Source of the DNA: an uncultured bacterium
GTDB taxonomy: Bacteria; Verrucomicrobiota; Kiritimatiellia; RFP12; CAIWXQ01
Length of the DNA: 64,000 nt
Assembly: GCA_903861045.1 (NCBI GenBank)
Contig: CAIOST010000353.1
Location: 4,097-68,096 of the forward strand
Reading direction: 5' to 3'
Of the stretch, positions 1 to 64,000 are shown piece after piece. How positions within the stretch are numbered: the stretch's first letter is position 1; each line of letters starts with the position of its first letter. Below the pieces are notes generated by a model that ran no database searches, had not been told where the DNA came from, and was given only the letters and a program-made list of their open reading frames with translations. The position numbers and the translations under genes are program-made.

Positions 1-711
1 GGCGACCGGAATTACACTCGCCTGCACCTCGACCATGTCCCGGTCATTGACGAGGATGACCGGACCGTGGACTTCCTGGAGATTCTAGGGCGGGCCGTGC
101 AGGCCGGCTATGATTCGATCATGGTGGATGGTTCGCGGCTGTCGCTGGCCGAGAACATCCGTTGCACGCGGCAGGCCGCCGACTTGGGCCGCGCCGCCGG
201 CGTAGCCGTGGAAGGCGAACTCGGGGCCGTCATGGGGCACGAGGCCGGTCCCCTGCCGCCCTATGAGGAGCTCTTCGCGTCCGGTCGCGGGTTCACCGAT
301 CCGAACGAAGCCGTCAAGTTCGTGCAGGAATCCGGCGTGCAGTGGCTCTCCGTGGCTATCGGCAATATCCATGGCGCCATCTCCGCCGCCCAGAAGGACA
401 AAGCCAAGACCGAGGCGCGCCTGAACATTGAGCACCTGGCCAAAATTCAGCGCGCCACCGGTGTCCCGCTCGTGCTGCACGGCGGCACCGGCATCCGCAA
501 AGAGTATATCCAGCAGGCGATCCGCCACGGTATCGCCAAGATCAACGTGGCCACCGCCATCCGCCAGCCGTACGAACGCGCCCTCAAGCAGTCGGTCGCG
601 GCGGCCCAGCAGGCGGTTTACGACGCCATGCTCGTCGTCATCCATCAGGATCTCGAGATCGCCGGCACGGCCAAGCAGTTGTTGGCGGCTGAAACAGCCA
701 AGGGAAGATAA
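1..711 (+). CDS. class II (metal-dependent) ketose-bisphosphate aldolase family protein, 5'-partial (gene starts upstream of window)
   Basis: Frame 1 is open from nt 1 (translates ...YTRLHLDHVPVIDED... ahead of the listed 67..711 ORF). The LHLDH, AVEGELG and VLHGGTG motifs are characteristic of class II fructose/tagatose-bisphosphate aldolases. Recognised by eye. Confidence 0.8.
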   Translation, partial: GDRNYTRLHLDHVPVIDEDDRTVDFLEILGRAVQAGYDSIMVDGSRLSLAENIRCTRQAADLGRAAGVAVEGELGAVMGHEAGPLPPYEELFASGRGFTDPNEAVKFVQESGVQWLSVAIGNIHGAISAAQKDKAKTEARLNIEHLAKIQRATGVPLVLHGGTGIRKEYIQQAIRHGIAKINVATAIRQPYERALKQSVAAAQQAVYDAMLVVIHQDLEIAGTAKQLLAAETAKGR

Positions 712-731
712 TCGTTTCGCGCACCAGCACC

Positions 732-760
732 GGTAGGGCGGGGCCGCCGGACCCGCCGCC
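732..760. repeat. 29-nt copy of a GC-rich repeat (GGTAGGGCGGGGCCGCCGGACCCGCCGCC) also present as an inverted pair at 54105-54188
   Basis: 25 nt are identical to 54164-54188. The last bases match the reverse complement of 54105-54116. The copy lies in the aldolase/isomerase intergenic spacer. Confidence 0.8.
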
Positions 761-809
761 ACACATTCTCTCACCAATCGGACATTCACCAGACCACCAA
801 GGACACACC

Positions 810-2210
810 ATGAAAAAGACCACCTTCGCCCTCTACTTCGGCAACCGCGGTTTCTTCCCCGAAACCCTGATCGCGGGCGCCCGCCGTGAGATGCAGCAGC
901 GCCTGAACCAGCTCGGCTACGGCACGCTCCTGCTCGACGCCCGCGCCACGCCGCACGGCGCCGTGGAATCACCCGCCGATGGCGCCATCTACGCTGCCTT
1001 CCTGGCCGCCCACCGCGGCCAGTATGATGGCGTGATCCTCTGCCTCCCCAACTTCGGCGACGAGACCGGCGCCATTAGCGCCCTGCGCGACGCCGGCGTC
1101 CCCATCCTCATCCAGGCCTACCCCGATGAGCACGATAAGATGGGGTTCCAGCACCGCCGCGACGCCTTCTGCGGCAAGTTCTCCGTCATGGACGTCTTCT
1201 GCCAGTACGGCTTGCCGTTTACCACCTTCCAGCCGCACACCGTCCATCCCGCCGCCGACATCTTCGCGCAACACGTCCACGACTTTGCCGCCGTCTGCCG
1301 CGTGGTCAATGGCATGCGGCGCACCATCATCGGCGCCATCGGCGCCCGCACCACGGCCTTCAAGACCGTGCGCTTTGACGAACTGACCCTGCAGCGACTC
1401 GGCATCACCACCGAGGCCTTGGACCTCTCCGACGTGATCCAGCGCACGGGCCGCGTCAAGACCACCGCCCCCGCCTACCGCGCCAAGGCCACCCGCCTCA
1501 AGGGGTACACCAACTGGCGCGGCGTGCCGGCCAAGGCCTTCGAGACGCTGGTCAAGCTGGGCGTGGTATTGGACGAACTCATGGCGGAATACAAGATGGA
1601 CGCCATGGCGCTGCGCTGCTGGATCGAGCTCGAGCAGATCCTCAAGGTCTCCCCCTGCGTGCTGCTCAGCGAAATCAATGACCGCGGCATCCCGGCCGCC
1701 TGCGAGTTGGACGTCGGCAACGCCGTGGCCATGCGCGCGCTCACGCTGGCCTCCGGCCGCCCCTCCACCTGTCTGGATTGGAACAACAACTACGGCGACG
1801 ACCCGGACAAGTGCATCCTCTTCCACTGCGGCCCGGTGCCGCAGTCGCTGATGACCGCCAAGGGGCAGGTCATCGAGCACCCGATGTTTGCCAAAGCGCT
1901 CGGCGCCGGCTGCGGCTTTGGTTGCAACGTCGGGCGCATCGCCGCCAACCCGATGACCTTCGCCAGCACCAAGACGCAGGATGGCAAGCTCAGCTTCTAT
2001 CTGGGCGAAGGGGCTTTCACCGCCGACCCGATTGCCGACGACTTCTTTGGCTGCGCCGGCGTGGCGCAGATCAACAAACTGCAGGATAAGCTGCAGGTGA
2101 TCGGCCAGGAAGGGTACCGCCACCATGTCGGCCTCACGGTCGGCCACGTCGCCACGGCCGTCAACGAAGCCTTCACCCGCTACCTCGGCTACACCAAGAC
2201 CACCATATGA
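810..2210 (+). CDS. L-fucose/L-arabinose isomerase-family sugar isomerase
   Basis: 466-aa ORF with strong GC3 bias. The N-terminus ALYFGNRGFFPE and the overall length resemble the L-fucose isomerase-like family. It sits between an aldolase and an FGGY kinase (isomerase-kinase-aldolase logic). The family call is by eye only. Confidence 0.65.
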   Translation: MKKTTFALYFGNRGFFPETLIAGARREMQQRLNQLGYGTLLLDARATPHGAVESPADGAIYAAFLAAHRGQYDGVILCLPNFGDETGAISALRDAGVPILIQAYPDEHDKMGFQHRRDAFCGKFSVMDVFCQYGLPFTTFQPHTVHPAADIFAQHVHDFAAVCRVVNGMRRTIIGAIGARTTAFKTVRFDELTLQRLGITTEALDLSDVIQRTGRVKTTAPAYRAKATRLKGYTNWRGVPAKAFETLVKLGVVLDELMAEYKMDAMALRCWIELEQILKVSPCVLLSEINDRGIPAACELDVGNAVAMRALTLASGRPSTCLDWNNNYGDDPDKCILFHCGPVPQSLMTAKGQVIEHPMFAKALGAGCGFGCNVGRIAANPMTFASTKTQDGKLSFYLGEGAFTADPIADDFFGCAGVAQINKLQDKLQVIGQEGYRHHVGLTVGHVATAVNEAFTRYLGYTKTTI

Positions 2211-3706
2211 GCCTGCTCGGCATCGATCTCGGCACCAGCGGCTGCAAGGTGGCGGCCTTTGCGGCGCATGGCCAGTGCCTGGCCCAGGCCAGCCGGCCGT
2301 ATGACATGCGACAGTCACAGGCCGGCTGGGCCGTGCTGGACAGTCACGAGGTGTGGGCCAGGGTGCGGGAGGCCATCCGCGAGGTGGCGTCCCGCACCAG
2401 CCATGATCCCATCACGGCGCTGGCCACCAGCTCGTTTGGCGAAGCCATGGTGCCGGTCTCCCGCGATCGCCGCATCCTGGGTAACAGCATTCTCTGCATG
2501 GATGCGCGCGGCGCCGAACATGTAGCGCGACTGGAACAGGAGCTGGGGCAGGAGGCGTTCTATCGCATCAACCCCAACATCCTCGGGCCGCAATACTCGC
2601 TGCCGAAGCTGCTTTGGCTGCGCGAACACGAACCGGCCCTCTTCCAGCAGGCCGACCACTTCCTGCTCTGGGGCGATCTGGTAGCCTTCCTGCTCGGCTG
2701 CGAACCGGTCACCGCCAACTCCCTCGCCAACCGCACGCTGCTCTTCGACCTGGCACGCAACGACTGGTCGGACGAACTGCTGGCCTGGAGCGGTATAGCC
2801 CGGCAGCGCCTGGGGCGCGTGGTGCCCGGTGGCACTGTAATCGGCGAGGTAGCCCCGGCCGTGGCGGCGGAGCTGAACCTGCCGCGCGGTGTGAAGGTGG
2901 TCGCCGGCGGCCATGACCAGTGCTGCAATGCGCTGGGGAGCGGCTGTATCGAGGCAGGCACGGCTGTTTGCGGCATCGGCACCTTCGAGTGCATCACGCC
3001 ATGTTACGCGCAGATCCCGCCGGCGGCACAGATGCTGGCCGAGAACCTCAACGTCGAGCATCATCTGTTGCCGGGGCTCTACGTCTCCTTCCTCTTCAAT
3101 CAGGCTGGCGCGCTGGTGAAATGGTTCCGCGACACCTTTGCCGCCGACGTCGCAGGCGACGAGGAAATCTATGCCCGGCTGAATGCGGAACTCCCGGTGG
3201 AGCCCACGCGCCTGCTCACGCTGCCGCACTTCACCCCGCCGCTCTGGCCCCGCAGCATCCCGGACTCCGCCGGCGTCATTCTAGGGTTGCGCACCAGCAC
3301 CACCCGTGGCGAGATCCTGAAGTCCATCATGGAGTGTGAGACGCTCTATTTCGCCGATGCCATGCAATCGCTGCAGCGCATGGGCGTGCACACCAACAGC
3401 TTTATCGCCACCGGCGGCGGCGCGCGCTCTGATGCCTGGCTGCAGATCAAGGCCGACATCTTTGGCATCCCGTTCATCCGCCCCCGCATCTCGGAGGGGA
3501 GCCTGCTGGGGGCGGCCATGCTGGCCGGGATCAGTACTGGCGTTTTCGCCTCGGCCGGCGAAGCGGCCAGCCGGTTTGTGGCCGAAGACCGTACCTTCCT
3601 GCCGGATCCGGCGCGCCACGCCTTGTACAAAGAGAAGGCGGCGCTCTACCGACAGATCTTCCCTGCCACGCGCGAGCTTCTTAAGCAGATTGCTCCCACC
3701 CCATAG
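2207..3706 (+). CDS. FGGY-family carbohydrate kinase (xylulokinase/fuculokinase-like)
   Basis: N-terminal LGIDLGTSGCKVAAF (ASKHA phosphate-1 motif) and C-terminal ATGGGARSDAWLQIKADIFG motif. ATGA start/stop overlap with the upstream isomerase. Confidence 0.85.
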   Translation: MSLLGIDLGTSGCKVAAFAAHGQCLAQASRPYDMRQSQAGWAVLDSHEVWARVREAIREVASRTSHDPITALATSSFGEAMVPVSRDRRILGNSILCMDARGAEHVARLEQELGQEAFYRINPNILGPQYSLPKLLWLREHEPALFQQADHFLLWGDLVAFLLGCEPVTANSLANRTLLFDLARNDWSDELLAWSGIARQRLGRVVPGGTVIGEVAPAVAAELNLPRGVKVVAGGHDQCCNALGSGCIEAGTAVCGIGTFECITPCYAQIPPAAQMLAENLNVEHHLLPGLYVSFLFNQAGALVKWFRDTFAADVAGDEEIYARLNAELPVEPTRLLTLPHFTPPLWPRSIPDSAGVILGLRTSTTRGEILKSIMECETLYFADAMQSLQRMGVHTNSFIATGGGARSDAWLQIKADIFGIPFIRPRISEGSLLGAAMLAGISTGVFASAGEAASRFVAEDRTFLPDPARHALYKEKAALYRQIFPATRELLKQIAPTP

Positions 3707-4120
3707 GCTGGCCACGCACGATATCGTGTGATGGCGCCTGCTCTGGGAACCCATCTCACCAGAGGGGGGCGACGGTCTGGCAAGATTAGATCCATCCTCA
3801 TGCGGGAATGGCCAAGGGGTTGCAGCCGGCGAGGCGCGCTTCGGCCCCTTGTATGTCAGACAGGAGGCCTGGCACTGCAGCCTACCGGCTCATTGTGTAA
3901 TACAGGCGGTCGCGGAAAAGCTAAAGAAGTTTTATGCCGGCTGCCGAGATTGTCGCCAATGCCGCCTTCAGAAGAGGGGAAATGCCGGTATAAGGTCAGA
4001 ACAACTCGCTCACACCTTGCTTGCTACCAACCCACAGCCTCACCTTCTTAAGCAAACCCAGTATCAGTGTGTAAATCTATATAGTCGTTTGAACTTGGCG
4101 GATCTTCCCAAAAAAGTTTA

Positions 4121-4776
4121 AAAATCGCTCGGACGTCATTTTTCACGGGTGGCCCTCTCGGTTGCTATCACCGCGATTACCGTGATCCAGACTATGTGCA
4201 GGTGGCGATCTACAAGGATCGTGTGGAAATCCGCAACGCCGGTTGCCTGTACGGCGGTCTGACGCTAGAGTCCCTGCGCAGCGGACACGTTTCCAAACGT
4301 CGCAACCCCCTGATTTGCGAGATGTTCCGTCGCATCCACATGGTCGAGGCGTGGGGGCGTGGCATGCCGCTGATCCTGAGTAATGCGCCGGATGTCCTGT
4401 TCAAGGAGATCGCTGGTATCTTCATCGTCGCTTTCGCCCGACCGTCATTCCAGAGCGAACCCGAAGTGTCGGAGAAACCCCAAGAAAACCCCAAGAAAAC
4501 CCCAAGAAAACCCCAAGAAAAGACAAGGTGGACGCCTTGGCAATGTCGGAGAAAATGTCGGAGAAAATTCTGACGATCCTGACCAACAAACCCAAGGCCT
4601 CAATTGCCGACATGGCCAGCGCCACCGGCGTAACCACGCGCACGATTGAACGGAAGCTGAAGGCCTTGGTCGCTGCCAACCGCCTCCGCCGCATCGGTCC
4701 CGACAAAGGCGGCCGCTGGGAGGTGCTCCCCCCCGCGCCAGACTCTGCGCAGAGAGGAGCGGGCCATGGCGGGTGA
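4121..4776 (+). pseudogene. remnant of an AlbA_2/HATPase_c_4-type (RecG-like) ATP-dependent transcriptional regulator: N-terminally truncated and frameshifted
   Basis: Frame 2 is open from the TAA at 4118-4120. It reads ...CYHRDYRDPDYVQVAIYKDRVEIRNAG...RRNPLICEMFRRIHMVEAWGRGMP, the C-terminal ATPase-like module of this family, and no N-terminal half exists upstream. The expected winged-helix tail (SEKILTILTNKPKASIADMASATGVTTRTIERKLKAL) continues in frame 1 (ORF 4528..4776) after a frame-breaking 44-bp repeat. Confidence 0.55.
4478..4521. repeat. perfect tandem repeat, 4 x 11 bp (CCCCAAGAAAA)
   Basis: Read directly from the sequence. Units start at 4478, 4489, 4500 and 4511. Flanked by three copies of TGTCGGAGAAA at 4467, 4544 and 4556. 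Confidence 0.95.
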
Positions 4777-5038
4777 TTTCGCCAAAAAAGAAACCTCGGC
4801 TCCTATCTGCCACAATGAGCTCAAGGTCATCGCCACCGCGGTGATCACACAGGTCCGCCAGAGCGTCAGCATCGACTGGACCCTGCGCGAAAGCGCCCGC
4901 GCCCGGATTCGCGTGATAGTGAAGCGCATCCTAAACAGCTACGGCTACCCCCCGGATCTACAGGAGGAGGCGGTCAAAACGGTGCTCCAGCAGGCCGAGC
5001 TGCTCTGTGCGGACTGGGCGGAGCTGCCGGCTACGTGA
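4766..5038 (+). pseudogene. fragment corresponding to the extreme C-terminus of a type I restriction enzyme R subunit (HsdR-like)
   Basis: The 90-aa ORF ...RESARARIRVIVKRILNSYGYPPDLQEEAVKTVLQQAELLCADWA resembles the conserved C-terminal tail of HsdR proteins, which are about 1000 aa. There is no helicase/nuclease body upstream. Confidence 0.5.
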
Positions 5039-5273
5039 GGGTGTCCAGCGCCAGCGTCCGGTGTCCATAGACCCCGATTACCCTCGTCCCCCCGGTGGCG
5101 GCATCATGGTTGCCTTTGTCCGCCAGAATACGGGTACAGTCATGCCACCGGCCATCTGTTGGGAAACTGTTAGGAAACTTACTGCCTAACTATGCCGTTT
5201 TAGGCCTATTCTGGAGGGGTGGCGAACAACGGGTTTCAGATCTTTTGCTGTCGTAACTCGTTGATCATAAACA

Positions 5274-5358
5274 TGGTGGGCGAGGCGGGACTTGAACCCG
5301 CACGGCTTGCGCCACAAGATCCTAAGTCTTGCGTGTCTGCCAATTTCACCACTCGCCC
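5274..5358 (-). tRNA. tRNA-Leu (anticodon UAG)
   Basis: The reverse complement gives a GGGCGAG/CTCGCCC acceptor stem and a CAAGA/TCTTG anticodon stem with loop CTTAGGA (anticodon TAG). It also has a long variable arm, a GGTTCAAGTCC T-arm and an encoded CCA; 85 nt. Confidence 0.9.
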
Positions 5359-5475
5359 GCAACGCGCCTAAAGTCGTAGATCACTATGGACGTGCCAAGC
5401 CGCCCACCGCCCCCCAACCTGCTCTCATCAGCCTCGGTCGGCCAACGCACCGCCACCGCGCTACGGCACACCGGT

Positions 5476-6648
5476 TTACAAAGCGGCGTACCGGCCGATC
5501 AATTCATCAAACATGGGATCGTGCGCCACGTCCACGATGCCCATCTCGCGCACGGCGCTCTCCGGGGAATCGGAGGCATGTGCGGCATTCACCATGATGT
5601 TCGTGCCAAATTCACGCCGGATCGAACCCGGACGGGCCTTACGCGGGTCCGTGGAACCAAGAACATCGCGAATCTTACTGACCGCCGAGACCCCCTCATA
5701 CACGATAGCCAGGCACTCCTCATTCCCCGGCGCGACCTTCTCCTTGGGGGAACAGGTGGAGGGACGCCGGCCGCTCATGAACTCCACAATGCTCTCGAAT
5801 TCCCGCGCGGCGAAACTCGGCGCCAGCAGGGCGCAGACCGCATCCATCGCGGCCGGATCAACCGGGAACCCGAACTCCTGCGCCAGTGCCTGCGCGGCAC
5901 GATCCTTACCAAACAGCGGAAACACCCGCTGCAAACTTTCCAGCACCGGCCCATAAAAGGCCTCCGCCTGTGCCACGGACATGGCAAACTTCTTCACGCA
6001 CACAATCCGCAGCCCGGAACTGGAGAGCAGATCCACAATGTTACCAGCGCGCAGCGATGGCTGGCGGAAATTATCCGGCTTGAGCAGCACCAACGTCCGC
6101 TGCACGCCCTCCCCTGCCAGCACATCCGAGGCACTGCGCACAATCCCGGCGTCGGCAGTCGCATAGTTGAGCCAGATGCGCAGACAGGTCTGGACCTCGG
6201 CCGGTGTCGTGCCCACAATCACGGCCGGTTCGAAATAGATGACTTTGCCCGTCACCTCATCGCGCACAAAATCACCGTAGGTATCGCGCACCGTCAACCC
6301 GGTACACCAACGCTGTCGCAAACTACCCGTGACCTCACAAATCTTGCGGATGGCGTCTTCCCCCTCGAACAGCAGGCAGATGCAGCGATGCGGACGCCCA
6401 CTCGCCGGATCCGGCGCATAGGCCGACTGCACATAGTTCGCCAGCAGTTCCCCGACTTCCGGGTCCTTGGGATCAATCACGCGCAGATACGCAGAAAACT
6501 CATCCGCCAACGCTCGGGACGGGCCAAACAGACGTGCGCCGACCAACTTCAAATCGGTCCGCGCTAAATAGCGCGCCATGATGCCACCCGTCCGTGATTT
6601 CCGAATCGGGTACGGATTGATTAAGACAAACGCCAATTCCTTCGCCAT
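5476..6648 (-). CDS. tandem nucleoside-diphosphate-kinase-like protein (degenerate N-terminal NDK-like half plus C-terminal NDK domain carrying an insertion)
   Basis: The C-terminal half has RTLVLLKPDNF...GLRIVCVKKF...AEAFY...ECLAIVYEG..AVSKIRDVLGSTDPRKARPGSIRREFG...NAAHASDS, the NDK signature including the catalytic His. The N-terminal half (LAFVLINPY...CICLLFEGEDAIRKICEVTG...TVRDTYG) repeats the pattern without the His. Start placed at MAKELAF (nt 6648, GAGG upstream) rather than the ORF-track start at 6729. Confidence 0.7.
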   Translation of the reverse strand: MAKELAFVLINPYPIRKSRTGGIMARYLARTDLKLVGARLFGPSRALADEFSAYLRVIDPKDPEVGELLANYVQSAYAPDPASGRPHRCICLLFEGEDAIRKICEVTGSLRQRWCTGLTVRDTYGDFVRDEVTGKVIYFEPAVIVGTTPAEVQTCLRIWLNYATADAGIVRSASDVLAGEGVQRTLVLLKPDNFRQPSLRAGNIVDLLSSSGLRIVCVKKFAMSVAQAEAFYGPVLESLQRVFPLFGKDRAAQALAQEFGFPVDPAAMDAVCALLAPSFAAREFESIVEFMSGRRPSTCSPKEKVAPGNEECLAIVYEGVSAVSKIRDVLGSTDPRKARPGSIRREFGTNIMVNAAHASDSPESAVREMGIVDVAHDPMFDELIGRYAAL

Positions 6649-6756
6649 GCAAATCCTCAGGAAGCTAACCACCGCCGCACCACGCGAAAGCAGGTAGATG
6701 ACTATAAAGAAAGCGACGGGCAGAGTCAAACCAAGGAGGGGTGGCGGCGCACAAGA

Positions 6757-7731
6757 TTATGACACGGGATCGCCGGCAGGCGGTGGCAACCAGCAGCGGA
6801 CCTGACGATGATCACCGATGTCCTGATACGGCGGCGGCTGTGCGCAGGCCGCCCGTCGCTGCTCGCAGCGCGGTTCGAAGGCGCACCCGGACGGCCAGCG
6901 ATCGGGCGACGGCACGGTACCCGGGATCCCGGCCAGCACGCTCCCCCAAGGTGCGTCCAGACGTGGCACGGCGGCCAGCAACCCCGCCGTGTACGGATGG
7001 CGCGGGGAGCGCAACACGCGCGCCACCGGCCCCATCTCGACCACCTGCCCTGCATACATTACGGCCACCCGCTCCGACTGCCCCGCCACCAACCCGAGAT
7101 TGTGGGTAACCAGCAGCACGGCCATGCCATTTTCCCGCGCCAGCGTCGCAATCAATGCCAGCACCTGCTGCTGGGTCGTCACATCCAGTGCCGTGGTGGG
7201 CTCATCGGCAATCAGCAGGCGGGGACGACAAGCCAAGGCCATCGCCACCATCGTGCGCTGCTGCATGCCCCCGCTCAAGGCACTCGGATAGGCGCGCACG
7301 GCGCGTTCCGGATCCGGCAGGCCGACCCGTTCCAGCAACCTGACCGCCTCAGCCAGGCGTGCGGGCGGCGTACCGGTCAGACACTCGCCAATCTGATCCC
7401 CGATGCGCATGACGGGATTCAGCGCCCCCGCCGGGTCCTGAAAAATGTAGGCGATGCCATCGCGCCCGCGCATCGCGCGCAAGCCCTCGGCATCCTGCGA
7501 CAGCAAATCACGTCCACCAAACCAGGCACGCCCGGTACGCTCCGCGCGATCCGTGGGCGACAACGCCGTCAGCGCCAGGCACGTCATGCTCTTGCCACAA
7601 CCGCTCTCCCCCACCAGCGCCAACTGCTCGCCCGGCGCCAGGGAGAACGACACCCCACGCACCGGTGTGGTCAGCACCCCGTTACGTCGGAAGCGGACGT
7701 ACAAATTCTCAACCTGTAGCAAAGGATCCAT
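6757..7731 (-). CDS. oligopeptide/dipeptide-type ABC transporter ATP-binding protein (OppD/DppD-like)
   Basis: Walker A GESGCGKS, signature LSGGMQQR, Walker [13 protein letters not shown], and a C-terminal [12 protein letters not shown] oligopeptide-type extension. Confidence 0.85.
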
Positions 7732-7782
7732 GCCAGCTCCGCACGTTCATGGTCGTGAAACCGTCGTCGGCGCTGGTCAGCC

Positions 7783-8274
7783 TCAGCGCGCCGTCTGTGC
7801 CAACAACATCTGCAAGGCGGCCTCGGCCGCTTGCGCCCGCACCGCTGCGCGCGTGCCACCAAAGACAAACCGCTCCACGCACACCCCGACCGGGCTGGTC
7901 ACGGCGATAAAAACCAGCCCCACGGGTTTCGTGTCCGTGCCTCCGCCGGGCCCCGCAATCCCCGTGATCGCTGCTGCCAGATTGGCGTGTAATAGTCGCT
8001 GCACCCCGTGCGCCATGGCCAGGGCTGTCTCCGGACTGACGGCCCCCTGAGCTTCCAGCACCGCAGCCGGGACGGTCAGCAAATCGCGCTTCACGTCGTT
8101 ATGGTAAGCGACCACACCGCCGGCAAAGACCGCGGAGGCGCCCGCCACAGCGGTGAGGCGCGCCGCCACCAAGCCACCGGTGCAGGATTCCGCCAGCGCC
8201 AGCCACCCACCGCGTTGCGTGAGCCGCGCCACCAGTTGCGCTTCGCGTGTCACGTCATCCCCCTGCCCAGGCAA
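7783..8274 (-). CDS. CinA C-terminal / PncC-type nicotinamide-nucleotide amidohydrolase domain protein
   Basis: 163 aa with LALAESCTGGLVAARLT...GGVVAYHNDVKRDLL, typical of the CinA_C/PncC domain. Confidence 0.75.
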   Translation of the reverse strand: MPGQGDDVTREAQLVARLTQRGGWLALAESCTGGLVAARLTAVAGASAVFAGGVVAYHNDVKRDLLTVPAAVLEAQGAVSPETALAMAHGVQRLLHANLAAAITGIAGPGGGTDTKPVGLVFIAVTSPVGVCVERFVFGGTRAAVRAQAAEAALQMLLAQTAR

Positions 8275-8287
8275 GTGCGTGCGTCAC

Positions 8288-9346
8288 TCACGCAGGCGGT
8301 GTCTGCTGTTTTTCCAGCGCCGCCAAACGGGCTTCGAGTTCCGCGACACGGTGCTTCAGCTTATCGACGGCGCGCGGTGTCGCCAGCCCCACCACAAACT
8401 CCTTTTTCGACATGGCGGGTGAGCCCATGACAAACTCCCCGGGCGGCACATTCTTGCTGATGCCAGCCTGGGGGCCAACCTGCGCGCGGTCCCCCACGTG
8501 CAAATGCCCGGCAATGCCCGCCTGTGCCCAGACCATCACGCCGGAGCCAATTTGTGAACTGCCGGCGATCCCGGCTTGCGCCACAATCCCGGAGCAATCA
8601 CCGATCTGCACGTTGTGAGCGATCTGCACCAGGTTATCAATTTTCACCTGATTGCCGATACGAGTGCGGCCGAAACGGGCCCGATCAATCGTCGTGTTCG
8701 CGCCAATCTCCACATCATGGCCGATTTCAACCATGCCGATCTGCGGGATCTTGGTCACCACCGGCCGGCCGTCGCGAAACTCCACGTTATACCCATACCC
8801 ATCGCTACCCACGACCACGCCGCAATGCGCAATAAACCGATCGCCGATGCGACAGTCCTCGCGGATGCAAACCTGCGGATACAGATGCGCATCCGCACCC
8901 AGCACCACCCCTCGTCCGACATAGCACTGGGCCTCAATCACGGCACGGTCCCCGATCGTGGCGCCGTCTTCGATCACGGTGTACGCGCCTACATACACGT
9001 CCCGCCCTACGTGCGCGGTCGATGCGACCAGCGCCGTCGGGTGCACCCCGGGGGTCCGCACCACCGGCAGCGGGCACAACAAGCCCCCCAGCACCGTGCA
9101 GGCCTTATCCGGGTTGTCCACACGGATCAAAGTCGCGCACTTGTGTACCCCCGTCCAGCCACGCGCCACCACCACGGCCGTAGCGCCGGTGGTCGCCATC
9201 AGGTGCTCATAGCGGGGGTTCGCCAGGAAGGAAATATCCCCCGCCCGCGCCTCGACCAATGCGGAGAGCGCGCGAATCTCGGCTGTGCCATCGCCTTCCA
9301 CCATGCCGCCCACGCGGTCGGCCAACGTCGCGACCGTCCAGTTCAT
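8288..9346 (-). CDS. lpxD: UDP-3-O-acylglucosamine N-acyltransferase
   Basis: N-terminal ...DISFLANPRYEHL... followed by a long series of hexapeptide (left-handed beta-helix) repeats. Conserved bamA-skp-lpxD order. Confidence 0.9.
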   Translation of the reverse strand: MNWTVATLADRVGGMVEGDGTAEIRALSALVEARAGDISFLANPRYEHLMATTGATAVVVARGWTGVHKCATLIRVDNPDKACTVLGGLLCPLPVVRTPGVHPTALVASTAHVGRDVYVGAYTVIEDGATIGDRAVIEAQCYVGRGVVLGADAHLYPQVCIREDCRIGDRFIAHCGVVVGSDGYGYNVEFRDGRPVVTKIPQIGMVEIGHDVEIGANTTIDRARFGRTRIGNQVKIDNLVQIAHNVQIGDCSGIVAQAGIAGSSQIGSGVMVWAQAGIAGHLHVGDRAQVGPQAGISKNVPPGEFVMGSPAMSKKEFVVGLATPRAVDKLKHRVAELEARLAALEKQQTPPA

Positions 9347-9957
9347 TTCGTGGTCGCCGGGGTCCCGGCGTCCTTCCCCTTGGCCGGTGCCGGCTTCGCG
9401 GAATTCTCCGTCGCCCTGGGTGCCGGCAGCACAGCAAACTGCTTTAGGATGGCCTCTGTGATATCGATGGTCTTATCGTTATACATCACCTGCCCGGCCG
9501 CCAGCACCAGCGGAATTTTCTTCTCCTCGGCATATTTGCCGATCAGTTCGCGCAACTCCGCGATCGTTTTTTTCTGCATGCGCGCCTGCATATCCGCCAG
9601 TTGATCCTGCCGCGACTGCATCTTCTCCTGCGCCGCGTTCTTTGCCATCATCAGGGTTTCACCTCCCCGGGCGACGCGCTCCTCCGCGCTCTTGCGCGCT
9701 TTTTCGCTCAAGGCCGGATCCTGAGCCTCTTTGCGAATTTTCTCAAACTCATCGCGCACCGTTTCCAGTTTCTGGCGCAGTTCATCATTCTCCGCACGGA
9801 AGTCTTTCACCGTCTGCTCCAGCAGTTTCTTGTCCGACGCGGTGTTCGGATGCAACCGGAACAGCTCTTCCATGTCCACCACCGCCACGCTCTGTGCGTG
9901 GGCGGCCATGACCGCGCACACGCCCACACTTGCCACCAGCATACCGATCTGTCTCAT
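9343..9957 (-). CDS. skp: OmpH/Skp-family periplasmic chaperone
   Basis: Signal peptide (MLVASVGVCAVMAAHA) and a Lys/Glu/Gln-rich coiled-coil body. Located between bamA and lpxD. 4-nt overlap with lpxD. Confidence 0.75.
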   Translation of the reverse strand: MRQIGMLVASVGVCAVMAAHAQSVAVVDMEELFRLHPNTASDKKLLEQTVKDFRAENDELRQKLETVRDEFEKIRKEAQDPALSEKARKSAEERVARGGETLMMAKNAAQEKMQSRQDQLADMQARMQKKTIAELRELIGKYAEEKKIPLVLAAGQVMYNDKTIDITEAILKQFAVLPAPRATENSAKPAPAKGKDAGTPATTK

Positions 9958-9999
9958 CTTTAACTCCTTGTACGTTCGTTTAGAACACCTGCTTCGTTA

Positions 10000-12384
10000 T
10001 TATTCAAACCCGATCCAGAAGACAAAGTTTTCCGTGCGGGTCAGCTCGCTATCCGTTTGTATCGGCACCGCATAATCCAACCGGATGGGGAATCCCGGAA
10101 TATCGATGCGCAGCCCGGTGCCATAGGTCACGCAGTAATCGCTGGCGAGATTGCCAATGTCATATTCATCCCGGTGAAGACTGCCGGCGTCGCTGAAGAA
10201 GGCGATCCGTACCGCCTCGAACAGCGGAATATTGTACTCGGCCGAGACCATACCCAGCGTGGCACCGCCGACGGGATGCTGCTCGCTGGGATTATTCACA
10301 TTATCCACAACTTTGGGGCCCGCGTCCCGATAGCGGATACCCCGGATGGTGCGTCCGCCGCCTAAAAAGAGGCGGTCATAGATGGGCACGGGCTCGCCGC
10401 TGTACGAACTGACCGTCTCCACGCGGCCGCGTACATTCAGCACATGATGCCACCACGGATTAAACCAGTGCTTATAATTGCCCCCCACGCGCACGACGTC
10501 GTTATCCCCCCCGAAGGTGGCACCGGAGAGCTCGCCAAAGAGGTCGGCCATGGTGCCGCGCGTGGGGACAAAGACCTGGTCGCGCGTGTCATACTCCCAC
10601 GAAGCCTGCACCGCACTGTTGAGCGCTGAATCAGGTTCGTCCGAAAACGCGTAGCGGTCATGTGGCGCATCAGCATACCGATACTCATTGGTGGCGAGGC
10701 TATCCAATGTGATCTGTTCCAGGGTGTATTTCAGCCCAAACGCACCAAAGGGTATGCCTGCCAGTTTGATGGGGTACTTGATGCCGACATCGCCACCCAA
10801 GTTCTGCTGGGTATATTCATCGTACTCCCGTGTGCGGTAGAACAGGTCCACGGTCAGCGCGACGGGCTTGTCGCGGAACCACGGCTCGGTCCACCCGAGT
10901 TCATAGGACTGATGATTCGACCCGATCTCCATGGAACCGCGGGCCTTCTGTCCGCCGCCGGTGAAGGTATCCCAGTTCATAATATCGAAGTTGCCCTGCT
11001 GCATTTGGACATACCCCACCAGACTGTCCACACTGGAGTAGCCGCCCCCGATCATGAAACTGCCGGTACGCGTCTCCTTCACATCAAAGATCAGATCCCG
11101 GAAGCCGGGCTCCTCGCCGGGCTGATTGAGCGGAATGGAGTGGCGAACCTGCTCCTTGTCAAAGATGTTCAAGTTTTTGATGCGCTTCTCATTCTGGTCA
11201 ATCTTGACCCCGTCCATGACATCGCCGGGGTTGAGCTGGATTTCACGGCGAATCACCTTATCCTTGGTGCGTTCATTGTGACGAATGATGATTTTGCGAA
11301 CCTTGACCAGGATCCCTTCCTGCACATCGAGCACGATCGTAGCCTTACTAGGCTCCGCGACGTCATGCGCCTTGATGCTGACGTGTACGGCGGTGTCAAT
11401 ATAACCGCGCGCGGTGTAATATTCGCGCACGGCCTTGGCGGCGGCATCAATCTCCTGCCGGGACGCCACGGCCCCGACCGGCAGCGTGCGAATAGCGGCG
11501 CGCACGTCACTTTCCGGGAAGAGTTTAATCCCGGTTAGCACCACCCCGGCCACGGTATAACGCACCCCCTCCTCCACGACAAAGAGCACCTTGGCGCGTT
11601 TGGGGTTCTCCGGCAACGGCACAAAGCGGGCATCGTTGATCTTTACATCCAGATAGCCGGCGTTACGATAGGACTCCGCCGCCTGTTGCTGGGCTTTAAC
11701 GAGTTGCTCCTGGCTATAGGGTGCCGTGGTGAACCACCCCCGCGGATTCCACCAGGCATAATCGCCGAACGTGGCTCGCAGATCCTTCTCCGCCAGGTTT
11801 TTGTTCCCCTCGAAGACATAGGCATCGGGCTTAAGGCGCGGCCCCTCGACCACCTTCACCTGCACCCGTACGAGGCCTTTGCGCTGCCCGGGTTCATTCA
11901 CGGGGGTCATGGTGGCGGCCACCTCGGTCTGCGGGAAATAGCGCTTCAAATATTCGCTACGGACTTTGTTACACTGCGTTTTCAGGATGGCGGGATCCAC
12001 GGGCGAACCCTCTGGCAAGGCCAGCCAGTCCTCCACCTTGCCGCGGCTGAAATAATCCAAGCCTGTGATGGCCAATTCCCCAAAGAGGGTTGGGCGACGC
12101 TCCACGGTATAGATGACACGCACGCCGTCGGGCATCGTCTCGATGGCCGTATTGGCGGCAGCAAACCGCTTGGTCGCCAGCAAGGCTGTGACATCCTTAT
12201 TCAGATTGGCCTGCGTAACCGTATCGCCGACCTTGGCGCGAATAATCGCGCGCACATCGCCGTCGTCCACGCCAAAGGCATCCAAAGACGTAACCTGGAT
12301 TTCGCGAATACTCTCCCCGGCCCCTTGCGCCAAGCCGGCCAGCAGCGTCACCAGCAACAAACCGCGCCATACACCTGCAAACAT
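10000..12384 (-). CDS. bamA: outer membrane protein assembly factor BamA
   Basis: 794 aa with a signal peptide, POTRA-like N-terminal repeats and a C-terminal Omp85 barrel (…GLRIDIPGFPIRLDYAVPI...FVFWIGFE). Classic neighbourhood with skp and lpxD. Confidence 0.9.
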   Translation of the reverse strand: MFAGVWRGLLLVTLLAGLAQGAGESIREIQVTSLDAFGVDDGDVRAIIRAKVGDTVTQANLNKDVTALLATKRFAAANTAIETMPDGVRVIYTVERRPTLFGELAITGLDYFSRGKVEDWLALPEGSPVDPAILKTQCNKVRSEYLKRYFPQTEVAATMTPVNEPGQRKGLVRVQVKVVEGPRLKPDAYVFEGNKNLAEKDLRATFGDYAWWNPRGWFTTAPYSQEQLVKAQQQAAESYRNAGYLDVKINDARFVPLPENPKRAKVLFVVEEGVRYTVAGVVLTGIKLFPESDVRAAIRTLPVGAVASRQEIDAAAKAVREYYTARGYIDTAVHVSIKAHDVAEPSKATIVLDVQEGILVKVRKIIIRHNERTKDKVIRREIQLNPGDVMDGVKIDQNEKRIKNLNIFDKEQVRHSIPLNQPGEEPGFRDLIFDVKETRTGSFMIGGGYSSVDSLVGYVQMQQGNFDIMNWDTFTGGGQKARGSMEIGSNHQSYELGWTEPWFRDKPVALTVDLFYRTREYDEYTQQNLGGDVGIKYPIKLAGIPFGAFGLKYTLEQITLDSLATNEYRYADAPHDRYAFSDEPDSALNSAVQASWEYDTRDQVFVPTRGTMADLFGELSGATFGGDNDVVRVGGNYKHWFNPWWHHVLNVRGRVETVSSYSGEPVPIYDRLFLGGGRTIRGIRYRDAGPKVVDNVNNPSEQHPVGGATLGMVSAEYNIPLFEAVRIAFFSDAGSLHRDEYDIGNLASDYCVTYGTGLRIDIPGFPIRLDYAVPIQTDSELTRTENFVFWIGFE

Positions 12385-12397
12385 TGGACTCTCCTGC

Positions 12398-13879
12398 TTA
12401 CATCACCGCATCCACTCCGACATCGGCGCCATCGACCGGCACGTAATCGGCGTTCCCCACCCCGTCATCCGCCCGATCACCAAACCGGGTCAGCGAATCA
12501 TTGAAGTTCAAGCGCACTTCCCCCGTAGGTCCATTGCGATGTTTGGCCACATCCACAATCGCCAGGGTTTTATCATCGTACTCCGGATCCCCTTGATTGC
12601 GGCACGGGCGGCGCAACAGCAGCACCACGTCGGCGTCTTGTTCGATGGCGCCGGAATCGCGCAAATCCGAGAGTTTAGGTTTGGCGCTCTTGTCACCGCG
12701 CTGTTCGGGTGCCCGGCTCAACTGACTCAGGACGACCACCGGAACTTTCAATTCCTTGGCCATGGCCTTGAGATTGGCGGACACCGCGGAGGTCTCGAGC
12801 TGCCGGCCCTGGCGCGCCACCTCGCGGCAGTTCGCCAGCTGCAGATAGTCCACGATGATCAGTTCAATCTGATGTTTCTTCTTCAGGCGCCGAGCGCGGG
12901 CGCGCATCTCCATGACATCGAGGCCACCGGTATCGTCGACATAAATCGGTGCCTTGCAGAGCTCGGACGCGGCGCGCGTCAACTGCTGCGTAATTTTTTG
13001 TGAATTGCCGATGCCACTATCGATTTGGAAGGCGGGCACCCCAGCCATGCCGCATAGCATACGCAACGCCAGCGCATCGGAAGACATTTCCAAGCTGAAA
13101 ATCGCCACCGGATGCGGCCGGGCGTAATCGCCCTTGAAGCGCTGTCCGACCATATCCCGCCCAATGGCCACGCATTCGGCAAAATTCATAGCCAGCGAGG
13201 TTTTACCCATGGAGGGACGGGCCGCCAACACGATGAGCTCGCCGGCGCGTAGGCCACGCAACTTTTTATCCAGATTCCGCAGTCCCGTGGGTACCCCCGC
13301 CACGCCACCGGGCCCCAGCTGGAATAGTCGCTCCACATGCTGCATCGTGCTGTTGATGACCAGCGGCCATGATGTCAGCTGTCCATGCTGACGCTCTGTG
13401 ATATCCAGAAAGGCCTGTTCGGTCTGGCCGAGGATGAGGTCCGCCGACTGGTTACTCTCGAAACAGGTGCGCTCGGTCTCCCGGGCGCAGGCAATGACCG
13501 CGCGCAGCAGATATTTTTGACGGACAATATCAATGTAGTATTCAGCATGGGCGGCGGTCGGGGTCGCATCTATCAGCGACTCCAGAAACGCTGTCCCGCC
13601 GATGGAATCCAACCTTGCCGCGCTGCGCAGGCGCTCGACCGTGGTCAGCAGATCAATCGCCACGCCTGCGCGTTGCATGGCGATCAACTCATCGAACAAA
13701 CGCCGATGGGGCTCAAAATAGAAGGAATCCGCGACCAACCCTTCGGCCACACACAGGTCCATGACCCGGCCGGAATCAAGCAGGATGGATCCCAGCACGC
13801 CTTTCTCGGCCTCGGCGCTGTGCGGTGGAATGCGCCCGGAGGGCGCCCCCACGCCATCGGCCGTGGCTGGCTGCGGCAT
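12398..13879 (-). CDS. dnaB: replicative DNA helicase
   Basis: PPHSAEAEKGVLGSILLD N-terminal motif, Walker A AARPSMGKTS, and a RecA-like C-domain with SQLSRAPE. Follows rplI, as in many bacteria. Confidence 0.9.
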   Translation of the reverse strand: MPQPATADGVGAPSGRIPPHSAEAEKGVLGSILLDSGRVMDLCVAEGLVADSFYFEPHRRLFDELIAMQRAGVAIDLLTTVERLRSAARLDSIGGTAFLESLIDATPTAAHAEYYIDIVRQKYLLRAVIACARETERTCFESNQSADLILGQTEQAFLDITERQHGQLTSWPLVINSTMQHVERLFQLGPGGVAGVPTGLRNLDKKLRGLRAGELIVLAARPSMGKTSLAMNFAECVAIGRDMVGQRFKGDYARPHPVAIFSLEMSSDALALRMLCGMAGVPAFQIDSGIGNSQKITQQLTRAASELCKAPIYVDDTGGLDVMEMRARARRLKKKHQIELIIVDYLQLANCREVARQGRQLETSAVSANLKAMAKELKVPVVVLSQLSRAPEQRGDKSAKPKLSDLRDSGAIEQDADVVLLLRRPCRNQGDPEYDDKTLAIVDVAKHRNGPTGEVRLNFNDSLTRFGDRADDGVGNADYVPVDGADVGVDAVM

Positions 13880-13884
13880 AGGAG

Positions 13885-14334
13885 CTATTCCTTAACGATC
13901 ATTACCTTGATCGAAATGGCCACGTCCGGATGCAACCGCACCGGCACATCAAACGCGCCGATTTGCTTCAGGTGCTCGGCCAGTTCGACCTGCGAGCGGT
14001 CCAGAGCCACGCCCTGTGCCGTCAACGCCGCCACGATCTCCACGGTCGACACCGAGCCATACAACCGTTCGCCATCCACGGTCTTGGCGCGAATGGTAAC
14101 CGTCATGCCATCCATCTTGGCAGCCTTGGCCTGCGCCTCCGCCAACTGGATTTTGGCAAGCGCCGTGCGCTCTTTGCGCAGTTTATCCAACCGGCGCAGG
14201 GACGCCGGCGTTACCGCCGCCGCCATTTCCTGCGGCAGCAAATAATTGCGCGCATAGCCATCCGCCACTTTCACGACTTCGCCGGCCTTGCCCAACTCGG
14301 GCACGTCAGCCATCAAAAGCACTTCCTTCGCCAT
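13885..14334 (-). CDS. rplI: 50S ribosomal protein L9
   Basis: KVADGYARNYLLPQ motif. Start set at MAKEVLL (nt 14334), which gives about 149 aa. rpsF-ssb-rpsR-rplI order. Confidence 0.9.
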   Translation of the reverse strand: MAKEVLLMADVPELGKAGEVVKVADGYARNYLLPQEMAAAVTPASLRRLDKLRKERTALAKIQLAEAQAKAAKMDGMTVTIRAKTVDGERLYGSVSTVEIVAALTAQGVALDRSQVELAEHLKQIGAFDVPVRLHPDVAISIKVMIVKE

Positions 14335-14405
14335 GATATCCGTCCTTTTCTCGCAGGCACGGGGCCGGTCCTCCGCGGAGGGAGCGTCCACCGACCCGCA
14401 GCCTG

Positions 14406-14657
14406 CTACGCCAGCAATCCCATATTGCGCGCACGGCGCACGCCCCGCTTGACATCCCGCTGCTGCGCGGACGTTACGCCCGTCAGTCGCGACGGAATGA
14501 TCTTGCCGTATTCAGTTACAAACCGACGCAGAAAATCCACATCGTTACGATCGACCACTGCATTCGGATCGAGGTAGCGCGTACGCCGGCGCGGTCCTGC
14601 GTTATCCGATTTTTCCTTGTCACGATCCCTGTCCCGCTCTCGCCTCATCATTGCCAT
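14406..14657 (-). CDS. rpsR: 30S ribosomal protein S18
   Basis: Core FLRRFVTEYGKIIPSRLTGVTSAQQRDVKRGVRRARNMGLL, with an Arg/Asp-rich N-terminal extension. Confidence 0.9.
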   Translation of the reverse strand: MAMMRRERDRDRDKEKSDNAGPRRRTRYLDPNAVVDRNDVDFLRRFVTEYGKIIPSRLTGVTSAQQRDVKRGVRRARNMGLLA

Positions 14658-14696
14658 GTTGTTTTCCCGTTATCGCTTGTACACCTACATCACCTG

Positions 14697-15179
14697 TTAA
14701 AACGGCAGATCATCCGTATCAGCCGGTTCGGCCGGCGCGGGCTCCAACCCCGCCGCCAGGGCCGGTGGTGGCGGCAAGCCGCCCGCCGTCACCGCCGCCC
14801 GTGGCGCTGCCGCCGACGGCGCGCCCTCCTGAGCCTCGCCACGCTTGGGCGTACCCAGAAACTTCACCGTGTCGGCGCGCACCCGCAGCTTGTTGCGCGC
14901 CTCGCCTTGCGGTGTTTTCCATTCATCATACGTCAGGCGACCTTCCACCAATACGGGACGTCCCTTGGCCAGGTACTGCTGACAGAGCTCTGCCAGCTTG
15001 TTCCATACGACCACGTCCACGTAACAGGTGATCTCCTTGGGCTGATTGGTCTGCCGATCCCGATAGGTCTCGGAGATGGCCAGACGCAACTCCGCCACCT
15101 GCGCGCCCGACGGCGTTTGACGCATTTCGGGATCGCGGGTGAGGTTGCCCATCAGCACCACGCGGTTAAAGGATGCCAT
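14697..15179 (-). CDS. ssb: single-stranded DNA-binding protein (housekeeping copy)
   Basis: OB-fold N-terminus NRVVLMGNLTRDPE, a Gly/Pro/Ala linker and the canonical acidic tip DTDDLPF. Lies between rpsF and rpsR. Confidence 0.9.
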   Translation of the reverse strand: MASFNRVVLMGNLTRDPEMRQTPSGAQVAELRLAISETYRDRQTNQPKEITCYVDVVVWNKLAELCQQYLAKGRPVLVEGRLTYDEWKTPQGEARNKLRVRADTVKFLGTPKRGEAQEGAPSAAAPRAAVTAGGLPPPPALAAGLEPAPAEPADTDDLPF

Positions 15180-15244
15180 AGCTGGATACCTTCCCGCCCG
15201 TTAGGTACTCGATGTACCACGGGCCAGTCCGAGACTGCCACGGC

Positions 15245-15628
15245 TCACGCCTCGGCGGACACCACCTCGGCACGCGCCGCCACCGCTGCTTCGCGGAGCT
15301 TCCGCTTGGCGGCCTGCTCGGCAATGACCGCTTCCCGGCGCTCATCGACCATCAGGATCTGCACACGGAAGAGGTCCTCCATCAAATGGTAACGCTCGCG
15401 CAACGTAGCCAGGTTCGCGGCATCCAGTTCAAAGCGGATCCGCACATAGGTGCCATGATCCCGCTTCTGCATGGTGCGCGCGAAAGACCGCTTCCCCAAC
15501 ACTTCCGTGTTGAGAATCGCACCGGACAAGCGCGTGATCTCATTACGCATCTTCTCCACAGTCTTATCAAGCATTTCATCCTTTGCCGCGCCGACAAAGA
15601 TATACAAACCGTCATACTTTCTCGCCAT
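15245..15628 (-). CDS. rpsF: 30S ribosomal protein S6
   Basis: MARKYDGLYIFV...LGKRSFARTMQKRDHGTYVRIRFE is typical of bS6. First gene of the rpsF-ssb-rpsR-rplI block. Confidence 0.9.
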   Translation of the reverse strand: MARKYDGLYIFVGAAKDEMLDKTVEKMRNEITRLSGAILNTEVLGKRSFARTMQKRDHGTYVRIRFELDAANLATLRERYHLMEDLFRVQILMVDERREAVIAEQAAKRKLREAAVAARAEVVSAEA

Positions 15629-15641
15629 GAGTCCACCAACC

Positions 15642-16244
15642 TTAATTCCCGGTTACGGGTTCGGCAGAGTCAACCTGCCAGCCGTTGAACCGGTTCATTG
15701 CTTCAGCTAAACCATTCTCCACCAAACATTGCACGGCATCTGCGGCAGCTGCGACCATCTGCCGCACCACCACTTGCTGTGCCGGGGCAAACCGGCCCAG
15801 CACATGCTCCACCAACCCGCCCTCGGCCGTCCGCGTGCGTCCGACGCCCAGCCGCACGCGCGCAAACGACTCCGTACCCAGCGACTCGATCACCGAGGCC
15901 AATCCGCGATGGCCGCCGCTCCCACCACCGGGACGAATGCGCAATCTTCCCAGCGGCAAATCCGCATCGTCTAGCACTACGACCAAATCGGCCGCTGCGC
16001 CGCCGTGATAGCGCAACAGCGGCACCACGCATATACCGCTGCGATTCATGAAGGTCTGTGGCTGAACCAACATCCACGTTTCGCCCGCGCCAAGCGCCCG
16101 GGCGACCCGTGCCTGAAACCCCGTACTGCGACGCCAATCTGTTGCCAACCTTTTGGCTAACAGTGCCACCACGTCGAAACCGACATTGTGGGGCGTCTCC
16201 TCGTACTCGGCTCCTGGATTGCCTAGTCCCGCAATAACCTTCAA
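15642..16244 (-). CDS. pth: peptidyl-tRNA hydrolase
   Basis: N-terminal VIAGLGNPGAEYEETPHNVGF signature. About 200 aa. Downstream of ctc, as in many bacteria. Confidence 0.9.
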   Translation of the reverse strand: MKVIAGLGNPGAEYEETPHNVGFDVVALLAKRLATDWRRSTGFQARVARALGAGETWMLVQPQTFMNRSGICVVPLLRYHGGAAADLVVVLDDADLPLGRLRIRPGGGSGGHRGLASVIESLGTESFARVRLGVGRTRTAEGGLVEHVLGRFAPAQQVVVRQMVAAAADAVQCLVENGLAEAMNRFNGWQVDSAEPVTGN

Positions 16245-16264
16245 GTACCGCCTCGAGATCGATC

Positions 16265-17017
16265 CTACTTCTTCTTGTCGCCACCGGCGGCCTTCTTGTC
16301 GCCACCCGGCGCCGCCTTCTTGTCACCGCCCGCCTTCTTGTCACCGGCCGCTGCTTCGCCGGCCTCCCCTTCTTCCTTCTTGCCCTTGATAATGACTTCG
16401 GGACCAGCCACTGCCGCGGCGCCCGTGGCCGGTGTCGCGCCAGCGGCGACCTCTTCCTCGGCCATGGCGACAATCGTGGCCACAGACACATCCCCATGGG
16501 AAAGCAAGGTGTACTGGTCGCCCAAATTCAACTCGCTTACCGCCAGCGACTGGCCAAGCTTCAGTGCGCTGACATCCACCGCAAAGAACTCGACCATATC
16601 TGCCGGCAGGCATTCCACGTCGACCTGACGCAGCGTCTGCTCCAGAATACCACCCTCGTTCTTGACGCCGTCCGGTTCGCCGACCAGACGCAGGCCAATG
16701 GACACGCGCAGCTTGCGCGTCAGCGAAATTTCGCCGAAGTCCGCATGAATCGTATGCCCGCTCAACACATCGGACTGCACCTCGCGCAGCAAGGCCGGCA
16801 CATTCTGGCCGTCGAGTTCCAGTGTGATCAGCAACTGCTTGCTACTGTGATGACGCAGCATGTTTTCAAAATCATGCGCATTCACCTGCATCATCGTGGA
16901 ACCGCCGGCAATCCGATTGATCACCGCGGGCACAACCCCTTGGCGCCGCAGACGGCGTACCGCTCCCGAACCCTGCTCCCGGCGTAGCTCGGCCTTGATC
17001 TTGATCTCTTTCGCCAT
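16265..17017 (-). CDS. rplY: 50S ribosomal protein L25 / general stress protein Ctc, with a Lys-rich repeat tail
   Basis: RREQGSGAVRRLRRQGVVPAVI N-terminal motif and the two-domain Ctc form. The C-terminal tail is GDKKAGGDKKAAPGGDKKAAGGDKKK. Confidence 0.85.
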   Translation of the reverse strand: MAKEIKIKAELRREQGSGAVRRLRRQGVVPAVINRIAGGSTMMQVNAHDFENMLRHHSSKQLLITLELDGQNVPALLREVQSDVLSGHTIHADFGEISLTRKLRVSIGLRLVGEPDGVKNEGGILEQTLRQVDVECLPADMVEFFAVDVSALKLGQSLAVSELNLGDQYTLLSHGDVSVATIVAMAEEEVAAGATPATGAAAVAGPEVIIKGKKEEGEAGEAAAGDKKAGGDKKAAPGGDKKAAGGDKKK

Positions 17018-17050
17018 GATGTCTTCCTCTTTCCACTGCGCTCCGCCGCA

Positions 17051-17986
17051 TTATGCGAGCCGGAAGAGCGAACTAACCGACTTGTCATTGTGAATACGCA
17101 GAATCGCCTCGCCCAGCAGTTCCGCCACCGAAAGCACCGTAACCGGAAACCCCTGCGCATCGATCGGCGGCACCGTATCGGTTACCACCAATTCCGTAAT
17201 GGGCGACGCCTTCAGGCGCTGCAGCCCCTGATCCGTCAACAGTCCGTGCGACACGACTCCGCGCACGCTCGCCGCGCCATGCTGCATAAGAATCCGCGCC
17301 GCCGCGCACAACGTGCCGCAGGTGGTCGTCAAATCGTCCACCATCAGCACGTCGCACCCGGACACACTGCCGACGATGTTGTACGCATCCACCTCCGTCG
17401 GCCCCAAACGTTCCTTGGCCACAATCGCAAGACCCGTGCCCAGCATCTGTGAATAGGCATACGCCGCCTTCACACCGCCTGTGTCCGGCGAAACCACCAG
17501 TGGTTTCTTGAGTTGCAGATCCCGCACATACTTGACCATCACCGGTGCCGCATATAAGTGATCCACAGGGATGTCGAAGAAACCCTGGATCTGTTGCGCA
17601 TGCAAATCCATGGTCAGCACCCGGTTGGCACCAGCCGCCACCAGCAGATTGGCCACCAACTTCGCCGTGATCGGCACGCGCGGCTGATCCTTGCGGTCCT
17701 GGCGCGCATACCCGAAATAGGGGAGCACGGCGGTAATGCGGGCCGCTGAAGCGCGCCGCATGGCATCCACCATGATCAACAACTCCATCAACATCTCGTT
17801 CGGTTGCCGACAAGTGGACTGCACGAGAAACACATCGCCGCCACGGATGTTGTCACGAATCTTGACGAAGGTCTCGCCATCCGGAAACCGCTGGATATCC
17901 AGTTCGCCCAAGGCAATACCCAGATACGCGGCGATCTTACCGGCCAACACGGGGTTGGAGGAACCGGCGAACACCTGCATCTTCAT
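17051..17986 (-). CDS. prs: ribose-phosphate pyrophosphokinase
   Basis: DLHAQQIQGFFDIPVDHL and the PRPP loop DVLMVDDLTTTCGTL. Start set at MKMQVFAGSS (17986), because the ORF-track start (18052) would overlap tRNA-Gln. Confidence 0.9.
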   Translation of the reverse strand: MKMQVFAGSSNPVLAGKIAAYLGIALGELDIQRFPDGETFVKIRDNIRGGDVFLVQSTCRQPNEMLMELLIMVDAMRRASAARITAVLPYFGYARQDRKDQPRVPITAKLVANLLVAAGANRVLTMDLHAQQIQGFFDIPVDHLYAAPVMVKYVRDLQLKKPLVVSPDTGGVKAAYAYSQMLGTGLAIVAKERLGPTEVDAYNIVGSVSGCDVLMVDDLTTTCGTLCAAARILMQHGAASVRGVVSHGLLTDQGLQRLKASPITELVVTDTVPPIDAQGFPVTVLSVAELLGEAILRIHNDKSVSSLFRLA

Positions 17987-17990
17987 GTTT

Positions 17991-19007
17991 TCATAAACCG
18001 CCACAAAACCGCTCCTGTGTACCATGCTGTCCGTCAAGTGGTTGCCCGACATGGATTCGAACCATGGCTCTGGGCTCCAAAGGCCCGTGTGCTACCATTA
18101 CACCATCGGGCAGCGTCCTTATCAGCATACTCCAGACGCCGGCGCCCAATTTCCGGCGCACATCTTCTCCGTGGGCCTCATCTCGCACCAACGCAAACAC
18201 AGAAGCCCCACTACCGGACATCAACACGCCCAGGCCGCCAGCGTCTCGCAGACGTTCGGCCAACCGGGCTGTTTCCAAGTATGTCGCAAACACACCCGGT
18301 TCCAATCCGTTAAACAGGGCCGCCGCGGCGCCGAGAACATTGCCATTGCGGACCGAAGAAACGATATTATTAAAACTATTCGGGCTTTCCGTCAAGCCTC
18401 CAATGCAAGAACATAGCTGATAAGCATGTTTGGTCGGGACACAAATGCCCGGATTGGCTAGCACGAGCCAGAAACCGGGCACCGGGCGGGGCACCCCTGC
18501 CAGGATCGTCTGCACCCGCTCGCCACGCCCTTCCATGCACACAGCCCCGCCATGCAGCATCGCCGGGAGGTCACTCCCCAGCTCCGCGCCCAAAGCCTGC
18601 AGCGTGGCGGCAGACAACCCCAACGCACATAACCGGTTGAGCCCCCATAACACGGCCGCACCATCGGCACTGCCCCCGCCCAAGCCGCCGCCAATCGGAA
18701 TTTTTTTATGGATGTGGATCTGAATGCCAGCTGGGGCCCCATGCCGCGCTTGCAGCAACCGCGCCGCACGGTAGGCTAGATTCTCTTCGCTGGGCCCTAG
18801 GCGCGACAAATCAAAGCCCGGCTCCGCTTCCACGAGCACCGTGAGGTCCGTGCCAGCCACCGCCAACGAAATCTCGTCCGCCAAAGAAACCGGCACCATC
18901 ACGCTACGCAAATCGTGAAAGCCATCCGCACGCTTGCGCAAAACCTCCAGCGAGAGATTTATCTTGGCATGCGTCGCGATCCGAAGTGCCCGTTCAGCCG
19001 AAAACAT
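17991..19007 (-). CDS. ispE: 4-diphosphocytidyl-2-C-methyl-D-erythritol kinase (3' end uncertain: the frame reads through tRNA-Gln)
   Basis: AKINLSLEVLRKRADGFHDL and the GHMP-kinase motif PIGGGLGGGSADGAA. The family-like sequence ends near ...GAGVWSMLIRT (about nt 18115), but the first in-frame stop is at 17991, beyond the tRNA. Confidence 0.8.
   Translation of the reverse strand: MFSAERALRIATHAKINLSLEVLRKRADGFHDLRSVMVPVSLADEISLAVAGTDLTVLVEAEPGFDLSRLGPSEENLAYRAARLLQARHGAPAGIQIHIHKKIPIGGGLGGGSADGAAVLWGLNRLCALGLSAATLQALGAELGSDLPAMLHGGAVCMEGRGERVQTILAGVPRPVPGFWLVLANPGICVPTKHAYQLCSCIGGLTESPNSFNNIVSSVRNGNVLGAAAALFNGLEPGVFATYLETARLAERLRDAGGLGVLMSGSGASVFALVRDEAHGEDVRRKLGAGVWSMLIRTLPDGVMVAHGPLEPRAMVRIHVGQPLDGQHGTQERFCGGL
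18039..18112 (-). tRNA. tRNA-Gln (anticodon UUG)
   Basis: The reverse complement is TGCCCGA...TCGGGCA-A-CCA (U1:A72 pair, as in many tRNA-Gln). It has anticodon loop CTTTGGA (TTG) and a GGTTCGAATCC T-arm; 74 nt. Confidence 0.85.
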
Positions 19008-19245
19008 GCGCGGCGATATAACATAATACTGCTACCGCGGTCAAGCAAGCATGTTAGCAACCGCGCAGGCAGCAGTTTGGAAGATGGGCCGAGACGCATG
19101 CGGGGAGCCCCCCCTTCGCCTATTTTCGCGCGCCACGTCAGCTTTGCCCGTTATCCCTAGGCAGGGCCTGTGTTGCGCCAGCCTGCGTGAGGAAGGTCAA
19201 CCATCCGGATCGGATGGTTGCCAGATGCGGGAACCGTGCCAGAAC

Positions 19246-19321
19246 TGGTGGAGGTAGAGGGAGTTGAACCCTCGACCTCTTGAATGCCATTCAAGCGCTC
19301 TACCAACTGAGCTATACCCCC
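19246..19321 (-). tRNA. tRNA-Ala (anticodon GGC)
   Basis: The reverse complement is GGGGGTATAGCTCAGTTGGTAGAGCGCTTGAATGGCATTCAAGAGGTCGAGGGTTCAACTCCCTCTACCTCCACCA. The G3:U70 identity pair is present, the anticodon loop is ATGGCAT, and CCA is encoded. Confidence 0.9.
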
Positions 19322-19435
19322 ACGATCAGAGGCACGAGCCCGCAAAAGAGGCCCACCTTATACCACGCCTTCCCACCGCCGTCAACCGGAAGAGTGCAAC
19401 CATTAAAATTTCTGCATCTGTCTTATAGCGCCTTG

Positions 19436-19464
19436 CTGACAGTCCGGACCAATCCGGCTACACT
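19436..19464 (+). promoter_or_regulatory. candidate sigma-70-type promoter upstream of tsaB
   Basis: CTGACA, then a 17-nt spacer, then TACACT, about 60 nt upstream of the tsaB ATG. This is a motif match only. Confidence 0.3.
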
Positions 19465-19523
19465 GCAGGTCTGCGTGGTTTCGCTACCACGACCCTGCAT
19501 TGGCATTCATGACACGAGGCCCC

Positions 19524-20237
19524 ATGCTGACACTGATCATCGAACGTTCCACCCGCCACGCCGGCTGGTCGCTCTTCCGCGACACCACCTGCCTGTCCGC
19601 GACCGTGACCGATACCGAACCGGCGCGCGCGCCAGCGTGGCTCGCAGAGCTAGGCACCGCACTCGACGAAACAGGCGTATCCCTTGCCACGATCGACCGG
19701 TTCGTGGTCGGCCTGGGCCCCGGCTCCTTCTCTGGCATCCGCGCCGCCGTGGCGGCCCTGCAAGGCATGGCACTGCCTGGAGGCACGCCGCTCTTGGGGA
19801 TCAGCAGCGCCGCCGCCCTGGCTTTCACCCTCCTCACCGAGCGCGCTGCCAGCGGTCACCACACCCCCGTGAGCGTGGTCGGCGACGCCCGCCGGGAACG
19901 CCTCTGGTGCGGCACCTACACGCTGCGCCACGGCCAACTCCGTTCCTGCACCGTGGCGGGTGTCCGCCCCCTCACCCATGACGCCGACGACTTCCAGCTC
20001 ACCACCGTGGCGGAACTACCCAACCTCCTGCCCCCCGAGACCATGGTGGTCTCGCCGGACTGGCCACGCATCGGCACCCGCCTCGCCACCGTGCTCCCCG
20101 CCCAGCAACTCCAACCGGCTGAGCGCCTGCCGACCGCGATGGATGTGGGCCAACTCTACCTGGCAGAGCCAGACGCCGCACGCAAGGAACCGGCACCGAT
20201 CTATCTGCACCCTGCCGTGGCGGAGGCGCGGGCATGA
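19524..20237 (+). CDS. tsaB: tRNA threonylcarbamoyladenosine biosynthesis protein TsaB (YeaZ-like)
   Basis: IDRFVVGLGPGSFSGIRAAVAALQGMAL motif. Start set at MLTLIIE (GAGG 5 nt upstream). Confidence 0.75.
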   Translation: MLTLIIERSTRHAGWSLFRDTTCLSATVTDTEPARAPAWLAELGTALDETGVSLATIDRFVVGLGPGSFSGIRAAVAALQGMALPGGTPLLGISSAAALAFTLLTERAASGHHTPVSVVGDARRERLWCGTYTLRHGQLRSCTVAGVRPLTHDADDFQLTTVAELPNLLPPETMVVSPDWPRIGTRLATVLPAQQLQPAERLPTAMDVGQLYLAEPDAARKEPAPIYLHPAVAEARA

Positions 20238-21955
20238 GGGGCACGGCACATGTGCGTCACCTCTTACCGCTCTTCGCGTTGCTGCTGGCCGCCCCCACCC
20301 TCTTCGCCCAAACCACTTTCCGCCGCCACCTTGACCGTGTCAACAGCCTGGACCCGGCCAATGCCGACTCGGTCCCCGCCTCACGGGCTGCGGCGCTGGT
20401 CTACGAAACTCTGTTGGAGTATGACTACACCGCGCGCCCCTACCGACTGATACCGGGTGTGGCCAGCGCACTGCCGGAAGTCACCTCCAACCGGTACGTC
20501 TTCCACCTCGATCCGGCCGCGCGCTTTACGCCCGACCCCTGTTTTGGCATGAACACGAACGGCGCCCCCCGCGACCGCCCGGTCCGGGCGCAGGATTTTG
20601 TCTATGCCCTCCAACGCCTGGCGGACCGCAAGCTGGCCTCCTCCGGCGCCTGGCTGGTGCTTGACAACATTCGCGGCATGCGTGCCTTTGCCGAACAGTC
20701 CGCAGGGAGCGAGCCCACCGACTATCGCTGTCCGCCCGAGGGGTTACGCGCGCTGGATGACCAGACCCTCTGCATCGAGCTTACCCGACCCTTCCCGCAA
20801 TTCGCCTGGCTCCTGGCCATGAGCTACTCGGCCGCCGTGCCGCAGGAAGCGGTGGAATATTATGGCCGCGGCTTCAGCGAACACCCGGTCGGCTCCGGCC
20901 CCTATGGCCTCACCTCTTGGCGGCGCAACTACGAGATGGTCTTTACGCGCAACCCCGCTTGGCGCGGCTGGCAGAGGGGCCCGGCGGCGATCGCCGCCGG
21001 CCGCGAGCGACCCTTCGACCGGATTGTCTACCGCATTATGGACGACCCGGCCACGCGCTGGCTCGCCTTCCTGGCCGGCGAATTGGATTTACTGGGAGAA
21101 ATCGCCCGTGACAACTGGGATGCCGTGGTGGACGACCAGACCAACCTGCGTCCAGAACTGGCCCGCAAGGGGGTGCACCTGACCGGCATGCCCACCATGG
21201 AAGTGGCGTATATCGGCTTCAACCTGAAAGACCCGGTCCTGGGCCCCAACAAAAAATTACGACAGGCCTTGAACTGCGCCTTCGACAGCCCGTCATGGGA
21301 AAAATTTCTCAATCGCCGGGTGGTGCGTGCCGACGGTGCCGTACCCCCCGGTGCCGACGGCTATGCGCGCGAACCGTTCGCTTATGCCTTCGACCTCGCC
21401 CGCGCGCAGCAATTACTGACCGCTGCCGGCTATCCCGGCGGCCGCGACCCCAAGACCGGCCGGCGTCTGGTGCTCACACTCGACCTCGGCCAGACCACCC
21501 AGGAGGCTCGCGAAGCCGCCGAACTGCTGGCCGCCTTCTTCGCCCGCGTCGGTATCGAGCTCAAACCGCAATTCCAAACCTTCCCCGCCTTCCTACGCAA
21601 GATCGCCAGCCACGAGACGCAAATGTTCCGACTGGGGTGGGTGGGCGACTATCCGGACGCAGAGAACTTCCTCCAACTCTTCTACGGCCGCAACCACTCC
21701 CCTGGCCCCAACCATTGCCAATACAGCAACCCCGCCTTCGATCGACTCTACGAAGAAGCCTGCGCCACCACCGACGAGACCAGGCGCTACGACCTCTACC
21801 GCCAGATGCAAACCATGATCCGCGAGGACTGCCCCTGGCTCTTCCTGCACTTCCCCCGCGCCTATAGCCTCCACCCGGACCGCCTGCGCAACTTCCTCCC
21901 CCACGACTTCCCCTACGGCATGGAGAAATACCTGCGCATCACGCCGGGGCGCTAA
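20234..21955 (+). CDS. ABC transporter substrate-binding protein, family 5 (peptide/nickel, OppA/DppA-like)
   Basis: Signal peptide MRGTAHVRHLLPLFALLLAAPTLFAQ. The 573-aa length and sequence style fit SBP family 5. ATGA overlap with the tsaB stop. Confidence 0.75.
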   Translation: MRGTAHVRHLLPLFALLLAAPTLFAQTTFRRHLDRVNSLDPANADSVPASRAAALVYETLLEYDYTARPYRLIPGVASALPEVTSNRYVFHLDPAARFTPDPCFGMNTNGAPRDRPVRAQDFVYALQRLADRKLASSGAWLVLDNIRGMRAFAEQSAGSEPTDYRCPPEGLRALDDQTLCIELTRPFPQFAWLLAMSYSAAVPQEAVEYYGRGFSEHPVGSGPYGLTSWRRNYEMVFTRNPAWRGWQRGPAAIAAGRERPFDRIVYRIMDDPATRWLAFLAGELDLLGEIARDNWDAVVDDQTNLRPELARKGVHLTGMPTMEVAYIGFNLKDPVLGPNKKLRQALNCAFDSPSWEKFLNRRVVRADGAVPPGADGYAREPFAYAFDLARAQQLLTAAGYPGGRDPKTGRRLVLTLDLGQTTQEAREAAELLAAFFARVGIELKPQFQTFPAFLRKIASHETQMFRLGWVGDYPDAENFLQLFYGRNHSPGPNHCQYSNPAFDRLYEEACATTDETRRYDLYRQMQTMIREDCPWLFLHFPRAYSLHPDRLRNFLPHDFPYGMEKYLRITPGR

Positions 21956-24463
21956 TCATTTACAATTGCGCCACCGCACCCGCACGGCGTCCAGCCCGGC
22001 CAAATCTCCACGCAAAACAAGCTCGCGCGAACTGCCAGGGAGCAGGTCGAAGCAGCGCTCCTCCGTATCCAGCCCCGCCGGCGGATCCACCCGCACAAAG
22101 TGGGCGAAGACATCGGTGGATAGGCGCATAACCGCCCGGCCGGCCACCGCATCGCGCTCCGTCACGGCCACCGTCACCTGCGCGGGTGCCATCTTGGTTG
22201 ACTTAAAGTTCATGAAGAAAAAGACGTTCTCCGCGATCACCGCGCCATCCGGGCCGCTCAAGCGCGCATGATAGAAATCGCCACTGCGCATGAGGTTCAT
22301 CCGATCCATCACACAGCGGACGGAAGCATTGCGCCGGATCTTCACCGCCTGAGTCTTCCGGGACCGCACCTGCCCTTCGAACGACAGTAGGGAACACTCC
22401 AGCGTCCCTTGCACGCTCTCGCGTTTGTCATTGACGATCCAGGTCGAGACGCCGCACTCCTCTTCCTTGATGGACACCAGCACGGGTGCACAGGCGCGGC
22501 GCACGTAATCGTACGATGCCTTCTTGCGTAAGTAGTAATCCACCACCGACCAGCCGATTTCGCCCCAGGCATCCGGGAACATCCAGAACATACTGCCGCC
22601 GCAATCGAACTTGCGCCGGCGGGCTTGCTCCGTGGCGGTCTTCAGCGCCTCGCCCTGCAAGAGCTGGGAGGCCTCAATGAGCTGCTCCAGCGTCATGGAC
22701 GCGGAATCGCCGGCCAGCAGGTCGATCGCGGCAAAGACCTTGATCTGTCCCTTCTGCCCCTTCTCCATGAAACCATGCCGGTTGGTGTGGAAGCGGAACC
22801 CTTCGGAATCCACGCCCCGCTGCGACTCCGGCAGACAGTCGTGGAGGGTCTCCAGCGCCGGCATACCGAAATAACCGAACTCCGAATTGAACGTGCAGTG
22901 CATGCGGCGGTAGTTGCGGTAGTCAATCTGGTCGTTGCCGCCCGTGGCGATGCTGATGGACCACCAATGCTGGTCCCCCTGATCCTCATCATTCACATCC
23001 ACGCCGCCAAAGGGGCTCGTCGGACGGTAGATCCGGTCCGGATCCAAGGTCTGCATGAGCCCTGGGATCAGTTCATGTTCGAGCACCAGGCTGGTATTGG
23101 CCTCACACCCGGGGTACCAGTTGTTGTCAAAGGCCCAATCCGTTTCGTTGCTACCGCACCAGAGCGCGATGGAAGCATGGTTGCGCAGCCGGGGGACGGC
23201 GACCGTGATCTCCTCGGCAATCTGCTGCCGGAAGCCGGCATCATCGCCGGGGTGGATAAAGCAGGCCATCATGAAGTCATGCCAAAGCAGGATGCCATGC
23301 GTATCACAATAATCGTAGAAGTCATCCTCCTCGAAGATCCCGCCGCCCCACACGCGCAGCATGTTGATATTCGCATCGCGGATCATCGTGAGGATCCGTT
23401 CCCGCCGGGCCGGCGTAATGCGGGCCAGGATGCAGTCGGACGGTGCCCAATTGGCACCATTCACGAAGCATTTCTCGCCGTTGACCACAAAGGTAAACGT
23501 CCGCCCTTCCGGTGCATCGGAGAGCGGTTCCTGCAGCAGTTTGATTTCGCGGATGCCGAAGCGTGTGACACGTGTGGCGCGGGGTGCCGCGTTGCCGGAC
23601 AACCGGGTAGTCAGCGTATAAAGGTTAGGTTTACCCAACGGCCGCGGCCACCAGAGCCGCGGGCGCGCCACCTCGAACACGGCCTCCACGCGGCGCTGCC
23701 CGGGCGCCACATCCCCCAGGGCCAGATTCTGCTCGCCAATCCCGGGAATATCCAGATCCAGCGTGGCGTCCGCCGGCGCATTCGTCACGTTCTCCAGTTC
23801 CACCGCCACGGTGACCACGGCCCGCCCCTTGCCGGCCAGGCGCGTACGCACCCACACATCGCGCAACACCACGGCATCCAGGATCTCCAGCCGGATCGGA
23901 CGCCAGATGCCGCAGTTAACCAGACGCGGTGCCCAATCCCAGCCGAACGTAAAGGCCACCTTGCGCAGCCATTTGCTCTCCGCGGCGCCGTCGCCCAGCC
24001 CGTACTTTGCGAGCGGCTTGCGCTTGGCTTCGGCTACCCCCGTATCCAGGCGGATGACCAATTCGTTCGCGCCGGGCCGCAAAGCCTGTGTAACATCCAG
24101 CCGATGCGCGATGAAGGCATTGCCCGTGCGACCGACCTCCACCCCGTTTAGCCAGATCACGGCGTTCAGGTCGAGCCCTTCACAAACCAGTTCGACGCGA
24201 GCGTGGCTCCCCCCCTCGTACATAAAACTACGCCGAAACCACCAGTAGCGCTCCTCCACCCAGGCGCAGGCCAGCGCATTGCGATCATAAAGCGGCTCCG
24301 CGATGCGTCCATGGCGCAGCAGATCCAGCAATACATCGCCGGGCACAACCGCATCCAGCGCCGTGGTCCATGACGCCTCGGCGGGACCGGGTCCCGCCTG
24401 CCCTGCCGGGGCCAACGGGGTTTCGCACAACTGCCAGGAGCCGTTCAAATCCAACGTCTGCAT
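21956..24463 (-). CDS. glycoside hydrolase family 2, beta-mannosidase-like
   Basis: LNGSWQL N-terminus, NMLRVWGGGIFEEDDFYDYCDTHGILLWHDFMMAC, LWCGSNE (acid/base region) and NSEFGYFGMP (nucleophile region). Start set at MQTLDLNG (24463). Confidence 0.8.
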   Translation of the reverse strand: MQTLDLNGSWQLCETPLAPAGQAGPGPAEASWTTALDAVVPGDVLLDLLRHGRIAEPLYDRNALACAWVEERYWWFRRSFMYEGGSHARVELVCEGLDLNAVIWLNGVEVGRTGNAFIAHRLDVTQALRPGANELVIRLDTGVAEAKRKPLAKYGLGDGAAESKWLRKVAFTFGWDWAPRLVNCGIWRPIRLEILDAVVLRDVWVRTRLAGKGRAVVTVAVELENVTNAPADATLDLDIPGIGEQNLALGDVAPGQRRVEAVFEVARPRLWWPRPLGKPNLYTLTTRLSGNAAPRATRVTRFGIREIKLLQEPLSDAPEGRTFTFVVNGEKCFVNGANWAPSDCILARITPARRERILTMIRDANINMLRVWGGGIFEEDDFYDYCDTHGILLWHDFMMACFIHPGDDAGFRQQIAEEITVAVPRLRNHASIALWCGSNETDWAFDNNWYPGCEANTSLVLEHELIPGLMQTLDPDRIYRPTSPFGGVDVNDEDQGDQHWWSISIATGGNDQIDYRNYRRMHCTFNSEFGYFGMPALETLHDCLPESQRGVDSEGFRFHTNRHGFMEKGQKGQIKVFAAIDLLAGDSASMTLEQLIEASQLLQGEALKTATEQARRRKFDCGGSMFWMFPDAWGEIGWSVVDYYLRKKASYDYVRRACAPVLVSIKEEECGVSTWIVNDKRESVQGTLECSLLSFEGQVRSRKTQAVKIRRNASVRCVMDRMNLMRSGDFYHARLSGPDGAVIAENVFFFMNFKSTKMAPAQVTVAVTERDAVAGRAVMRLSTDVFAHFVRVDPPAGLDTEERCFDLLPGSSRELVLRGDLAGLDAVRVRWRNCK

Positions 24464-24629
24464 ATTACCTGCCCTTTCGTCGTAAAACGGACGTGCCGAC
24501 TGCATCTATTCAGCGCCACAGAGTAAAAGGCACAGATGATGACATAGCGGCTGGGCGGCGGCAACGGCTTTTCCCGCTTCAGGGAAAGCTCATGGGGGCG
24601 GGCCGGTGTTAAAGTCCGGCCCGCCATGG

Positions 24630-25208
24630 TTACGCGGCGTGATCGCTTGCCTCGTTTTTGAGCTCCTTGGGCGACACCACCTGCCCGGCGCCTGTGCCGA
24701 AAACCATGGGGAAGATGGCATGCTGGAAGACGCAACGCAGCCCCATGGACTCGCCCTCGGTAAGGAGCAGGCGTGTGCGCTGCACGTCGCCTTCTGCGCG
24801 TTTGGATTTCCGCGATATTTCCAGTGCCAGACCTGTTACAGGCTCCTTCTGGTGGCGTAATTGAATCACCGTATTGGCATCCGCCGTATCGTGAAATAGG
24901 CCGCCGCGCCCATTCCCCACCTGCTCGCTTTTCCCATCCAGGACCAGCAGCAGGCTACAGACATCGCCGAGACCGAGTTTGACCGTGATTTTCTTCTCCC
25001 AGTCAAACGTCGCCGCATGTCGGCCACTCCCGTCGCGGGCGGCCACCGTCTTTTGTCGGGCCATTTCCAGGAAGAAGCACCCCTCGCGTTCTGGCCGCGC
25101 CGGGTGAAACTCCAAGCGGGCAGCGGCCCCGCCGCCGCTCTGGGTGGGGTGATAAAATGCCAGTCGTCCGCTCCAAGGGCGTACCGCTGCATCAGCGATC
25201 TGATTCAT
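24630..25208 (-). CDS. Whirly-like (PC4/Whirly-fold) putative ssDNA-binding protein
   Basis: 192 aa with AGGA 8 nt upstream of the ATG. By-eye alignment to plant Whirly proteins finds four matching blocks. GGGAAARLEFHPARPE matches KGKAALTVEPRAPE. ATFDWEKKITVKLGLGDVCSLLLVL matches RQYDWSRKQVFSLSVTEIGSLISL. LFHD matches FFHDP. TRLLLTEGESMGLRCVFQHAIFPMVFG matches IYIPVTKAEFAVLVSAFNFVMPYLLGW. The CDS itself is solid; the fold assignment is unverified. Confidence 0.6.
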   Translation of the reverse strand: MNQIADAAVRPWSGRLAFYHPTQSGGGAAARLEFHPARPEREGCFFLEMARQKTVAARDGSGRHAATFDWEKKITVKLGLGDVCSLLLVLDGKSEQVGNGRGGLFHDTADANTVIQLRHQKEPVTGLALEISRKSKRAEGDVQRTRLLLTEGESMGLRCVFQHAIFPMVFGTGAGQVVSPKELKNEASDHAA

Positions 25209-25265
25209 GATTAGTTCCTTTCATAAAAAAATGATCATGCCGAGCACGCACAGCCATCGTGCGTC

Positions 25266-25706
25266 TCATGTAAAGGGATCATCCATTTCGGCCGCGGCCG
25301 TGCCGCCGGGGCCACCGTTCGCAGCGGCCGCACCATCACCCTCGCCCCGGCCGGCAGGGGTCCCATTCGTGCGCTGCTTAAGAAAATGCACACGTTGGGC
25401 CCGCACGCGCAGACGGCTGCGCTTCTCCCCTTGGGGTGTCTCCCACTGTTCCGTAATCAAGCACCCTTCCACCAGTGCCGGATCCCCCTTTTTTAAGTAC
25501 GTGCTGCTGGCTTCAGCCGACTTCCCCCATACCACGCACTCGGCGAAGCAGGTCTGCTCCACGACCTTGCCATCTTTGGCGGTATACTCATCATTGATGG
25601 CCAATCCCATATCCAACACCGGCGTACCGCCGTTGGTTTTACGCAGGACCGGGTCGCGAGTGAGATGACCTGCCAGGCAGACATGGTTAATACTCAGCGA
25701 ACTCAT
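25266..25706 (-). CDS. ssb: second single-stranded DNA-binding protein paralog with a non-canonical C-terminal tip
   Basis: OB-fold INHVCLAGHLTRDPVLR...VVWGKSAE...KGDPALVEGCLITEQWE and a Gly/Ala-rich linker. It ends ...EMDDPFT instead of the canonical D-D-(I/L)-P-F terminus. GGAGGAG SD. Confidence 0.85.
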   Translation of the reverse strand: MSSLSINHVCLAGHLTRDPVLRKTNGGTPVLDMGLAINDEYTAKDGKVVEQTCFAECVVWGKSAEASSTYLKKGDPALVEGCLITEQWETPQGEKRSRLRVRAQRVHFLKQRTNGTPAGRGEGDGAAAANGGPGGTAAAEMDDPFT

Positions 25707-25853
25707 GGTTGCTCCTCCCCTGTGTTATTTGGTTTCAGCCGCGCCACCACGCGCGTCTGCTACTCTGGTATATGCAATCAAACGTCTAAATCTTACACGT
25801 ACCGGAGAAATATTTTTTTGCCGGGCACGCGGCTAACCGGTTACACTGGGCTG

Positions 25854-26120
25854 ATGACTCCTGATCGTGCCTTATCCCGACTTTTTCTGGTGCTCGCGCT
25901 CATCCTTGGCGGGCTGGCGGCCTTGGTTAGCTGGCTGTTGCAGAGCTGGCTGCCACTGATGGCCGTAGGCGTGGTGCTACTCTGCGTGATGGCCCTGACG
26001 CTTTCGGAGGCCGCCTTATTTGCGCCGCTGCTGGCGCTCGTCATGCGCGCGGGGGACAAAAGCGCCCCCCCCAACCAACATCGGACCGGCGAAAAAATGC
26101 CCCCCCCTACGCGCCGCTGA
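25854..26120 (+). CDS. small hypothetical membrane protein (2-3 predicted TM helices)
   Basis: The ATG at 25854 gives an 88-aa protein, LFLVLALILGGLAALVSWLLQSWLPLMAVGVVLLCVMALTLSEAALFAPLLALV. No recognisable family and a weak RBS. Confidence 0.35.
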   Translation: MTPDRALSRLFLVLALILGGLAALVSWLLQSWLPLMAVGVVLLCVMALTLSEAALFAPLLALVMRAGDKSAPPNQHRTGEKMPPPTRR

Positions 26121-26121
26121 C

Positions 26122-26157
26122 AAAAAAAGAACGGGAGCGGCTTACGCCGCCCCCGTT
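26122..26157 (-). terminator. rho-independent terminator downstream of the pilin gene
   Basis: The minus strand reads AACGGGGGCGGC-GTAA-GCCGCTCCCGTT (12-bp stem with one G-U pair), immediately followed by CTTTTTTTG. It starts 27 nt after the pilin stop. Confidence 0.65.
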
Positions 26158-26184
26158 GCTAGGCCGTCCGAGCCCTTGCTGGGA

Positions 26185-26532
26185 TCAACCACCGACCGCC
26201 AACACATGGTCCGCCGGGCCGCTACACGACGGGTTGTTGGAAATCGCGCCAACCGTATACGTGCCGCCATCGCGGCAAATCGGATCTGCCCCGCCCTTAA
26301 TGTAGGGGGTCAATTCGCTCATCTTCGCTTCGTACGCGTCCGTCATGGTCTGCGTAGCCGTGGCCAACTGCTGCTTGGCATGGTCAATCAGTCGCAGGTT
26401 ATTAATGCAGGAGCTCTTACGGGCATCCTGCCGGGACCGCATGAACGACGGAATGGCGATCGCCGCCAGCAAGGCGATAATCGCGACCACGATCATGATT
26501 TCCACCAAGGTGAAACCTTTGCGCTGAGTCAT
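26185..26532 (-). CDS. prepilin-type N-terminal cleavage/methylation domain protein (type IV pilin / T2SS pseudopilin-like)
   Basis: MTQRKG|FTLVEIMIVVAIIALLAAIAIP is the class III signal peptide. 115 aa. GGAG SD 9 nt upstream of the ATG at 26532. Confidence 0.85.
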   Translation of the reverse strand: MTQRKGFTLVEIMIVVAIIALLAAIAIPSFMRSRQDARKSSCINNLRLIDHAKQQLATATQTMTDAYEAKMSELTPYIKGGADPICRDGGTYTVGAISNNPSCSGPADHVLAVGG

Positions 26533-26624
26533 TGTCTTTCTCCAGTAAGGCCTGCTGCGGGGATCCTCCCGGAGCCGCGCAGGCGTTGTTGTTGTGCATG
26601 GCACCTGTTCTTTCCGCCTTCCCA

Positions 26625-26640
26625 GGCTACGCAGGTGCCA
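26625..26640 (-). promoter_or_regulatory. candidate sigma-54 (-24/-12) promoter, proximal copy, upstream of the pilin gene
   Basis: The minus strand reads TGGCACCTGCGTAGCC. GG and GC are in the canonical register of TGGCACG-N4-TTGCW, but the -12 box is weaker (TAGC). Confidence 0.35.
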
Positions 26641-26690
26641 CGGTTTCCCTGCCTTCGTTGGCCGACCAACGTAGGCATGAACATTTTAAA

Positions 26691-26706
26691 AGCATTATCT
26701 GTGCCA
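26691..26706 (-). promoter_or_regulatory. candidate sigma-54 (-24/-12) promoter, distal copy, upstream of the pilin gene
   Basis: The minus strand reads TGGCACAGATAATGCT, close to the TGGCACG-N4-TTGCW consensus with correct spacing. It is about 160 nt upstream of the pilin ATG. A sigma-54 enhancer-binding response regulator is the neighbouring gene. Confidence 0.5.
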
Positions 26707-26864
26707 ATTAGGCGGGCCAGCCAGGCATTACAAAGATTACCTAACTAGCATGGCATTTCACCCGTAATTTCCTTGCGCGCCTGCGAGCCGCCAGACTGCC
26801 GGCGCCTTTTTCGCAAAATTGCGATGGTTTCTTCTCAACTTCGCAAACCGCAGACATCGTCCGC

Positions 26865-28256
26865 CTATTTCTCTTCCGTCGGCATCTTTCGGTAGAGAGT
26901 CGCCAGCGATATTTGCAACGTTTTAGCCGCCTTCTCCTTGTCACCATGCGCGCGCGCGATCACCTGCTCGAGGTATTCCTTCTCTTTCTGGCGCAAAAAG
27001 GCCCTCAGGGATACATTACGATATTGCTCGATCGCGTCAGGTGCGGCCCCGGTCGCATCCGTCGCCTCGCTGGTTTCTGGCAAGGCGTAGGCCGCGACCC
27101 GCGTCGGCAGGGTTTCCAGCGTAATTTCGTCGCTCTGCACAAACGCCATGGCATGTTTAATGGCATTCTCGAGTTCCCGGACGTTACCCGGCCAGGGGCA
27201 GCGCATCATCGCATCGGCCGCCTCTCGCGAGATGCGAGGGCAGGCCGTGCCGGCCGGCGTCTCCTTACGAAGGAAAAACTGCACCAACGGCAACACATCT
27301 TCCGTGCGGTCACGCAGGGGGGCAATATCAATGGCGATCACGGCGAGTCGGTAATAAAGGTCCTGCCGAAAAGAGCCTTCTTTAACCTTCTCCTCCAAGT
27401 TGACATTACTCGCGGCGAGCACACGCACATTCACGGCAATCGTAGCGGTGCCACCGACCGGGCGCATTTCGCGCTCTTGCAAAACGCGCAATAGCTTCCC
27501 CTGCAACGAGATAGGCATTGACGATATCTCATCTAAAAACAGAGTCCCGCCATCGGCGGCCTCGAACAACCCCTTGCGATCGGTGTTAGCACCGGTAAAG
27601 GAGCCCTTGACATAGCCAAACATCTCGGATTCCAGCAGCGCTTCAGGCAAGGCCGCGCAATTAACAGCGATCCATGGTTTGTCCCGGCGCCGGCTGTTGT
27701 TGTGAATCGCGCGGGCTAGCACCTCCTTGCCGGTCCCGCTTTCGCCAGTCAATAAGACCGTCGCGTCTGTCGGAGCGACACGCCGGACCTGTTCACAGAC
27801 GCGTTTCATAGGCTGGCTTTCAGCCACCACCACATCAAACTTGCACTGCGTCACCAGTGTTTCGCGCAATTCGTCACGCTCGGCCTTGATCTCGCTATAT
27901 TCCAGTGCCCGGCGCACCGTCAAGATCAGCTCATCCACTTTGAACGGCTTCGTGAGATAATCGAACGCCCCCTTCTTCATGGCCTCGATGGCGGTTTCCA
28001 CGGAGCCATAGGCGGTCAAGAGAATCACGGGGAGATCCGGACTTTCGGCGCGTGCCACGCGGAACAACTCCATGCCATCCATGGGCGACATACGGATGTC
28101 GGTAATCAGCAGATCAAATTTCTGCTGCCGCAGCAACGCCACGGCCGTGGGGCCATCCTTCGCGGAGACAGACTCCACCCCCTCCACGCGCAGCACGCTG
28201 TGCAGCAACGACAGAATCCGCGGCTCGTCGTCAACCAGAAGAATCTTTTTTGGCAT
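26865..28256 (-). CDS. sigma-54-dependent Fis-family response regulator (NtrC/PilR-like)
   Basis: REC domain (KILLVDDEPRI...LLITDIRMSPMDG...KPF). AAA+ sigma-54 interaction domain (VLLTGESGTGKE, GSFTGA loop, GGTLFLDEI). C-terminal HTH. Start set at MPKKILLVDD (28256). Confidence 0.9.
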   Translation of the reverse strand: MPKKILLVDDEPRILSLLHSVLRVEGVESVSAKDGPTAVALLRQQKFDLLITDIRMSPMDGMELFRVARAESPDLPVILLTAYGSVETAIEAMKKGAFDYLTKPFKVDELILTVRRALEYSEIKAERDELRETLVTQCKFDVVVAESQPMKRVCEQVRRVAPTDATVLLTGESGTGKEVLARAIHNNSRRRDKPWIAVNCAALPEALLESEMFGYVKGSFTGANTDRKGLFEAADGGTLFLDEISSMPISLQGKLLRVLQEREMRPVGGTATIAVNVRVLAASNVNLEEKVKEGSFRQDLYYRLAVIAIDIAPLRDRTEDVLPLVQFFLRKETPAGTACPRISREAADAMMRCPWPGNVRELENAIKHAMAFVQSDEITLETLPTRVAAYALPETSEATDATGAAPDAIEQYRNVSLRAFLRQKEKEYLEQVIARAHGDKEKAAKTLQISLATLYRKMPTEEK

Positions 28257-28360
28257 AGGCCCTGCTAGCAGTTCGTAGTTTCCGGCATGCGAACCAGCGA
28301 CTACACACGCCTGATTCGCAATTATGATAAACCAGAACTGTCTTCGCGGCAATGAGAAAC

Positions 28361-29557
28361 CTAGCCGTTGGATACCAACTGGCCCATCTTAAAGAGCGGC
28401 ATGAAGAGCGCCACGACGATACCACCGATCACCACGCCAAGGAAGACCATCAGCAAGGGCTCCATCAGCGACGTGAGGGCCGCCAGCATGGTCTCCACCT
28501 CATCGTCGTAGGTATCCGCGATGTTATCCAGCATCTCATCCAGTCGACCGCTCTTTTCGCCTGCTTCCACCATGCGGATCATCAGCTTGGGGAGGCACTC
28601 CTTATCCTGCAACCCGCTGGTAATGGTCCCCCCCTGCTCCACGGAATGGCGCGCATCCATGATGGCCTTTTCGATCACGCGATTGCCCGTGGCTTTTGCC
28701 ACCAGTTCCAGCGCCTCCAGGATCGGCACACCGCTGCGCAACATCTGCGACAGTAGTCTTGTAAAGCGGGCCACGGCCACTTTCTGCGTCAGCACCCCGA
28801 ACACCGGCACTTTGAGTAGTTTGGCGTGAATCGTCCACTGCCCCTGGGGTGTCTTGGCCCAGCGTCGGAAGAGAAAAATTCCCACCATGGCGCTGGGGAT
28901 GATGTATAGGATATTGCCGCGAATGCCATTACTGATACTCAGCAGCACTTGTGTCGGCAGCGGCAGTTTCCCGCCAAAATCCGCATACATGCTGGCAAAA
29001 ACCGGCACGACAAAGGTGATAATACCAAAGGCAATGCTCAGCGCCATGGTCATAACCACGACGGGATACGTCATGGCCCCCTTGACCTTGCGCTTCAGTT
29101 TGGCGCTGGTCTCCATCATCATGGCCAGACGCTTCAGGGTCGGGGCGAACTCGCCGCTGCGTTCCCCGGCGCGCACCATGTTGACATACAGGCTGTCAAA
29201 AATCTGCGGATAACGCGCCAGGGCATCGGAGAACGTTGCGCCCCCCTCGATGGAGGCCAGCAGTTCGCCCAGCACCACGCGGAAAGCCGGCGTCTCAGCC
29301 TGATCATGCAAGGCCGACAACGAAGCCACCAAGGACATGCCGGAAGTCATCATGCTGGAGATCTGGCGTGTGAACGGCCCCAGTTCCTTGTTGACGATCT
29401 TCTTGGCGCCGTGCACCACGCCGCCGCGTCCCCCGCCTTTGCCACTGCCGGCCGCCGCCGGCCGCGCCGGAGTCGTGCTGGACGGACGAGATGACGCTGA
29501 CGAAGCGGAACTCTTGCTAATAACTGGCATGGGAAACTCCTTCTTCTTATTCGCCAC
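28361..29557 (-). CDS. type II secretion system F-family platform protein (PilC/GspF-like)
   Basis: About 400 aa with duplicated T2SSF repeats (…GATFSDALARYPQIFDSLYVNMVRAGERSGEF... and ...GGTITSGLQDKECLPKLMIRMVEAGEKSGRLDEML) and three TM segments. Confidence 0.9.
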   Translation of the reverse strand: MANKKKEFPMPVISKSSASSASSRPSSTTPARPAAAGSGKGGGRGGVVHGAKKIVNKELGPFTRQISSMMTSGMSLVASLSALHDQAETPAFRVVLGELLASIEGGATFSDALARYPQIFDSLYVNMVRAGERSGEFAPTLKRLAMMMETSAKLKRKVKGAMTYPVVVMTMALSIAFGIITFVVPVFASMYADFGGKLPLPTQVLLSISNGIRGNILYIIPSAMVGIFLFRRWAKTPQGQWTIHAKLLKVPVFGVLTQKVAVARFTRLLSQMLRSGVPILEALELVAKATGNRVIEKAIMDARHSVEQGGTITSGLQDKECLPKLMIRMVEAGEKSGRLDEMLDNIADTYDDEVETMLAALTSLMEPLLMVFLGVVIGGIVVALFMPLFKMGQLVSNG

Positions 29558-31268
29558 CCGTGACTTCCAAGGCCGCCGCCAGCGAGGTCAAGCCGGCGCG
29601 CACTTTCATCAATCCAACATTTTTAAGAGGAATCATGCCATTACGCACGGCCAGCGTGCGCAGTTCGCCGGTGGTTCGGCCATGTACGATGGCCTCACGG
29701 ATCACATCGTCCACCGTCAGCACTTCCATGATGGCGCCGCGCCCCTTATACCCGGTGCCATTGCAGCGCGGGCACCCTGTGGGAAAGTAGACCGGCGCCC
29801 CATCAAAGAACTGCGGCTCAATATGGTTGATCTCAAAGACATCCGCAGCCACGGTCCCCTCCTTCTTACAAGCGCTACACAGCTTGCGATAGAGACGCTG
29901 TGCCTGGGCAAGAATGAGGGAAGACCCGATCATAAACGGCGGCACCCCCATATCCACCAGACGGGCAATCACGCCCGCCGCGTCATTGGTGTGCAGCGTG
30001 CTGAGCACCAAATGGCCGGTGAGGGCCGCCTTGATCGCAATATCGGCCGTCTCCCCGTCGCGAATCTCGCCCACCAGAATGATATCCGGATCCTGGCGCA
30101 GCACGGAACGCAAGACGGAGGCAAACGACAGTCCCACCTGTGTGTTCACATGCACCTGATTGATGCCGGCAATCTGATATTCGACCGGATCCTCCGCCGT
30201 GACAATGTTCACATCCGGCTTGTTCAGGTCCTGCATGCAGGAGTAGAGCGTGGTGGTTTTGCCGCTACCGGTCGGCCCGGTTACCAGCAGCACACCATGC
30301 GGTTGCTCAATGGCGTACTGCATGGCTTTGTATGCGAAATCATCCAGCCCCAACGAGCCCAAACCGGGTGCCAGATTTTGTTTATCCAGGATACGCATGA
30401 CGATCTTCTCACCAAAGACCGTGGGTAGAATGCTGACACGGATATCCACTTCCCGGCCAAAGGCCTTGATCTTGAAGCGCCCATCCTGCGGGAGACGCCG
30501 CTCGGCGATATCCAGATCCGACATAATCTTGATGCGGGAGACGAGTGCGTTGTGATACGCCTTGGGCGGACTGGGGCGCTCCACCAAGGACCCGTCAATC
30601 CGGTAGCGCAGCCGCGAACACTTCTCCAGAGCCTCAATGTGGATATCGCTGGCCTTCGTGCGCAGCGCCTCGATCATAACCATGTTCACCATGCGGATGA
30701 CCGGCGCGCCCTCGGCGGTTTCCAGCGTCTTCTCGAGGCTCTCCTCGTGCCCATCCTTGGCGCTGTCGACCTCGATTTCCCCGTCCCCGGCCTTCATCAC
30801 ATCTTCCAGATCCAGGTTCTGGCCGCTGGAAGCCGCATTCGCAGCGGTCGCCCGCCCCAGCAGATCGTTGATCTCCTTCTCGGCTGCCACCAGGGGAATC
30901 ACCAGCAGGCTGGTGGTCATGCGCAGGTTTTCGATGATATGGATATCAAACGGATCTGCCAGCGCGACCAGCAGATTCTTACCGTTCTTCCCCACCGGGA
31001 AAGCGCGCGTGCGCTCCCAGATCTCGCGGGGTTGCAGCTCCAATAGGGCGGGGTCCGGTATGAAATGCGCCAATTTGATCGGCGGCATCCGCACATACTC
31101 TGCCACCGCCAGCGTCATGTCGTCCTGCGAGACCAACTGGCTGTGCAACAGCCGCTTCTCAATCGGACCTGAATCCTGCGAAGTGACCGTCTCGAGCTTC
31201 TCCCGCGTGATCACACCACGCTGGAGCAGGATATCCACCACGCCGCTACCGCTTGACTCGTTTGCCAT
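29547..31268 (-). CDS. GspE/PilB-family type II/IV secretion ATPase
   Basis: N-terminal T2SSE_N-like domain. Walker A VTGPTGSGKTT, Asp box, Walker B ILVGEIRD, His box LTGHLVLSTLHTN, and a tetracysteine motif (CSACK...CPRC). Start set at MANESS (31268, GGAGG SD). Confidence 0.9.
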   Translation of the reverse strand: MANESSGSGVVDILLQRGVITREKLETVTSQDSGPIEKRLLHSQLVSQDDMTLAVAEYVRMPPIKLAHFIPDPALLELQPREIWERTRAFPVGKNGKNLLVALADPFDIHIIENLRMTTSLLVIPLVAAEKEINDLLGRATAANAASSGQNLDLEDVMKAGDGEIEVDSAKDGHEESLEKTLETAEGAPVIRMVNMVMIEALRTKASDIHIEALEKCSRLRYRIDGSLVERPSPPKAYHNALVSRIKIMSDLDIAERRLPQDGRFKIKAFGREVDIRVSILPTVFGEKIVMRILDKQNLAPGLGSLGLDDFAYKAMQYAIEQPHGVLLVTGPTGSGKTTTLYSCMQDLNKPDVNIVTAEDPVEYQIAGINQVHVNTQVGLSFASVLRSVLRQDPDIILVGEIRDGETADIAIKAALTGHLVLSTLHTNDAAGVIARLVDMGVPPFMIGSSLILAQAQRLYRKLCSACKKEGTVAADVFEINHIEPQFFDGAPVYFPTGCPRCNGTGYKGRGAIMEVLTVDDVIREAIVHGRTTGELRTLAVRNGMIPLKNVGLMKVRAGLTSLAAALEVTGGE

Positions 31269-31291
31269 GCCGAAACCTCCTACGTGATAAT

Positions 31292-31307
31292 GGCAGGAAT
31301 TGTGCCA
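31292..31307 (-). promoter_or_regulatory. candidate sigma-54 (-24/-12) promoter upstream of the GspE/PilB-like gene
   Basis: The minus strand reads TGGCACAATTCCTGCC with canonical GG/GC spacing. It ends about 24 nt upstream of the ATG at 31268, which would give a very short leader containing the SD. Confidence 0.4.
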
Positions 31308-31425
31308 GGTGTCACGCCGCCGCCGCACGACCGCGCCTGCCCGCTCTTGCAAAGATTGCAAAAAAGACAAAAGCAGGCTTGAATCTGCGCCGCCCAAAGA
31401 ACAGAATAGCTAATTACAAACACCA

Positions 31426-32331
31426 ATGCCAGACTCTACCAACAACGCCGCCGTCAGCGGGCTCGTCCCGGACAACGAGGCCATCTCTTTCTTCGAGCAG
31501 ATCCTACAAAGCATGCCGGACGACCGGGTCTCGCTCGAAGTACTCTCGCAGGCCTACGAAGGCACGGGGGAAGCGGAGAAAGTCCGCGACCTGCTGGTGC
31601 GCCTGGCCCGCGTGATCGAACGCGATGGCGATTTGGAAGCCGCCCGGCAACTGCAACCCCGACTCACCCTGCACATCGGACACGCGGAGACGGACACCGC
31701 GCTGGACCAACTGCGGCGCTTCCTCGCCGGAACCGGCGGCGACCAAGCAGCCACCACCCGCGCAACCGCACCCAGCGCCGCGCCCTCGCCCAGCAACCTC
31801 TCCCAGGCCATGCAGCGCATCCAAGGAGCCACGGAACGCCGCTCTATGGTCTCGCAGGAACTGGACTTCGCCTGGCTGCTGCATGAACAAGGGATCCTCT
31901 CGGAAGATCAGTACGCCTCCGTCGTCAGCGACATTACGGACCTCTCTGCCAGCGACACCCCCCTCCCCATCTCCGTGCTCCACCTCTTCCAGGATCGCCA
32001 ACTCCCCAATATAGACCGCGTGCTGACTCTTGCCGCCGAGAAAAGCGGCGCCCCCCTGTTGCCGCTCTCCTCCTTCGAACCGCAAGCCGCCGCTTACAGC
32101 CTGCTCCCGTTGGATTATCTGATCATCAAAGGCGTCATCCCCTTTGAATTGATCGCACGCGATCTGCTGGTCGCCACCCTCAACCCGCTCAACGAGGCCC
32201 TGCATGAAGAGCTCGAGAAATTAACCGGACGCCGCTGCCACTTCTATCTGGTCCAGCCGTCCGAGTTTGACATCTCGATTGACAGGATCCGCAAACAGAC
32301 GCAGGCGGAAGCCGCGTCCGGCAACAAGTAG
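31426..32331 (+). CDS. hypothetical protein with a C-terminal GspE-N/MshEN-like domain (no ATPase domain)
   Basis: 301 aa. The C-terminal ~140 aa (LDFAWLLHEQGILSEDQYASVVSD...LPLDYLIIKGVIPFELIARDLLVATLNPLNEALHEELEKLTGRRCHFYLV) follows the T2SSE_N pattern seen at the N-terminus of the adjacent PilB-like ATPase. Divergently transcribed from it. Confidence 0.55.
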   Translation: MPDSTNNAAVSGLVPDNEAISFFEQILQSMPDDRVSLEVLSQAYEGTGEAEKVRDLLVRLARVIERDGDLEAARQLQPRLTLHIGHAETDTALDQLRRFLAGTGGDQAATTRATAPSAAPSPSNLSQAMQRIQGATERRSMVSQELDFAWLLHEQGILSEDQYASVVSDITDLSASDTPLPISVLHLFQDRQLPNIDRVLTLAAEKSGAPLLPLSSFEPQAAAYSLLPLDYLIIKGVIPFELIARDLLVATLNPLNEALHEELEKLTGRRCHFYLVQPSEFDISIDRIRKQTQAEAASGNK

Positions 32332-32363
32332 CCGGAGCGTTGCGGCTCCCGGAGCGTTGCGGT

Positions 32364-33152
32364 TCAATGATTGGCGCCCACATAAAAGTCGCGCCGTTCC
32401 CCCGTACTCGAAGCCAGCGTGACACACTGGGGGGCAATCGCCACCACGGTCATGGTTTCGATCTTATCGCCTTGTGAGACCAAACGCCCGTTGATGCGTG
32501 CCAACGATTTGGTCTGCGCGCCGCCAATCACCGCCGTGATCTTAATGGTCGGCCAAACAAACGGCTTCTCTGCGCCGGGCGCCGGACTGGAAACAGCCCG
32601 CACCGGTGGTTGCTTTGGTATTTCTGCCGCTACCGCCGGCACCACGGCCACGGGGGCCACGACCGCCACAGGCGCGCCCGCGGGGGCCGTAGTCATCTCG
32701 GCCCCTGCCCCTTCGACCCCGTTGCGAATTTGCGCCTTCAACGCCTTAGCATCCTGCAGCGGTTTGGCCAGCGAAGTTGCCGACACCTGATGCGGTGCCG
32801 AGGCAGGCAGCGTGGCTGTCGGTGCCGCCGTGGGCGTGGCTGGCATGGGCTCTTTCGCCGTCGCCGTTTTCGTCTGCAAGCGGGTCGCCCAGTGTTGCGC
32901 CCACGTCTGGACCGTGGCGATGCCGTCCCCCCACTGTCCGTGGCCAACTGCCATCAACCCGCCCCCCACCAAGAGCGCCACCGCCAGCACCACCAGCACC
33001 ACTTTCTTACCCACGCTACTTTCTTGAACCCGTCCGTCCAGCGCCACGACGGGTGCGACGGCATCCAGCGGCGGCGGCGTCGCCCCCAACCCCATGGGAC
33101 CTGCCGGCGCTATCCCGCCGGGCAATGGTTTGTTGCTTGATCCGATCTGCAT
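32364..33152 (-). CDS. Pro/Ala-rich membrane-anchored protein with a GspB/MshK-like C-terminal domain
   Basis: One TM (VVLVVLAVALLVGGGLMAV) and a long Ala/Pro/Thr linker. The C-terminus WPTIKITAVIGGAQTKSLARINGRLVSQGDKIETMTVVAIAPQCVTLAS resembles the T2SS GspB-type domain. Confidence 0.5.
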   Translation of the reverse strand: MQIGSSNKPLPGGIAPAGPMGLGATPPPLDAVAPVVALDGRVQESSVGKKVVLVVLAVALLVGGGLMAVGHGQWGDGIATVQTWAQHWATRLQTKTATAKEPMPATPTAAPTATLPASAPHQVSATSLAKPLQDAKALKAQIRNGVEGAGAEMTTAPAGAPVAVVAPVAVVPAVAAEIPKQPPVRAVSSPAPGAEKPFVWPTIKITAVIGGAQTKSLARINGRLVSQGDKIETMTVVAIAPQCVTLASSTGERRDFYVGANH

Positions 33153-33156
33153 TTGA

Positions 33157-35862
33157 TTACTCTCCGCTCACATGATTGTGCGATTTCGCCGCCCTCGCGG
33201 CGGACTTGGCCACCACCTGGTCCAACACCTCCAGCAACTGCACACGCGTAAAAGGCTTGCTTAACAGGCCGGACGGGTGCAGAGGCGCAAAATGCGTCTG
33301 GGCCGCGTGGATGCCATACCCCGTCATAATCACAATCGGCACGTCTGCATGGATCGCCCGAATGGCCCGGAAGGACTCCTCGCCCGTCATTTCCGGCATC
33401 TCCTGGTCCAGCAGCACCACCTGCACATCCTGCGCGCGCTGCGCAAAGAGGCTGGCAGCCACCCGGCCATTCTCCGCCGCCAGCACCTCATAACCGGAAG
33501 AGCTCAACGCCAACGTAGTGACCTTGCGGATGTCCATGTCATCTTCGGCCAGCAGCACCAGTCGCTTACTTTTGCCAACGACCGGCGGCACCAAGGTCGG
33601 CAACGTGGTCGGCAGGACAGCCACCGGCACCGCATCGGCCTGCACCTGCGCCGTTCCCTGCGGCAGAACCACGCGGAAGACCGTGCCAACCTGCTCGGTG
33701 CTGCGCACCGCAATGCCGCCGCCATGCGCCTGCACGATCCCCATCACCGCCGAAAGCCCTAACCCGCGCCCGGCGGCTTTCGTCGAGAAGAACGGGTCAA
33801 AGATCCGGGCCTGCACATCCGGTGGCATCCCCCGCCCGGTATCACGCACCTCCAGCAGCGCATACACGCCAGCCGGCAACGGGTTGGCGCCGAGAAATTC
33901 CCCCAGCTCATCGGCTGCCGCTTCCAGCCGGTTGGTCGTCAGCGTGATCACGCCCGGTTTGTTGCCCAGCGCATCCGAAGCATTGATCAGCAGATTCATC
34001 GCCACCTGCCCCAATTGTGACGAATCACCCATGATGGCCGGCACCCGTGGATCCATGTTTATCTCTAGCGTCGCCTTCTTCGATAACGAGGTCTGCAGCA
34101 GCAGGGTCATATCGCGCAGCATGCTGTTGAGATTCACGGTCTGCGGTTCCACGCTACCCTGGCCGGCATAGGCCTGCAACTGCCGGGTCAACCCCGAGGC
34201 TCGGATCGCCGCCTTGCGGATCTGCGTCACCGGTTCCACCACCGGCTCGCCGCCCATGGTCTTGATCGCCGCATCCTCCGCGTGCCCCAGAATGGCCGAC
34301 AGAATGTTGTTGAAATCATGCGCAATGCCACTAGCCAGCAGCCCCAGGCTTTCCAGCTTCTGCTTCTGCCCGATGCGCACCTCCAACAGGTGCCGATCCC
34401 GTTCCGCCTTGTGTCGGTCCGTCATGTTACGTTCAATGGCCAGCGCACAATGCTCATTGACCGGTACAATCCGGAACTCTCCCCAATACGCCAGACCATC
34501 CGAATACTCCGCATGAAACTCCAGCGACTGCCACTGCCCCGTGGCAAACACCGCGTCAATGCGTTCCTGCAACTGCATCCGTAAATCGGCCGGCAGCACG
34601 CGCACATCATGCAAGTCACACCCGATCGCCTTCTCCGGCGTCATGGCCAGAAACTGTTCTGCTCCGATGGGACACTTGACAGATAGCAACCGCCCGCGCT
34701 TCTCAAAGAAGTACATGATATCCGGCGAAGCGGCCAGCAGCGCCCGGCTCTGGCTCTCGCTATGCTCCAGCCGCAGCCGACTATGCTCCATGGCGGTCAA
34801 CAGGGTATTGACGGCACGTGCCACCACGCCAAACTCGTTCTGCCCCGCCTCATGCAAGCGCCGCCCCGCCGATTCGCGAAAGGGCAGCGCCTGAATCTCG
34901 GCGGCCAGCCGCGTCAGCGGATTGATCACCGCCCGCCCCTGCATATAAAGCAGGGGCACGATAAAACAGATCCCGACCGCCGCCACAAACAGCAAAAGCC
35001 AGTCCAGCGACACCTTTGCCAGCGGTGCAAACGTGCGCGGCATTGTAATGACCAGGGATACCGAGGGGTTTCCATAGACATCGAACACCGGCAACCGGGC
35101 TTCATACCCATCCAGGCCGGCAACCCGCCAGGCGCTGGGCGCGGCCACCCCATCGCGCCACGCCACATCCACCGCCGCCCCCTTCCGGGGTGACGACGGC
35201 TGCTCATCCGACACAACCGGGGCTAGCTGCAATTCCTCAAACAACGGCACCCCGATCCGCAAGCCGGGCAACGCAGCCCCCAGGCGACGCACCACCGATT
35301 TACCGTGCAAATCCCGCCCTAGCACCAGCACGCCCGCCATCGGCTGGGCAAGATCGTCCGGAATACGCTGCACCGCCACCAGCATCGGTCCTTCGTCCAG
35401 CACCACCAGCCCGACCCGCACCGACTGGTTGGTGAACGTCAGCAGGGGCGATTGCGGGAGCAGATGCCGTTGCAAGGATGCCGAGAGCGTCGAGGGGGGC
35501 GCCTGCCGCGACGGCAGATAGATCGAGGAAAAAAGCTGCCCGGCCGGGTCAACCAGGGCGGCCATCTGTAAATCGTGCTTGGCCAAGGCGGCCGCCGGAA
35601 ACGCCCGGCCGGCTGCCTCCGGTTGCCGCTCGCTACATGCGGCCCCAATCCCGGGGTCACTGCGGCAGGCAGCGGCCGTCTGCCCCAATTGGCGCATCTC
35701 CGCTTGGATGGTTCGCGCCAGATCCGGCGCGCTACGTACAACCGACATCTCCGTCCTGCGAAAAGACTCCAGTAGGATCAGCCGGCCACCCACATAAAAG
35801 ATCAGTAACAGCAGCAGTAACGCCATGCTGGTTGCCAATGCCAGCTTCATCCGCACGCTCAT
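33157..35862 (-). CDS. hybrid sensor histidine kinase / response regulator (periplasmic sensor, PAS, HisKA, HATPase_c, REC)
   Basis: TM-flanked N-terminal sensor domain. H-box LASGIAHDFNNILSAILGH. N/G boxes (NLLINASDAL, DTGRGM, GRGLGLS). C-terminal REC (LLAEDDMDIR...VLLDQEMPEMTG). Start set at MSVRMKL (35862, good SD) rather than 35943. Confidence 0.85.
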   Translation of the reverse strand: MSVRMKLALATSMALLLLLLIFYVGGRLILLESFRRTEMSVVRSAPDLARTIQAEMRQLGQTAAACRSDPGIGAACSERQPEAAGRAFPAAALAKHDLQMAALVDPAGQLFSSIYLPSRQAPPSTLSASLQRHLLPQSPLLTFTNQSVRVGLVVLDEGPMLVAVQRIPDDLAQPMAGVLVLGRDLHGKSVVRRLGAALPGLRIGVPLFEELQLAPVVSDEQPSSPRKGAAVDVAWRDGVAAPSAWRVAGLDGYEARLPVFDVYGNPSVSLVITMPRTFAPLAKVSLDWLLLFVAAVGICFIVPLLYMQGRAVINPLTRLAAEIQALPFRESAGRRLHEAGQNEFGVVARAVNTLLTAMEHSRLRLEHSESQSRALLAASPDIMYFFEKRGRLLSVKCPIGAEQFLAMTPEKAIGCDLHDVRVLPADLRMQLQERIDAVFATGQWQSLEFHAEYSDGLAYWGEFRIVPVNEHCALAIERNMTDRHKAERDRHLLEVRIGQKQKLESLGLLASGIAHDFNNILSAILGHAEDAAIKTMGGEPVVEPVTQIRKAAIRASGLTRQLQAYAGQGSVEPQTVNLNSMLRDMTLLLQTSLSKKATLEINMDPRVPAIMGDSSQLGQVAMNLLINASDALGNKPGVITLTTNRLEAAADELGEFLGANPLPAGVYALLEVRDTGRGMPPDVQARIFDPFFSTKAAGRGLGLSAVMGIVQAHGGGIAVRSTEQVGTVFRVVLPQGTAQVQADAVPVAVLPTTLPTLVPPVVGKSKRLVLLAEDDMDIRKVTTLALSSSGYEVLAAENGRVAASLFAQRAQDVQVVLLDQEMPEMTGEESFRAIRAIHADVPIVIMTGYGIHAAQTHFAPLHPSGLLSKPFTRVQLLEVLDQVVAKSAARAAKSHNHVSGE

Positions 35863-35989
35863 TCTGTCTGTTCCTCTCTTGCCGTCCGAAAGCAGCACTG
35901 GCACAACCAGTCGGGTTGCATCCGGGACACGTACAGAACCCATTGAAGCAACTGTTGACGCTCGGGCGATCAGCCCCTACTCTCTTGGC

Positions 35990-37678
35990 ATGGCAATGCG
36001 AAACAGCTATGAAAGCGCCGGCTATCTGCATACAACCACCGGCGCTCTGGCGGTGCTGCTTCACGCCGACAGCTCCGTGCTTCAAACATTGCTGATTATG
36101 CCACCCCTGTTCGAGGAACGCAAGTGCTGCCAGCGGACCGTGACCACCCTTTGCCGGCGCCTAGCGGGGCACGGTACCGCCGTCCTGCGCGTGGACCTGC
36201 GCGGCAGCGGCGACTCGCCCGTAGCGGATGCGCCCTTTACCCTGAGCGACTGGATGCAGGAATGGCGCGCAGCGGCCGCCGCGCTCCGCCAGCGCGCTCC
36301 GCGCGTACCACAAATCTGGCTGGGGATTCGCACCAGCGCGCTCCTGGCGCTGCAGCAGGCCGCCACCGCCGCCCCCGGCGAACAGCCGGACGCCCTGATT
36401 CTCTGGGAGCCAGTGACCGGCCCAGAGTTTCTGCGTCAGCTGCTCCAGCGCCGCCAGGTGAACGAGATGCTGGCGTACGGGCAGGCGCGCCGCAGCCGGC
36501 GGGAGCTAGAGCAGGCCTGGCAAGCCGGCGACGCCGTGGATTGCGACGGCTATGCGCTGCACGCCCAACTGTACCGTGACTTGCAACAACTACAACCATC
36601 CCCCTGGCACGGTGAGGGCTTGATCCTCTCTACCAGCCCGGACACCCGCACCGCAGACACCTGCCACCAAATGGCGCCATCCACCACCCGCCTTCCACTG
36701 CGCCTCCCCCCCTTCTGGAACACCGTCGGCCACGTTGACACCCACCCACTGGTGGAGGCCACCAGCCAGTGGTTGCAAAACCACGCCCCCCGCCTGACCG
36801 CCCCGCCCCCGGCACAAGCCGGAATCACGTCACCGCTGCTCCAGATAGCCGTCACGGACGGCACCGAAAGTCTGCTAACCATCCCCACGCCCGATGGTCC
36901 GTTGCGGGGTGTCTTGCACACACCCGCCCAGGCCGGCCGCGGCCGGATCGTATTGCTGCATGGCTGGTCAGGCGATCGCACCGGCCCGCATCGCATGTTC
37001 GTGCATGCCGCCCGGCAACTGTGCGCGCAAGGGTTCACCTGCCTGCGCTTCGACTTCCGCGGACGGGGGGACAGCGACGACGTGCCGACCGTGACCATTG
37101 CCAGCATGATCGCCGACACGCACGCCGCCCTTGCTTGGGTGCGCACGGCCGCGCCAGCCGGCGGCCCAATCACGCTACTGGCCATCTGCTCCGGTTGCAA
37201 GGTGGCTATCAGTACCGCCGCCACCGCGCCGGATATCGCCAGCCTGGCACTCTGGTCCGCGGAATCCATGGGTGCGCTGCGCCACGCCGCCACCACGTCG
37301 CGCCAGCGCCTCGCCGCCGTGCAGGCCTATGCCCGCAAGTTGCTCCTGCCGGAAACCTGGCGTAAACTGTTGCGCGGACATGTGCGCGCTGACATGATCA
37401 GCAAGGCGCTGACAACGGCCGAAGTTCGCACACCGGCCGAAGCGCGCGCCGAAGACGCCACCCTGCAGGCCTTCCGTGCATACCGCGGCAAGGTCCTGTT
37501 GATCTTCGGAGGCTCCGACCCGGATGCGCCAGGGTCCTCACAAGGCTATACGCGCTATTGCCGCATCCACGGCATCCCGCACACCTGCCACACCGTCCCG
37601 CAGGCCGGCCACAGCTACTATGGCCTCGCCTGGGAACGGGAAGTTCTGCACGTCACCGAGCAGTGGTTGCAGACGTAA
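35990..37678 (+). CDS. fused double alpha/beta-hydrolase-fold protein (both halves lack a canonical GxSxG elbow)
   Basis: Two repeats of the pattern ...LHG/ PPLFEE ... RxDxRGxGDS ... (VLRVDLRGSGDS and LRFDFRGRGDSDD). The putative nucleophile positions read LGIRTSALLA and LAICSGCKVA. C-terminal AGHSYY. Start at ATG 35990. Confidence 0.6.
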   Translation: MAMRNSYESAGYLHTTTGALAVLLHADSSVLQTLLIMPPLFEERKCCQRTVTTLCRRLAGHGTAVLRVDLRGSGDSPVADAPFTLSDWMQEWRAAAAALRQRAPRVPQIWLGIRTSALLALQQAATAAPGEQPDALILWEPVTGPEFLRQLLQRRQVNEMLAYGQARRSRRELEQAWQAGDAVDCDGYALHAQLYRDLQQLQPSPWHGEGLILSTSPDTRTADTCHQMAPSTTRLPLRLPPFWNTVGHVDTHPLVEATSQWLQNHAPRLTAPPPAQAGITSPLLQIAVTDGTESLLTIPTPDGPLRGVLHTPAQAGRGRIVLLHGWSGDRTGPHRMFVHAARQLCAQGFTCLRFDFRGRGDSDDVPTVTIASMIADTHAALAWVRTAAPAGGPITLLAICSGCKVAISTAATAPDIASLALWSAESMGALRHAATTSRQRLAAVQAYARKLLLPETWRKLLRGHVRADMISKALTTAEVRTPAEARAEDATLQAFRAYRGKVLLIFGGSDPDAPGSSQGYTRYCRIHGIPHTCHTVPQAGHSYYGLAWEREVLHVTEQWLQT

Positions 37679-37681
37679 GGC

Positions 37682-40165
37682 TCAGCGCACGTCCGGTTGC
37701 GCCACCTCGCAGGGCGGCACATGCCAGATCTCTTCCGCGTACTCCTTGATGGTGCGGTCGGAAGAGAAGCGACCGGCGCGCGCCACGTTCATCAACGCCA
37801 TGCGGTCCCAGACGCGTGGTTTCCGGTAGAGCGTTTCGATGCGATCTTGCGCGGCAATATAGGCCGGCAGATCCGCCAGCAGCATGTAATAGTCGCCAAA
37901 ATCCAGCAGCGACTTGACGATCGGGTCGAACAGTCCGGGGGTAAGCAGGCAGAACACATTCTGCCGGATCATGTCAATGGCCCGGCGCACCACCGGATTC
38001 TTGGCATAGATCGCCCGCGGATTGTAATTGGCCCGGCGCGAGGCCACCTCCTCGGCCTTCATGCCGAAGATAATGATGTTGTCCGGTCCGACCTCCTCCA
38101 GAATCTCGACATTCGCGCCGTCGAGCGTGCCCAACGTCAGGGCACCGTTCAGCATCAGCTTCATATTGCCGGTGCCCGAGGCCTCCGTGCCCGCCAACGA
38201 AATCTGCTCGCTGACATTCGCCGCCGGGATGATTCGCTCCGCCAGCGAGACGCAATAGTCGGGGAGGAACACGACATGCAGCTTATCGCGCGTGATCGGG
38301 TGGTTGTTCACCACATCGGCAATGCCGTGGATCAGCCGGATGATCAGCTTGGCCATCCCATAACCGGGGGCCGCCTTGGCGGCAAACACAAAGACGCGTG
38401 GCCACATGTCCGTACCCGGCTTCTCGATCAGCCGCTGGAACCGCGAGATAATATAGAGCGCCAGCAAGAGTTGCCGTTTGTATTCATGCAACCGCTTGAC
38501 CTGCACATCGAAGATCGCATCCGGCGCGACCTGCATACCGTTCTGCGCGCGGATGTATTCCGCCAGGGCGCGTTTATTGCTCTGCTTCACTTCACGGAAC
38601 CGGCGCAGGAAACTCTCGTCGTCGGCAAACTTCTCCAGGTCGCGCAAGCGCTCCAGGTTCGTAATCCATTCTGGCCCGATCGCCTGCGTGACTAACGAAG
38701 CCAGACGCGGATTAGCATACAACAGCCAGCGGCGCTGGGTGATGCCGTTGGTCTTGTTGCTGAAGCGCCCGGGAAACATCTCGTAGAAATCCTTGAACAG
38801 CGTTTTTCGCAGGATCTCGGTATGCAGCTTCGCCACGCCATTGGTAGAGGATGAGCCGACAATCGCGAGATAGGCCATGCGCACAAAGCGCTCCCCACCC
38901 TCCTCGATCAAGCTCATGCGCTGCAGTCGCTCCACGTCGCCGGGATATGCCGCCGAAATGCGCAACAGATGCCGCCCGTTGATCTCATAGATGAGCTGCA
39001 AGTGCCGCGGCAGCAGCCGCTCCATCAACGGCACACTCCAGCGCTCCAGCGCCTCCGGCAGAATCGTGTGGTTGGTGTACCCCATGCAAGAGCAGGTGAT
39101 ACGCCAGGCCTCATCCCAGTCCATCCGCTCCCCATCCACCAGCAAGCGCATCATCTCCGGGATCGCCAGCGCCGGATGGGTCTCGTTCAACTGCACAAAC
39201 ACCTTGTCCGGCAGCGCCGTCCAGTGATTACCATCCGCGCGGAACCGGCGCAAAATGTCCTGTAGCGTGCTGGATACAAAGAAAAACTGCTGCCGGAGGC
39301 GCAGCTCCTTCCCTTCCAGCACATTATCATTCGGATAGAGCACCTTGGTCAGGTTCTCGGCCAGCACCTTGTTTTCAACGGCCGCCACATACGAACCGCT
39401 GTTGAAATCATCAAAGTTGAATTCATCCGTGGCCTGCGCGGACCAGAGGCGCAGCGTATTGACGACCTTACCGCCGTACCCGACAATCGGCAGATCATAC
39501 GGCACCCCCAGCACCGGCTTCGTGTCCACCCAGCGCCATTCCGTGCGCCCTTCCAGCGTGACGGCCTCGACCCGCCCCTCAAACGGCACCGTCTGGGTGT
39601 GCTCCGGTCGCACGATCTCCCAGGGGTACCCCTTTTTCAACCAATGATCCGGCTCCTCCGTCTGGCAGCCATTGACAATCTTCTGTTTGAAGATACCGTA
39701 ATTGTAGCGCAACCCATACCCCATGGACGGCAGGTTGAGCGTGGACATGGAATCCAGAAAGCATGCCGCCAGTCGGCCCAGGCCGCCGTTGCCCAACCCG
39801 GCATCCGTCTCATAGTCACGCAGCACGTCCCAATCGAACCCCGCGTCTGACATCGCCTGCCGGCAGTCTTCCTCCATCTGCAAATTGATGACGTTATTGC
39901 CCAGCAGGCGGCCGATCAGGAACTCCAGCGACAGGTAGTAGATGCGCTTGACGTTCTGCCCCCGGTAGGTCTGCCGGGTCAACGACCACCGTTCCACCAG
40001 CCGGTCGCGCACCGCCCAGGCCAGCGCCGTATAGCGATCATGGTCCGTCGCATTGAAGCGGTCCTTAGCCAGCGTATAGCGCAAATGCCAACTAAAATCC
40101 TCGAACAGCGACTCCGCCGTCATCTCCACCCGACGCCCACTTTTTTTCCGGCTATCCATACCCAC
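37682..40165 (-). CDS. glgP: glycogen/alpha-glucan phosphorylase
   Basis: 827 aa. EASGTGNMKLMLNGALTLGTLDGANVE carries the PLP-lysine motif. N-terminal LAWAVRDRLVERW. Confidence 0.9.
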   Translation of the reverse strand: MGMDSRKKSGRRVEMTAESLFEDFSWHLRYTLAKDRFNATDHDRYTALAWAVRDRLVERWSLTRQTYRGQNVKRIYYLSLEFLIGRLLGNNVINLQMEEDCRQAMSDAGFDWDVLRDYETDAGLGNGGLGRLAACFLDSMSTLNLPSMGYGLRYNYGIFKQKIVNGCQTEEPDHWLKKGYPWEIVRPEHTQTVPFEGRVEAVTLEGRTEWRWVDTKPVLGVPYDLPIVGYGGKVVNTLRLWSAQATDEFNFDDFNSGSYVAAVENKVLAENLTKVLYPNDNVLEGKELRLRQQFFFVSSTLQDILRRFRADGNHWTALPDKVFVQLNETHPALAIPEMMRLLVDGERMDWDEAWRITCSCMGYTNHTILPEALERWSVPLMERLLPRHLQLIYEINGRHLLRISAAYPGDVERLQRMSLIEEGGERFVRMAYLAIVGSSSTNGVAKLHTEILRKTLFKDFYEMFPGRFSNKTNGITQRRWLLYANPRLASLVTQAIGPEWITNLERLRDLEKFADDESFLRRFREVKQSNKRALAEYIRAQNGMQVAPDAIFDVQVKRLHEYKRQLLLALYIISRFQRLIEKPGTDMWPRVFVFAAKAAPGYGMAKLIIRLIHGIADVVNNHPITRDKLHVVFLPDYCVSLAERIIPAANVSEQISLAGTEASGTGNMKLMLNGALTLGTLDGANVEILEEVGPDNIIIFGMKAEEVASRRANYNPRAIYAKNPVVRRAIDMIRQNVFCLLTPGLFDPIVKSLLDFGDYYMLLADLPAYIAAQDRIETLYRKPRVWDRMALMNVARAGRFSSDRTIKEYAEEIWHVPPCEVAQPDVR

Positions 40166-40260
40166 GCTCCTGTTGTTAACCGATCACGGCCTGCAATCGT
40201 GCCCAGTCTGCCATAAAACCCCCGCCGCGGTCACGCCCAGAAAAACCGGGGGCCCTACGG

Positions 40261-41061
40261 TCATGCCTCCCGGGCCTGCAAGGCTCGGTCCACATCCGGC
40301 ACGGCAGCCAGCAACGCCTGTGTGTAGGGATGCGCCGGCTGCTCAAAAATCGTCCGCACCGCCCCCTGCTCCACCAAAACGCCGTTATGCATCACGCAGA
40401 CCCGGTCGCAAACCGTGCGTACGACCGCCAGATCGTGCGAAACCAGCATGAGCGCCAGCCCTAGCCGCTGTTGCAGTTCGCGCAGCAGATTCAGTACCCG
40501 CGCCTGCACCGAGACATCCAGCGCCGAAACCGGCTCATCCGCCACCAACACCCGCGGCTCCAACGCCAGACAGCGGGCCAAGCTCACCCGCTGGCATTGC
40601 CCGCCGCTGAGTTCCCTCGGATAGGCCCCTGCCGTCTCCGCCGGCAACCCCACCTGCGCCAGTAACCGCGTAATCGCCACCGCCGACTGACCGCGTTCCT
40701 CCCGGGCAGCCAGATGATGCACCCGTCGCACTTCGTCCAGCATCGCCGCCACGGTCATCCTGGGGTTCAGCGACCCGGTCGCATCCTGAAAAACCATCTG
40801 CACCCGGCGGCAATAGGCCTCGCGCCCGGCCCAGGCACGCTGCGTCACCTCCACCCCGTCATACCGTATGCGTCCGCCACAAGGCCGGACCAACCCGACA
40901 ATCGCCTTGGCCAGCGTGGACTTGCCGCACCCGCTCTCACCCACCACGCCCAGTGTCTCCCCGGCCGCCACATGCAACGATACCCCGCGCACCGCCTTGA
41001 CCGGCGGACCGCCCGCCCGTGCATACTGAACCTCCAGATCCTCTATTTCCAGCAATGGCAT
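40261..41061 (-). CDS. oligopeptide/dipeptide-type ABC transporter ATP-binding protein (OppF/DppF-like)
   Basis: Walker [10 protein letters not shown], signature LSGGQCQR, Walker B VLVADEPVSALD, and a HPYTQALLAAVP tail. Confidence 0.85.
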   Translation of the reverse strand: MPLLEIEDLEVQYARAGGPPVKAVRGVSLHVAAGETLGVVGESGCGKSTLAKAIVGLVRPCGGRIRYDGVEVTQRAWAGREAYCRRVQMVFQDATGSLNPRMTVAAMLDEVRRVHHLAAREERGQSAVAITRLLAQVGLPAETAGAYPRELSGGQCQRVSLARCLALEPRVLVADEPVSALDVSVQARVLNLLRELQQRLGLALMLVSHDLAVVRTVCDRVCVMHNGVLVEQGAVRTIFEQPAHPYTQALLAAVPDVDRALQAREA

Positions 41062-41249
41062 AGGTCAGTAGCGTACCGGATTCGTCGGCATCCTGCAACG
41101 GCGGCCTACGCCCGCCGGACCGGATTCCCCGACCCGCGCCCACAAGGTGGCCTACGAACTTGCCCGCGGCATGTCAATTTTGCCCCCTCAACCGGTTCGT
41201 TCTTGCCATGTCCATCTCCGTTTTCGTACATTGCCCTTGCACTTTGTAC

Positions 41250-41343
41250 GGAGAGGTGGCCGAGCCTGGTTTAAGGCGCAGCACTGGAAATGCTGTGTGC
41301 TCCTAACGGGGCACCGGGGGTTCGAATCCCTCCCTCTCCGCCA
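41250..41343 (+). tRNA. tRNA-Ser (anticodon GGA)
   Basis: GGAGAGG/CCTCTCC acceptor stem and anticodon stem-loop CAGCA-CTGGAAA-TGCTG (GGA). Long variable arm, GGTTCGAATCC T-arm, discriminator G and encoded CCA; 94 nt. Confidence 0.9.
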
Positions 41344-41388
41344 TTTTTTCCCGCGGACTGCACGCCAACCGACTGCTCGACGCCTGCG

Positions 41389-42304
41389 ATGCACGAAGAC
41401 ACGGCACATTCAGTCAATGTTCGGGTCGCCGACCGGGATCTCAAGTATTATATTTTCGACTGGGATGACAACATCCTGCACATGCCCACGCGCATTCATC
41501 TGGAAAAGCGGCAACCGGATGGCACCTGGGCGCCGCACTTGGTCTCCACCTCCATCTTCAGCCTGATCCGGCACGACGCACAGCACTATCGCCCCCCGCA
41601 CGGCAACTGGAGCGAAGCCTTTGTGGAGTTCCAGGACTGCGCCGGGACCTCCGAAAGTCAATTTCTGCGTGACGCGCGCGAGGCCATCCTGCGCATCCTG
41701 AACGGCATGGAGTTGCCCCCCCCCAGCTTCCAGACCTTTCGGCAAACCCTCGTGGAGGGACGCCTGTTTGCGATTGTTACCGCACGCGGTCACGCCTCGG
41801 CCACGCTGCGCACCGGGGTCCGGCTTTTTGTGGACCTGGTGCTCACCCCCGACGAACGCAACCGCATGATGGCCAACCTGCATGGCTACCGCGCCTGCTT
41901 CGACCAGGTTAACGAGTTTGGCACGGACGAGGAAGAGCTGACCTACTATTTATCGCTGAACCACTATTATGCCGTCACCTCCCCCGGTTTTTCGCGAGCA
42001 GTTAGCCGCACCAACCCCTGGCGCCGAGTCGGCCGAGCAGCGCAAACAGTTCGCGGTGCGCTCATTTGTAGAGCACATTATTGCAATTCTGGCCCGCACG
42101 CAGGAGGGGCGCCTGCGCCATGCCGTGAGCGTAGGGTTCTCGGATGACGACCCTGGCAACGTCAAGGCCGTGCAGGATTACATCCAGTCGGAACTCGGCC
42201 GCGAGTTCCCCGGCGTACGCTTTGTGGTATACGACACCTCGGACCGAACGTTGGAGAAAGGACGCAAGATTGTGGTCAGCGGACAAATGGACTTGGGTTT
42301 GTGA
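41389..42304 (+). pseudogene. HAD-like (DxD motif) hydrolase-family gene interrupted by a frameshift (or assembly indel)
   Basis: The frame-1 ORF from MHEDTAH contains YYIFDWDDNILHMPT (HAD motif I-like) and AIVTARG. The conserved-looking C-terminal part (...QRKQFAVRSFVEHIIAILART...VGFSDDDPGNVKAV...) continues in frame 2 (ORF 41969..42304). Both frames are open between 41960 and 42147. C5 and T5 runs at 41981-41992 are candidate indel sites. Confidence 0.5.
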
Positions 42305-42450
42305 ACGCGCGCGTGCTGACAAACGAACGCCTACCCGAGTACGCAATCGCAACCTGCCGGAAGCACCCCGGTCGACGGCACGGCTAGACCCGCCTCGGCA
42401 ATCTACACGTTTTTCACGGAGGCATCGCCAACACAATCGCCCTCGAAACT

Positions 42451-42466
42451 TGGCCCGCTTCCTGCT
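42451..42466 (+). promoter_or_regulatory. candidate sigma-54 (-24/-12) promoter upstream of the TPR/ExbBD operon
   Basis: TGGCCCGCTTCCTGCT has GG and GC in the canonical register. It ends about 92 nt upstream of the ATG at 42559. The -24 box is imperfect (TGGCCC). Confidence 0.3.
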
Positions 42467-42558
42467 ATAAATCAACGCGCATGGGCATGGTGGCGTGAAC
42501 CGGGTGGTGCCGCAAGCCGACCAGGAATAACGGAACACGGGATACAGGCTGGAAACGC

Positions 42559-45500
42559 ATGGTAACAACAACATCCTTCGCAACCGGGTTGACGTCCATC
42601 CGCAACCACCGCTTGGTCCGCCCTCCATCCTTCTGCCTGCTCGGCCTGTTGACCGCGGCGCTGCTGCTGCCAGGCGCACATCAAGCGCGGGCCGACGAGC
42701 GCAATATCACGGCCGCCTCCTCCCTGATGGATCGCGGACAGTATGGCGATGCCATCAAACTGCTGGAAAAGTCTCTGGAGCAACAGGGCCCGGACAATTC
42801 CACGACCGAATTGCGTCTGATCGGCGAGTGCCAGTTCCTGCTCAAGGACTACGGCAAGGCGCGCACCGCATTTTCCCGCGCCCTAGCCAATGCGGACAGC
42901 CTCTCGCCCAAGGCCCGCATCGTCTGCGAGTCACGTCTGGCCATTATTGACTACCGGCTGGGCGACAAGAAGGGCGCCGATGAACGCATCGAAAACTTCA
43001 TCCGCAAATACCCGAAGGACAGCCGAGTCGGCACCATGGCCGTGATCCGCATCCGGATAACGCAGGAAGACAGCACCATCCCCCTGGCGGAAAAGATTCG
43101 CAAGGTCGAGGAGCAGCACAAGGTCATTGCCGCGGATAAGGAGGCCTTCGGCTATTACAACGCGGTGCTGGCGGCCCAGGCGCTGGGCGACCTGTACATC
43201 GAGAACAAGCAGGAGGATAAGGCGGTCGGGCTGCTGGTCACGGCCGTGCACGAGATGCGCGGCCTGATCACCGAACTCAAAGGGAAAGGCAAGGCCATCC
43301 CGTCCGATCTGGGGCAGGGCGTGGACGGCATGGCGCTGCAGATCGCCCGCTACAACATGTCCCGGAAGGAATGGGGCGAGGCCAAGAAATGGCTGGAGAA
43401 CGTTGACTATGCGGAGGACCTGAAGGCCCAGGCCAAGTACATGCTGGCCCAAATCGCCTACCAGCGGCGGGAGTTCGCCGAGGCGCTCTTCCAGCTCCCC
43501 GACGAGGTCGTGGCGCGCATCGCGGAAGGCGATACCAAGAACGCCATGTACCTGCTGATGGCGTTCTGCTGGCGTGAACCGGCCACCGCCAATGCGGAAA
43601 AGGCCAAGGAGGCCCTCAAAAAGATCCCGCCCGCCTCCTCTTCCTATTGCCAGGCCCAGCAAACCCTGGGTGACATCTACCGCGAACAGAAGGACCACGA
43701 GCGCGCCGAACCGTGCTACCTGAACGCGCTCAATGACAAGGAGAAGCGCTTCGCTGCCGCCGCGCGCTTTGGCCTGGGAGTCGGCTTCTACGAACGCGCC
43801 ACCACCATCCTGCTGATGGGGGCGACGGACGAGATGAAGAAGCAGCGCGAAGCCCTGTGCAAGAAGTCCGCCGAGCACTTCCAGGAGTTGCTCACGAAGT
43901 ACCCCAATACGGACCTGGCCCGGCAGGCCAAGCCCATGATCGAGAAGCTGCAGAACTGGGGGATCATCGTGGTGGTGGAAGCCACGGAGAAGGAGCAGAT
44001 CGCTGCCAAGGAGAAACTGATTGCCGAAAACCCCAACTCCTTCCCGGCGGCACAGGCGATGCTCTGGCTGGCGCAGCTCCATGCCAAGGCCGTGCAGGAC
44101 CCCAAAACCAAGAACCTGCTCAAGGCGCCCAACTGGGAGGCCTGCGCCAAGGCCTGCCTGCCGCTCGTCCAGAGCAAGACACCCTTCGCCAATGTCACGC
44201 CCGAGTGGTGGCGGGACAACCGCTGCATCGCCCTCTTCCTCCTGGCGCGCGCCGAACTCGGCAGCATCCCGCCCGGCGCCAGCGCCCGGCGTCTCCGCCC
44301 CAACCAGGCGGAACCGGTGCGTATCAAGACCGGGGGAAGCGCCGTGCGCGCCCTCCAAAACCTGACCGAGGCCCAGACTCTGGTCACCCCGCAGACCAAT
44401 CCGGACGTCACGCGTAACCTCGAGTTCGCCACGATCGAGGCCATGCTGAAGTCGCCGGACGCCGTCGTGCGCAGCCAGGGCGAGAAACGCTACGCCGCCG
44501 TGGAATCCAAGTACAGCCTCGACCCCGTCTACCAAAAACTGGCCATCATCACCGCCGACTGGCAGGACGAGCAAGGGTTCTACGAGGACGCCGGCCGAAT
44601 CTACCGCAGTGTGGCGCGCAAGGCGACCATGGACCGCGACCAGTCTATCCACCTGCTCCATCTGGCCGGCGCCAGCTACGGCCGCGGCGGGCGCGCCCTG
44701 ATTGAGAAGCGCGAGAAGAACATCACCCTCGGCATCCAGATCCTGCCGCGCATCGTGCTGCGCACCGGCACCACCAACACCCAGGAGGCCCTCTCGGCCT
44801 TAAAGCGCACCAAGCTCATCCCGTGGGAACCGACCGGACCGACCCTTTCGGCTGCGGAGGCCGTCGCGCGCATCTCCCGCGAGTTCAGCGTCCCGCTCGT
44901 CTGGTCGCCGGAAGTCGCGCCGGGCTCCGTCGCCGCGTTCCTCGCGCAGACCACGATCCCGCGCGAAACCGTCGCTTCGTGGCGCCAATCCATGACCTTT
45001 GAGAAAGCCCTATACAACGTCCTTGACCGGAAGGAGTTCTCCGTGGTGGCCGACATCGGCCTGTCCGGCGGCACCCTCACCTTCATTCCTAAGCTGGCCG
45101 AACTCGGTGACACCGACGATCAGGTCCTGGAGATCGTCGCCCGCCAGCGGGAACGCTTTGCGCCGCTGGCGCGGATGTACGGCTCGTTTGCCACCGTACA
45201 CGGCAAGCCGGCCATGATGTTCAACGTAATCAAGCGGGTGGAGGAACTCACCGGCGCCCGGATCATGTGGGGCGAGGGGATCCAGAAGGACGAGGCGCTG
45301 TCGCGCGACTTCCCCTCCTTCCCCGGCGTGGCGCCCGCCAGCAACCTCACGGTGCGCGCCGTGCTGGACAAGACCCTGGAAGCCGTGGGATTGCGCTACG
45401 AGGTCGTCCCCTGCGACCACAGCCGCGAGCTGATCATGGAGTCCATCTCCTGCTTCGACGAACTGCGCAAGTTTGGCGCGGACACCACCTACGCCGAGGA

Positions 45501-47088
45501 CGCGATGTTCAACATCGCCGTCAATCTCTATGTCATCCGGGACTACGCCAAGATGAAGCTCCTGCTGAAGGAGTATCTCAAGACCTACGACAACCCCTCC
45601 TTTGCGCACTATTATGACGCCTGCTACTGGCTGGGGCGCCTATTCGAGATCGAGCGCAACTACCGCGAGGCCCTCAAGTACTACGGCATGGCCGCCGACG
45701 AGAAGATCATCATCTTCCACTCCGACTCCGGCGCCCCCACCCCGACGATCGAGGAACTCAAGGCGCGCCTGAGCTACGATACGCTCTACAACCTCTCCCG
45801 CAAGGGGAACGGCTCGTTCACGGATGCCACGATCGACCGGGAGTTCCTGTCCTTCGTCCGGTTCCACACCAACCTGGAGATCCTCATCGACCCCTCGGCC
45901 AAGGAGTTCGCGCGCTCCATTAACCGCCCCTCGTTCGTCGGCGTCCCCTGCCTCAACCTGATCCACGAGGTGCTGGTGGCCAACGGGCTGGACCTGCGCA
46001 CGGAGAACGGCGACAAGGGCGTGGCCGAGAAGGCCTACTACCGCATGGCCCTGGTCTACAAGGAGGACAACCTGATGCGCGAGGCGCTGGAGAACGTCCA
46101 GACGCTCCTCACCCGCTTCCCCCAAAGCCCCCGGCGCGTGGATGCCCTCTCGCTGAAGCTGGAGATCTACAAGGGGCTGCGTAACTACAGCGAGGTGCTC
46201 AAGACGCTCGAACAGCTCAAGGCCTGCGCCGGCGGCCGGATCGCCCCCTTCCAGCTCGACTACGAGATCGGGCGCGTCTACTTCGACCTGTGCAACTATA
46301 CCAACGCCATGGACAGCTTCGTGCAGTCCATCGGCGGCACGCAGAATCCGCAGGACTGGCTGCCGATCCGCAGCGCCCTGGCCCAGACCTACCTGCGCAT
46401 GCCGGGGCGCGAACCGGACGCGCTCGCCCTCTACCGCCAGAACATCACCCTCGAGACCGCCCCCCTCGCCCAGACCATCAACGCCATGACGATTTACTGG
46501 CTCGAATACGCGCTCCTCCCCGCGCCGCGCACCCGCAAACCGGTCCCGGCGGCCGAGGCCGAGTTCATGACCCTCTATACAAAGGCCTCGGACAGCGAGC
46601 GCGCCGATCTGAGCCAGGGGGATGTGGCCCGCGCCACTTGGATCTATTACCTCCTGGGACGGATGGACCTGGTGGACAGCAACAACGTGGCCGCCCTGGA
46701 GAAGTTTAACGCGGCCGGGTCCTCGCCGGATGCCTACCTCTCCGGCGACGCGCTCTACCAGGCCGCCCTGATCCATGCCGGGCGCGCGGAGTTCGACAAG
46801 ACCCGCGAATGCCTCGAGCACCTCCTCTTCACCACCAAGTCAGTCGAGGCCTCCGTCAAGGGCACCTATGAACTGGCACGCTGCCAGAAAACCCTCGGCA
46901 ACCTCGATGCCGCCTTCCAGCGGTACGACGAACTCGTCACCCGCTACCCGGTCTCGCCGTATGCGGATCTAGTCCGGCAGGAACCGCTCTACCTGCAGCG
47001 CAAACCCGCCGTCCCGCTGCCCCCCGCCGCCACACCCGCAGCCGCCTCGCCGGCCGCCACCAACACCGGAGGAGCCCGCTCCCCATGA
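42559..47088 (+). CDS. giant secreted/anchored TPR-repeat protein (1509 aa) with a non-TPR central insertion
   Basis: N-terminal hydrophobic signal/anchor (FCLLGLLTAALLLPGAHQARA). Numerous TPR-like helical repeats (…YGDAIKLLEKSL..., ...YREALKYYGMAA..., ...LDAAFQRYDELVTRYPVSPYA). Strong GC3 coding signal over the full length. Confidence 0.8.
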   Translation: MVTTTSFATGLTSIRNHRLVRPPSFCLLGLLTAALLLPGAHQARADERNITAASSLMDRGQYGDAIKLLEKSLEQQGPDNSTTELRLIGECQFLLKDYGKARTAFSRALANADSLSPKARIVCESRLAIIDYRLGDKKGADERIENFIRKYPKDSRVGTMAVIRIRITQEDSTIPLAEKIRKVEEQHKVIAADKEAFGYYNAVLAAQALGDLYIENKQEDKAVGLLVTAVHEMRGLITELKGKGKAIPSDLGQGVDGMALQIARYNMSRKEWGEAKKWLENVDYAEDLKAQAKYMLAQIAYQRREFAEALFQLPDEVVARIAEGDTKNAMYLLMAFCWREPATANAEKAKEALKKIPPASSSYCQAQQTLGDIYREQKDHERAEPCYLNALNDKEKRFAAAARFGLGVGFYERATTILLMGATDEMKKQREALCKKSAEHFQELLTKYPNTDLARQAKPMIEKLQNWGIIVVVEATEKEQIAAKEKLIAENPNSFPAAQAMLWLAQLHAKAVQDPKTKNLLKAPNWEACAKACLPLVQSKTPFANVTPEWWRDNRCIALFLLARAELGSIPPGASARRLRPNQAEPVRIKTGGSAVRALQNLTEAQTLVTPQTNPDVTRNLEFATIEAMLKSPDAVVRSQGEKRYAAVESKYSLDPVYQKLAIITADWQDEQGFYEDAGRIYRSVARKATMDRDQSIHLLHLAGASYGRGGRALIEKREKNITLGIQILPRIVLRTGTTNTQEALSALKRTKLIPWEPTGPTLSAAEAVARISREFSVPLVWSPEVAPGSVAAFLAQTTIPRETVASWRQSMTFEKALYNVLDRKEFSVVADIGLSGGTLTFIPKLAELGDTDDQVLEIVARQRERFAPLARMYGSFATVHGKPAMMFNVIKRVEELTGARIMWGEGIQKDEALSRDFPSFPGVAPASNLTVRAVLDKTLEAVGLRYEVVPCDHSRELIMESISCFDELRKFGADTTYAEDAMFNIAVNLYVIRDYAKMKLLLKEYLKTYDNPSFAHYYDACYWLGRLFEIERNYREALKYYGMAADEKIIIFHSDSGAPTPTIEELKARLSYDTLYNLSRKGNGSFTDATIDREFLSFVRFHTNLEILIDPSAKEFARSINRPSFVGVPCLNLIHEVLVANGLDLRTENGDKGVAEKAYYRMALVYKEDNLMREALENVQTLLTRFPQSPRRVDALSLKLEIYKGLRNYSEVLKTLEQLKACAGGRIAPFQLDYEIGRVYFDLCNYTNAMDSFVQSIGGTQNPQDWLPIRSALAQTYLRMPGREPDALALYRQNITLETAPLAQTINAMTIYWLEYALLPAPRTRKPVPAAEAEFMTLYTKASDSERADLSQGDVARATWIYYLLGRMDLVDSNNVAALEKFNAAGSSPDAYLSGDALYQAALIHAGRAEFDKTRECLEHLLFTTKSVEASVKGTYELARCQKTLGNLDAAFQRYDELVTRYPVSPYADLVRQEPLYLQRKPAVPLPPAATPAAASPAATNTGGARSP

Positions 47089-50000
47089 ACATGCCGTCCT
47101 TCTTCCCACGCCCCTGGCTGGCCGTCGTGCTACTGGCGGCCCTCCCGCTGGCCGCCTATGCCGTCTCGCCGGAGGAACTGGTCAGCGCCGCCGAAAGCGC
47201 CGAGAAAGCCGGCGCGCTCACGCAGGCCGCCGACCTCTATAAGCAATTCCTCGCTGAAAACAAGGAGCACATCCAGCGCTCCCTGGTGCTCTACCGCCTC
47301 TCCCTGGTGCAGGAGAACCAGGGGCTGTCGGAAGATTCCATGGCCAGCCTGAAGCAGTCCGTCGCCATCCCCGCCGACAAGAACGGCGAGAAGCACCGCC
47401 CCGACGCCTACATGCGCCTGGCCAAGCTGCAGGCCCACAACAACCGGTACGCTGAGGCCGCCGACACCCTGCAACTCCTCTTCAAGGAGGGCGCCGCCTT
47501 GTACGAGGACGAGGCTCAGAACCTCCGCGCCGGCTACCTGACCCTCATGGGTAAGTATGACGAAGCCGCCATCCTGTTCAACATCCTGCGCAACAAGGCC
47601 AACTCAATCTACGCCAAGGAGGCCGCCTACAAGATGGCGATTGTCTGGCTGAAGGCCGGCAACGCTGAGATGGCCAAGAACGCCATTGAGGAGTTCGCCC
47701 AGCGCTACCCCACCCACCCGAAGGTGGTGGAGCTCTTCGTGAGCATGGCCCGCAGCTATTTCGAGAAAAAGGACTACAAGAACGCCGCTGAACTCTCCCG
47801 CCAGGTGATCGCCGACTACAAGGAAACCCCGGAGGCCATGGAAGCCGCCCTCATCGTGGCCCTCTGCTACCGCGAAGCCAACAAGCTGGAACTCGCCGTG
47901 GACCGGCTTGAGGATGTTTCGCGCATGCCGCAGGCCGCACGCAACGCCGAAATGGTCAGCGAGTCGCTCTTCGAGGCTGCCCAGATCTGCCGCAAATCGC
48001 TAACCAATAAGATGGAACGGGCGATCGACCTCTACACCCGTGCCGCCTCCGTCGCGCGCATCAACCCGTCGGAACGCCAGGTCCTGATCCTCGAGCAGAG
48101 CCTCTATTACGCCGCCGAATACTTCTACCAGCGCGAGCAGTGGAGCTCCGCCTACGACCTCTATGCCCAGTTGCGCGCTATGAAGAGCAGGCTGAACCTG
48201 ACGAGCCGGATCATGCAGTGCAAGGCCAAGATGAGCGCCGACGGCAAGGCCGGTCTGGAGGTTGATAACGAGGATGACTTAGCCCACATCCGCAAGCAGA
48301 TCGCCGACAACCCCGGTGCGCTCATCGCCCTGCAGTATGAACTCCTGCTGCTCGACAAAAAGGTCCAGAAGACGTTCGCCTCCGTCTCCGACCGGCAGGG
48401 CATCGGCTGGGGCGCCGTGCAGATCCTGATTGACGAGTACAACGAACTCCTCAAGAAATACCCGGGCGACGTGCTCAACCAGGAAGAGATGCGCCCCGTG
48501 TTGCGCCTGCGCATGGGCAACCTCTACGCCTATGCCCAACCCTCCGACCCCGCCCGCACCTCCAAGCTCAAGACCGGGATCGAACTGATCGAGCAATCGC
48601 TGCAGGAGGCCCCCCAGGCGCTGTTCCGCGTGGAAGCGCTGCAGTCCCTGGCCTTCCTCTACGCCAACAGCGCCGAGAACAAGAAGGCCTTCGAGACCCA
48701 GAAGAAACTCCTGGAACTCACCGGCCAGGACCCGACCAGCTCGCAGCGGACCGCCCCGGAACTCCTGCGCCAGATGATGCCACTCATCCGGAGCGACGAC
48801 CTGACCGATGACGCGATCGCAACCATGCAGCAAGTCGTCGCCAAGGGCCCCGAGAACGGCCCGGAGGTGCGCCAAGCGCGTTTTAATCTCGCGGAACTCG
48901 CCTTCATGAAGAAGCGCTACCAGGAATCTATCAAGCTCTACAAGGAGTTCATCAAGCGCTACGGCCCTCCGCAGGACCCGGACGGCCGCGTCTCCGCATT
49001 ATGGAAGAAGCCCGCAGGCGTGGATGAAGTGCTGGACCAGGTCTACGAATGCGGCTACCGCGTGGTGCAATGCTGGCGCGCCTCGACCCAACCCTACGGC
49101 AGCAACGCGCTGGCCGCCTGCACGTGGATGATCGAAAACCAGAACTACCTGAACCCACGCATCCCGGAAGTGCTCTATTATGTCATTGATCGCGGCGAGA
49201 ACCCGGCCAAACTCCCGAACGACAAGAAGGACGAACTGGCCCGCGCCTTCTGGACGCGCATGGTCAACCCCTCCCTCGACTTCGGCTCCAAGGCCTTCAA
49301 GGCGGGGTTCTACGGCTGGATGCACGACGGACGGGCCGCTCCCTTCGTGCGCGTGGCCCTCATGAAGGCGGCCCAGCTCTCCGCCGAGATCAACAAGCAC
49401 CAGCGCGCCGCTGAGATGTACCAGAGTTTCGTAGAGATCTACGCCCCGGAGAACCCCAAGCTCCGCAACGCCGACGGCTTCCCCCTCTTCCCCCGCGACG
49501 ACATGTACTACATGGCATCCTACGCCCTCGGACGCGAACTGGTGCTCGACAAGAACTTCGTGTCGATGGTGAAGGCCTTCAACATCTACGTGGATGACAT
49601 GCGGGAATCGAAGTTCCGGGCCGCCGCCCTGCAGCTGATGGGGCACTATGGCACGCAGGCCGAACTGTTCAACGAAGCCGCAGAGGCCTATGCCGCCCTG
49701 CTGGACGAATACTCGCCCGCCGTCACCAACACCGCCGCGACCGTCACGAACATCGCCAGCCGCGTCTACCTCAAGCCGGAGCAGCGCCTGCGCAAGAATA
49801 GCAAATGGGATGGCTACCGCATGCCGCTCCCGGACAAGATCGACATCGGCGATGTCCGCTACGGGCTCGGCCTCCTCTACTGGAAGAAGGAACAATGGCC
49901 CCTGTGCATCACCGCCCTGCAGCCCTTCCTCATCGATCCGATCCTGGCGAGGTCCCCCAGCCGCGCGGAGGCCCTGTTCATGCTGGGACGCTGCCAGATG

Positions 50001-50582
50001 AAGACGGGTCTGTTCACCGCCGGCCAGCTCACCATGGAGCGCAGCCTCAAGGACCACCCCGACTACAAGGCCGCCGAGGAGATCTACCTGGACCTGATCC
50101 GCTCCCACGTCGACACCGCCAACTGGCCGGCCGTGACCCGCACCTACCAGGACTACCTTGTCCGGAACAAGGAAGGGCGCTACCGGTCGCACATGGACCT
50201 CTACCAGGCCGTGTCCCAGCTCAACGGCACGAACGAGGCGACCGGGGAGCGAACCCTGATCGACCTCTCCAAGGCCGAGACGTTTGAGGACGTCAAGGCC
50301 GAGGCCTACTACCGCCTCGCAGTGCGCAAACTGGGCGAGAAGACCCCACCCGACCAGGAGGGTGCCCTCCCCCTGCTGCGCAAAAGCATCGCGGCGTATC
50401 CGCTGGCACCGGCGCTGATGGAGGCCGCGCGCTGCGCCAAGGGGACCAAGAACTTTGCCGCAGCACGGGAATTCCTGGACCAGTTGGTCCGGCAGTTCCC
50501 CAAGGCGGATCAAACCCTGATCGACCAGGTGCAGCAACTGCGCCGGCAGATCCAGATCGCAGAGATGGAGGCGCGGCGCTAG
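47085..50582 (+). CDS. giant secreted TPR-repeat protein (1165 aa)
   Basis: Signal peptide (WLAVVLLAALPLAAYA) and TPR-like repeats throughout (…ALTQAADLYKQFL..., ...KDYKNAAELSRQVIADYKETPEA...). ATGA overlap with the upstream TPR gene. Confidence 0.8.
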   Translation: MNMPSFFPRPWLAVVLLAALPLAAYAVSPEELVSAAESAEKAGALTQAADLYKQFLAENKEHIQRSLVLYRLSLVQENQGLSEDSMASLKQSVAIPADKNGEKHRPDAYMRLAKLQAHNNRYAEAADTLQLLFKEGAALYEDEAQNLRAGYLTLMGKYDEAAILFNILRNKANSIYAKEAAYKMAIVWLKAGNAEMAKNAIEEFAQRYPTHPKVVELFVSMARSYFEKKDYKNAAELSRQVIADYKETPEAMEAALIVALCYREANKLELAVDRLEDVSRMPQAARNAEMVSESLFEAAQICRKSLTNKMERAIDLYTRAASVARINPSERQVLILEQSLYYAAEYFYQREQWSSAYDLYAQLRAMKSRLNLTSRIMQCKAKMSADGKAGLEVDNEDDLAHIRKQIADNPGALIALQYELLLLDKKVQKTFASVSDRQGIGWGAVQILIDEYNELLKKYPGDVLNQEEMRPVLRLRMGNLYAYAQPSDPARTSKLKTGIELIEQSLQEAPQALFRVEALQSLAFLYANSAENKKAFETQKKLLELTGQDPTSSQRTAPELLRQMMPLIRSDDLTDDAIATMQQVVAKGPENGPEVRQARFNLAELAFMKKRYQESIKLYKEFIKRYGPPQDPDGRVSALWKKPAGVDEVLDQVYECGYRVVQCWRASTQPYGSNALAACTWMIENQNYLNPRIPEVLYYVIDRGENPAKLPNDKKDELARAFWTRMVNPSLDFGSKAFKAGFYGWMHDGRAAPFVRVALMKAAQLSAEINKHQRAAEMYQSFVEIYAPENPKLRNADGFPLFPRDDMYYMASYALGRELVLDKNFVSMVKAFNIYVDDMRESKFRAAALQLMGHYGTQAELFNEAAEAYAALLDEYSPAVTNTAATVTNIASRVYLKPEQRLRKNSKWDGYRMPLPDKIDIGDVRYGLGLLYWKKEQWPLCITALQPFLIDPILARSPSRAEALFMLGRCQMKTGLFTAGQLTMERSLKDHPDYKAAEEIYLDLIRSHVDTANWPAVTRTYQDYLVRNKEGRYRSHMDLYQAVSQLNGTNEATGERTLIDLSKAETFEDVKAEAYYRLAVRKLGEKTPPDQEGALPLLRKSIAAYPLAPALMEAARCAKGTKNFAAAREFLDQLVRQFPKADQTLIDQVQQLRRQIQIAEMEARR

Positions 50583-50666
50583 CCCGCCACGCAAAAACAA
50601 TCACCGGACGGACCACACGCTTTGTGGCGGATGGTCCGGCTGAAAAGGAAAAAGGAGAATAGAGGC

Positions 50667-51806
50667 ATGAAGGTGCGATTCATCACGACAGCAGTAATCT
50701 GGGCGGCCACCCTCGCGGCTGCCGCCACCCTGCAGGCACAAACCCCGGCCGCCGGCAAAGCCGCCGCCACGCCCGCCCTCAAGGACGCCAAGGAAGTCGC
50801 CCTGGACGACTCCTTGCCCGGCGTCACCAAGAATGACTTGGCCGACGGCGCCAAGGAGAACGTGGAAGCCCTGCTGAAAGGCGAAGGAGGCGAAAAGACC
50901 GGCGACGGGAAACTCTTCACGATCAAGACCGACGACAACATCAAAACCCTGAGCGTCGGCGACCTCTACAAGAACGAGGAGACCGCCTTCAAGGTCACGG
51001 CCATCCCCCGGCAGAGCGACAAGGGGGGCCTCTTCACGGTCACACGCATCGCCGGCCAGAGCGACCCCCAGCGCCGCTGGACCAAGGTCGCCGGCAACGG
51101 CCCGCAACAGATCATCACCCGCACCACCCTGCTGGACCTCTACATCCAGGGCGGCCCATTCCTACACCCCATCGCCCTGCTCTTCGTCATCATGGTAATC
51201 CTGAGCATCAACGGCTGCCTGGTCTACCGCCGCAAGACCCAGTGCGCCCCCGAGTTCGTCAGCGCCAGCGAAGCAGCCCTGCGCCAGGGCGACCTGAAGA
51301 AGTTCGAGGACCTCGCCCGCACCAACCGCGGGTTGCTCCCCTTCATCTGCCGGCACATGATCCTGGACCATGAGACCTCCAGCATTGCCGACATCCGCAG
51401 CCGCGTCGAGGTCGCCACCATGGTCCACATCAACCGCCTGCGCATCCCGATCCGCGCTATGAACCTGATCGCCGTGGCCGCCCCGCTGCTCGGCCTGCTC
51501 GGCACCATCGTCGGCATGGTGCTCGTCTTCGAGGGCGTGGCCGGTACCAGCGGCGCGGCCAAGGCCTCGATCCTCGCGGCCGGTATCCGCGTGAAGCTCT
51601 TCTCCACGGCCTCAGCCCTCATGGTCGCCATCCCGGCCCTCTTCATCTATTTTATCTTTAACCAGAAACTGGGCGTGATCATCCACGAGTGCGAACTGAT
51701 CCACGAACGGTTCCTGACCCTGCTGGCCCAGCGCCGGCGCGCCACCGGCACGGCGGAGAACAAGCACGGGGCGGTTTCGCAACGCCGGGACGCCGACGAA
51801 GAATAA
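50667..51806 (+). CDS. MotA/TolQ/ExbB proton-channel family protein with signal peptide and N-terminal periplasmic extension
   Basis: The C-terminal half has three TM segments and the family signature ...NLIAVAAPLLGLLGTIVGMVLVFEGV... The N-terminus is MKVRFITTAVIWAATLAAAATLQAQ plus about 140 extra residues. GGAG SD. Confidence 0.85.
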   Translation: MKVRFITTAVIWAATLAAAATLQAQTPAAGKAAATPALKDAKEVALDDSLPGVTKNDLADGAKENVEALLKGEGGEKTGDGKLFTIKTDDNIKTLSVGDLYKNEETAFKVTAIPRQSDKGGLFTVTRIAGQSDPQRRWTKVAGNGPQQIITRTTLLDLYIQGGPFLHPIALLFVIMVILSINGCLVYRRKTQCAPEFVSASEAALRQGDLKKFEDLARTNRGLLPFICRHMILDHETSSIADIRSRVEVATMVHINRLRIPIRAMNLIAVAAPLLGLLGTIVGMVLVFEGVAGTSGAAKASILAAGIRVKLFSTASALMVAIPALFIYFIFNQKLGVIIHECELIHERFLTLLAQRRRATGTAENKHGAVSQRRDADEE

Positions 51807-51872
51807 CGCCGTACCATCATTACGATTGCCCCCACCCGCGTGCAGACACCTGCCGCCTAAGGAGAACCGAAC

Positions 51873-52301
51873 ATGGGCTTTCAACACGAAGCCGAAGAAG
51901 TCATGCACATTGACATGACGCCCATGGTGGACGCCATCTTCGCCATCATCCTCTTCCTGCTGGTCACCTCGTCCTACCTCGAATCCCTGGAGCAGGACGT
52001 TAACATCGCCCTCCCCAGCATGGGCACGAAGATCAAGGTGGTCAAGATCCCGGCGCGCCCCATCACCGTCAACGTGCGCTACCTGCCCGGTGGCAACGCC
52101 TACTACCATGTGGAAAACCAGAAGCTGACGCTCACCATGCTGACCATCAACATGACCCGCGCCCGGGTCCGTGACGTAGATCAATCCGTCGTGATCCGCG
52201 GCGACAAGGACGTCAAGTGGGACCACATCGCCAAGGTGATGGGATGCTGCGCCCAGGCCGGCATCACCAAGGTGTCCGCCAGTCTGCAAGTGAATGAATA
52301 G
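51873..52301 (+). CDS. ExbD/TolR-family biopolymer transport protein
   Basis: 142 aa. IDMTPMVDAIFAIILFLLV contains the conserved TM aspartate. The periplasmic domain has ...VVIRGDKDVKWDHIAKVMGCCAQAGI... Confidence 0.85.
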   Translation: MGFQHEAEEVMHIDMTPMVDAIFAIILFLLVTSSYLESLEQDVNIALPSMGTKIKVVKIPARPITVNVRYLPGGNAYYHVENQKLTLTMLTINMTRARVRDVDQSVVIRGDKDVKWDHIAKVMGCCAQAGITKVSASLQVNE

Positions 52302-52313
52302 GAAGGGCGCACC

Positions 52314-54074
52314 ATGAACCAAGGGCCACAAAACGGGGCGCAGCGGCCGCTGTCGGGCATGATCGAGCACGACTCGATGTTCGACAAGCGGTCGATCCTG
52401 ATCGGCATCGGCCTCGCCGCGCTCGTGCTGACCACGGCAACCGTCTGGAAGGTTGCCTATCACGACCACTCCAAGAAACTGGACAAAATAAAGGATATGG
52501 TGTTTGAGCCCAAAGAACCGCCCAAGGAGAAAGTCGAGGTCAAGCCCCCCCAGCAAACCCTCATTCGCCAAGAACTGCCCGACCGTCCGGAGATGACCGA
52601 AAAGGAGGCCGAGACGCCCAACATCCAGATGACCACCGTTATCAAGGATGTGGCCGCCCCGGAAGAGGTGGTCAAAAGTACGACCATGGACGTGCAGGAC
52701 GTCAAGATTGATTTCGAAAAACTGGACATCAAAGAACCCATGGACAAGGCCGATGAGACCGCGGCGGTCAAGGAGGAGGCCTTGACGCCCATCGCCGTGC
52801 TCACAGAGGCGGCCGCCGACATCTACGCCTACAAGGAGCCCAACCCCACGGCCAAGGCGGACGCCGGACTCTTCAGCAAAGCCCCACGGCCGGGGTCCAA
52901 GACCACTGTGAAGTTGGGCGCAATCGGCCCCCAAAACGCCGACACCATCGGCGAACTCGGCCCCATGGACATCAACCTCTTCGGCACCGGCAACTCCCTC
53001 TCCGGCATGAAGCGCGCCGGATTCGAAACCCAGACCGCCGTGGACGCAGCGCTGCGCTGGCTGGCGCTGCACCAAGAGCCGGATGGACACTGGGATGCCC
53101 GTCGCTGGGATGCGGAGAGCGCCCCTTTTGACAGCTCAAATGCCACCGCCAAAGCCACCGCAAGCATCCAGAAAAACGATGGCGCGGCGACCGCCCTGGC
53201 CACGCTGGCCCTGATGGGCGGCGGCAATACCCTGCGCAAGGGCGAGTATCGCGACAACGTGCGCCGTGCGGTGCAACACTTAATCGGCGTCCAGAACACC
53301 AAGACCGGCTTCTTCAGCGAGAACATGTACGAGCATGCCATCGCCACCATTGCCATCTGCGAAGCCTTCGGCCGCGCTCCGGACGAGAAGGTCGGCCTGG
53401 CTGCCCGCAAGGCCGTGGACGCCTGCGTCAGCTCCCCCGGCAAGGACGGCGGCTGGCGCTACGCCCCCAACCCGCCCTCCAGCGACATCTCCGTAACGAG
53501 CTGGTTCCTACAGGCCCTAAAGACCGCCAAGCTCTCCAACATCAAGTTCGATCATGCGGTCTTCTCCCGCGGCGTCACCTACCTCGATCAAGTCACGCAC
53601 AACGGCGCCATGGGCAACTCCAGCGGCGCCGTGGGGTACGAATACAACCCCTCGCTGGATTATGGCAACGAAACCCCGGCCCTGACCTGCGCCGGCATGG
53701 TCATCCGGCAGTTCAACGGCATGGGTGTCAACCACCCCCTGCTGAAGAGCGCGGCGGAGATCACCAAAACCAAGCCGCCCGCCTGGAAGGAGAAGGACTT
53801 CTACCGCTGGTATTACGCCACCTATGCCATGCACAACATGGGGGGTGAATACCGCCTCTGGTGGAACAGCCGAATGCGCGAACTCCTGCTGAACAACCAG
53901 TCCAAGCAAGGCCATCAGAAAGGGAGCTGGAACCCAGAGCGCGAAAAGTGGATGCAGTCGCGCGTCATGACCACCTCCATCGGCGCGCTCTGCCTGGAAG
54001 TCTATTACCGCTACGGCGAAGCCCTCCAGAGCTTCGGCACCGTCCCGGAACTCGATGAACTGATATTCCAATAG
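52314..54074 (+). CDS. TonB-position membrane-anchored protein: TM anchor, Pro/Lys/Glu-rich spacer, C-terminal prenyltransferase/squalene-cyclase-like alpha/alpha-toroid domain
   Basis: Single TM (SILIGIGLAALVLTTATVW) and spacer EPKEPPKEKVEVKPPQQ...PDRPEMTEKEAETP. The C-terminal ~340 aa carry repeats such as ALRWLALHQEPDGHWD, VQHLIGVQNTKTGFF, GKDGGWRY, SWFLQALK and LEVYYRY. No TonB C-terminal-like segment was recognised. Starts 12 nt after the exbD-like stop. Confidence 0.7.
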   Translation: MNQGPQNGAQRPLSGMIEHDSMFDKRSILIGIGLAALVLTTATVWKVAYHDHSKKLDKIKDMVFEPKEPPKEKVEVKPPQQTLIRQELPDRPEMTEKEAETPNIQMTTVIKDVAAPEEVVKSTTMDVQDVKIDFEKLDIKEPMDKADETAAVKEEALTPIAVLTEAAADIYAYKEPNPTAKADAGLFSKAPRPGSKTTVKLGAIGPQNADTIGELGPMDINLFGTGNSLSGMKRAGFETQTAVDAALRWLALHQEPDGHWDARRWDAESAPFDSSNATAKATASIQKNDGAATALATLALMGGGNTLRKGEYRDNVRRAVQHLIGVQNTKTGFFSENMYEHAIATIAICEAFGRAPDEKVGLAARKAVDACVSSPGKDGGWRYAPNPPSSDISVTSWFLQALKTAKLSNIKFDHAVFSRGVTYLDQVTHNGAMGNSSGAVGYEYNPSLDYGNETPALTCAGMVIRQFNGMGVNHPLLKSAAEITKTKPPAWKEKDFYRWYYATYAMHNMGGEYRLWWNSRMRELLLNNQSKQGHQKGSWNPEREKWMQSRVMTTSIGALCLEVYYRYGEALQSFGTVPELDELIFQ

Positions 54075-54082
54075 CCCCCCCC

Positions 54083-54210
54083 GCCATTCTCATTATGGAC
54101 TTATGGCGGCGGGTCCGGCGGGTCCACCCTACCAATACTGTGTGAAATCGAAGAATTATGGCAGGTAGGGCGGGGCCGCCGGACCCGCTGAGTGCCATAT
54201 TGAGAATGGC
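54083..54210. repeat. 128-bp imperfect palindromic (REP/MITE-like) element
   Basis: The outer arms GCCATTCTCATTATGG (54083-54098) and CCATATTGAGAATGGC (54195-54210) are complementary except for one base. The inner arms 54105-54133 and 54164-54188 are complementary over 13+7 nt. The right inner arm recurs at 732-760. Confidence 0.8.
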
Positions 54211-54346
54211 TGGTCAGCCCGGTTCCCTATTGACAGCGGGGCCGCAAGATACGACACTGTCCGGCGATACGAAGCCCTAGCCGCGCGGGCTGGTCCGCAC
54301 GGCCGTCGGCACCGTACCGGAGTCTACGCCGCATGAAGTACCTGCT

Positions 54347-54955
54347 TTGCGCCCTGCTGTGCTGTGTTACCTCGCCGCCGCCCAGACGTCCACCGTCCCG
54401 GTCGCGGCACAACCCGCGGCTCCGGCCGCCAAGGAGACCCCTATGACCATCGTGATCGAAACCACCCACGGCAATATCACCGCCGAACTCTATGCCGACA
54501 AAGCCCCGCTCTCGGTCAGCAACTTCCTCGCCTACGTGGATGCCAAGTTCTACGACGGCACGATCTTCCATCGTGTGATCAAGGGGTTCATGCTCCAGGG
54601 CGGCGGCTTCACCACCCAGATGAAACAGAAGGCCACGCAGGCTCCCGTCAAGAACGAAGCCGATAACGGGCTCACGAACGACCGCGGCACGCTGGCCATG
54701 GCCCGTACCATGGTCGTGGATAGCGCCACAGCCCAGTTCTTCATCAATCACAAGGACAATGGTTTCCTGAACCACACCGCCAAGAACGCCCAAGGCTACG
54801 GCTACGCCGTGTTCGGCAAGGTCACCGAAGGCATGGACATCGTGGACAAGATCGCGGCCGTGGAGACGGCCACGGCCGGCTCATTCCAGAACGTGCCGAC
54901 CACACCGGTCGAGATCAAGTGCATCCGCCGCCAGGCCGCCGCCCCGGCGAAGTAA
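54347..54955 (+). CDS. cyclophilin-type peptidyl-prolyl cis-trans isomerase (probably exported)
   Basis: [21 protein letters not shown] and SATAQFFIN motifs. The start is uncertain: a TTG at 54347 gives a short signal-like [14 protein letters not shown], and an ATG at 54333 lies in another frame. Confidence 0.85.
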
Positions 54956-55033
54956 GATCTCGGCTTTCTACGAGCGCGCCACCCCCTCCTCGCAATGGTG
55001 GGGTCGGCGCGTGTTCGCCCCTGCGCCCCCTAA

Positions 55034-55093
55034 CACCTGACACCTAACACCTCTCACCTGCCACCTGTCACGGCCCCCTTCCACCTACCACCT
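55034..55093 (+). repeat. heptad array CACCTNN (5 consecutive units, then 2 more) in a G-poor leader upstream of parE
   Basis: CACCT starts at 55034, 55041, 55048, 55055 and 55062 (exact 7-bp phase), and again at 55082 and 55089. The plus strand from about 55026 to 55117 is almost devoid of G. Confidence 0.85.
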
Positions 55094-55117
55094 AACCCCT
55101 ACCCCGAACCCCCGCCC

Positions 55118-56953
55118 ATGTCAGCTACGCCCAAGCACCAGTACGACGAAAGCAAGATTCAAACGCTCTCCGCTGTCGAGCATATCCGCAAGCGCACCGG
55201 CATGTACATTGGCCGCACCGGCGATGGCAGCCAGTATGAGGATGGCATCTACATCCTCCTCAAGGAAGTCCTCGACAATGCCGTGGACGAGTTCATCATG
55301 GGGCACGGCAAGAAGGTGGAGATCCAGGTGGACTTCAACACCGGGGCCGTCAGCATCCGCGACTATGGTCGCGGCATCCCCCTCGGCAAAGTCGTGGAGT
55401 GCGTATCCAAGATCAACACCGGCGCCAAGTACAATGACGAGGTTTTCCAGTTCAGCGTCGGCCTGAACGGCGTGGGCACCAAGGCCGTCAACGCCCTGGC
55501 TACCAGTTTCTTTGTGCGCGCCCACCGCGAGGGCGAGTTCGCTGAGGCCCTCTTCGCCTGTGGCGAACTACAGAAGGAGAAACGTGGTAAGTGCCCCAAC
55601 GAACGGGACGGCACCTTGGTGCAGTTCACGCCGGACGAAGCGATCTTTCCCAAATACCGGTTTCACGAAGAGCACATTCTGCGGCGTATGCGCATGTACG
55701 CCTACCTCAACGCCGGCCTGACGCTCCAGTTCAACGGCACGGCGATCGTCTCCGAAAACGGACTGCTCGACCTGATCCACGACGAAGCTCAGTTTGAAAA
55801 AATCTATCAACCGTTCCACTACCGCTCCAAGACCCTCGAAATCGCCTTCACCCACACCAACCGCTTCAGCGAGGATTACTACTCCTTCGTCAACGGACAG
55901 TTCACGAACGATGGCGGCACGCACCTGAGCGCTTTCAAGGAAGGGCTTGTCAAAGCCGTCAACGAGTTCAACAAGGGCGCAAAGTTAGAAGGCGATGACG
56001 TCCGCGAAGGGCTCATCGGCGCCGTGGCCATCCGCCTGAAAGACCCGATCTTTGAGTCGCAAACCAAGAACAAACTGGGCAACCAGGAAATCCGATCCGA
56101 CTTGGTGTCCGAAATCAAGCGCGTGATCGAGGAGATGCTCCACCGCGACCCGCAAGAGGCCGCCAAGCTCCTCGCCAAGATCGAAGAGACCAGCAAGCTG
56201 CGCGCCGAACTCAATTCCGTCAAGAAGCTCGCCCGCGAACGCTCCAAGTCCGTCACCATCCGCGTCCCCCAACTCAAGGATTGCAAGCAACACCTCAAAA
56301 AGCTGCAGGGGACCGGCCTCGACACGATGATCTTCATCACCGAGGGGCAGTCCGCCGCCGGTTCCATCGTCAGTTGCCGCGATGTGGCCAAGCAGGCTAT
56401 CTTCACGCTCAAAGGCAAACCGCTGAACGTCTGCGATTGCAAGCGCGACGCCCTCTACCGGAACATTGAAATCTACAATCTGATGTGCAGCCTCGATATC
56501 GAGCAGAGCGTCGACAACCTGCGCTACCAGAAGGTGATCCTCGCCACGGATGCGGACGTGGACGGTTTGCACATTCGCAATCTGATGATCACCCTGTTTC
56601 TGCGCTATTTTGAGCGTGTCGTGAAGGAAGGGCACCTCCACCTCCTGGAAACCCCCCTGTTCCGCGTGCGCAACAAGAAGGAAACCATCTACTGCTACGA
56701 CGAGGCTGAGCGCAACGTCGCCATCGGCCGCCTCGGCAAGGGGCACGAAATCACCCGCTTCAAAGGACTGGGGGAAATCTCCCCCAAGGAGTTCGAAGCG
56801 TTCATCGGCGACAGCATGCGCCTGACGCCCGTGGACATGACGCAGGATTACGGCGTACCCGAAACAATCGAATTCTACATGGGCCGTAATACGCCGGAAC
56901 GGCGGCAGTACATCATGGACAATCTGGTCATCAGCGAGGAAGTACTGTCGTGA
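55118..56953 (+). CDS. parE: type IIA DNA topoisomerase subunit B (short, topoisomerase IV ParE-like)
   Basis: AVEHIRKRTGMYIG, EVLDNAVDE, GLNGVG, TLKGKPLNV and ILATDADVDGLHI (Toprim). The short 611-aa length favours a topo IV-like enzyme over gyrase. Confidence 0.75.
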   Translation: MSATPKHQYDESKIQTLSAVEHIRKRTGMYIGRTGDGSQYEDGIYILLKEVLDNAVDEFIMGHGKKVEIQVDFNTGAVSIRDYGRGIPLGKVVECVSKINTGAKYNDEVFQFSVGLNGVGTKAVNALATSFFVRAHREGEFAEALFACGELQKEKRGKCPNERDGTLVQFTPDEAIFPKYRFHEEHILRRMRMYAYLNAGLTLQFNGTAIVSENGLLDLIHDEAQFEKIYQPFHYRSKTLEIAFTHTNRFSEDYYSFVNGQFTNDGGTHLSAFKEGLVKAVNEFNKGAKLEGDDVREGLIGAVAIRLKDPIFESQTKNKLGNQEIRSDLVSEIKRVIEEMLHRDPQEAAKLLAKIEETSKLRAELNSVKKLARERSKSVTIRVPQLKDCKQHLKKLQGTGLDTMIFITEGQSAAGSIVSCRDVAKQAIFTLKGKPLNVCDCKRDALYRNIEIYNLMCSLDIEQSVDNLRYQKVILATDADVDGLHIRNLMITLFLRYFERVVKEGHLHLLETPLFRVRNKKETIYCYDEAERNVAIGRLGKGHEITRFKGLGEISPKEFEAFIGDSMRLTPVDMTQDYGVPETIEFYMGRNTPERRQYIMDNLVISEEVLS

Positions 56954-59187
56954 GCAAGCCCCAGCGCAAAGCATCCACACCGCCACCCCACGCGGCCGCC
57001 GGCCCGGCGGCGCACGAGCACCAGGACCTGCCACCCGTGCAGGTCACACAAGACCTGCTGTTCGACCTGAACACGCTCCCCGCGGAACGAGCCGCCGCCA
57101 AAGCGGGCCAGCCAGACGCCCGCGCCTCAGCCGAGGAGCCGTTGCTCCCCACCGACCCGTCGGCCCCCATCTCCGACCACCTAGCCGTGACGCACGCCGC
57201 GCACACCGACCCCTCCTCCGAGCATTTCGTGCACCCCAGCGAACGCGGCCCGCTCGGTCGTCTGCTGGACAGCAACTTCCTGCAGTTTGCCTCGTATACG
57301 ATTTGTCACCGCGCCATCCCCACCGTCGAAGACGGTCTCAAGCCCGTGCAGCGGCGCATCCTGCACTCCCTGTACGAGAAGGATGACGGGCGATTCATCA
57401 AGGTCGCCAGCGTCGTTGGTCACGCCATGCAGTACCATCCGCATGGCGACCAGTCCATTGCCGACGCCATCGTCAACCTCACCAACAAGCGCTACCTGAT
57501 CGAGGGGCAGGGAAACTTCGGCAACATTCACACCGGCGACCCGGCCGCCGCCTCGCGATACATCGAATGCCGGCTGACCGAGTTGGCGCGCCACGAGCTG
57601 TTCAACCCCAAGACCACGCGCTATACCAAGAGCTACGATGGCCGTAACGAGGAACCGCTGCTGCTCCCCAGCAAGTTACCCCTGCTACTGATGCTAGGGG
57701 CGGAGGGCATTGCCGTCGGCCTCTCCACCGCCATGCTGCCGCACAACTTTATCGAACTGCTGGAGGCGCAGATCGCCATCATCCAGAAGAAGCCGTTTCA
57801 GGTGTTACCGGACTTCCAGACCGGCGGGCAGATGGACGTGCGCGAATACACGGATGGCCACGGACGCATCAAAGTCCGCGCCAAGATCGCCCCCCGCCAG
57901 AACAATCGCCTCATCATCACCGAACTCCCCTTTGGCCAGACCACCGAAGCGCTGGTGGAATCCATTGAAGAAGCCATCCGCAAGAAGAAGGTGCCGGTCC
58001 GGCAGATCAACGATTTCACCGCCGAGAACGTGGAGATCGAACTGATCCTCACGGCCGGCGCACCGCAGGAATCGGCCACCAAGGCGCTCTTCGCCTTTAC
58101 CAACTGCGAAGTTTCGGTCAGCAGCCGGCCGGTGGTCCTGTTCGAAAACCGCCCGCGCGAAATGCCGGTCTCCGAGATCCTGAAAGCCAACACCGCACAA
58201 CTGCTCGTGCTGCTGCAACGGGAGCTCGAAATCCGCCAGGGCGAACTGCAGGAGGAGTTCCACCATAAGACGCTGGAACGCATCTTTATTGAAGAACGCA
58301 TCTACAAACGCATCGAAGAGTGCCGCACCTACGAACTGGTGCAGCAGGCCGTAATCGAAGGGTTTGTGCCGTTCCGCAAACGCCTGCGCCGCGACGTCAC
58401 CCACGAGGATGTCGCCAAGTTGATCCAGATCCCGATCCGCCGCATATCCCTCTACGACATCAACAAGAACCGCGAGGAGATCGAGAACATCCTCAAAGAA
58501 CTGGCCGAGGTCGAAGAGAACCTCACGTCGCTGCGCGCCTATGCCGTCAAATACCTGAAGAATCTGATCAAGAAATACAAAGACCAGTACCCCCGCCGCA
58601 CCGGCATCGTCACCTTCGGCGAGATCGAGATCCGCTCTCTCACGGCCACAGAACTGACACTGAAAATCGACCGGGAAAACGGGTACATCGGCCACGACAT
58701 TCGCAACGCCGAAGCGCTCTTCCAGTGTTCATCCCTCGATAAGATCATCGTCTGCTGGGAGGATGGCCGCTATAAGGTCATGCCCCCGCCTGACAAGTTC
58801 TTCGTGGACAAGAACATGCGCTACTGCGCCATCTTCGACCGCGACCGGCAGATGACCTGTGTCTACACGCAGAAAGATCACGGTTTCTCCTACGTGAAAC
58901 GGTTCACCTTCGGCGGTGCCATTCAGAACAAGGAGTACCGTCTCGCGCCCGAGAACTGCGAGTTACTGTTGCTACAGGAAGGGACGCCGGAAACCCTCTA
59001 CCTCAAGTATCGGCCTGCCAAATCACAGCGTATCAACCAGCAGGCTTTCACCCCCTCGGAAGTGATGGTCAAGGGTGTGGCCTCCCGCGGTATCCAGATG
59101 ACCTCCAAGGCGATCGCCAAGATCGACACCCAGAAACCGCGCTGGTGGGAGAACGACGCCGAGTCGCCGAGAGGCGTGCTGCTCTAG
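56950..59187 (+). CDS. parC: type IIA DNA topoisomerase subunit A (ParC-like) with a ~100-aa Pro/Ala-rich N-terminal extension
   Basis: AIPTVEDGLKPVQRRILH, YHPHGDQSIADAIV, GQGNFGN and AAASRYIECRL (catalytic Tyr). The GTG start overlaps the parE stop. The true start could be further downstream. Confidence 0.75.
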   Translation: MSKPQRKASTPPPHAAAGPAAHEHQDLPPVQVTQDLLFDLNTLPAERAAAKAGQPDARASAEEPLLPTDPSAPISDHLAVTHAAHTDPSSEHFVHPSERGPLGRLLDSNFLQFASYTICHRAIPTVEDGLKPVQRRILHSLYEKDDGRFIKVASVVGHAMQYHPHGDQSIADAIVNLTNKRYLIEGQGNFGNIHTGDPAAASRYIECRLTELARHELFNPKTTRYTKSYDGRNEEPLLLPSKLPLLLMLGAEGIAVGLSTAMLPHNFIELLEAQIAIIQKKPFQVLPDFQTGGQMDVREYTDGHGRIKVRAKIAPRQNNRLIITELPFGQTTEALVESIEEAIRKKKVPVRQINDFTAENVEIELILTAGAPQESATKALFAFTNCEVSVSSRPVVLFENRPREMPVSEILKANTAQLLVLLQRELEIRQGELQEEFHHKTLERIFIEERIYKRIEECRTYELVQQAVIEGFVPFRKRLRRDVTHEDVAKLIQIPIRRISLYDINKNREEIENILKELAEVEENLTSLRAYAVKYLKNLIKKYKDQYPRRTGIVTFGEIEIRSLTATELTLKIDRENGYIGHDIRNAEALFQCSSLDKIIVCWEDGRYKVMPPPDKFFVDKNMRYCAIFDRDRQMTCVYTQKDHGFSYVKRFTFGGAIQNKEYRLAPENCELLLLQEGTPETLYLKYRPAKSQRINQQAFTPSEVMVKGVASRGIQMTSKAIAKIDTQKPRWWENDAESPRGVLL

Positions 59188-59191
59188 TTGA

Positions 59192-60085
59192 TCAGGGCGA
59201 CATGCCCAAGCGTTTCTCCAGCATCGCATCCCGTGGGATCCCCAACCGGCGGGCATGCTGATAGTACGCTTCGGCGTCGGCCCGTTTCTCCGGCGTCATC
59301 TCCAGCAGCAGATAGGCCATATTGATATGCGCCTGCGGCAGCTCCGGATGCGCCTTCAACACCTTGTCCAGGGCCAGCAGCGCATCGAAGTAACGACCGG
59401 CACCACAATACGCGCCGGCCGCCAGCAACAGCACGGCCTCATCCTCCTCCGCGTCGCGCACCCCTTCGATGGTCACAATGGCATCATCATACCGCCCCTG
59501 CTGCACCCGCACCGTCGCCATCAGCAGCAGCGCCCGACGATTCGTGGGCTCCGCCCGGAGCACCTTAATCAACGATGGTACCGCCTCCGCCGGATGATCG
59601 CCCGTGATGAAGCGCTGCGCAATCGCCAGCTCCCGACGCACATCCACCGGTTCCTCCAGCATGGCCATGCGCGCCTCAGCCTGCGACGGTGTCGGCACCT
59701 CGCGCTCGCGGGCCAGCCCCGTGGGGTGTGTGATCGCCACAGGCCCCTCCGGCTTGGCCTTCTCCCGCGCGACATTCTGAATCTGCTCCACCTGACTGGC
59801 GCAATACGAGAGGCGGAAGCGCACCAGACCGTTCTGCAGGTTGGGGCTGAGTTGCTCGGCCTGCCGGTACTGCTCCGCGGCCGCCTGGTAATACTGGGCG
59901 GCCTTACCCATGTCGCCGGCACGCCAGACTTCGTCCCCGGCCTGCACCTGGGCATTCGCCTGGCTAGCCAGTTTCTCGGCTTTCGCTGTGTCGGTCTCAT
60001 TAAAAGGCCAGACCGCCTGCACCGCCGGCGTCACGCCAAGCAAGAGCGCCACCAACAGCATGCCACGCAGGAAGCGGATTGACAT
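59192..60085 (-). CDS. secreted TPR-repeat protein
   Basis: Start set at MSIRFLRGMLLVALLLGVTPAVQA (signal peptide). TPR-like repeats follow (…GRYDDAIVTIEGV..., ...GRYFDALLALDKVLKAHPELPQAHINMAYLL...). Confidence 0.7.
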   Translation of the reverse strand: MSIRFLRGMLLVALLLGVTPAVQAVWPFNETDTAKAEKLASQANAQVQAGDEVWRAGDMGKAAQYYQAAAEQYRQAEQLSPNLQNGLVRFRLSYCASQVEQIQNVAREKAKPEGPVAITHPTGLAREREVPTPSQAEARMAMLEEPVDVRRELAIAQRFITGDHPAEAVPSLIKVLRAEPTNRRALLLMATVRVQQGRYDDAIVTIEGVRDAEEDEAVLLLAAGAYCGAGRYFDALLALDKVLKAHPELPQAHINMAYLLLEMTPEKRADAEAYYQHARRLGIPRDAMLEKRLGMSP

Positions 60086-60125
60086 AAAGAGCTCCGGTCT
60101 GGTCGCGACTCCAGCCTGCCGGTTT

Positions 60126-61364
60126 CTACACCCGGATCTGGCCGGCCTGCGCCATGGCGCGGGCTTCCACACTCTGAATCTCCACAAAACCTTGCGAACT
60201 GACCGGATTGAGCCCGGCGCTCGCTTCCATCGAAGAGTCCGCCTCGTTGTACAGCGAGGCCGGGCATTCGCGTAGCGCATGGAACCAAACGTTCCCCTTG
60301 TAGAGACCGACCGATACCACACCGCTGGCATGTTGCGCGAACACCCCGATGGCCGCCCGCGCTGCCTGCGTCACGGGATCAAAATAGCGTCCGTCATAAA
60401 TCTGGTCCGCCACCAGCTTGGAGAGCTGCTGGAACAGCAACGTGGCGCGGCGATCCAACACCGCCTGGTAGAGGAACCGCAGGGCCGTACCGAGCAACTC
60501 CATGCCGGGCGCCTCATAGACACCCCGACTCTTCGTGCCGACCACGCGATTCTCCAGCGCATGCTTCATCCCGATGCCATTGCGCCCGCCGATCTGGTTG
60601 GCCAGTACCATGGCTTCGATCGGGGTTACTTCCCGGCCGTTGATCTGCACCACGCGGCCGTGCACAAAACGCACCGTCACCTCCTCCACCCGGTCCGGCG
60701 CCTGCATGGGCCACACGCCCATCGTCGGCTGCACAATGGTCATGGGCGTCTCGATGCTCTCCAGATCCTCGGCCTCGTGCGACAACCCCGCCAGATTGGC
60801 GTCCGTCGAATACTTCTTCTTGCCGCCAACCGGTGCCGGAATGCCAAAGCGCACCAGATACTCCGCCATCTGTGTTCGTCCGGGAAACTGCCGCAACAGC
60901 TCCGGATCACGCCAGGGGGCATACACGCGCATCTTCGGCGCCAGCACATTGGTGTAGCGCTCGAAACGCATCTGATCATTCCCGCGCCCCGTGGCGCCAT
61001 GCGAAAGCACCGTGCAGCCGCGCTTCTGCATCTCCGCCAGCAACCCGCGCACCGTAACCGCCCGGGCAATGCCGGTCGAGTTCCAATACCCGCCATCGTA
61101 CATCGCCTGCGCTTCCAACACTTCAAAGCAGGCCTGCGCCATGGCCTCCTTGAGGTCCACAATCACCGTGTCCACGCCACAGGGTGCCATACGCGCATGG
61201 ATATCGTTGATATCCTTCTCGTCCGGCTGCCCCAGGTCCGCGGCAAACGCCAGCACCGTGACACCCTCTTCAATCATCCGTTTGGAGATGGTACGACTAT
61301 CCAACCCGCCCGACACACAGGCGCCCACTTTTTCGGTCTTCAGATCAGCCAGCGTAAGCGACAT
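60126..61364 (-). CDS. argG: argininosuccinate synthase
   Basis: ACVSGGLDS PP-loop, ...GATGRGNDQMRFE... and ...YEAPG.... 412 aa. GGGAG SD. Confidence 0.9.
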   Translation of the reverse strand: MSLTLADLKTEKVGACVSGGLDSRTISKRMIEEGVTVLAFAADLGQPDEKDINDIHARMAPCGVDTVIVDLKEAMAQACFEVLEAQAMYDGGYWNSTGIARAVTVRGLLAEMQKRGCTVLSHGATGRGNDQMRFERYTNVLAPKMRVYAPWRDPELLRQFPGRTQMAEYLVRFGIPAPVGGKKKYSTDANLAGLSHEAEDLESIETPMTIVQPTMGVWPMQAPDRVEEVTVRFVHGRVVQINGREVTPIEAMVLANQIGGRNGIGMKHALENRVVGTKSRGVYEAPGMELLGTALRFLYQAVLDRRATLLFQQLSKLVADQIYDGRYFDPVTQAARAAIGVFAQHASGVVSVGLYKGNVWFHALRECPASLYNEADSSMEASAGLNPVSSQGFVEIQSVEARAMAQAGQIRV

Positions 61365-61442
61365 GACAACTCCCTGTTAAATAGCGTGCATTCTAGCGTT
61401 TGCGCCATCAAACCGCAACACGCGATGATGCTTATGGAGGGC

Positions 61443-61476
61443 GGAAGATTGGGGGGGGGATGCATGGAAGATTGGG
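61443..61476 (+). repeat. two direct copies of GGAAGATTGGG separated by a G9 run
   Basis: The copies are at 61443-61453 and 61466-61476. The homopolymer G9 is at 61451-61459. Lies in the argG upstream region. Confidence 0.85.
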
Positions 61477-61601
61477 AAAACCACGAATACTGGCAGTTTC
61501 CTGCGAGCCCTGAGCGGGGCCGCAACCGCACGCGGCGCGTGATGCAGCAATTCCAGGCCGCGGATGTAGATTGACCAGGCTGACGCGGGCCTGCCCCATC
61601 T

Positions 61602-61627
61602 CCAGTCTTCCAGTCTTCCAGTCTTCC
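61602..61627 (-). repeat. 3 x 8-bp tandem repeat (minus strand GGAAGACT x3), inverted relative to the GGAAGATTGG copies at 61443/61466
   Basis: The plus strand reads CCAGTCTTCCAGTCTTCCAGTCTTCC. Lies immediately downstream of the radical SAM gene stop (61636). Confidence 0.9.
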
Positions 61628-61635
61628 GCTGGCTC

Positions 61636-62628
61636 TTACTTCCACACACCATGTACGGCGTGGCCGCAGGCGGGGCAGGCGCCATCACATAGCCGGTTTT
61701 CCAAAATGGCGTAGCGCCGCCGGCGGATCAGCACCTGCCCGCAGCCGGCACACGCGGTGTCTTCCCCACCGGGCAGATCCAGATTCCCCACATACACATG
61801 CCGCAACCCCTCGGCATGCGCGATCTCACGCGCCCGCACCAGCGTTGCCACCGGCGTCGGCGGTAGCTCGGTCATCTCATGCAGCGGAAAGAAGCGCAAA
61901 AAATGAAACGGTGTTTCCGCACCCGCGTGCGCCACCACCCAGCGGCACAAATCCCGCAACATGTCATCCGAGTCATTACACGTCGGAATCACCAGATTGC
62001 TCAACTCCAGGTAGACCCCCTCCGCGAGCAAGATCTCGATCGTGCGCAACACCGGTGCCAGCGAGGCGCCGCAAACCTCCCGATAGAACGGATCGGACAT
62101 GGCCTTGATGTCCAGCGTGACCGCATCCAACACCCGGCAAAGCTGGCGCAACGGCTCCGGGTTCACATAGCCCGCGGTGACGATGGCATTGCGCACCCCG
62201 GCCTCCCGGCAAGCGCGGGCGCAATCGCAGGTATACTCAAAACAGACCAATGGCTCGGTATATGTGTAGGCCACGGCAGCACACCCCTGCTGCCGGGCCA
62301 GCACGGGCACCTGCTCCGGTGGCAGGTCGTGTGCCGGCGCCTCCTCGGGGCGCGCCTGGGAGATCTCCCAGTTCTGGCAGTTCTGGCAATGCAGATTGCA
62401 CCCCACGGTCGCCAGCGAGAAGATCCGGGAGCCAGGCAAATAATGAAAGAACGGCTTTTTTTCAACAGGATCCACGGCCAGCGAGCAAGGCCGGCCGTAC
62501 GTCAAGCATTGCACCCGCCCCTCACGATTCGCGCGGATCCGGCAATCACCGCGCCCGCCCGGTGGCAGCAGACACATCTTGGGACAAATCAGACATCGTA
62601 CCGCCCCCTGGTTGGTTGCTTGCGTCAT
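61636..62628 (-). CDS. AmmeMemoRadiSam-type radical SAM enzyme
   Basis: N-terminal Cys cluster (RCLICPKMCLL...GDCRIR), DPVEKKPFFHYLPGS, radical SAM motif GCNLHCQNCQNWEIS, and a C-terminal CAGCG...CPACG. Start set at MTQATNQ (62628). Confidence 0.75.
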   Translation of the reverse strand: MTQATNQGAVRCLICPKMCLLPPGGRGDCRIRANREGRVQCLTYGRPCSLAVDPVEKKPFFHYLPGSRIFSLATVGCNLHCQNCQNWEISQARPEEAPAHDLPPEQVPVLARQQGCAAVAYTYTEPLVCFEYTCDCARACREAGVRNAIVTAGYVNPEPLRQLCRVLDAVTLDIKAMSDPFYREVCGASLAPVLRTIEILLAEGVYLELSNLVIPTCNDSDDMLRDLCRWVVAHAGAETPFHFLRFFPLHEMTELPPTPVATLVRAREIAHAEGLRHVYVGNLDLPGGEDTACAGCGQVLIRRRRYAILENRLCDGACPACGHAVHGVWK

Positions 62629-63223
62629 CGCACCCCCGCTTCCTATTTCCTTCGTCCCCATGCCCCACGCGACACTCCGGCACATTCGCCAGGCGATTAC
62701 AGAACCGCGCCAGCACAAACAAAAAGTCGGCCAGACGGTTCACATACATGACGGACTCCAGCAGCACCCCGGCCCCATCGGCCGGCGTCTGCCGGGCCAG
62801 CGTAGCCAGCTCCCGCTCCACCCGGCGGCAGACGCTGCGCGCGACATGCGTAACCGCCGCGGCCCGGCACCCCCCCGGCAGCACGAACCCCTCCCACGCA
62901 GGCAATTCCGCCACCATCGCATCAATCCAGCGCTCGATTCGGGCACTCTCCTTGGCGCCCACGGGGCGGACCCGCACTTGCCCCTCCAGCCGTCCCTGCA
63001 ACTGCGCCACGGCCGCCACACTAAACAACTCGCTCTGCACCTGTCGCACCTGCATCGCCAGTTCCGGCCGGTCGACCGGGGCCTCCGCCGCCACCACCCC
63101 CAACCAGGAAACCAATTCATCCACCGCACCGCCCACCTGAATCCGCGGGTCATCCTTCCAAACCCGTTGTCCACTCAATAACATGGTACGCCCATCATCG
63201 CCGTGGCGGGTATAGATATCCAT
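62546..63223 (-). CDS. PduO-type ATP:cob(I)alamin adenosyltransferase
   Basis: MDIYTRHGDDGRT N-terminal motif and ...YVNRLADFLFVLAR... near the C-terminus. The C-terminal ~30 aa overlap the radical SAM gene start by 83 nt. Confidence 0.75.
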   Translation of the reverse strand: MDIYTRHGDDGRTMLLSGQRVWKDDPRIQVGGAVDELVSWLGVVAAEAPVDRPELAMQVRQVQSELFSVAAVAQLQGRLEGQVRVRPVGAKESARIERWIDAMVAELPAWEGFVLPGGCRAAAVTHVARSVCRRVERELATLARQTPADGAGVLLESVMYVNRLADFLFVLARFCNRLANVPECRVGHGDEGNRKRGCDDASNQPGGGTMSDLSQDVSAATGRAR

Positions 63224-63345
63224 TAGGCCCCTCGCGTTTCGTGTGTCATAACTGTGGGCATTGTACGCCGCCCCTGCCACCCGCTGCAACTGAATCCGAC
63301 TTCGTGGGGCGCATCCCTGTTCCCCTTGCTTTGCGTTGTAGTGTT

Positions 63346-63403
63346 GTAGGCCGCAACTCCGGTTGCGGCCCATTCCATGGCCGGAACCGGAGTTCCGGCC
63401 TAC
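63346..63403. repeat. twin perfect hairpins (9-bp stems, 4-nt loops), inverted copies of each other with a compensatory base-pair change
   Basis: GGCCGCAAC-TCCG-GTTGCGGCC is at 63349-63370 and GGCCGGAAC-CGGA-GTTCCGGCC at 63379-63400. They are flanked by GTA...TAC. Lies in the divergent ATR/hisG intergenic region. Confidence 0.85.
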
Positions 63404-63622
63404 TGAACGCAACTCTGTAATGAAACAAGGATGCGCCCGCCTTCGTGGTGAACCCGGATGGGGTCGCGTCCCCCCTCCCTCCCCCCCTCTACCGTGGTGC
63501 CAATCGACGGGGCGAACACGACCGGCCAACATCACAAAAAATGATTCTCACTCCCGGTTTGCCTCACCCGACACAACCTGCTATAGTGCCGCACTTTCTT
63601 TTCACCACCGGAGAAGCGTCGC

Positions 63623-64000
63623 ATGCCCCTCATACTCGGATTACCCAAAGGCAGCCTTCAGGAAGCCACCTTCAACATGATGAAGAAGGCGGGGTTCACG
63701 CTGCAAGTCGGCTCCCGATCCTACATCCCAAGCGTGGACGACCCGAACCTGCAGTGCCGCCTCATCCGGGCCCAGGAGATCAGTCGCTACGTGGAACTCG
63801 GCGTGCTGGATGCCGGCATCACCGGCTACGACTGGATCTACGAAAACAACTCCGACGTCGTGGAAGTGGCGGAACTGCTTTACGCCAAGCAGGGGCTGCG
63901 CCCCGTGCGTTGGGTCGTCGCCGTGCCGACCGATTCCCCGATTAAGACCGTGCAGGACCTGAACGGAAAGCGCATCGCCACCGAAGCCGTCGGCCTCACC
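63623..64000 (+). CDS. hisG: ATP phosphoribosyltransferase, 3'-partial (runs off the window end)
   Basis: The frame-2 ATG at 63623 (GGAGAAG SD) translates [25 protein letters not shown]...[28 protein letters not shown]..., typical of HisG. It is absent from the ORF track because no stop occurs within the window. Confidence 0.85.

Follow-up and report, generated by a model that had tools for sequence, protein, structure and literature searches.

A conserved gene pair of PVC-group bacteria encodes a second SSB with an altered C-terminal tip and a predicted Whirly-fold protein

The 64-kb stretch of DNA analysed here (the window) carries on its minus strand a bicistronic unit made of ssb2 (25266-25706; 146 aa), a second SSB (single-stranded DNA-binding protein) gene, followed by a gene encoding a 192-aa Whirly-like protein (24630-25208; hereafter why). 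The first-pass annotation of this DNA had described both open reading frames, their common direction, the 57-nt gap between them (25209-25265), a good Shine-Dalgarno sequence in front of each and a GC hairpin behind the second, and all of these features were found again. The Shine-Dalgarno sequences read GGAGGAG for ssb2 (25712-25718, minus strand; GGAGG is kept in the alignment of relatives) and AAGGAA for why (25215-25220, within the spacer), and the spacer also holds a weak 5-bp hairpin with a T-run (25236-25248). Five nucleotides past the why stop codon lies a G+C-rich hairpin with a 10-bp stem (24597-24625, minus strand), and the 81-nt region that contains it folds with -35.9 kcal/mol (z = -3.1 versus shuffles). 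No U-tract follows this hairpin, which is why it was missed by the terminator scan; it is probably the 3' end or a stabiliser of the bicistronic transcript. On the other side of the unit, a strong intrinsic terminator (26130-26157, minus strand; 12-bp stem with 9 GC pairs, T7 tail) ends the upstream pilin-like gene (26185-26604) and, together with a possible divergent small ORF, sets the type IV pilus-like module apart from ssb2-why. The GC content over the unit (0.57-0.62) is similar to that of its flanks, and thus lends no support to a foreign island.

A two-box element, GTGTAAGATT-N13-GCATATACC (25767-25798, minus strand), precedes the start codon of ssb2 by 61 nt. In the window and in three related loci (L001, L003 and L043) the two boxes are kept, and the 13-nt spacer is fixed in length and varied in sequence; with as many as 3 mismatches allowed, the 64-kb window contains the element only once (0 expected). 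It may serve the ssb2-why unit as a dedicated promoter or operator, and its conservation suggests that the unit is under its own regulation. A sigma-70 promoter scan upstream of ssb2 returned nothing on the correct strand, and inspection of the element by eye permitted neither a sigma-54 nor an ECF-like assignment. In the paired loci of other clades no such element was found between ssb and why, which is consistent with the co-transcription of the two genes.

The ssb2 product is a true SSB (Pfam PF00436, 95.2 bits for a cut-off of 26; TIGR00621, 109.2 bits for a cut-off of 53.95), in which an OB domain (approximately residues 5-110) is followed by a linker rich in Gly, Ala and Pro and then by an acidic MDDPF tip extended by one T. 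The housekeeping ssb1 lies outside the module (14697-15179, minus strand; 160 aa), in an rpsF-ssb-rpsR-rplI-dnaB operon from which ssb2 is separate; it ends in the canonical DDLPF, as had been stated earlier, and is 48% identical to ssb2 over the OB domain. SSB2 ends in MDDPFT, so that its last residue is not the Phe with a free carboxylate of a canonical SSB tip. This tip, which the first-pass annotation had called masked, is no accident of one sequence but a trait conserved across a clade, (D/N)PF plus one extra residue standing at the very C-terminus of 29 of the 54 ssb2 orthologues. In canonical SSBs, the terminal Phe and its carboxylate are recognised, for instance, by the pocket of DnaG (PMC5872125). 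Similarly to the secondary SSBs (SsbB of Bacillus and Streptococcus, SsbC of S. aureus, and those of plasmids and phages), ssb2 stands outside the rpsF-ssb-rpsR operon and has a modified C-terminal region, which implies a different set of partners. Unlike them, SSB2 is neither truncated nor tip-less, as it has a full linker and an acidic DDPF followed by exactly one residue; ssb2 comes with no evidence of a com-box or competence regulon such as that of SsbB, and its partner is a Whirly-fold gene, a combination of which the literature searched gave us no description.

The 192-aa protein had been taken, from an alignment by eye, for a bacterial relative of the plant Whirly proteins, and the profile and structure searches both led to the same family. 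First, the AF2 model (pLDDT 90.7, pTM 0.82) predicts strands at residues 15-78, a helix at 80-90, strands at 104-149 and a long conserved C-terminal helix at 151-170, followed by a low-confidence tail; the protein is thus modelled with the Whirly fold, in which tandem beta-beta-beta-beta-alpha repeats build two antiparallel sheets that pack on helices. Second, the top 15 Foldseek matches in the PDB were all plant Whirly proteins (E 9e-7 to 3e-5, probability 1.00, target-normalised TM 0.59-0.75), the 16th being PURA, a distant match (E 9e-3). Third, the Pfam Whirly profile (PF08536) matched the 192-aa protein over profile positions 26-80 of 136, with a score of 14.1 bits (E 0.043) that lies below the gathering threshold of 23 bits, and it matched other members of the family better: E was at most 0.1 in 28 of 55 homologues (best 9.7e-7) and at most 0.01 in 6 of 43 short relatives (best 1.6e-8), and two family members have a precomputed PF08536 match. 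Fourth, the broad family profile (A4) retrieved from the PDB only MRP1, StWhy2, MRP2 and PBF-2, all five sequences at E of at most 1 belonging to the Whirly/MRP group and the best being the trypanosome MRP1 (E 0.003), and P0078, searched alone, had StWhy2 as its sole match (E 0.009). Because of these 28 Pfam matches and of the Whirly/MRP nature of all five PDB sequences, the similarity is well beyond chance. Taken alone, the 192-aa protein gave only chance matches in the PDB with phmmer (scFv, RCC1) and is covered by no NCBIfam family, and P0218 had no PDB match. The RNA polymerase omega subunit, which came top when the close-family profile (A1) was run against the PDB (E 0.03), was judged spurious, because the match involves a low-complexity acidic stretch and is gone with the broader A4 profile. 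The significant structural match and the consistent, weak profile match establish the protein as Whirly-like.

The blocks that had been aligned by eye fared unevenly. The FDWEKK/YDWEKR and GYFLGLS/GYFISLS blocks and the C-terminal helix were reproduced in HMMER alignments of family members to StWhy2, whereas the LFHD/FFHDP block is uncertain, HMMER placing it about 5 residues off. The GGGAAA/KGKAAL block is supported indirectly, through the Foldseek alignments of 165-201 columns; at this position the bacterial family has the consensus G-x-G-x-A, with no lysines. The KGKAAL lysines are implicated in the ssDNA binding and the 24-mer assembly of plant Whirly proteins. They are also missing from algal and liverwort Whirly-like proteins (PMC9070903).

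The family thus resembles the plant Whirly proteins (StWhy1/PBF-2 p24, StWhy2 and AtWHY1/2/3; PF08536) in its two beta4-alpha repeats and in a family-level sequence homology that includes the (F/Y)DW and G-Y-x-h-x-h-S motifs and a C-terminal amphipathic helix, which in some bacterial members ends in GW as in plants. Unlike its plant counterparts, the bacterial gene shares an operon with an SSB paralogue or sits within comM/yraN/recA clusters, and the association with ssDNA and recombination, which is established for plant Whirly, is suggested by gene context for the bacterial family. Neither is this a family of green-lineage, organelle-targeted proteins: the 192-aa protein has no N-terminal extension or transit peptide, its first strand beginning at residue 15. 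The identity to plant Whirly is remote (15-18%) and the affinity to the kinetoplastid MRP1/2 about equal, so that a recent transfer from plant to bacterium, or from bacterium to plant, is unsupported. MRP1/2 also have a Whirly-type fold, and both were matched by the broad bacterial profile. They form an RNA-binding heterotetramer in kinetoplastid mitochondria, whereas the bacterial family has one gene per locus, with neighbours of DNA metabolism; the 192-aa protein has no Pfam MRP match (PF09387), and such matches were limited to 2 of the 55 homologues and 1 of the 43 short relatives (E 0.006-0.024).

Whirly or PC4-like folds also occur in the prokaryotic world, in ChmC of Chimalliviridae and in the sPC4/Whirly sensor domains of Shedu and Menshen. 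ChmC, encoded by jumbo phages, forms homotetramers and binds single-stranded nucleic acid, but it has beta3-alpha repeats and prefers RNA, and the Shedu and Menshen domains are half-size dimerising units fused to effectors, unlike the tandem Whirly-like protein; no sequence match links the family to ChmC, Shedu or Menshen, and PADLOC and PHROG returned nothing. The same broad PC4-like superfold is shared by the bacterial YdbC/DUF2128, the Pur-alpha of Borrelia and DUF1508, and the characterised PC4-like proteins YdbC and Pur-alpha bind single-stranded nucleic acid (PMC7549692). These proteins are 'type II' half-domains that dimerise intermolecularly, whereas the Whirly-like protein is a 'type I' tandem, and a Pfam scan of the 192-aa protein matched none of the three families. 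In keeping with the first-pass annotation, which knew of no characterised bacterial Whirly protein, no free-standing one was found in the literature searched.

At 50% identity, the bacterial Whirly-like family falls into at least 1,025 clusters. All its organism-labelled members except one belong to the PVC group, mainly to Kiritimatiellia, which also accounts for the named homologues; likewise, 36 of the 37 reference loci, gathered with a narrow family alignment, are labelled as PVC group or just as 'bacterium', the remaining one (L017) being Candidatus Neomarinimicrobiota. These labels bear out the earlier suggestion that the organism belongs to the PVC group. In 16 of the 37 reference loci the gene immediately upstream, read in the same direction, encodes an SSB, down to 35% identity of the Whirly-like protein, and a truncated upstream gene ending in EAIPF* (L032) may be a 17th case; L043 carries the pair as well, and 17 ssb2 orthologues lie on contigs equal in size to those of Whirly-like homologues. 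The pair is therefore conserved as neighbours across many related genomes, the lack of which would have spoken against a two-gene module. About half of the loci have no adjacent SSB. In sister clades we observed the arrangements comM-why-yraN-recA (L038/L039), why-yraN-comEC (L040), comM-why-yraN (L022, L025) and mutS-why-yraN (L024, L027-L029), yraN being immediately downstream of why in 10 of 10 loci of one such clade; among the stand-alone copies, one is flanked by genes for an RRM protein and for two DEAD-box helicases (L045) and others stand beside unrelated genes (L044, L046). Within a single bacterial class, such neighbourhoods may partly reflect shared ancestry rather than selection. 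A few genomes hold Whirly-like paralogues; two other conserved neighbours ('cluster 3', a candidate regulator, and 'cluster 4') have neither a Pfam match nor a homologue in the window, and in ten longer family members, inspected as possible Rosetta-stone fusions, no additional domain was informative.

The fold, together with the ssb, recA, mutS, comM and comEC neighbourhoods, suggests that the Whirly-like protein binds ssDNA without sequence specificity, and the same fold and gene context point to a role of the pair in recombination or repair. As our best explanation, to which we give an even chance of being right, we propose that the ssb2-why operon provides two cooperating ssDNA binders that serve to recombine or repair ssDNA intermediates, separately from the housekeeping SSB tied to the replisome. 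The SSB2 tetramer would coat ssDNA, and the one residue past the terminal Phe would remove the Phe carboxylate gripped by the canonical SSB partners, so that DNA coated with SSB2 would be shielded from the usual SSB interactome, a partner of its own probably reading it instead. If it behaves like plant Whirly and MRP1/2, the Whirly-like protein would form a tetramer via its long C-terminal helix and bind single strands on and between its beta-sheets, irrespective of their sequence. Plant organelle Whirly proteins protect ssDNA and steer it to accurate recombination, away from microhomology-driven annealing; the bacterial protein may similarly shield ssDNA and favour accurate RecA-dependent recombination over such annealing, the unit being presumably produced under the control of its own upstream element. 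Counting against this proposal are the sub-threshold Pfam score of the 192-aa protein, the missing KGKAAL lysines, the roughly neutral median pI of the family (about 7) and the loci without an adjacent SSB, some of them with RNA-related or unrelated neighbours. A more ambitious version, which we hold to be doubtful, is that the Whirly-like protein is the dedicated partner of SSB2 and that the DPF-plus-one tip has been adapted to bind its tetramer in place of the canonical SSB interactome, thereby creating a second, insulated channel that leads ssDNA to RecA recombination or to incoming-DNA processing under a regulon of its own, and that the PVC-centred family is the prokaryotic root of the organellar Whirly proteins and of MRP1/2.

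The first-pass annotation had thought a role in DNA uptake or in specialised repair or recombination plausible in view of the adjacent type IV pilus-like module. The sister-clade neighbourhoods (comM, yraN, recA, mutS, comEC) strengthen this proposal, but the pilus adjacency does not, and we rejected it as a conserved association: the terminator and the possible small ORF intervene in the window, and in relatives no homologue of the pilus-module genes, nor of the other genes around the pair in the window, was found near the pair, the neighbours in the annotated relative L043 encoding a regulator of AraC type, a beta-propeller protein and a member of the poly(A) polymerase family. These observations weigh against the idea that SSB2 is SsbB-like and, with the Whirly-like protein, coats incoming ssDNA imported via the pilus-like machinery, an idea that we consider unlikely. 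It draws on the genes that the pair adjoins in the window (pilin-like N_methyl gene, sigma-54 response regulator, T2SSF, T2SSE/MshEN ATPase), on the sister-clade copies beside comEC (L040) and comM (L022, L025, L038), and on mobile-element copies whose surroundings (PcfJ, DUF932) resemble an early region, a place in which incoming ssDNA is dealt with. However, neither dprA nor comEA nor a competence regulator came to light, and comM and yraN are also widespread among non-transformable bacteria. To our knowledge, natural transformation is undocumented in the PVC/Kiritimatiellia-like group, and we know of no competence regulator or com-box in the Kiritimatiellia-like lineage.

It is likewise improbable that the Whirly-like protein is an RNA chaperone, matchmaker or mRNA binder like MRP1/2 and ChmC, its adjacency to SSB being incidental or related to the handling of R-loops or primers. 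The RNA-binding MRP1 is indeed the best PDB sequence match of the broad profile, Pfam MRP is matched by a few members, the stand-alone L045 copy has an RRM protein and DEAD-box helicases as neighbours, and ChmC, a Whirly-fold tetramer of prokaryotic viruses, prefers RNA (bioRxiv 10.1101/2023.09.22.559000). Nevertheless, the recurrent neighbours (ssb, recA, mutS, comM, comEC, yraN) are genes of DNA metabolism, and Foldseek places the plant ssDNA-binding Whirly proteins first.

It is very unlikely that the pair was left behind by a phage or conjugative element or travels as its cargo, with an SSB and an accessory ssDNA binder serving the replication, recombination or anti-defence of the element and no host function. 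Some short relatives do reside on mobile elements, in a phage-like region (L041/L042; faint portal match, PcfJ, HTH genes) and on two IMG/VR contigs (L047, L048), one of which continues with a MutS-domain-I protein and DUF932, and a viral fold library gave weak Whirly-like matches to uncharacterised phage proteins. A defence or mobile-element origin was nonetheless rejected for the pair of the window, which shows no GC anomaly, no integrase or phage genes among its scanned neighbours and no PHROG, PADLOC, phage-genome or plasmid match, the pair and its upstream element being kept in chromosomal contexts over deep divergence. Nucleoid compaction by plant WHIRLY1 occurs even in E. coli (PMC9070903; bioRxiv 10.1101/2020.10.19.344945) and reportedly depends on the N-terminal PRAPP motif of monocot WHIRLY1 (bioRxiv 10.1101/2020.10.19.344945); that the bacterial protein is an abundant nucleoid-associated compactor, as has been proposed for WHIRLY1 in monocot plastid nucleoids, with no specific tie to recombination, agrees with the basic pI of the window protein (8.9) and with the many monocistronic copies in housekeeping surroundings, yet is highly improbable in view of the neutral family median pI (about 7), of the PRAPP motif not being seen when the window protein is read, and of a gene that is specifically paired with an SSB paralogue, in a unit with an upstream element of its own.

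Returning to the preferred reading, the ssb2-why pair points to an uncharacterised bacterial module of DNA recombination or repair, and it gives an annotation to a widespread 'hypothetical protein' of Kiritimatiellia, an abundant and poorly studied group of polysaccharide degraders. Its two-gene SSB operon, or the comM-yraN-recA insertion, offers a simple setting in which to study whether Whirly competes or cooperates with SSB and RecA on ssDNA, and the conserved tip with Phe plus one residue is a natural experiment on the code by which the SSB tail chooses its partners. Whirly proteins have repeatedly been portrayed as specific to plants, where they guard the genomes of organelles. This picture changes with a large bacterial family that has the Whirly fold and detectable homology: the Whirly/MRP superfamily would gain a root outside the eukaryotes, and its evolutionary origin would become testable.

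Using a combination of profile searches, structure prediction and comparative genomics, we found it very probable that the 192-aa protein encoded beside ssb2, the second SSB gene of the window, adopts the Whirly fold and is remotely homologous to the Whirly/MRP group. First, the protein alone fell below the Pfam Whirly cut-off (14.1 versus 23 bits), with no match in NCBIfam and no relevant phmmer match in the PDB, whereas 28 of 55 aligned homologues (126 were recovered) had individual Pfam Whirly matches at E ≤ 0.1, the best at 9.7e-7. The sole further recurrent Pfam family among these 55, coatomer, was at chance level; MRP, which is also Whirly-fold, was touched by two of them. Second, the homologue P0078 matched only StWhy2 in the PDB (E 0.009), in an alignment that recovers the FDW, GYF-x-LS and C-terminal helix blocks noticed by eye in the first-pass annotation. 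Third, a broader family profile of 89 sequences, searched against the PDB at E ≤ 1, gave five matches in all: MRP1 (0.003), StWhy2 wild type and K67A mutant (0.015 each), MRP2 (0.21) and PBF-2 p24 (0.79). Fourth, it is the structure that settles the question: the AlphaFold2 model (55-sequence alignment; pLDDT 90.7, pTM 0.82) shows two beta4-alpha repeats, and its top 15 Foldseek matches in the PDB are all plant Whirly chains (AtWHY1/2/3, PBF-2 and StWhy2; E 9e-7 to 3e-5, probability 1.00, target-normalised TM 0.59-0.75, identity 15-18%), followed by human PURA, three orders of magnitude weaker. At the block aligned by eye to KGKAAL, the lysines of this motif are absent (GGGAAA in the window, G-x-G-x-A in the family consensus); they are missing too from algal and liverwort Whirly-like proteins (PMC9070903). 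By analogy with plant Whirly, the Whirly-like protein is probably a tetrameric, sequence-non-specific ssDNA binder, and we regard single-stranded nucleic-acid binding as likely.

An exhaustive profile search covering 1.84 billion representatives returned at least 1,025 clusters of this family at E ≤ 1e-3 (611 at ≤ 1e-10 and 86 at ≤ 1e-30), including a shorter subfamily of about 150-170 aa, some members of which end in GW, as plant Whirly proteins do. The named homologues are all from Kiritimatiellia or labelled "bacterium". Among 37 reference loci drawn from GTDB species representatives, 36 are labelled Kiritimatiellae, Lentisphaerae, Victivallales, Verrucomicrobiota, PVC group, Phycisphaerales or "bacterium", the single exception being L017 ("Neomarinimicrobiota"); the locus closest to the window has 81% protein identity. 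These labels place the window's organism in the PVC group, as a Kiritimatiellia-like bacterium. The family is not wholly invisible, since a minority of its members carry automatic PF08536 matches in databases. Two distinct short-subfamily proteins, P0364 and P0391, come from one MAG (tags IKO55_09880 and IKO55_09340), so that some genomes hold more than one paralogue. Another homologue, P0048 (2.3-kb metagenome contig), is a mosaic: over the first 95 residues it matches the window type at about 80% identity, and its C-terminal 71 residues, which end in …LLGW like plant Whirly, have at most 37% identity to any family member. Either two subfamilies recombined naturally or the assembly is chimeric.

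The partner gene encodes an unambiguous SSB (Pfam PF00436, 95 bits; TIGR00621, 109 bits) ending in MDDPFT. The housekeeping gene ssb1 (14697-15179, minus), which ends in DDLPF, lies in the classic array of rpsF (15245-15628), ssb, rpsR (14406-14657), rplI (13885-14391) and dnaB (12398-13879). From this context and the 48% identity between the two OB domains, ssb2 is a true second, non-operon paralogue, in line with the first-pass distinction between the two tips. Its extra residue is genuine, as had been claimed: 29 of 54 ssb2 orthologues end in (D/E/P)(D/N)PF plus one residue (Thr in the window, otherwise chiefly Ala, further Gly, Asn, Lys or Arg), and this recurrence shows that the window's clade has conserved it as a trait, so that it is no error. 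With growing distance, the tips become GFPPF, DPF-TAF, DPF-GGL and DPF-PAL, the farthest being canonical IPF or MPF, and most paired SSBs outside the window's clade retain canonical tips. ExoI, RecQ and PriA grip the terminal Phe ring and carboxylate of SSB as DnaG does. In DnaG, a hydrophobic pocket takes the ring and basic residues take the carboxylate (PMC5872125). The additional residue of the ssb2 tip should weaken such canonical partner contacts.

The two genes form a compact unit on the minus strand, as first described. The ssb2 gene (25266-25706; 146 aa) and the Whirly-like gene (24630-25208) are 57 nt apart, each with a good Shine-Dalgarno (GGAGGAG, 25712-25718; AAGGAA, 25215-25220), and the second gene is followed by a G+C hairpin with a 10-bp stem (24597-24625). 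Its 81-nt region folds at -35.9 kcal/mol (z = -3.1 versus shuffles); without a U-tract, the hairpin was not called by the terminator scan. Within the spacer, a weak hairpin with a 5-bp stem and a T-run (25236-25248, minus) might act as an attenuator that governs how much of each protein is made, or equally be there by chance, as the scan gave 4 terminator-like sites versus 2.2 expected.

The pairing is conserved: an SSB gene lies directly upstream and co-directional in 16 of the 37 loci (tblastn), at Whirly-like identities as low as 35%. Besides these, L032 retains on its contig no more of the upstream gene than its tail, with an SSB-type tip (…EEAEEAEAIPF and stop), and L043, a separately fetched 166-kb contig, again has SSB then Whirly-like gene, flanked by an AraC-type regulator and a poly(A) polymerase-family gene. 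On their side, 17 of the 54 ssb2 orthologues share a contig with a Whirly-like homologue, and an rpsF context was found for none of the paired SSBs in the loci examined. Two conserved, divergently transcribed unknown genes flank in 13 loci, 10 of which have the paired SSB.

A two-box element, GTGTAAGATT-N13-GCATATACC, occurs once in the window, 61 nt 5' of ssb2 (25767-25798, minus), and is kept, with a spacer of varying sequence and fixed length, in L001 (186-216), L003 (1854-1884) and L043 (5412-5442). Other clades have an analogous but different element (T-run, TTCCGGAAA, N11-13, TTTC(T/C)TTA), for instance in L017 (5368), L018 (2185), L020 (5341, 4223(-)), L030 (2865, 1381(-)), L031 (5380, 2072(-)) and L034 (5881, 5025(-)). 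Its strict pattern has 15 matches in 421 kb, ten of them 63-118 nt 5' of ssb (if paired) or of the Whirly-like gene (if alone), the other five 5' of an unknown conserved gene ("cluster 4"); this distribution of sequence matches suggests a small dedicated regulon. No copy of the element was found in the gap from ssb to the Whirly-like gene, as would be expected if both are co-transcribed within such a regulon. A candidate regulator is the protein of the intervening gene "cluster 3" (about 280 aa, without Pfam match).

A role in DNA uptake had been proposed from the neighbouring pilus-like module (26185-35943, minus), in which Pfam recognizes a pilin-like gene, a sigma-54 NtrC/PilR-type response regulator, T2SSF, a T2SSE ATPase with MshEN domain and a CHASE4 hybrid histidine kinase, along with two genes without clear match. 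This argument does not hold: the module, of the type IV pilus or T2SS-like kind, carries a two-component control of its own and is separate from the ssb2 unit; a terminator (12-bp stem, T7 tail; 26130-26157) closes the pilin-like gene, and homologues of the module were found near the pair neither in the relatives nor in the annotated L043. Between ssb2 and this terminator lies a possible divergent small ORF (25854-26120, plus; 88 aa, MTPDRALSRLFLVLALILGG…), strongly hydrophobic, with what look like 2-3 membrane helices.

Uptake stays open through the comEC and comM contexts alone. In a host-associated Kiritimatiellae clade (L022, L024-L029, L038-L040), the Whirly-like gene has no adjacent SSB and is directly followed in 10/10 loci by a UPF0102/YraN nuclease-family gene (for example L038, 5001-6026), with junctions from a 17-nt overlap to a 12-nt gap (annotated L040 and L038). 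Upstream lies comM (L022, L025, L038/L039) or mutS (L024, L027-L029), and yraN is followed by recA in L038/L039 and by comEC in L040. Clusters of the comM-yraN(-dprA) type, which serve recombination and transformation, are widely conserved; in the sister clade, such a cluster has the Whirly-like gene as an insertion. A pair specific to competence seems unlikely to us.

Other stand-alone copies have unrelated or RNA-related surroundings; that the protein is an RNA binder is similarly unlikely. A few short members are carried by mobile elements: they occur in a phage-like region holding PcfJ, HTH genes and a faint portal match (L041/L042, 5001-5495) and on two IMG/VR contigs (L047, 4632-5108; L048, 4794-5270), one of which continues with a stand-alone MutS-domain-I protein and DUF932 (L048, 5946-6269 and 6315-7517). 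In elements that infect Kiritimatiellae, they may play the part of SSB-like early genes. For the window, a mobile-element module is highly improbable: its Whirly-like protein has no match in PHROG, PADLOC, phage genomes or plasmids, and the ssb2 region shows no GC anomaly. A nucleoid protein, set against the conserved pairing with SSB, is just as improbable.

Whirly is still termed plant-specific in reviews (PMC9070903, and further ones in their abstracts), and the Whirly/PC4-like folds described so far in the prokaryotic world are phage ChmC (10.1101/2023.09.22.559000), the Shedu and Menshen sensor domains (10.1101/2023.08.10.552793; PMC12065111) and half-size PC4-like relatives (PMC7549692). 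Our literature search found no described free-standing bacterial Whirly-type family, in agreement with the first-pass statement that no characterised bacterial member was known, nor any description of a Whirly-type gene paired with an SSB paralogue or of a PF+1 SSB tip. In the best-supported reading, ssb2 and the Whirly-like gene would form a bicistronic operon whose products, both ssDNA binders, cooperate in recombination or repair, with an SSB2 of altered partner specificity; for that joint role with SSB2 we see an even chance, and the Whirly-yraN pairing may be as telling on function as the SSB pairing.

Follow-up and report, generated by a model that had tools for sequence, protein, structure and literature searches.

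A five-gene module of PVC bacteria combines a TolQR-type motor, a toroid protein in the TonB/TolA position and two giant TPR proteins

In the Agl-Glt and Nfs machines of Myxococcus, a TolQR-like motor, TonB-like proteins and TPR proteins of large size together move or deposit surface material. For PVC bacteria, vWA "force transducers" have been proposed, in which a non-TonB output domain (vWA) is found beside TolQR-like motors with TPR genes (MBE 2025, PMC12204202). We analyzed a 64,000-nt stretch of DNA (the window) from an uncultured bacterium of the Kiritimatiellia, and the vWA transducers are the closest described precedent for the gene cluster that it contains, with the same logic and a different head domain. 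A full-text literature search found no named, characterized system with this composition, and as far as we found the five-gene machine is undescribed. The original prediction of an unprecedented composition thus holds for the gene set, but the concept of a non-TonB output had already been published for vWA in 2025, making the idea less unprecedented than first thought.

An ORF check bore out five tightly packed, co-directional genes on the + strand (42559-54074). The recomputed junctions were also as predicted, with a 4-nt ATGA overlap between g1 and g2 followed by gaps of 84, 66 and 12 nt. Of the boundaries initially given for the cluster (42451-54074), the end was correct, whereas 42451 lies in noncoding upstream DNA and the ATG of g1 is at 42559. 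No terminator-like sites were found on the + strand inside the cluster. The genes and their regions are as follows.

42559..47088, + strand: g1, giant exported TPR protein of 1509 aa (ORF, Pfam)
44701..45438, + strand: conserved central non-TPR region of g1, residues ~715-960
47085..50582, + strand: g2, giant exported TPR protein of 1165 aa, sharing ATGA with the g1 stop (ORF, Pfam)
50667..51806, + strand: g3, MotA/TolQ/ExbB-family proton-channel subunit of 379 aa (Pfam PF01618)
51873..52301, + strand: g4, ExbD/TolR-family subunit of 142 aa (Pfam PF02472)
52314..54074, + strand: g5, bitopic toroid protein of 586 aa in the TonB/TolA position (Pfam, AF2, Foldseek)
52386..52484, + strand: TM helix of g5, residues 25-57 (AF2 helix, alignment A1)
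52485..53033, + strand: disordered linker of g5, residues 58-240 (pLDDT <50, alignment A1)
53034..54011, + strand: (alpha/alpha)6 toroid of g5, residues ~241-566, with prenyltransferase/squalene-cyclase-type repeats (AF2, Foldseek)
54012..54071, + strand: C-terminal tail of g5, residues 567-586 (pLDDT ~30, conservation scan)
54080..54213, no strand: nested hairpin of 134 nt, beginning 6 nt past the g5 stop (inverted repeats I1 and I2)

The same window holds a PilB/PilC-like gene pair and a sigma-54 regulator 11-15 kb upstream of the module, as well as a GH2 gene and sugar kinase/isomerase genes. Downstream of g5, the palindromic element predicted to close the cluster exists and folds stably as RNA (-85.1 kcal/mol, z = -5.95), but it is not specific to the cluster: one 25-nt arm recurs at 732-756 in the window, indicating a dispersed repeat. 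A search for terminators found no T-tract terminator at the hairpin, which is possibly a transcript end or stabilizer.

Profile searches with Pfam returned TPR families for g1 and g2, MotA_ExbB for g3 (68.2 bits, cutoff 22.9), ExbD for g4 (66.4 bits, cutoff 25.4) and a weak SQHop_cyclase_C match for g5. The channel signature AAPLLGLLGTIVGMVLVF is present in g3, and g4 contains DMTPMVDAIF with the conserved TM aspartate. The mechanical ORF of g3 begins at a TTG (50622); the ATG start, giving 379 aa, matches an independent gene call on an identical contig. From this start, g3 consists of a cleavable-looking signal peptide, a periplasmic N-domain of ~80 aa (residues ~76-153; 50892-51125) that is conserved across 40 orthologues, and three TM helices. 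Alignment to solved TolQ/ExbB chains showed that g3 retains both pore threonines and has a valine in place of the TM3 glutamate (TolQ E173/ExbB E176). In g4, the TM aspartate D20 and P17 are invariant in 44 orthologues. The residues predicted to be functional in the motor (the ExbD aspartate and the two ExbB pore threonines) are thus conserved. Among the NCBIfam models, those of TolQ and TolR scored g3 and g4 at 58.4 and 50.8 bits and those of ExbB and ExbD lower, all far under their respective equivalog cutoffs, and the top PDB sequence matches of g3 are TolQ.

The sole Pfam match of g5, SQHop_cyclase_C, covers residues 222-340 (32.7 bits, cutoff 26.1). An AF2 model built from a 32-sequence alignment gave a TM helix (25-57), disorder (58-240) and a helical toroid (~240-567) at a pLDDT of ~85-97, and Foldseek against the PDB returned only (alpha/alpha)6 toroids (AprG, SHC, MstE, GH76, AGE-type isomerases and TEP1/C3 TED) at 10-17% identity. 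The prediction of a toroid where TonB has its C-terminal domain therefore survives; neither a TonB_C nor a TolA domain was recognizable by Pfam, NCBIfam, AF2 or Foldseek. The proposed TonB-style N terminus was confirmed in topology but not in motif. The TM helix, in which Gly31 and Trp45 are conserved, lacks the SHLS/His motif that forms the motor contact of TonB, TolA and the vWA transducers, so any contact of g5 with the motor must go through a different interface. Similarly, the proposed Pro/Lys/Glu spacer applies to the first ~45 residues of the linker (E 21%, K 16%, P 16%) but not to the remainder.

The linker of ~180 aa has a mean column conservation of 0.56 with some near-invariant positions, and its consensus motifs are F.F...EP...FELK.P.R, RP.IQMT, PIA.....ADI..Y..P.P and GELGP.NINLFGTG. 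The tail is unstructured in the model and yet the most conserved segment (mean 0.78), with a majority consensus ending in ALNSFGTAPDLDELFFQ. Identity of g5 between phyla is 41-60%, and the tail and linker motifs are conserved as strongly as the fold, which fits partner-binding peptides. Within g5, polar/aromatic clusters are invariant (WRY, SD.SVT.W, WYYATYAMHNMGG, GSW), and a motif scan of the toroid found no DxDD terpene-cyclase motif. The toroid superfamily comprises 16,679 representative clusters, and its members are often solitary (e.g., in strain SH139, locus L062) or part of multidomain giants; the domain by itself is thus not diagnostic of motor coupling.

Orthologues of g1, g2 and g3 share signal-peptide-like N termini, of the AxA type in g2, and no lipobox was found in these N termini. 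In g1, which likewise starts with a signal-peptide-like sequence, TPR arrays at residues ~50-700 and 960-1480 (many Pfam TPR families) flank a conserved non-TPR core (~715-960 and 1080-1150). Full-length g1 orthologues occur in 24+ loci at 30-57% identity. The central region (~715-960) has a mean column identity of 40% across 24 orthologues and a weak internal-repeat signal; it matched nothing in Pfam at E<=10 and no PDB profile. The matches of g2 are TPR_6 and TPR_16, and its orthologues, present in 30+ loci, adjoin g1 every time. Against the NCBIfam YbgF-like model, g1 and g2 reached 79.5 and 87.4 bits, below the cutoff of 90.1.

An exact-peptide scan recovered 67 loci, 66 of them from metagenome-assembled genomes; the sole cultured match is the distant, solitary one in SH139. 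The five genes co-occur in other PVC genomes: 28 independent PVC contigs carry the order g1-g2-g3-g4-g5, two have g3-g4-g5-g1-g2, and a further six are truncated by the contig end after g2. The contigs with all five genes come from Verrucomicrobiota (Kiritimatiellia and Lentisphaeria among them) as well as from Planctomycetota (among them Phycisphaerae, Tepidisphaerales and Thermoguttaceae). Just one close paralogue is solitary (L012, with 10 kb of upstream flank visible). The distribution is patchy, several genomes contain two complete paralogous modules, and no further flanking family is conserved as a sixth gene. On balance, g1-g5 probably constitute a single module that is conserved, self-contained and found only within the PVC superphylum. 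The ExbB-ExbD-toroid triad was also seen in two other architectures, namely, a simple form (L075) and secretin-GspE-MORN-ExbB-ExbD-FHA-toroid (L002 and L072, two independent contigs); further triads lie in the Pirellulaceae loci L064, L066, L067 and L069. The secretin link is limited to the FHA subfamily, which lacks g1 and g2.

The explanation that we favor, with some reserve, is a Ton/Tol-like 5:2 proton motor with g5 as its periplasm-spanning output and two exported TPR scaffolds. Possible but unlikely is that the module is the proton motive force-dependent periplasmic part of a system for import or retention of large glycans, in bacteria that would largely lack SusC/TonB-dependent transporters. 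The toroid would bind the glycan and the TPR giants would scaffold periplasmic enzymes, in analogy or homology to the "periplasmic protein complex" of Akkermansia MUL1. This would agree with the carbohydrate-acting toroids among the best Foldseek matches (GH76, AGE-type isomerases, unsaturated glucuronyl hydrolase, AprG with GlcNAc), with paired modules, which are commoner for substrate-specific than for housekeeping systems, with the secretin and T2SS/T4P-type ATPase directly upstream in variant loci, and with the GH2, sugar kinase/isomerase and PilB/PilC-like genes sharing the window. In published work, A. muciniphila mul1A (Amuc_0544) is called a mucin transport gene associating with CAZymes, its neighbor Amuc_0546 is listed as a "biopolymer" transporter and MUL1 is said to resemble a Sus system. 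However, MUL1 synteny is reported to be missing from aquatic Akkermansiaceae, and none of the 120 g5 homologues listed is an Akkermansia-named protein. Moreover, no conserved CAZyme or outer membrane channel adjoins the five-gene form, and no glycosidase catalytic signature is readily recognizable in the toroid.

Less likely still is a Tol-Pal-like system, in which the motor, a TolA analogue and CpoB-like TPR proteins would coordinate outer membrane and peptidoglycan processes (maintenance or division) in atypical envelopes. The preference of g3 and g4 for TolQ/TolR is in line with this, as are the YbgF/CpoB-like units of g1 and g2 just below the family cutoff, the BamD-like units of the same two proteins and a variant locus directly upstream of mraZ-rsmH-ftsI-murE-murF. 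This dcw adjacency is, however, one case, and the equivalog scores are all far beneath the cutoffs. No TolB, Pal or OmpA-like genes are linked to the module, CpoB has ~260 aa against 1200-1500 aa for the TPR giants, and patchiness with two copies per genome is unlike a core division function.

We regard as very doubtful a machine for surface-structure assembly, secretion or gliding of the Agl-Glt/Nfs type, or an accessory of a secretin/T4P-like apparatus. The parallel with Agl-Glt/Nfs lies in the kinds of protein involved, namely, a TolQR-like motor, a bitopic transducer and large TPR proteins, and would be by analogy; the FHA-toroid variants on two contigs with secretin, MshEN/T2SSE ATPase and MORN genes, and the PilB/PilC-like pair and sigma-54 regulator upstream in the window, point the same way. 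Nevertheless, the five-gene form has no linked Glt/Nfs outer membrane components, no NCBIfam motility/secretion model reached its cutoff, the matches to Tgl, PorW/SprE and PilW (g1) and Tgl (g2) are generic TPR matches far below cutoff, and the secretin is confined to the subfamily without g1 and g2. Finally, it is highly improbable that g5 is an enzyme or binding protein merely sharing the operon, while the motor works for the TPR proteins or for a partner encoded elsewhere: the huge superfamily with its many solitary or giant-embedded members, the missing SHLS motif and invariant clusters that might surround a binding pocket or active site are compatible with this, but three architectures preserve the gene order ExbB-ExbD-toroid and its close spacing (12 nt in this module), a TM anchor with a conserved 180-aa linker is a transducer layout superfluous in a simple periplasmic enzyme, and DxDD is absent.

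In the favored proton motor with a toroid output, g3 and g4 would form a TolQ/ExbB-TolR/ExbD-type 5:2 motor in the inner membrane, and g5 would fill the role played elsewhere by TonB or TolA; the conserved adjacency of the genes suggests that force passes from motor to g5. The short N terminus of g5 would be cytoplasmic (N-in), its single TM helix would dock onto the motor, and its flexible ~180-residue linker would bear conserved docking motifs. The exported TPR solenoids of g1 and g2 would serve as periplasmic scaffolds and probably capture these linear motifs and the C-terminal tail. The periplasmic (alpha/alpha)6 head may bind a ligand or a partner molecule, for which glycans, lipids of the isoprenoid type and proteins are the most plausible candidates. 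The physiological role may lie in the handling of glycans or lipids, in uptake or in the assembly of the envelope. Proton flow would pull or remodel cargo held by the toroid or the TPR proteins at or near the outer membrane. Against this reading stand the missing SHLS/His motif of g5, the valine at the TM3 glutamate position of g3 and the lack of an outer membrane partner gene in the module. Overall, the recurrence of the module across Planctomycetota and Verrucomicrobiota, in dozens of genomes of uncultured members, argues for a real envelope machine in these bacteria.

The five co-directional genes of the predicted cluster occupy 42559-54074 on the + strand, as follows.

42559-47088, + strand: g1, giant exported TPR protein of 1509 aa
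47085-50582, + strand: g2, giant exported TPR protein of 1165 aa
50622/50667-51806, + strand: g3, ExbB/TolQ-like protein with alternative starts (379 aa from the ATG at 50667)
51873-52301, + strand: g4, ExbD/TolR-like protein
52314-54074, + strand: g5, bitopic toroid protein

Their tight packing was borne out by the ORF table: g1 and g2 overlap by 4 nt (ATGA), and the later gaps measure 84, 66 and 12 nt, g5 beginning 12 nt past g4. The cluster had been drawn from 42451, which falls within the upstream spacer; the true start of g1 is the ATG at 42559. For g3, gene calling done independently on a metagenome contig of identical sequence chose the ATG at 50667, giving the 379-aa protein. Profile searches agreed with all five assignments, returning TPR for g1 and g2, MotA_ExbB for g3, ExbD for g4 and a partial SQHop_cyclase_C match for g5. 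Promoter and terminator scans of the region gave signals at background level.

The genes flanking this five-gene module are housekeeping genes unrelated to it. Upstream lie genes for glycogen phosphorylase and an ABC ATPase, with a hypothetical ORF, and downstream a cyclophilin followed by ParE/ParC-like topoisomerase subunits. Neither the hypothetical ORF nor the cyclophilin is kept beside the module in the loci of other genomes. The following features were also recorded.

810-3706: fucose-isomerase-like/FGGY sugar kinase pair
10000-12384: BamA (Omp85, with POTRA domains)
12398-13879: DnaB helicase
21956-24505: GH2 glycosidase
26865-31397, - strand: sigma-54 response regulator, T2SS-F/PilC-like platform protein and MshEN+T2SSE (PilB/GspE-like) ATPase
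41290-42147, + strand: 285-aa hypothetical ORF directly upstream of the module, no Pfam match

BamA, DnaB, the GH2 glycosidase and the sugar kinase pair are an ordinary chromosomal setting for a glycan-degrading PVC bacterium. The group at 26865-31397 is located 11-15 kb upstream of the module, and the same kind of ATPase, together with a secretin, adjoins ExbB-ExbD in variant loci whose toroid protein carries an FHA domain.

A palindromic element had been described as closing the cluster. Nested inverted repeats are indeed present at 54080-54213, beginning 6 nt beyond the g5 stop, and form a hairpin 134 nt long (folding energy -85 kcal/mol, z = -5.95), which may serve as a transcript end or stabiliser. 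The 25-nt hairpin arm GGTAGGGCGGGGCCGCCGGACCCGC was found again 53 kb away, at 732-756, without its inverted partner. This repeat looks like a dispersed REP/MITE-like element, and it is no part of the machine.

Both motor proteins belong to the expected families. g3 matched MotA_ExbB (PF01618) over residues 236-342 with 68.2 bits (cutoff, 22.9) and aligned with solved TolQ/ExbB chains, while g4 matched ExbD (PF02472) with 66.4 bits (cutoff, 25.4). The transmembrane aspartate predicted for g4, Asp20, is invariant in 44 orthologues, as is Pro17. In g3, the AP.LGLLGT..GM segment and the Thr of TM3 are kept in 40 orthologues, and the alignment to the solved chains showed that both pore threonines (TM2 and TM3) are retained. 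At the position of the TM3 glutamate (E173 in TolQ, E176 in ExbB), the g3 family has a valine with Arg and Lys on either side (51600-51640). The nearest NCBIfam models of g3 and g4 are TolQ and TolR, and all equivalog cutoffs were missed by far (for g3, TolQ TIGR02796 at 58.4 versus 221 and ExbB TIGR02797 at 32.7 versus 206.2; for g4, ExbD at 34.7 versus 216). Furthermore, g3 has a signal-peptide-like N terminus and, ahead of TM1, a periplasmic domain of ~80 residues (residues ~76-153; 50892-51125), which is conserved in orthologues and matched no Pfam family. Five copies of this domain would crown an ExbB-like pentamer.

A homologue search with g5 turned up 245 relatives, of which about 95 are full-length, at 41-82% identity (41-60% between phyla). 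They come from metagenome bins of Verrucomicrobiota, Planctomycetota, Phycisphaerae, Thermoguttaceae and Lentisphaeria, and their annotations go no further than "hypothetical", "terpene cyclase/mutase family" or "prenyltransferase/squalene oxidase repeat-containing". We modeled g5 with AlphaFold2 using a 32-sequence alignment (A1). The model comprises a TM helix (residues 25-57), a disordered region without confident structure (58-240), an all-helical domain with a pLDDT of about 85-97 (240-567) and an unstructured tail (567-586). Foldseek against the PDB gave 34 matches at E<=1e-3, exclusively toroids, at 10-17% identity and, for single-domain targets, a target-normalised TM score of about 0.6-0.66; they include AprG, squalene-hopene cyclase, MstE, GH76 mannanases, AGE-type sugar isomerases and TEP1/C3 thioester domains. 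All being (alpha/alpha)6 toroids, they confirm the predicted toroid fold but point to no specific family. The sole Pfam match of g5 is the partial SQHop_cyclase_C hit (32.7 bits, residues 222-340). Neither TonB_C (PF03544) nor the TolA C-terminal domain (PF06519) was found in g5 by Pfam or NCBIfam at E<=0.01, and the C-terminal domain is modeled as a toroid, as had been anticipated. An exhaustive profile search showed the superfamily of the toroid domain to be very large, with 16,679 representative clusters at E<=1e-3 and, at E<=1e-30, still 6,495. Clustered at 50% identity, the complete g5 architecture reduces to about ten representatives.

The N-terminal part of g5 is only partly TonB-like. 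It has the bitopic N-in layout, the TM helix and the extended linker, and its gene directly follows the exbB-exbD-like pair, an order kept in more than 30 loci. However, alignment A1 and a motif scan detected no SHLS-type His/Ser motif in the TM helix, where only Gly31 and Trp45 are conserved among the 32 sequences. Together with the Glu-to-Val replacement in g3, this implies that any interface between the two proteins would be unlike those of the solved TonB/TolA complexes. The linker had been described as a Pro/Lys/Glu spacer, which holds for its first ~45 residues and not for the remainder. Over its full length, A1 shows no fewer than five short motifs to be conserved; the first is the block F.F...EP...FELK.P.R, MVFEPKEPPKEKVEVKPPQQTLIR in the window protein. 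The tail (A1 majority consensus ...FGTAPDLDELFFQ) is the best-conserved segment of g5, with a mean column conservation of 0.78 versus 0.70 for the toroid. Conserved peptides within disordered regions are expected to be docking sites, and the TPR proteins co-inherited with g5 are obvious candidates to bind them.

Both g1 and g2 gave numerous TPR family matches in Pfam and contain YbgF/CpoB-like and BamD-like TPR units according to NCBIfam, scoring just short of the YbgF/CpoB TIGR02795 cutoff of 90.1 bits (g1, 79.5; g2, 87.4). CpoB/YbgF itself has ~260 aa, with a coiled coil and a single TPR domain. The orthologues of g1 and g2 are full-length and conserved end to end, at 30-57% identity; for g1, tblastn recovered at least 24 of them in the loci examined. 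In g1, residues ~715-960 (44701-45438) and ~1080-1150 (~45796-46008) are conserved segments other than TPR, in which the pattern "...L..vL...GL.f.i" recurs and recalls modules of the STN/secretin-N0 type. Searches of the g1 core for such modules gave no match in Pfam at E<=10 or in a PDB profile search. Pairwise hhalign among the putative modules was weak (probabilities of 14%, 80% over 24 columns and 0.2%), and a single-sequence AlphaFold2 model of residues 740-960 had a pLDDT of 35.

To determine how far the module is conserved, we took one genome per species, from 185,579 species in all, and looked for exact matches to a pair of invariant g5 peptides. This yielded 67 loci, in the PVC group only, 66 of them in metagenome-assembled genomes and one in the cultured strain SH139. 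We then searched the loci with the five window proteins by tblastn. The order g1-g2-g3-g4-g5 was recovered in 28 independent contigs, so the five-gene set is syntenic elsewhere, and g3-g4-g5-g1-g2 in 2. A further 6 contigs end just after g2, and others are shortened more. Among close relatives with the full 10-kb upstream flank, partners are missing solely at locus L012, the genome of which has a complete module at L028. All-against-all clustering of neighbouring ORFs detected no sixth conserved gene near the module; additional neighbourhood "families" turned out to be shadow ORFs inside g1-g5 and were discarded. Precomputed annotations of 3 loci gave the same picture. In a distance tree, g5 falls into two deep clades, and three bins hold one complete module from each (pairs L053/L039, L006/L030 and L007/L031), which indicates an old duplication. 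The paralogous modules of one genome probably have different targets.

The toroid protein also occurs in other settings. A g5 sub-family with an N-terminal cytoplasmic FHA domain was found without g1 and g2 in 2 independent contigs (first two lines), and a third locus has a related arrangement.

L002 (=L009), 3055-19355: secretin, MshEN/T2SSE ATPase, (AAA), MORN, ExbB, ExbD, FHA-toroid, very large protein
L072, 1522-15493: secretin, MshEN/T2SSE ATPase, (AAA), MORN, ExbB, ExbD, FHA-toroid, very large protein
L073, 206-14090: ExbB-ExbD-FHA-toroid, YdjY-like protein, second toroid (416 aa), then mraZ-rsmH-ftsI-murE-murF

The very large protein ending the L002 and L072 loci has 2123 aa and no Pfam domain. 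At L073, a single case, the toroid genes are immediately upstream of the division/cell-wall cluster. A distant g5 relative (32% identity) forms a bare ExbB-ExbD-toroid triad at L075, and another distant one adjoins a TPR-ExbB-ExbD-ExbD cluster. In several loci of Pirellulaceae, ExbB-like genes lie upstream of distant toroids. Other relatives are solitary, including the distant one of strain SH139, the sole cultured match.

Overall, three findings support the original prediction of a machine of the Ton/Tol kind that differs in its output domain: gene order and spacing do not vary, the ExbB-ExbD-toroid triad turns up in three architectures, and g5 has the layout of a transducer (TM anchor, long linker, globular head). 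We read the module as a 5:2 proton motor whose transducer is not TonB, and it is deeply conserved among PVC bacteria that have not been cultured. For its function, we lean towards a generic machine of motor, toroid transducer and TPR scaffold. We infer contact between g5 and the motor, binding of the TPR giants to linear motifs of g5, and any identity proposed for the ligand or partner of the toroid.

A full-text search of a literature library found no system coupling ExbB/ExbD with toroid, prenyltransferase or squalene-cyclase-like proteins, in line with the earlier impression that this composition was undescribed. The nearest described counterpart of the module is the set of vWA-domain "force transducers" of PVC and other phyla (MBE 2025, PMC12204202), whose function is unknown. 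In these, a TM helix with SHLS and a disordered linker lead to a globular C-terminal domain unlike that of TonB, and their genes adjoin TPR, TolQ-like and paired TolR-like genes. As in the module, the gene for a bitopic protein comes after those of a TolQR-like motor, a TPR gene is present, and the hosts include Planctomycetes and Verrucomicrobia. However, their head is a vWA domain instead of an (alpha/alpha)6 toroid, they keep the SHLS/His motif that g5 lacks, and their loci encode a heterologous TolR pair and one TPR protein, whereas the module has one ExbD/TolR gene and two giant TPR proteins (1165 and 1509 aa). That paper makes no mention of toroid or prenyltransferase-like proteins.

The module resembles the Ton system in that ExbB/ExbD-family genes precede a bitopic N-in protein with an extended, partly Pro/Lys/Glu-rich linker, and the ExbD Asp and the ExbB pore Thr are conserved in g4 and g3. 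It differs in having no TonB_C domain, SHLS motif or linked TonB-dependent transporter, in carrying Val in place of the TM3 Glu and in the low ExbB/ExbD equivalog scores. A dedicated role in glycan uptake or processing appears doubtful. The MUL1 locus of the PVC bacterium Akkermansia muciniphila (Amuc_0543-0550; Davey et al. 2023) includes mul1A (Amuc_0544), described as a "mucin transport" gene, assigned to a "periplasmic protein complex" and with a product that associates with CAZymes; a "biopolymer" transporter gene, Amuc_0546, is adjacent. Compared by description, MUL1 offers a lead to a possible relative of the module; no Akkermansia-named g5 homologue was present among the matches listed.

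A Tol-like role in the envelope or in division is distinctly improbable. The motor is most similar to TolQ/TolR, the TPR units are CpoB/YbgF-like, and the layout of inner-membrane motor, bitopic partner and periplasmic TPR protein is shared with Tol-Pal. However, the module lacks the TolA C-terminal domain, TolB and Pal (neither tolB nor pal was found among the conserved neighbours beyond the five genes), and g1 and g2 are 5-6 times the size of CpoB.

We consider surface assembly or secretion very unlikely. The Agl-Glt gliding and Nfs spore-coat systems of Myxococcus, trans-envelope complexes that move surface material, likewise combine a TolQR-type motor with bitopic transducer-like and large TPR proteins, and many outer-membrane and lipoprotein components are encoded alongside. 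By description, their transducers (GltG/J and NfsG) have TonB-like C termini, unlike g5, and no NCBIfam match of g1-g5 pointed to either system.

That the toroid is an unrelated enzyme is hardly credible. A terpene-cyclase enzyme was rejected: the toroid shares the (alpha/alpha)6 fold and QW/PFTB-type repeats with squalene-hopene and other class II terpene cyclases and with prenyltransferase beta subunits, but terpene cyclases are double toroids with DxDD, while g5 is a single, TM-tethered and predicted periplasmic toroid with a partial Pfam match, no DxDD in a motif scan and profile scores far under the cutoffs (TIGR01507, hopene cyclase, 25.4 bits versus 431; TIGR01787, 32.6 versus 322.7). 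Zorya and other MotAB-type anti-phage defences were rejected as well, none of the five proteins having a PADLOC match (ZorA/ZorB or others).

A bolder and rather unlikely proposal is that Planctomycetota and Verrucomicrobiota use the module to couple energy to the import of large polymers into the periplasm, a device missing so far. To our knowledge, these phyla are mostly without TonB-dependent SusC-type transporters. The proton motor would pull on the toroid, a "hand" that binds glycans, along rails formed by the giant TPR proteins, and in the FHA variants passage might occur via a secretin-type outer-membrane pore. If true, the module would add to Ton and Tol a third mechanistic class of work on the outer envelope powered by the PMF.

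As far as we know, 5:2 motors of the ExbB/ExbD-TolQ/TolR kind are the sole means by which diderm bacteria supply their periplasm and outer membrane with energy, and TonB and TolA were until recently the sole "cables". The envelope biology and polymer uptake of the PVC superphylum are poorly understood, and the module offers a defined five-gene target for genetics, a motor-transducer interface without SHLS that is of interest for cryo-EM, and an entry to ligand discovery for a toroid domain of the periplasm, which PVC genomes carry in massively expanded numbers. It adds a proposed alternative "cable" that is deeply conserved, bears a toroid head and comes packaged with two giant TPR proteins.

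Follow-up and report, generated by a model that had tools for sequence, protein, structure and literature searches.

Motors of the ExbBD/TolQR 5:2 type act through TonB or TolA, and an S-x3-H hub docks TonB on ExbB and TolA on TolQ. Without using transporters of the SusCD type, many PVC bacteria import whole polysaccharides into their periplasm. Motor-driven force transducers headed by a vWA domain were proposed only in 2025, in PVC, Bacteroidetes and Proteobacteria, and in PVC they are encoded after TPR-tolQ-tolR genes (Williams-Jones et al. 2025, PMC12204202). A toroid-type head is not mentioned in that paper (PMC12204202) and we found no description of a toroid-headed transducer in the searchable literature; the vWA-headed transducers are the nearest published parallel to the protein analysed here.

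In the window, that is the whole 64,000-nt stretch of DNA that was analysed, a gene encoding a protein with an anchor, a linker and a toroid (52314..54074, ATG start, 586 aa; all features described below are on the + strand) directly follows exbD. As stated in the initial annotation, it starts 12 nt (GAAGGGCGCACC) after it: exbD has its stop at 52301, and the ATG of the toroid gene lies at 52314. On balance, we lean towards reading this toroid protein as a non-canonical transducer in the TonB/TolA position of a five-gene PVC envelope module, with a binding toroid as its head and two giant periplasmic TPR solenoids as partners. Because it occupies the TonB/TolA position behind a motor, and because the module is conserved in Planctomycetes-Verrucomicrobia-type bacteria, it probably represents a new type of periplasmic force transducer.

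The protein is bitopic, with a cytoplasmic N-terminus, one transmembrane (TM) helix, a disordered stalk, a periplasmic toroid and an acidic C-terminal tail. Hydropathy and the AlphaFold2 (AF2) model thus bear out the architecture first proposed from the sequence, that is an N-in TM helix, a charged spacer and a toroid. All peptides quoted at that time are present in the translation: the TM segment SILIGIGLAALVLTTATVW at aa 27-45, the spacer EPKEPPKEKVEVKPP...AETP at aa 65-102, and the toroid repeats at aa 246-261, 315-327, 376-383, 396-403, 499-507 and 561-567.

The single N-in TM helix (52386..52454, aa 25-47) matches the sole hydrophobic peak of the protein (aa 26-48) and a helix in the AF2 model (25-52). 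Its topology is supported by homologues that carry an N-terminal FHA domain, which places the N-terminus of the toroid protein in the cytoplasm. Where relatives have S-x3-H, this helix has A/S27-x3-G31. The S-x3-H-x6-L-x3-S (SHLS) TM motif is absent from the subfamily to which the toroid protein belongs: none of its 75 orthologues has a His in the TM core, and G31 is found in 74 of them. By sampling 164 relatives across the superfamily, we found a TM helix in 132, and 78 of these 132 carry S-x3-H in the TM window, compared to a single one for the reversed control H-x3-S. An alternating strand motif after the TM helix and E/P-rich linkers (in P0111 and P0119, for example) are also found in many superfamily relatives, so that TonB/TolA-type anchors occur in this superfamily. 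The N-terminal ~150 aa of the toroid protein and of S-x3-H paralogues gave no match against Pfam. Therefore, the “TonB-like anchor” of the initial annotation holds for the topology and for the relatives but not for the subfamily itself; since S-x3-H is found in 0 of 75 orthologues, the likeness rests on topology and relatives, and not on the toroid protein itself. A canonical TonB or TolA is ruled out by the lack of both a TonB_C domain and the SHLS His: in agreement with the first reading of the sequence, which a TonB_C match would have refuted, neither TonB_C nor TolA domains were matched at E<=0.1 by Pfam or NCBIfam profiles.

The helix is followed by a charged and disordered periplasmic linker of ~180 aa (52470..53012, aa 53-233), recognised from the AF2 model (pLDDT <50 across most of aa 57-233), the conservation map and the composition. 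A charged Pro-rich spacer had been described in this stretch; the linker is indeed charged, but its Pro content is modest: aa 53-100 contain 14.6% Pro, and the whole of aa 53-233 contains 9.4%. It contains conserved islands (ERPDIQ.TT, EVV.T, AL.PIAA....PADIFKY..P.P, N.APRPG and FGDQDAP..G.LGP.NINLFGTGD), several of them kept across phyla, and is thus not featureless. Close to the membrane lies the octapeptide IKDMVFEP (52488..52511, aa 59-66), for which the family consensus is L-x-E-F-E-F. At least 90% of homologues have Phe at positions 62 and 64 (M62 and F64 in the toroid protein), and this F-x-F stretch sits 12-18 residues past the TM helix and is followed by Pro. A second alternating stretch, EKVEVKPP, is found at aa 72-79. 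In TonB, the D-box follows the pattern ΦζΦζΦΦζ and is flanked by Pro (PMC10907165). By its pattern and its position, which resemble those of the TonB D-box, the segment at aa 59-66 is a candidate motor box or D-box-like strand; no strand is predicted there in the AF2 monomer model. At the other end of the protein, a conserved acidic and hydrophobic C-terminal tail (LQSFGTVPELDELIFQ, 54024..54071, consensus SFG.APDLDELFFQ-COOH) is disordered in the AF2 model (pLDDT ~40) and missing from distant paralogues, and may be a TPR-docking peptide.

The head is a single-domain α/α toroid (53013..54023, aa 234-570) that has QW-like repeats but lacks any known catalytic motif. As had been anticipated, AF2 yields one confident toroid (aa 235-570), in which 12 main helices are modelled, for the most part at pLDDT >90. 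By searching Pfam, we found SQHop_cyclase_C (PF13243) at aa 222-340 with 5.2e-8 and 32.7 bits (cutoff 26.1), and TED_complement (PF07678) below threshold, with 0.076 and 12.5 bits (cutoff 22); neither a GH family nor a vWA domain was matched in Pfam. In the PDB, aa 220-333 match residues 491-591 of the squalene-hopene cyclase (SHC) 2sqc at 1.8e-5. The NCBIfam cyclase models gave scores far below their cutoffs (TIGR01787, 32.6 bits for a cutoff of 322.7; TIGR01507, 25.4 for 431.1). A regular-expression search for D.DD, D.D[DE], DD..D, DD...D, NSE/DTE-like and C.EQ motifs returned none in the toroid protein, which agrees with the earlier failure to spot DxDD or DDxxD by eye and extends it to the thioester motif. 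First, a terpene cyclase or prenyltransferase enzyme is ruled out by the absence of DxDD, DDxxD, NSE and DTE motifs, the tiny full-length cyclase scores and the periplasmic location, and public labels of the type “terpene cyclase/mutase family protein” probably mislead. Second, a thioester (TED) domain is ruled out by the absence of C.EQ and the sub-cutoff PF07678 score. Third, Foldseek returned no close PDB structural relative but only generic (α/α)6 barrels (GH76, AprG, MmpH, the small SHC 8pak, MstE and the C3 TED), with TM(target) ~0.64, E>=2e-5 and identity of at most 17%, the top match being GH76 6y8f (E 2.3e-5, 11% identity, TM(target) 0.64).

This toroid recurs as the extracytoplasmic part of transmembrane Ser/Thr kinases, which strengthens the idea, already raised in the initial annotation, that the domain is a binding module. 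This reuse as a sensor domain of kinases would also suit a different reading, which we consider unlikely: the toroid protein could be an enzyme or sensor tethered to the membrane on the periplasmic side, which might process or bind a glycan or an isoprenoid lipid, for instance. It would share a transcript with the motor without being mechanically driven by it, and its TM helix would be a signal anchor only. Conservation reaches 90% or more at about 39 polar or aromatic residues, mostly in the toroid. Several of them (E350, W381-R382-Y383, D391, S393, W397, K403, R465, Y497, W499-Y501, R550, E562 and R566) would lie at inner-helix N-termini or in loops, judging by the helix pattern rather than by coordinates. 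An enzyme active site could be conserved to the same degree. The best Foldseek matches (GH76, AprG and MmpH) are carbohydrate-active (α/α)6 proteins, many toroid paralogues are encoded away from exbBD, and the subfamily is devoid of the SHLS His. However, no known catalytic motif is present and the Foldseek identities do not exceed 17%. Moreover, S-x3-H anchors are the superfamily norm, a plain anchor would have no need of the conserved candidate strand near the membrane and linker islands, and the order exbB-exbD-toroid gene is fixed in four phylum-level lineages.

Four genes of the module precede the toroid gene. The five-gene order is TPR (~1500 aa), TPR (~1165 aa), ExbB/TolQ-like, ExbD/TolR-like and toroid protein, with a 4-nt overlap followed by gaps of 39, 66 and 12 nt. 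The first gene encodes a secreted TPR protein, TPR1 (42559..47088, 1509 aa), whose signal peptide was read from the sequence and which matches TPR Pfam and YbgF/BamD-like NCBIfam models. Its stop overlaps by 4 nt the start of TPR2 (47085..50582, 1165 aa), a secreted all-alpha TPR solenoid with TPR matches. The AF2 model of TPR2 is an all-helical solenoid (mean pLDDT 86.6), for which Foldseek returned giant TPR scaffolds, among them the periplasmic scaffold of the Campylobacter flagellar motor (9hmf). The ExbB/TolQ-like subunit (50622..51806), the real start of which is probably the ATG at 50664 (MKVRF...), carries a signal peptide, and its N-terminal periplasmic domain (~aa 93-165) is conserved; the subunit matches MotA_ExbB (7.4e-19, aa 251-357), TolQ (8.4e-16) and, in the PDB, TolQ (5e-8) and ExbB (1.9e-6). 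The ExbD/TolR-like subunit (51873..52301) matches PF02472 (3.4e-18) and TolR (2.5e-13). The motor residues are intact, as judged by the TM Asp D20 of the ExbD-like subunit (in TPMVD), conserved at 95% or more in 43 orthologues, and by the TM Thr residues of the ExbB-like subunit, conserved together with N-terminal domain positions in 40 orthologues. Thus, the motor genes recognised earlier as ExbB/ExbD are confirmed, but by their scores they are at least equally TolQ/TolR-like. By scanning 41.8-55.2 kb for promoters and terminators, we found nothing better than in shuffled sequence. None of the five proteins matched a PADLOC model, and an anti-phage defence system such as a Zorya-type motor was rejected on this ground.

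TolQ and TolR being the best-scoring matches of the motor subunits, the locus could encode a divergent Tol-like system, in which TolQ-TolR would act with a replacement for TolA and with CpoB/YbgF-like TPR proteins to stabilise or constrict the outer membrane, transport not being their function. In line with this, both TPR proteins match tol_pal_ybgF slightly under its cutoff (for TPR2, 1e-24 and 87.4 bits, the cutoff being 90.1), TPR2 matches the YbgF structure 2xev in the PDB (8e-5), and a TPR2 homologue is annotated as “TolA-binding protein” in one source. Nevertheless, we regard such a function as quite improbable: neither TolB nor Pal genes were found in or beside the module, in the window and in the sampled loci, TolA domain III is absent, and the module is rare in PVC genomes, where a MAG often carries two paralogous copies of it, which does not resemble a core division system.

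Returning to the preferred reading of a motor-coupled transducer, we looked at the neighbourhood of homologues. The exbD gene lies directly upstream of the homologue in 42 of 45 assessable loci (40 on the same strand by script, plus two frameshifted assemblies still containing exbD), with the order exbB-exbD-toroid gene fixed, and all four partners, TPR1 included, are found in 24 of the 25 loci whose upstream flank spans 9 kb or more. These loci come from Verrucomicrobiota, Kiritimatiellia, Lentisphaerae, Planctomycetota, Phycisphaerae and a Kuenenia-labelled MAG. The initial annotation had taken the proximity to exbD as an argument for functional coupling, and with ExbB/ExbD adjacent in 42 of 45 loci coincidence is not indicated. 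Indeed, the idea that the adjacency is coincidental or that the ORF is spurious, in favour of which stands only the general caveat that MAG loci may be chimeric (as in one of the sampled loci), is effectively refuted by 245 homologues (~95 of them full-length at E<1e-130) and the conserved synteny, along with a GC3 of 0.83 similar to that of adjacent genes. The distribution of the module is patchy: a search of 185,579 species genomes gave only 95 pattern matches, almost all in MAGs, and two orthologue copies have no motor neighbours. The toroid superfamily counts 6,520 representatives at E<=1e-30 and ~16,700 in all. Independent paralogue lineages, seen at five loci, also lie directly after exbB-exbD, and many superfamily members, two of the sampled loci for example, are unlinked to these genes. 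A cyclophilin PPIase encoded downstream was ruled out as a conserved partner, with 0 PPIase matches in 67 related loci.

In the mechanism that we propose, the physical coupling to the motor, the direction of force, the contact between tail and TPR proteins and the load are all inferred. The TM helix would pack on the outer face of the ExbB-like pentamer and the ExbD-like periplasmic dimer would capture the strand motif, so that proton flow via the motor might pull or turn the stalk. The toroid would be a ligand- or partner-binding head, and not an enzyme, passing work to an envelope target. The conserved linker islands could be docking islands, and the TPR solenoids may act as a scaffold or adaptor, possibly holding the C-terminal tail. 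Several observations speak against a transducer: an invariant Gly replaces the hub His of S-x3-H in the subfamily, the module is sporadic, motorless orthologues and exbBD-unlinked superfamily members exist, and the conservation of the toroid is compatible with an enzyme. A more far-reaching version, to which we give little credence, is that of a PMF-driven envelope machine working without a TonB-dependent transporter, in which the toroid would grip a macromolecular substrate (a glycan being the most plausible one) and the TPR solenoids would provide the link to the outer membrane. It would constitute an energised uptake route of PVC bacteria, and a third major transducer class, beside TonB/TolA and the vWA type, would consist of thousands of S-x3-H toroid proteins.

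So soon after the vWA-headed alternatives were proposed, the toroid would add a second and apparently much larger alternative head in PVC. If confirmed, the N-terminal module of TonB and TolA would be a portable motor adaptor, and a concrete handle would be available on the processes that PVC bacteria energise at or near the outer membrane. As the toroid head is labelled “terpene cyclase/mutase” or “prenyltransferase repeat” in databases, confirmation would also correct thousands of misleading annotations. In any case, a sharply defined five-gene module is gained for testing.

Compared with known systems, the head shares with SHC and class II terpene cyclases and with prenyltransferase β subunits the α/α toroid, the QW-like repeats and an SQHop_cyclase_C match above cutoff; however, it is a single, periplasmic toroid without DxDD or DDxxD, and the similarity is confined to ~110 residues of repeat. 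With the TED of C3 and α2-macroglobulin it shares a single α/α toroid as a binding module, with weak Pfam and Foldseek matches, but it has no CGEQ thioester and scores only 12.5 bits in Pfam against 22. Periplasmic TPR proteins accompany MotAB/TolQR-type motors in the scaffolds of other 5:2 motors as well (the Campylobacter PflA/PflB ring 9hmf and CpoB/YbgF of Tol-Pal), whereas the TPR proteins of the module reach 1165 and 1509 aa and the likeness is one of generic TPR similarity. In Akkermansia muciniphila, Amuc_0544 (mul1A, in MUL1) is named a “mucin transport” gene in PMC12570417 and Amuc_0546 a “biopolymer transporter” in PMC11480725; these labels would match a TPR-TPR-ExbB-ExbD-X order. 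No Akkermansia isolate protein was among the matches in searches with the module proteins and we found no text linking MUL to ExbB or TonB, so that orthology with MUL1 is not established; MUL1 synteny is absent from aquatic Akkermansiaceae (PMC13174399).

The likeness to TonB and TolA lies in the position directly after exbB/tolQ and exbD/tolR, in the N-in TM helix with a candidate strand motif soon after, a long disordered stalk and a globular C-terminal head, and in superfamily relatives with S-x3-H and E/P-rich linkers. In contrast, the head is a ~340-aa α/α toroid instead of the ~90-aa TonB_C or TolA-III fold, the subfamily has A/S-x3-G instead of S-x3-H, and the stalk has ~9% Pro with conserved islands. 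Finally, the vWA transducers (PMC12204202) likewise combine a TM helix, a disordered linker and a non-TonB globular head with TPR and tolQ/tolR-like genes upstream; the module described here differs by its α/α toroid head, by one tolR/exbD gene in place of a heterologous pair, and by two giant TPR genes.

The 586-aa ORF at 52314-54074 (+) is a genuine gene with a GC3 of 0.83, like its neighbours, and all the peptides quoted in the initial annotation were found in its translation. As described there, it starts 12 nt past the stop of a 142-aa ExbD/TolR homologue (51873-52301, +; PF02472, 3.4e-18), which is itself preceded by a 394-aa MotA_ExbB-family gene (50622-51806, +). The protein has a single hydrophobic segment (aa 26-48). 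In an AlphaFold2 model built on 91 homologues, a TM helix (aa 25-52) precedes a linker with pLDDT <50 over most of its length (aa 57-233), and the proposed toroid was recovered as a 12-helix α/α toroid (~aa 235-570) with pLDDT mostly >90. The sole Pfam matches were SQHop_cyclase_C, above cutoff at aa 222-340, and TED, below threshold; neither TonB_C nor TolA was matched in Pfam or NCBIfam.

By searching 5.8 billion proteins, we found 245 homologues, all from Verrucomicrobiota, Planctomycetota or Lentisphaerae MAGs or metagenomes, about 95 of them full-length with 41-82% identity. Those that bear a name are annotated as "terpene cyclase/mutase family" or "prenyltransferase/squalene oxidase repeat" proteins. 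Conservation reaches well outside the toroid. First, the TM helix carries an A/S27-x3-G31 pattern whose Gly is present in 74/75 sequences, and an L-x-E-F-E-F stretch is conserved 12-18 residues past the helix. Second, the linker, whose first part had been described as a Pro-rich spacer, contains just 14.6% Pro at aa 53-100 (9.4% over its entire length) and several conserved islands (ERPDIQ.TT, AL.PIAA....PADIFKY..P.P, N.APRPG and FGDQDAP..G.LGP.NINLFGTGD). Third, a C-terminal tail (SFG.APDLDELFFQ-COOH), disordered in the model, is specific to module-linked orthologues and gone in distant paralogues. Since some homologues carry an FHA domain N-terminal to the TM helix, the topology is N-in and toroid-out, in line with the cytoplasmic N-terminus first proposed.

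Scanning 185,579 species-representative genomes yielded 67 related loci, every one labelled as a PVC-group taxon or an unclassified "bacterium" MAG, and we then searched the ORFs of these loci with the window proteins and HMMs built from their matches. A script found exbD directly upstream on the same strand in 40 of the 45 assessable orthologue loci. Among the five misses, two are frameshifted assemblies in which exbD is present (L047 and L055), one is a rearranged contig (L051), and only L009 and L052 are truly devoid of the motor, both being second copies in MAGs that also have a canonical one. The full set of two TPR proteins (~1500 and ~1165 aa), ExbB-like, ExbD-like and toroid proteins was found in 24/25 loci with at least 9 kb upstream, and the TPR pair lies downstream rather than upstream in L013 and L022. 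In the window, the five genes (TPR1, 42559-47088; TPR2, 47085-50582; then exbB, exbD and the toroid gene, all +) are separated by a 4-nt overlap and then gaps of 39, 66 and 12 nt. Homologues mostly lacking ExbBD neighbours, which would have made the arrangement coincidental, are thus not what we found, nor was the TonB_C domain that would equally have spoken against the initial reading.

Two complete paralogous modules occur together in several MAGs (L003/L027, L004/L028 and L036/L050), one belonging to the window's clade (clade A) and one to a larger clade holding most others (clade B). An FHA-bearing orthologue at L068:182-11664 is preceded by the usual TPR-TPR-ExbB-ExbD genes. At L006:1918-18218 and L070:1522-15493, the genes preceding those of the motor and the FHA-toroid protein instead encode a secretin, a T2SS/T4P-type ATPase (T2SSE + MshEN) and a MORN-repeat protein, and a giant ORF without Pfam match (2152 aa in L006) lies downstream. 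These FHA-bearing loci hint at phospho-regulation and a secretin-linked variant.

The toroid itself belongs to a large superfamily: a profile search of 1.84 billion representatives recovered 16,733 proteins with E≤1e-3, of which 6,520 reach E≤1e-30. It is found very commonly as the C-terminal part of 500-600-aa proteins and of 1,000-2,800-aa giants, and the full-length target architecture is rare (about ten 50%-identity clusters). Hydropathy indicated a TM helix in 132/164 relatives examined, 78 of which have S-x3-H in this helix, usually in the form WW.(I/V)S...HG.LL; its reversal H-x3-S, taken as a control, occurred once in the same relatives. The SHLS motif by which TonB/TolA dock on ExbB/TolQ has S-x3-H at its core (PMC12204202, PMC12905483). 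Linkers rich in E and P, as in TonB, are also present in many relatives, e.g. EIEPEIEPDTVEPEIVEP (P0111) and EIPEEIPIEEIPLEPLPLEPPEMPEVEEPDVP (P0119). Many have, shortly past the helix, an alternating strand (e.g. VRVHLADG, VQVTLEDG, IRVRIVED or TFQIKILSESE) in keeping with the D-box/motor-box definition (PMC10907165). Separate paralogue lineages lie directly behind exbB-exbD in L061, L063, L064, L066 and L073, and another is 1.3 kb from a TPR-exbB-exbD-exbD cluster (L074). Other toroid paralogues showed no linkage to exbB-exbD; tonB is often unlinked to exbBD. Given the S-x3-H anchors, E/P linkers, post-helix strands and exbB-exbD adjacency, the superfamily overall looks like TonB/TolA N-terminal modules bearing a toroid head. 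The window subfamily is a derived branch with a small-x3-small pattern (A/S-x3-G) in place of the polar S-x3-H hub and with a dedicated motor that includes an extended ExbB; A/S-x3-G may pack on ExbB at the S-x3-H site. In L072:4442-13677, at least three toroid paralogues lie clustered directly downstream of genes for an ECF-type sigma factor and a cyclophilin PPIase.

The fold does not settle toroid function, as Foldseek returned only generic (α/α)6 barrels (GH76, AprG, single-domain myxobacterial "SHC", MstE and C3 TED; TM(target) ~0.64, identity ≤17%, E no better than 2e-5). Conservation of at least 90% is seen at about 39 polar or aromatic positions, most of them in the toroid. Judging from the helix pattern of the model, several appear to lie at inner-helix N-termini and QW-like loops, a placement that would suit a specific pocket. 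The toroid also makes up the extracytoplasmic part of transmembrane Ser/Thr kinases. In P0187, a TM helix (400-418) follows the kinase (59-300) and precedes the toroids, and P0210 is similar. PD40 (TolB-like) β-propeller giants carry it too, often in tandem copies (P0187, P0210, P0192 and P0207 represent kinases and giants). One could picture the target as a tethered enzyme or sensor that the motor does not drive, which we consider unlikely; its gene directly follows exbD. The toroid might also be an unrecognised enzyme. We confirmed that DxDD and DDxxD are absent, and NSE/DTE and CxEQ were likewise not found. This absence, together with the reuse of the toroid in kinases and PD40 giants, favours the non-enzymatic binding module initially suggested, that is a putative ligand- or partner-binding head.

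The motor proteins retain the TM Asp (ExbD-like) and both TM Thr positions (ExbB-like). The ExbB-like protein has a signal peptide and a periplasmic N-terminal domain (aa ~93-165) that E. coli ExbB and TolQ lack. This domain is conserved across 40 module orthologues and apparently β-rich, and the linker islands or the TPR proteins are possible contacts for it. Both TPR1 and TPR2 contain YbgF/BamD-like TPR stretches and, judged from the sequence, signal peptides, and TPR2 was modelled as one continuous α-solenoid (pLDDT 86.6). Its match to large TPR scaffolds is generic, and the Campylobacter flagellar-motor periplasmic scaffold among them may serve as a useful functional analogy. The acidic tail of the target is a plausible docking peptide for these co-conserved solenoids. 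Both motor proteins score slightly higher against TolQ/TolR than against ExbB/ExbD, and inside or next to the module we found neither TolB nor Pal genes, nor a TonB-dependent receptor or canonical TonB; PADLOC gave no matches for module proteins. A Tol-like role in envelope maintenance seems improbable to us, and the sporadic distribution of the module and its frequent pairing within one MAG argue against a core division function.

We classified the target as a TonB/TolA-like force transducer whose head is a non-canonical toroid, which upholds the initial annotation apart from the Pro-rich spacer. Computation shows the architecture and the fold, the synteny, the motor residues and the anchors of the superfamily, and we infer the contacts and the load in the following scheme. 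An ExbB-like pentamer and an ExbD-like dimer would convert proton flow into movement. The target TM helix would lie at the periphery of the motor, and the periplasmic dimer of ExbD would catch its membrane-proximal strand. The pull would be transmitted through the ~180-residue stalk to the toroid head, which would bind the load, while the TPR solenoids would organise the periplasmic assembly.

Elsewhere in the window, a cluster encoding BamA (Omp85/POTRA), Skp/OmpH and LpxD (8288-12384, -) shows that the host has a conventional LPS-containing outer membrane. A region ~15 kb upstream of the module (26865-35943, mostly -) encodes a σ54-dependent response regulator, a T2SS-F platform protein, a T2SS-E/MshEN ATPase and a CHASE4 hybrid histidine kinase, with a separate MshEN-domain protein at 31426-32331 (+), and resembles a type IV pilus or T2SS-like unit equipped with regulators of its own. 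Directly downstream of the target are a cyclophilin PPIase gene (54347-54955), an adjacency not conserved among the 67 related loci, and a type IIA topoisomerase B and A subunit pair (55118-59187, +) whose A subunit has a Pro/Ala-rich N-terminal extension of ~120 aa. A further 379-aa TPR protein is encoded on the opposite strand (59192-60331, -), 5 kb downstream of the module. Finally, a 417-aa ORF (5476-6729, -) matches a nucleoside-diphosphate-kinase domain in two stretches near its C-terminus (best aa 339-398); its long N-terminal region is unmatched, so that the start may have been mis-called or the ORF may be a fusion.

A relation of the module to the Akkermansia mucin utilization locus MUL1 is possible, as mul1A (Amuc_0544) and the "biopolymer transporter" Amuc_0546 would fit the gene order; no Akkermansia isolate protein was among the matches of any protein search. 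We found no description of a toroid-headed transducer in the literature searched. The closest published concept is that of force transducers with a vWA head, encoded after TPR-tolQ-tolR genes in PVC bacteria and other phyla and described in a study that makes no mention of a toroid, cyclase or prenyl-type head (PMC12204202).
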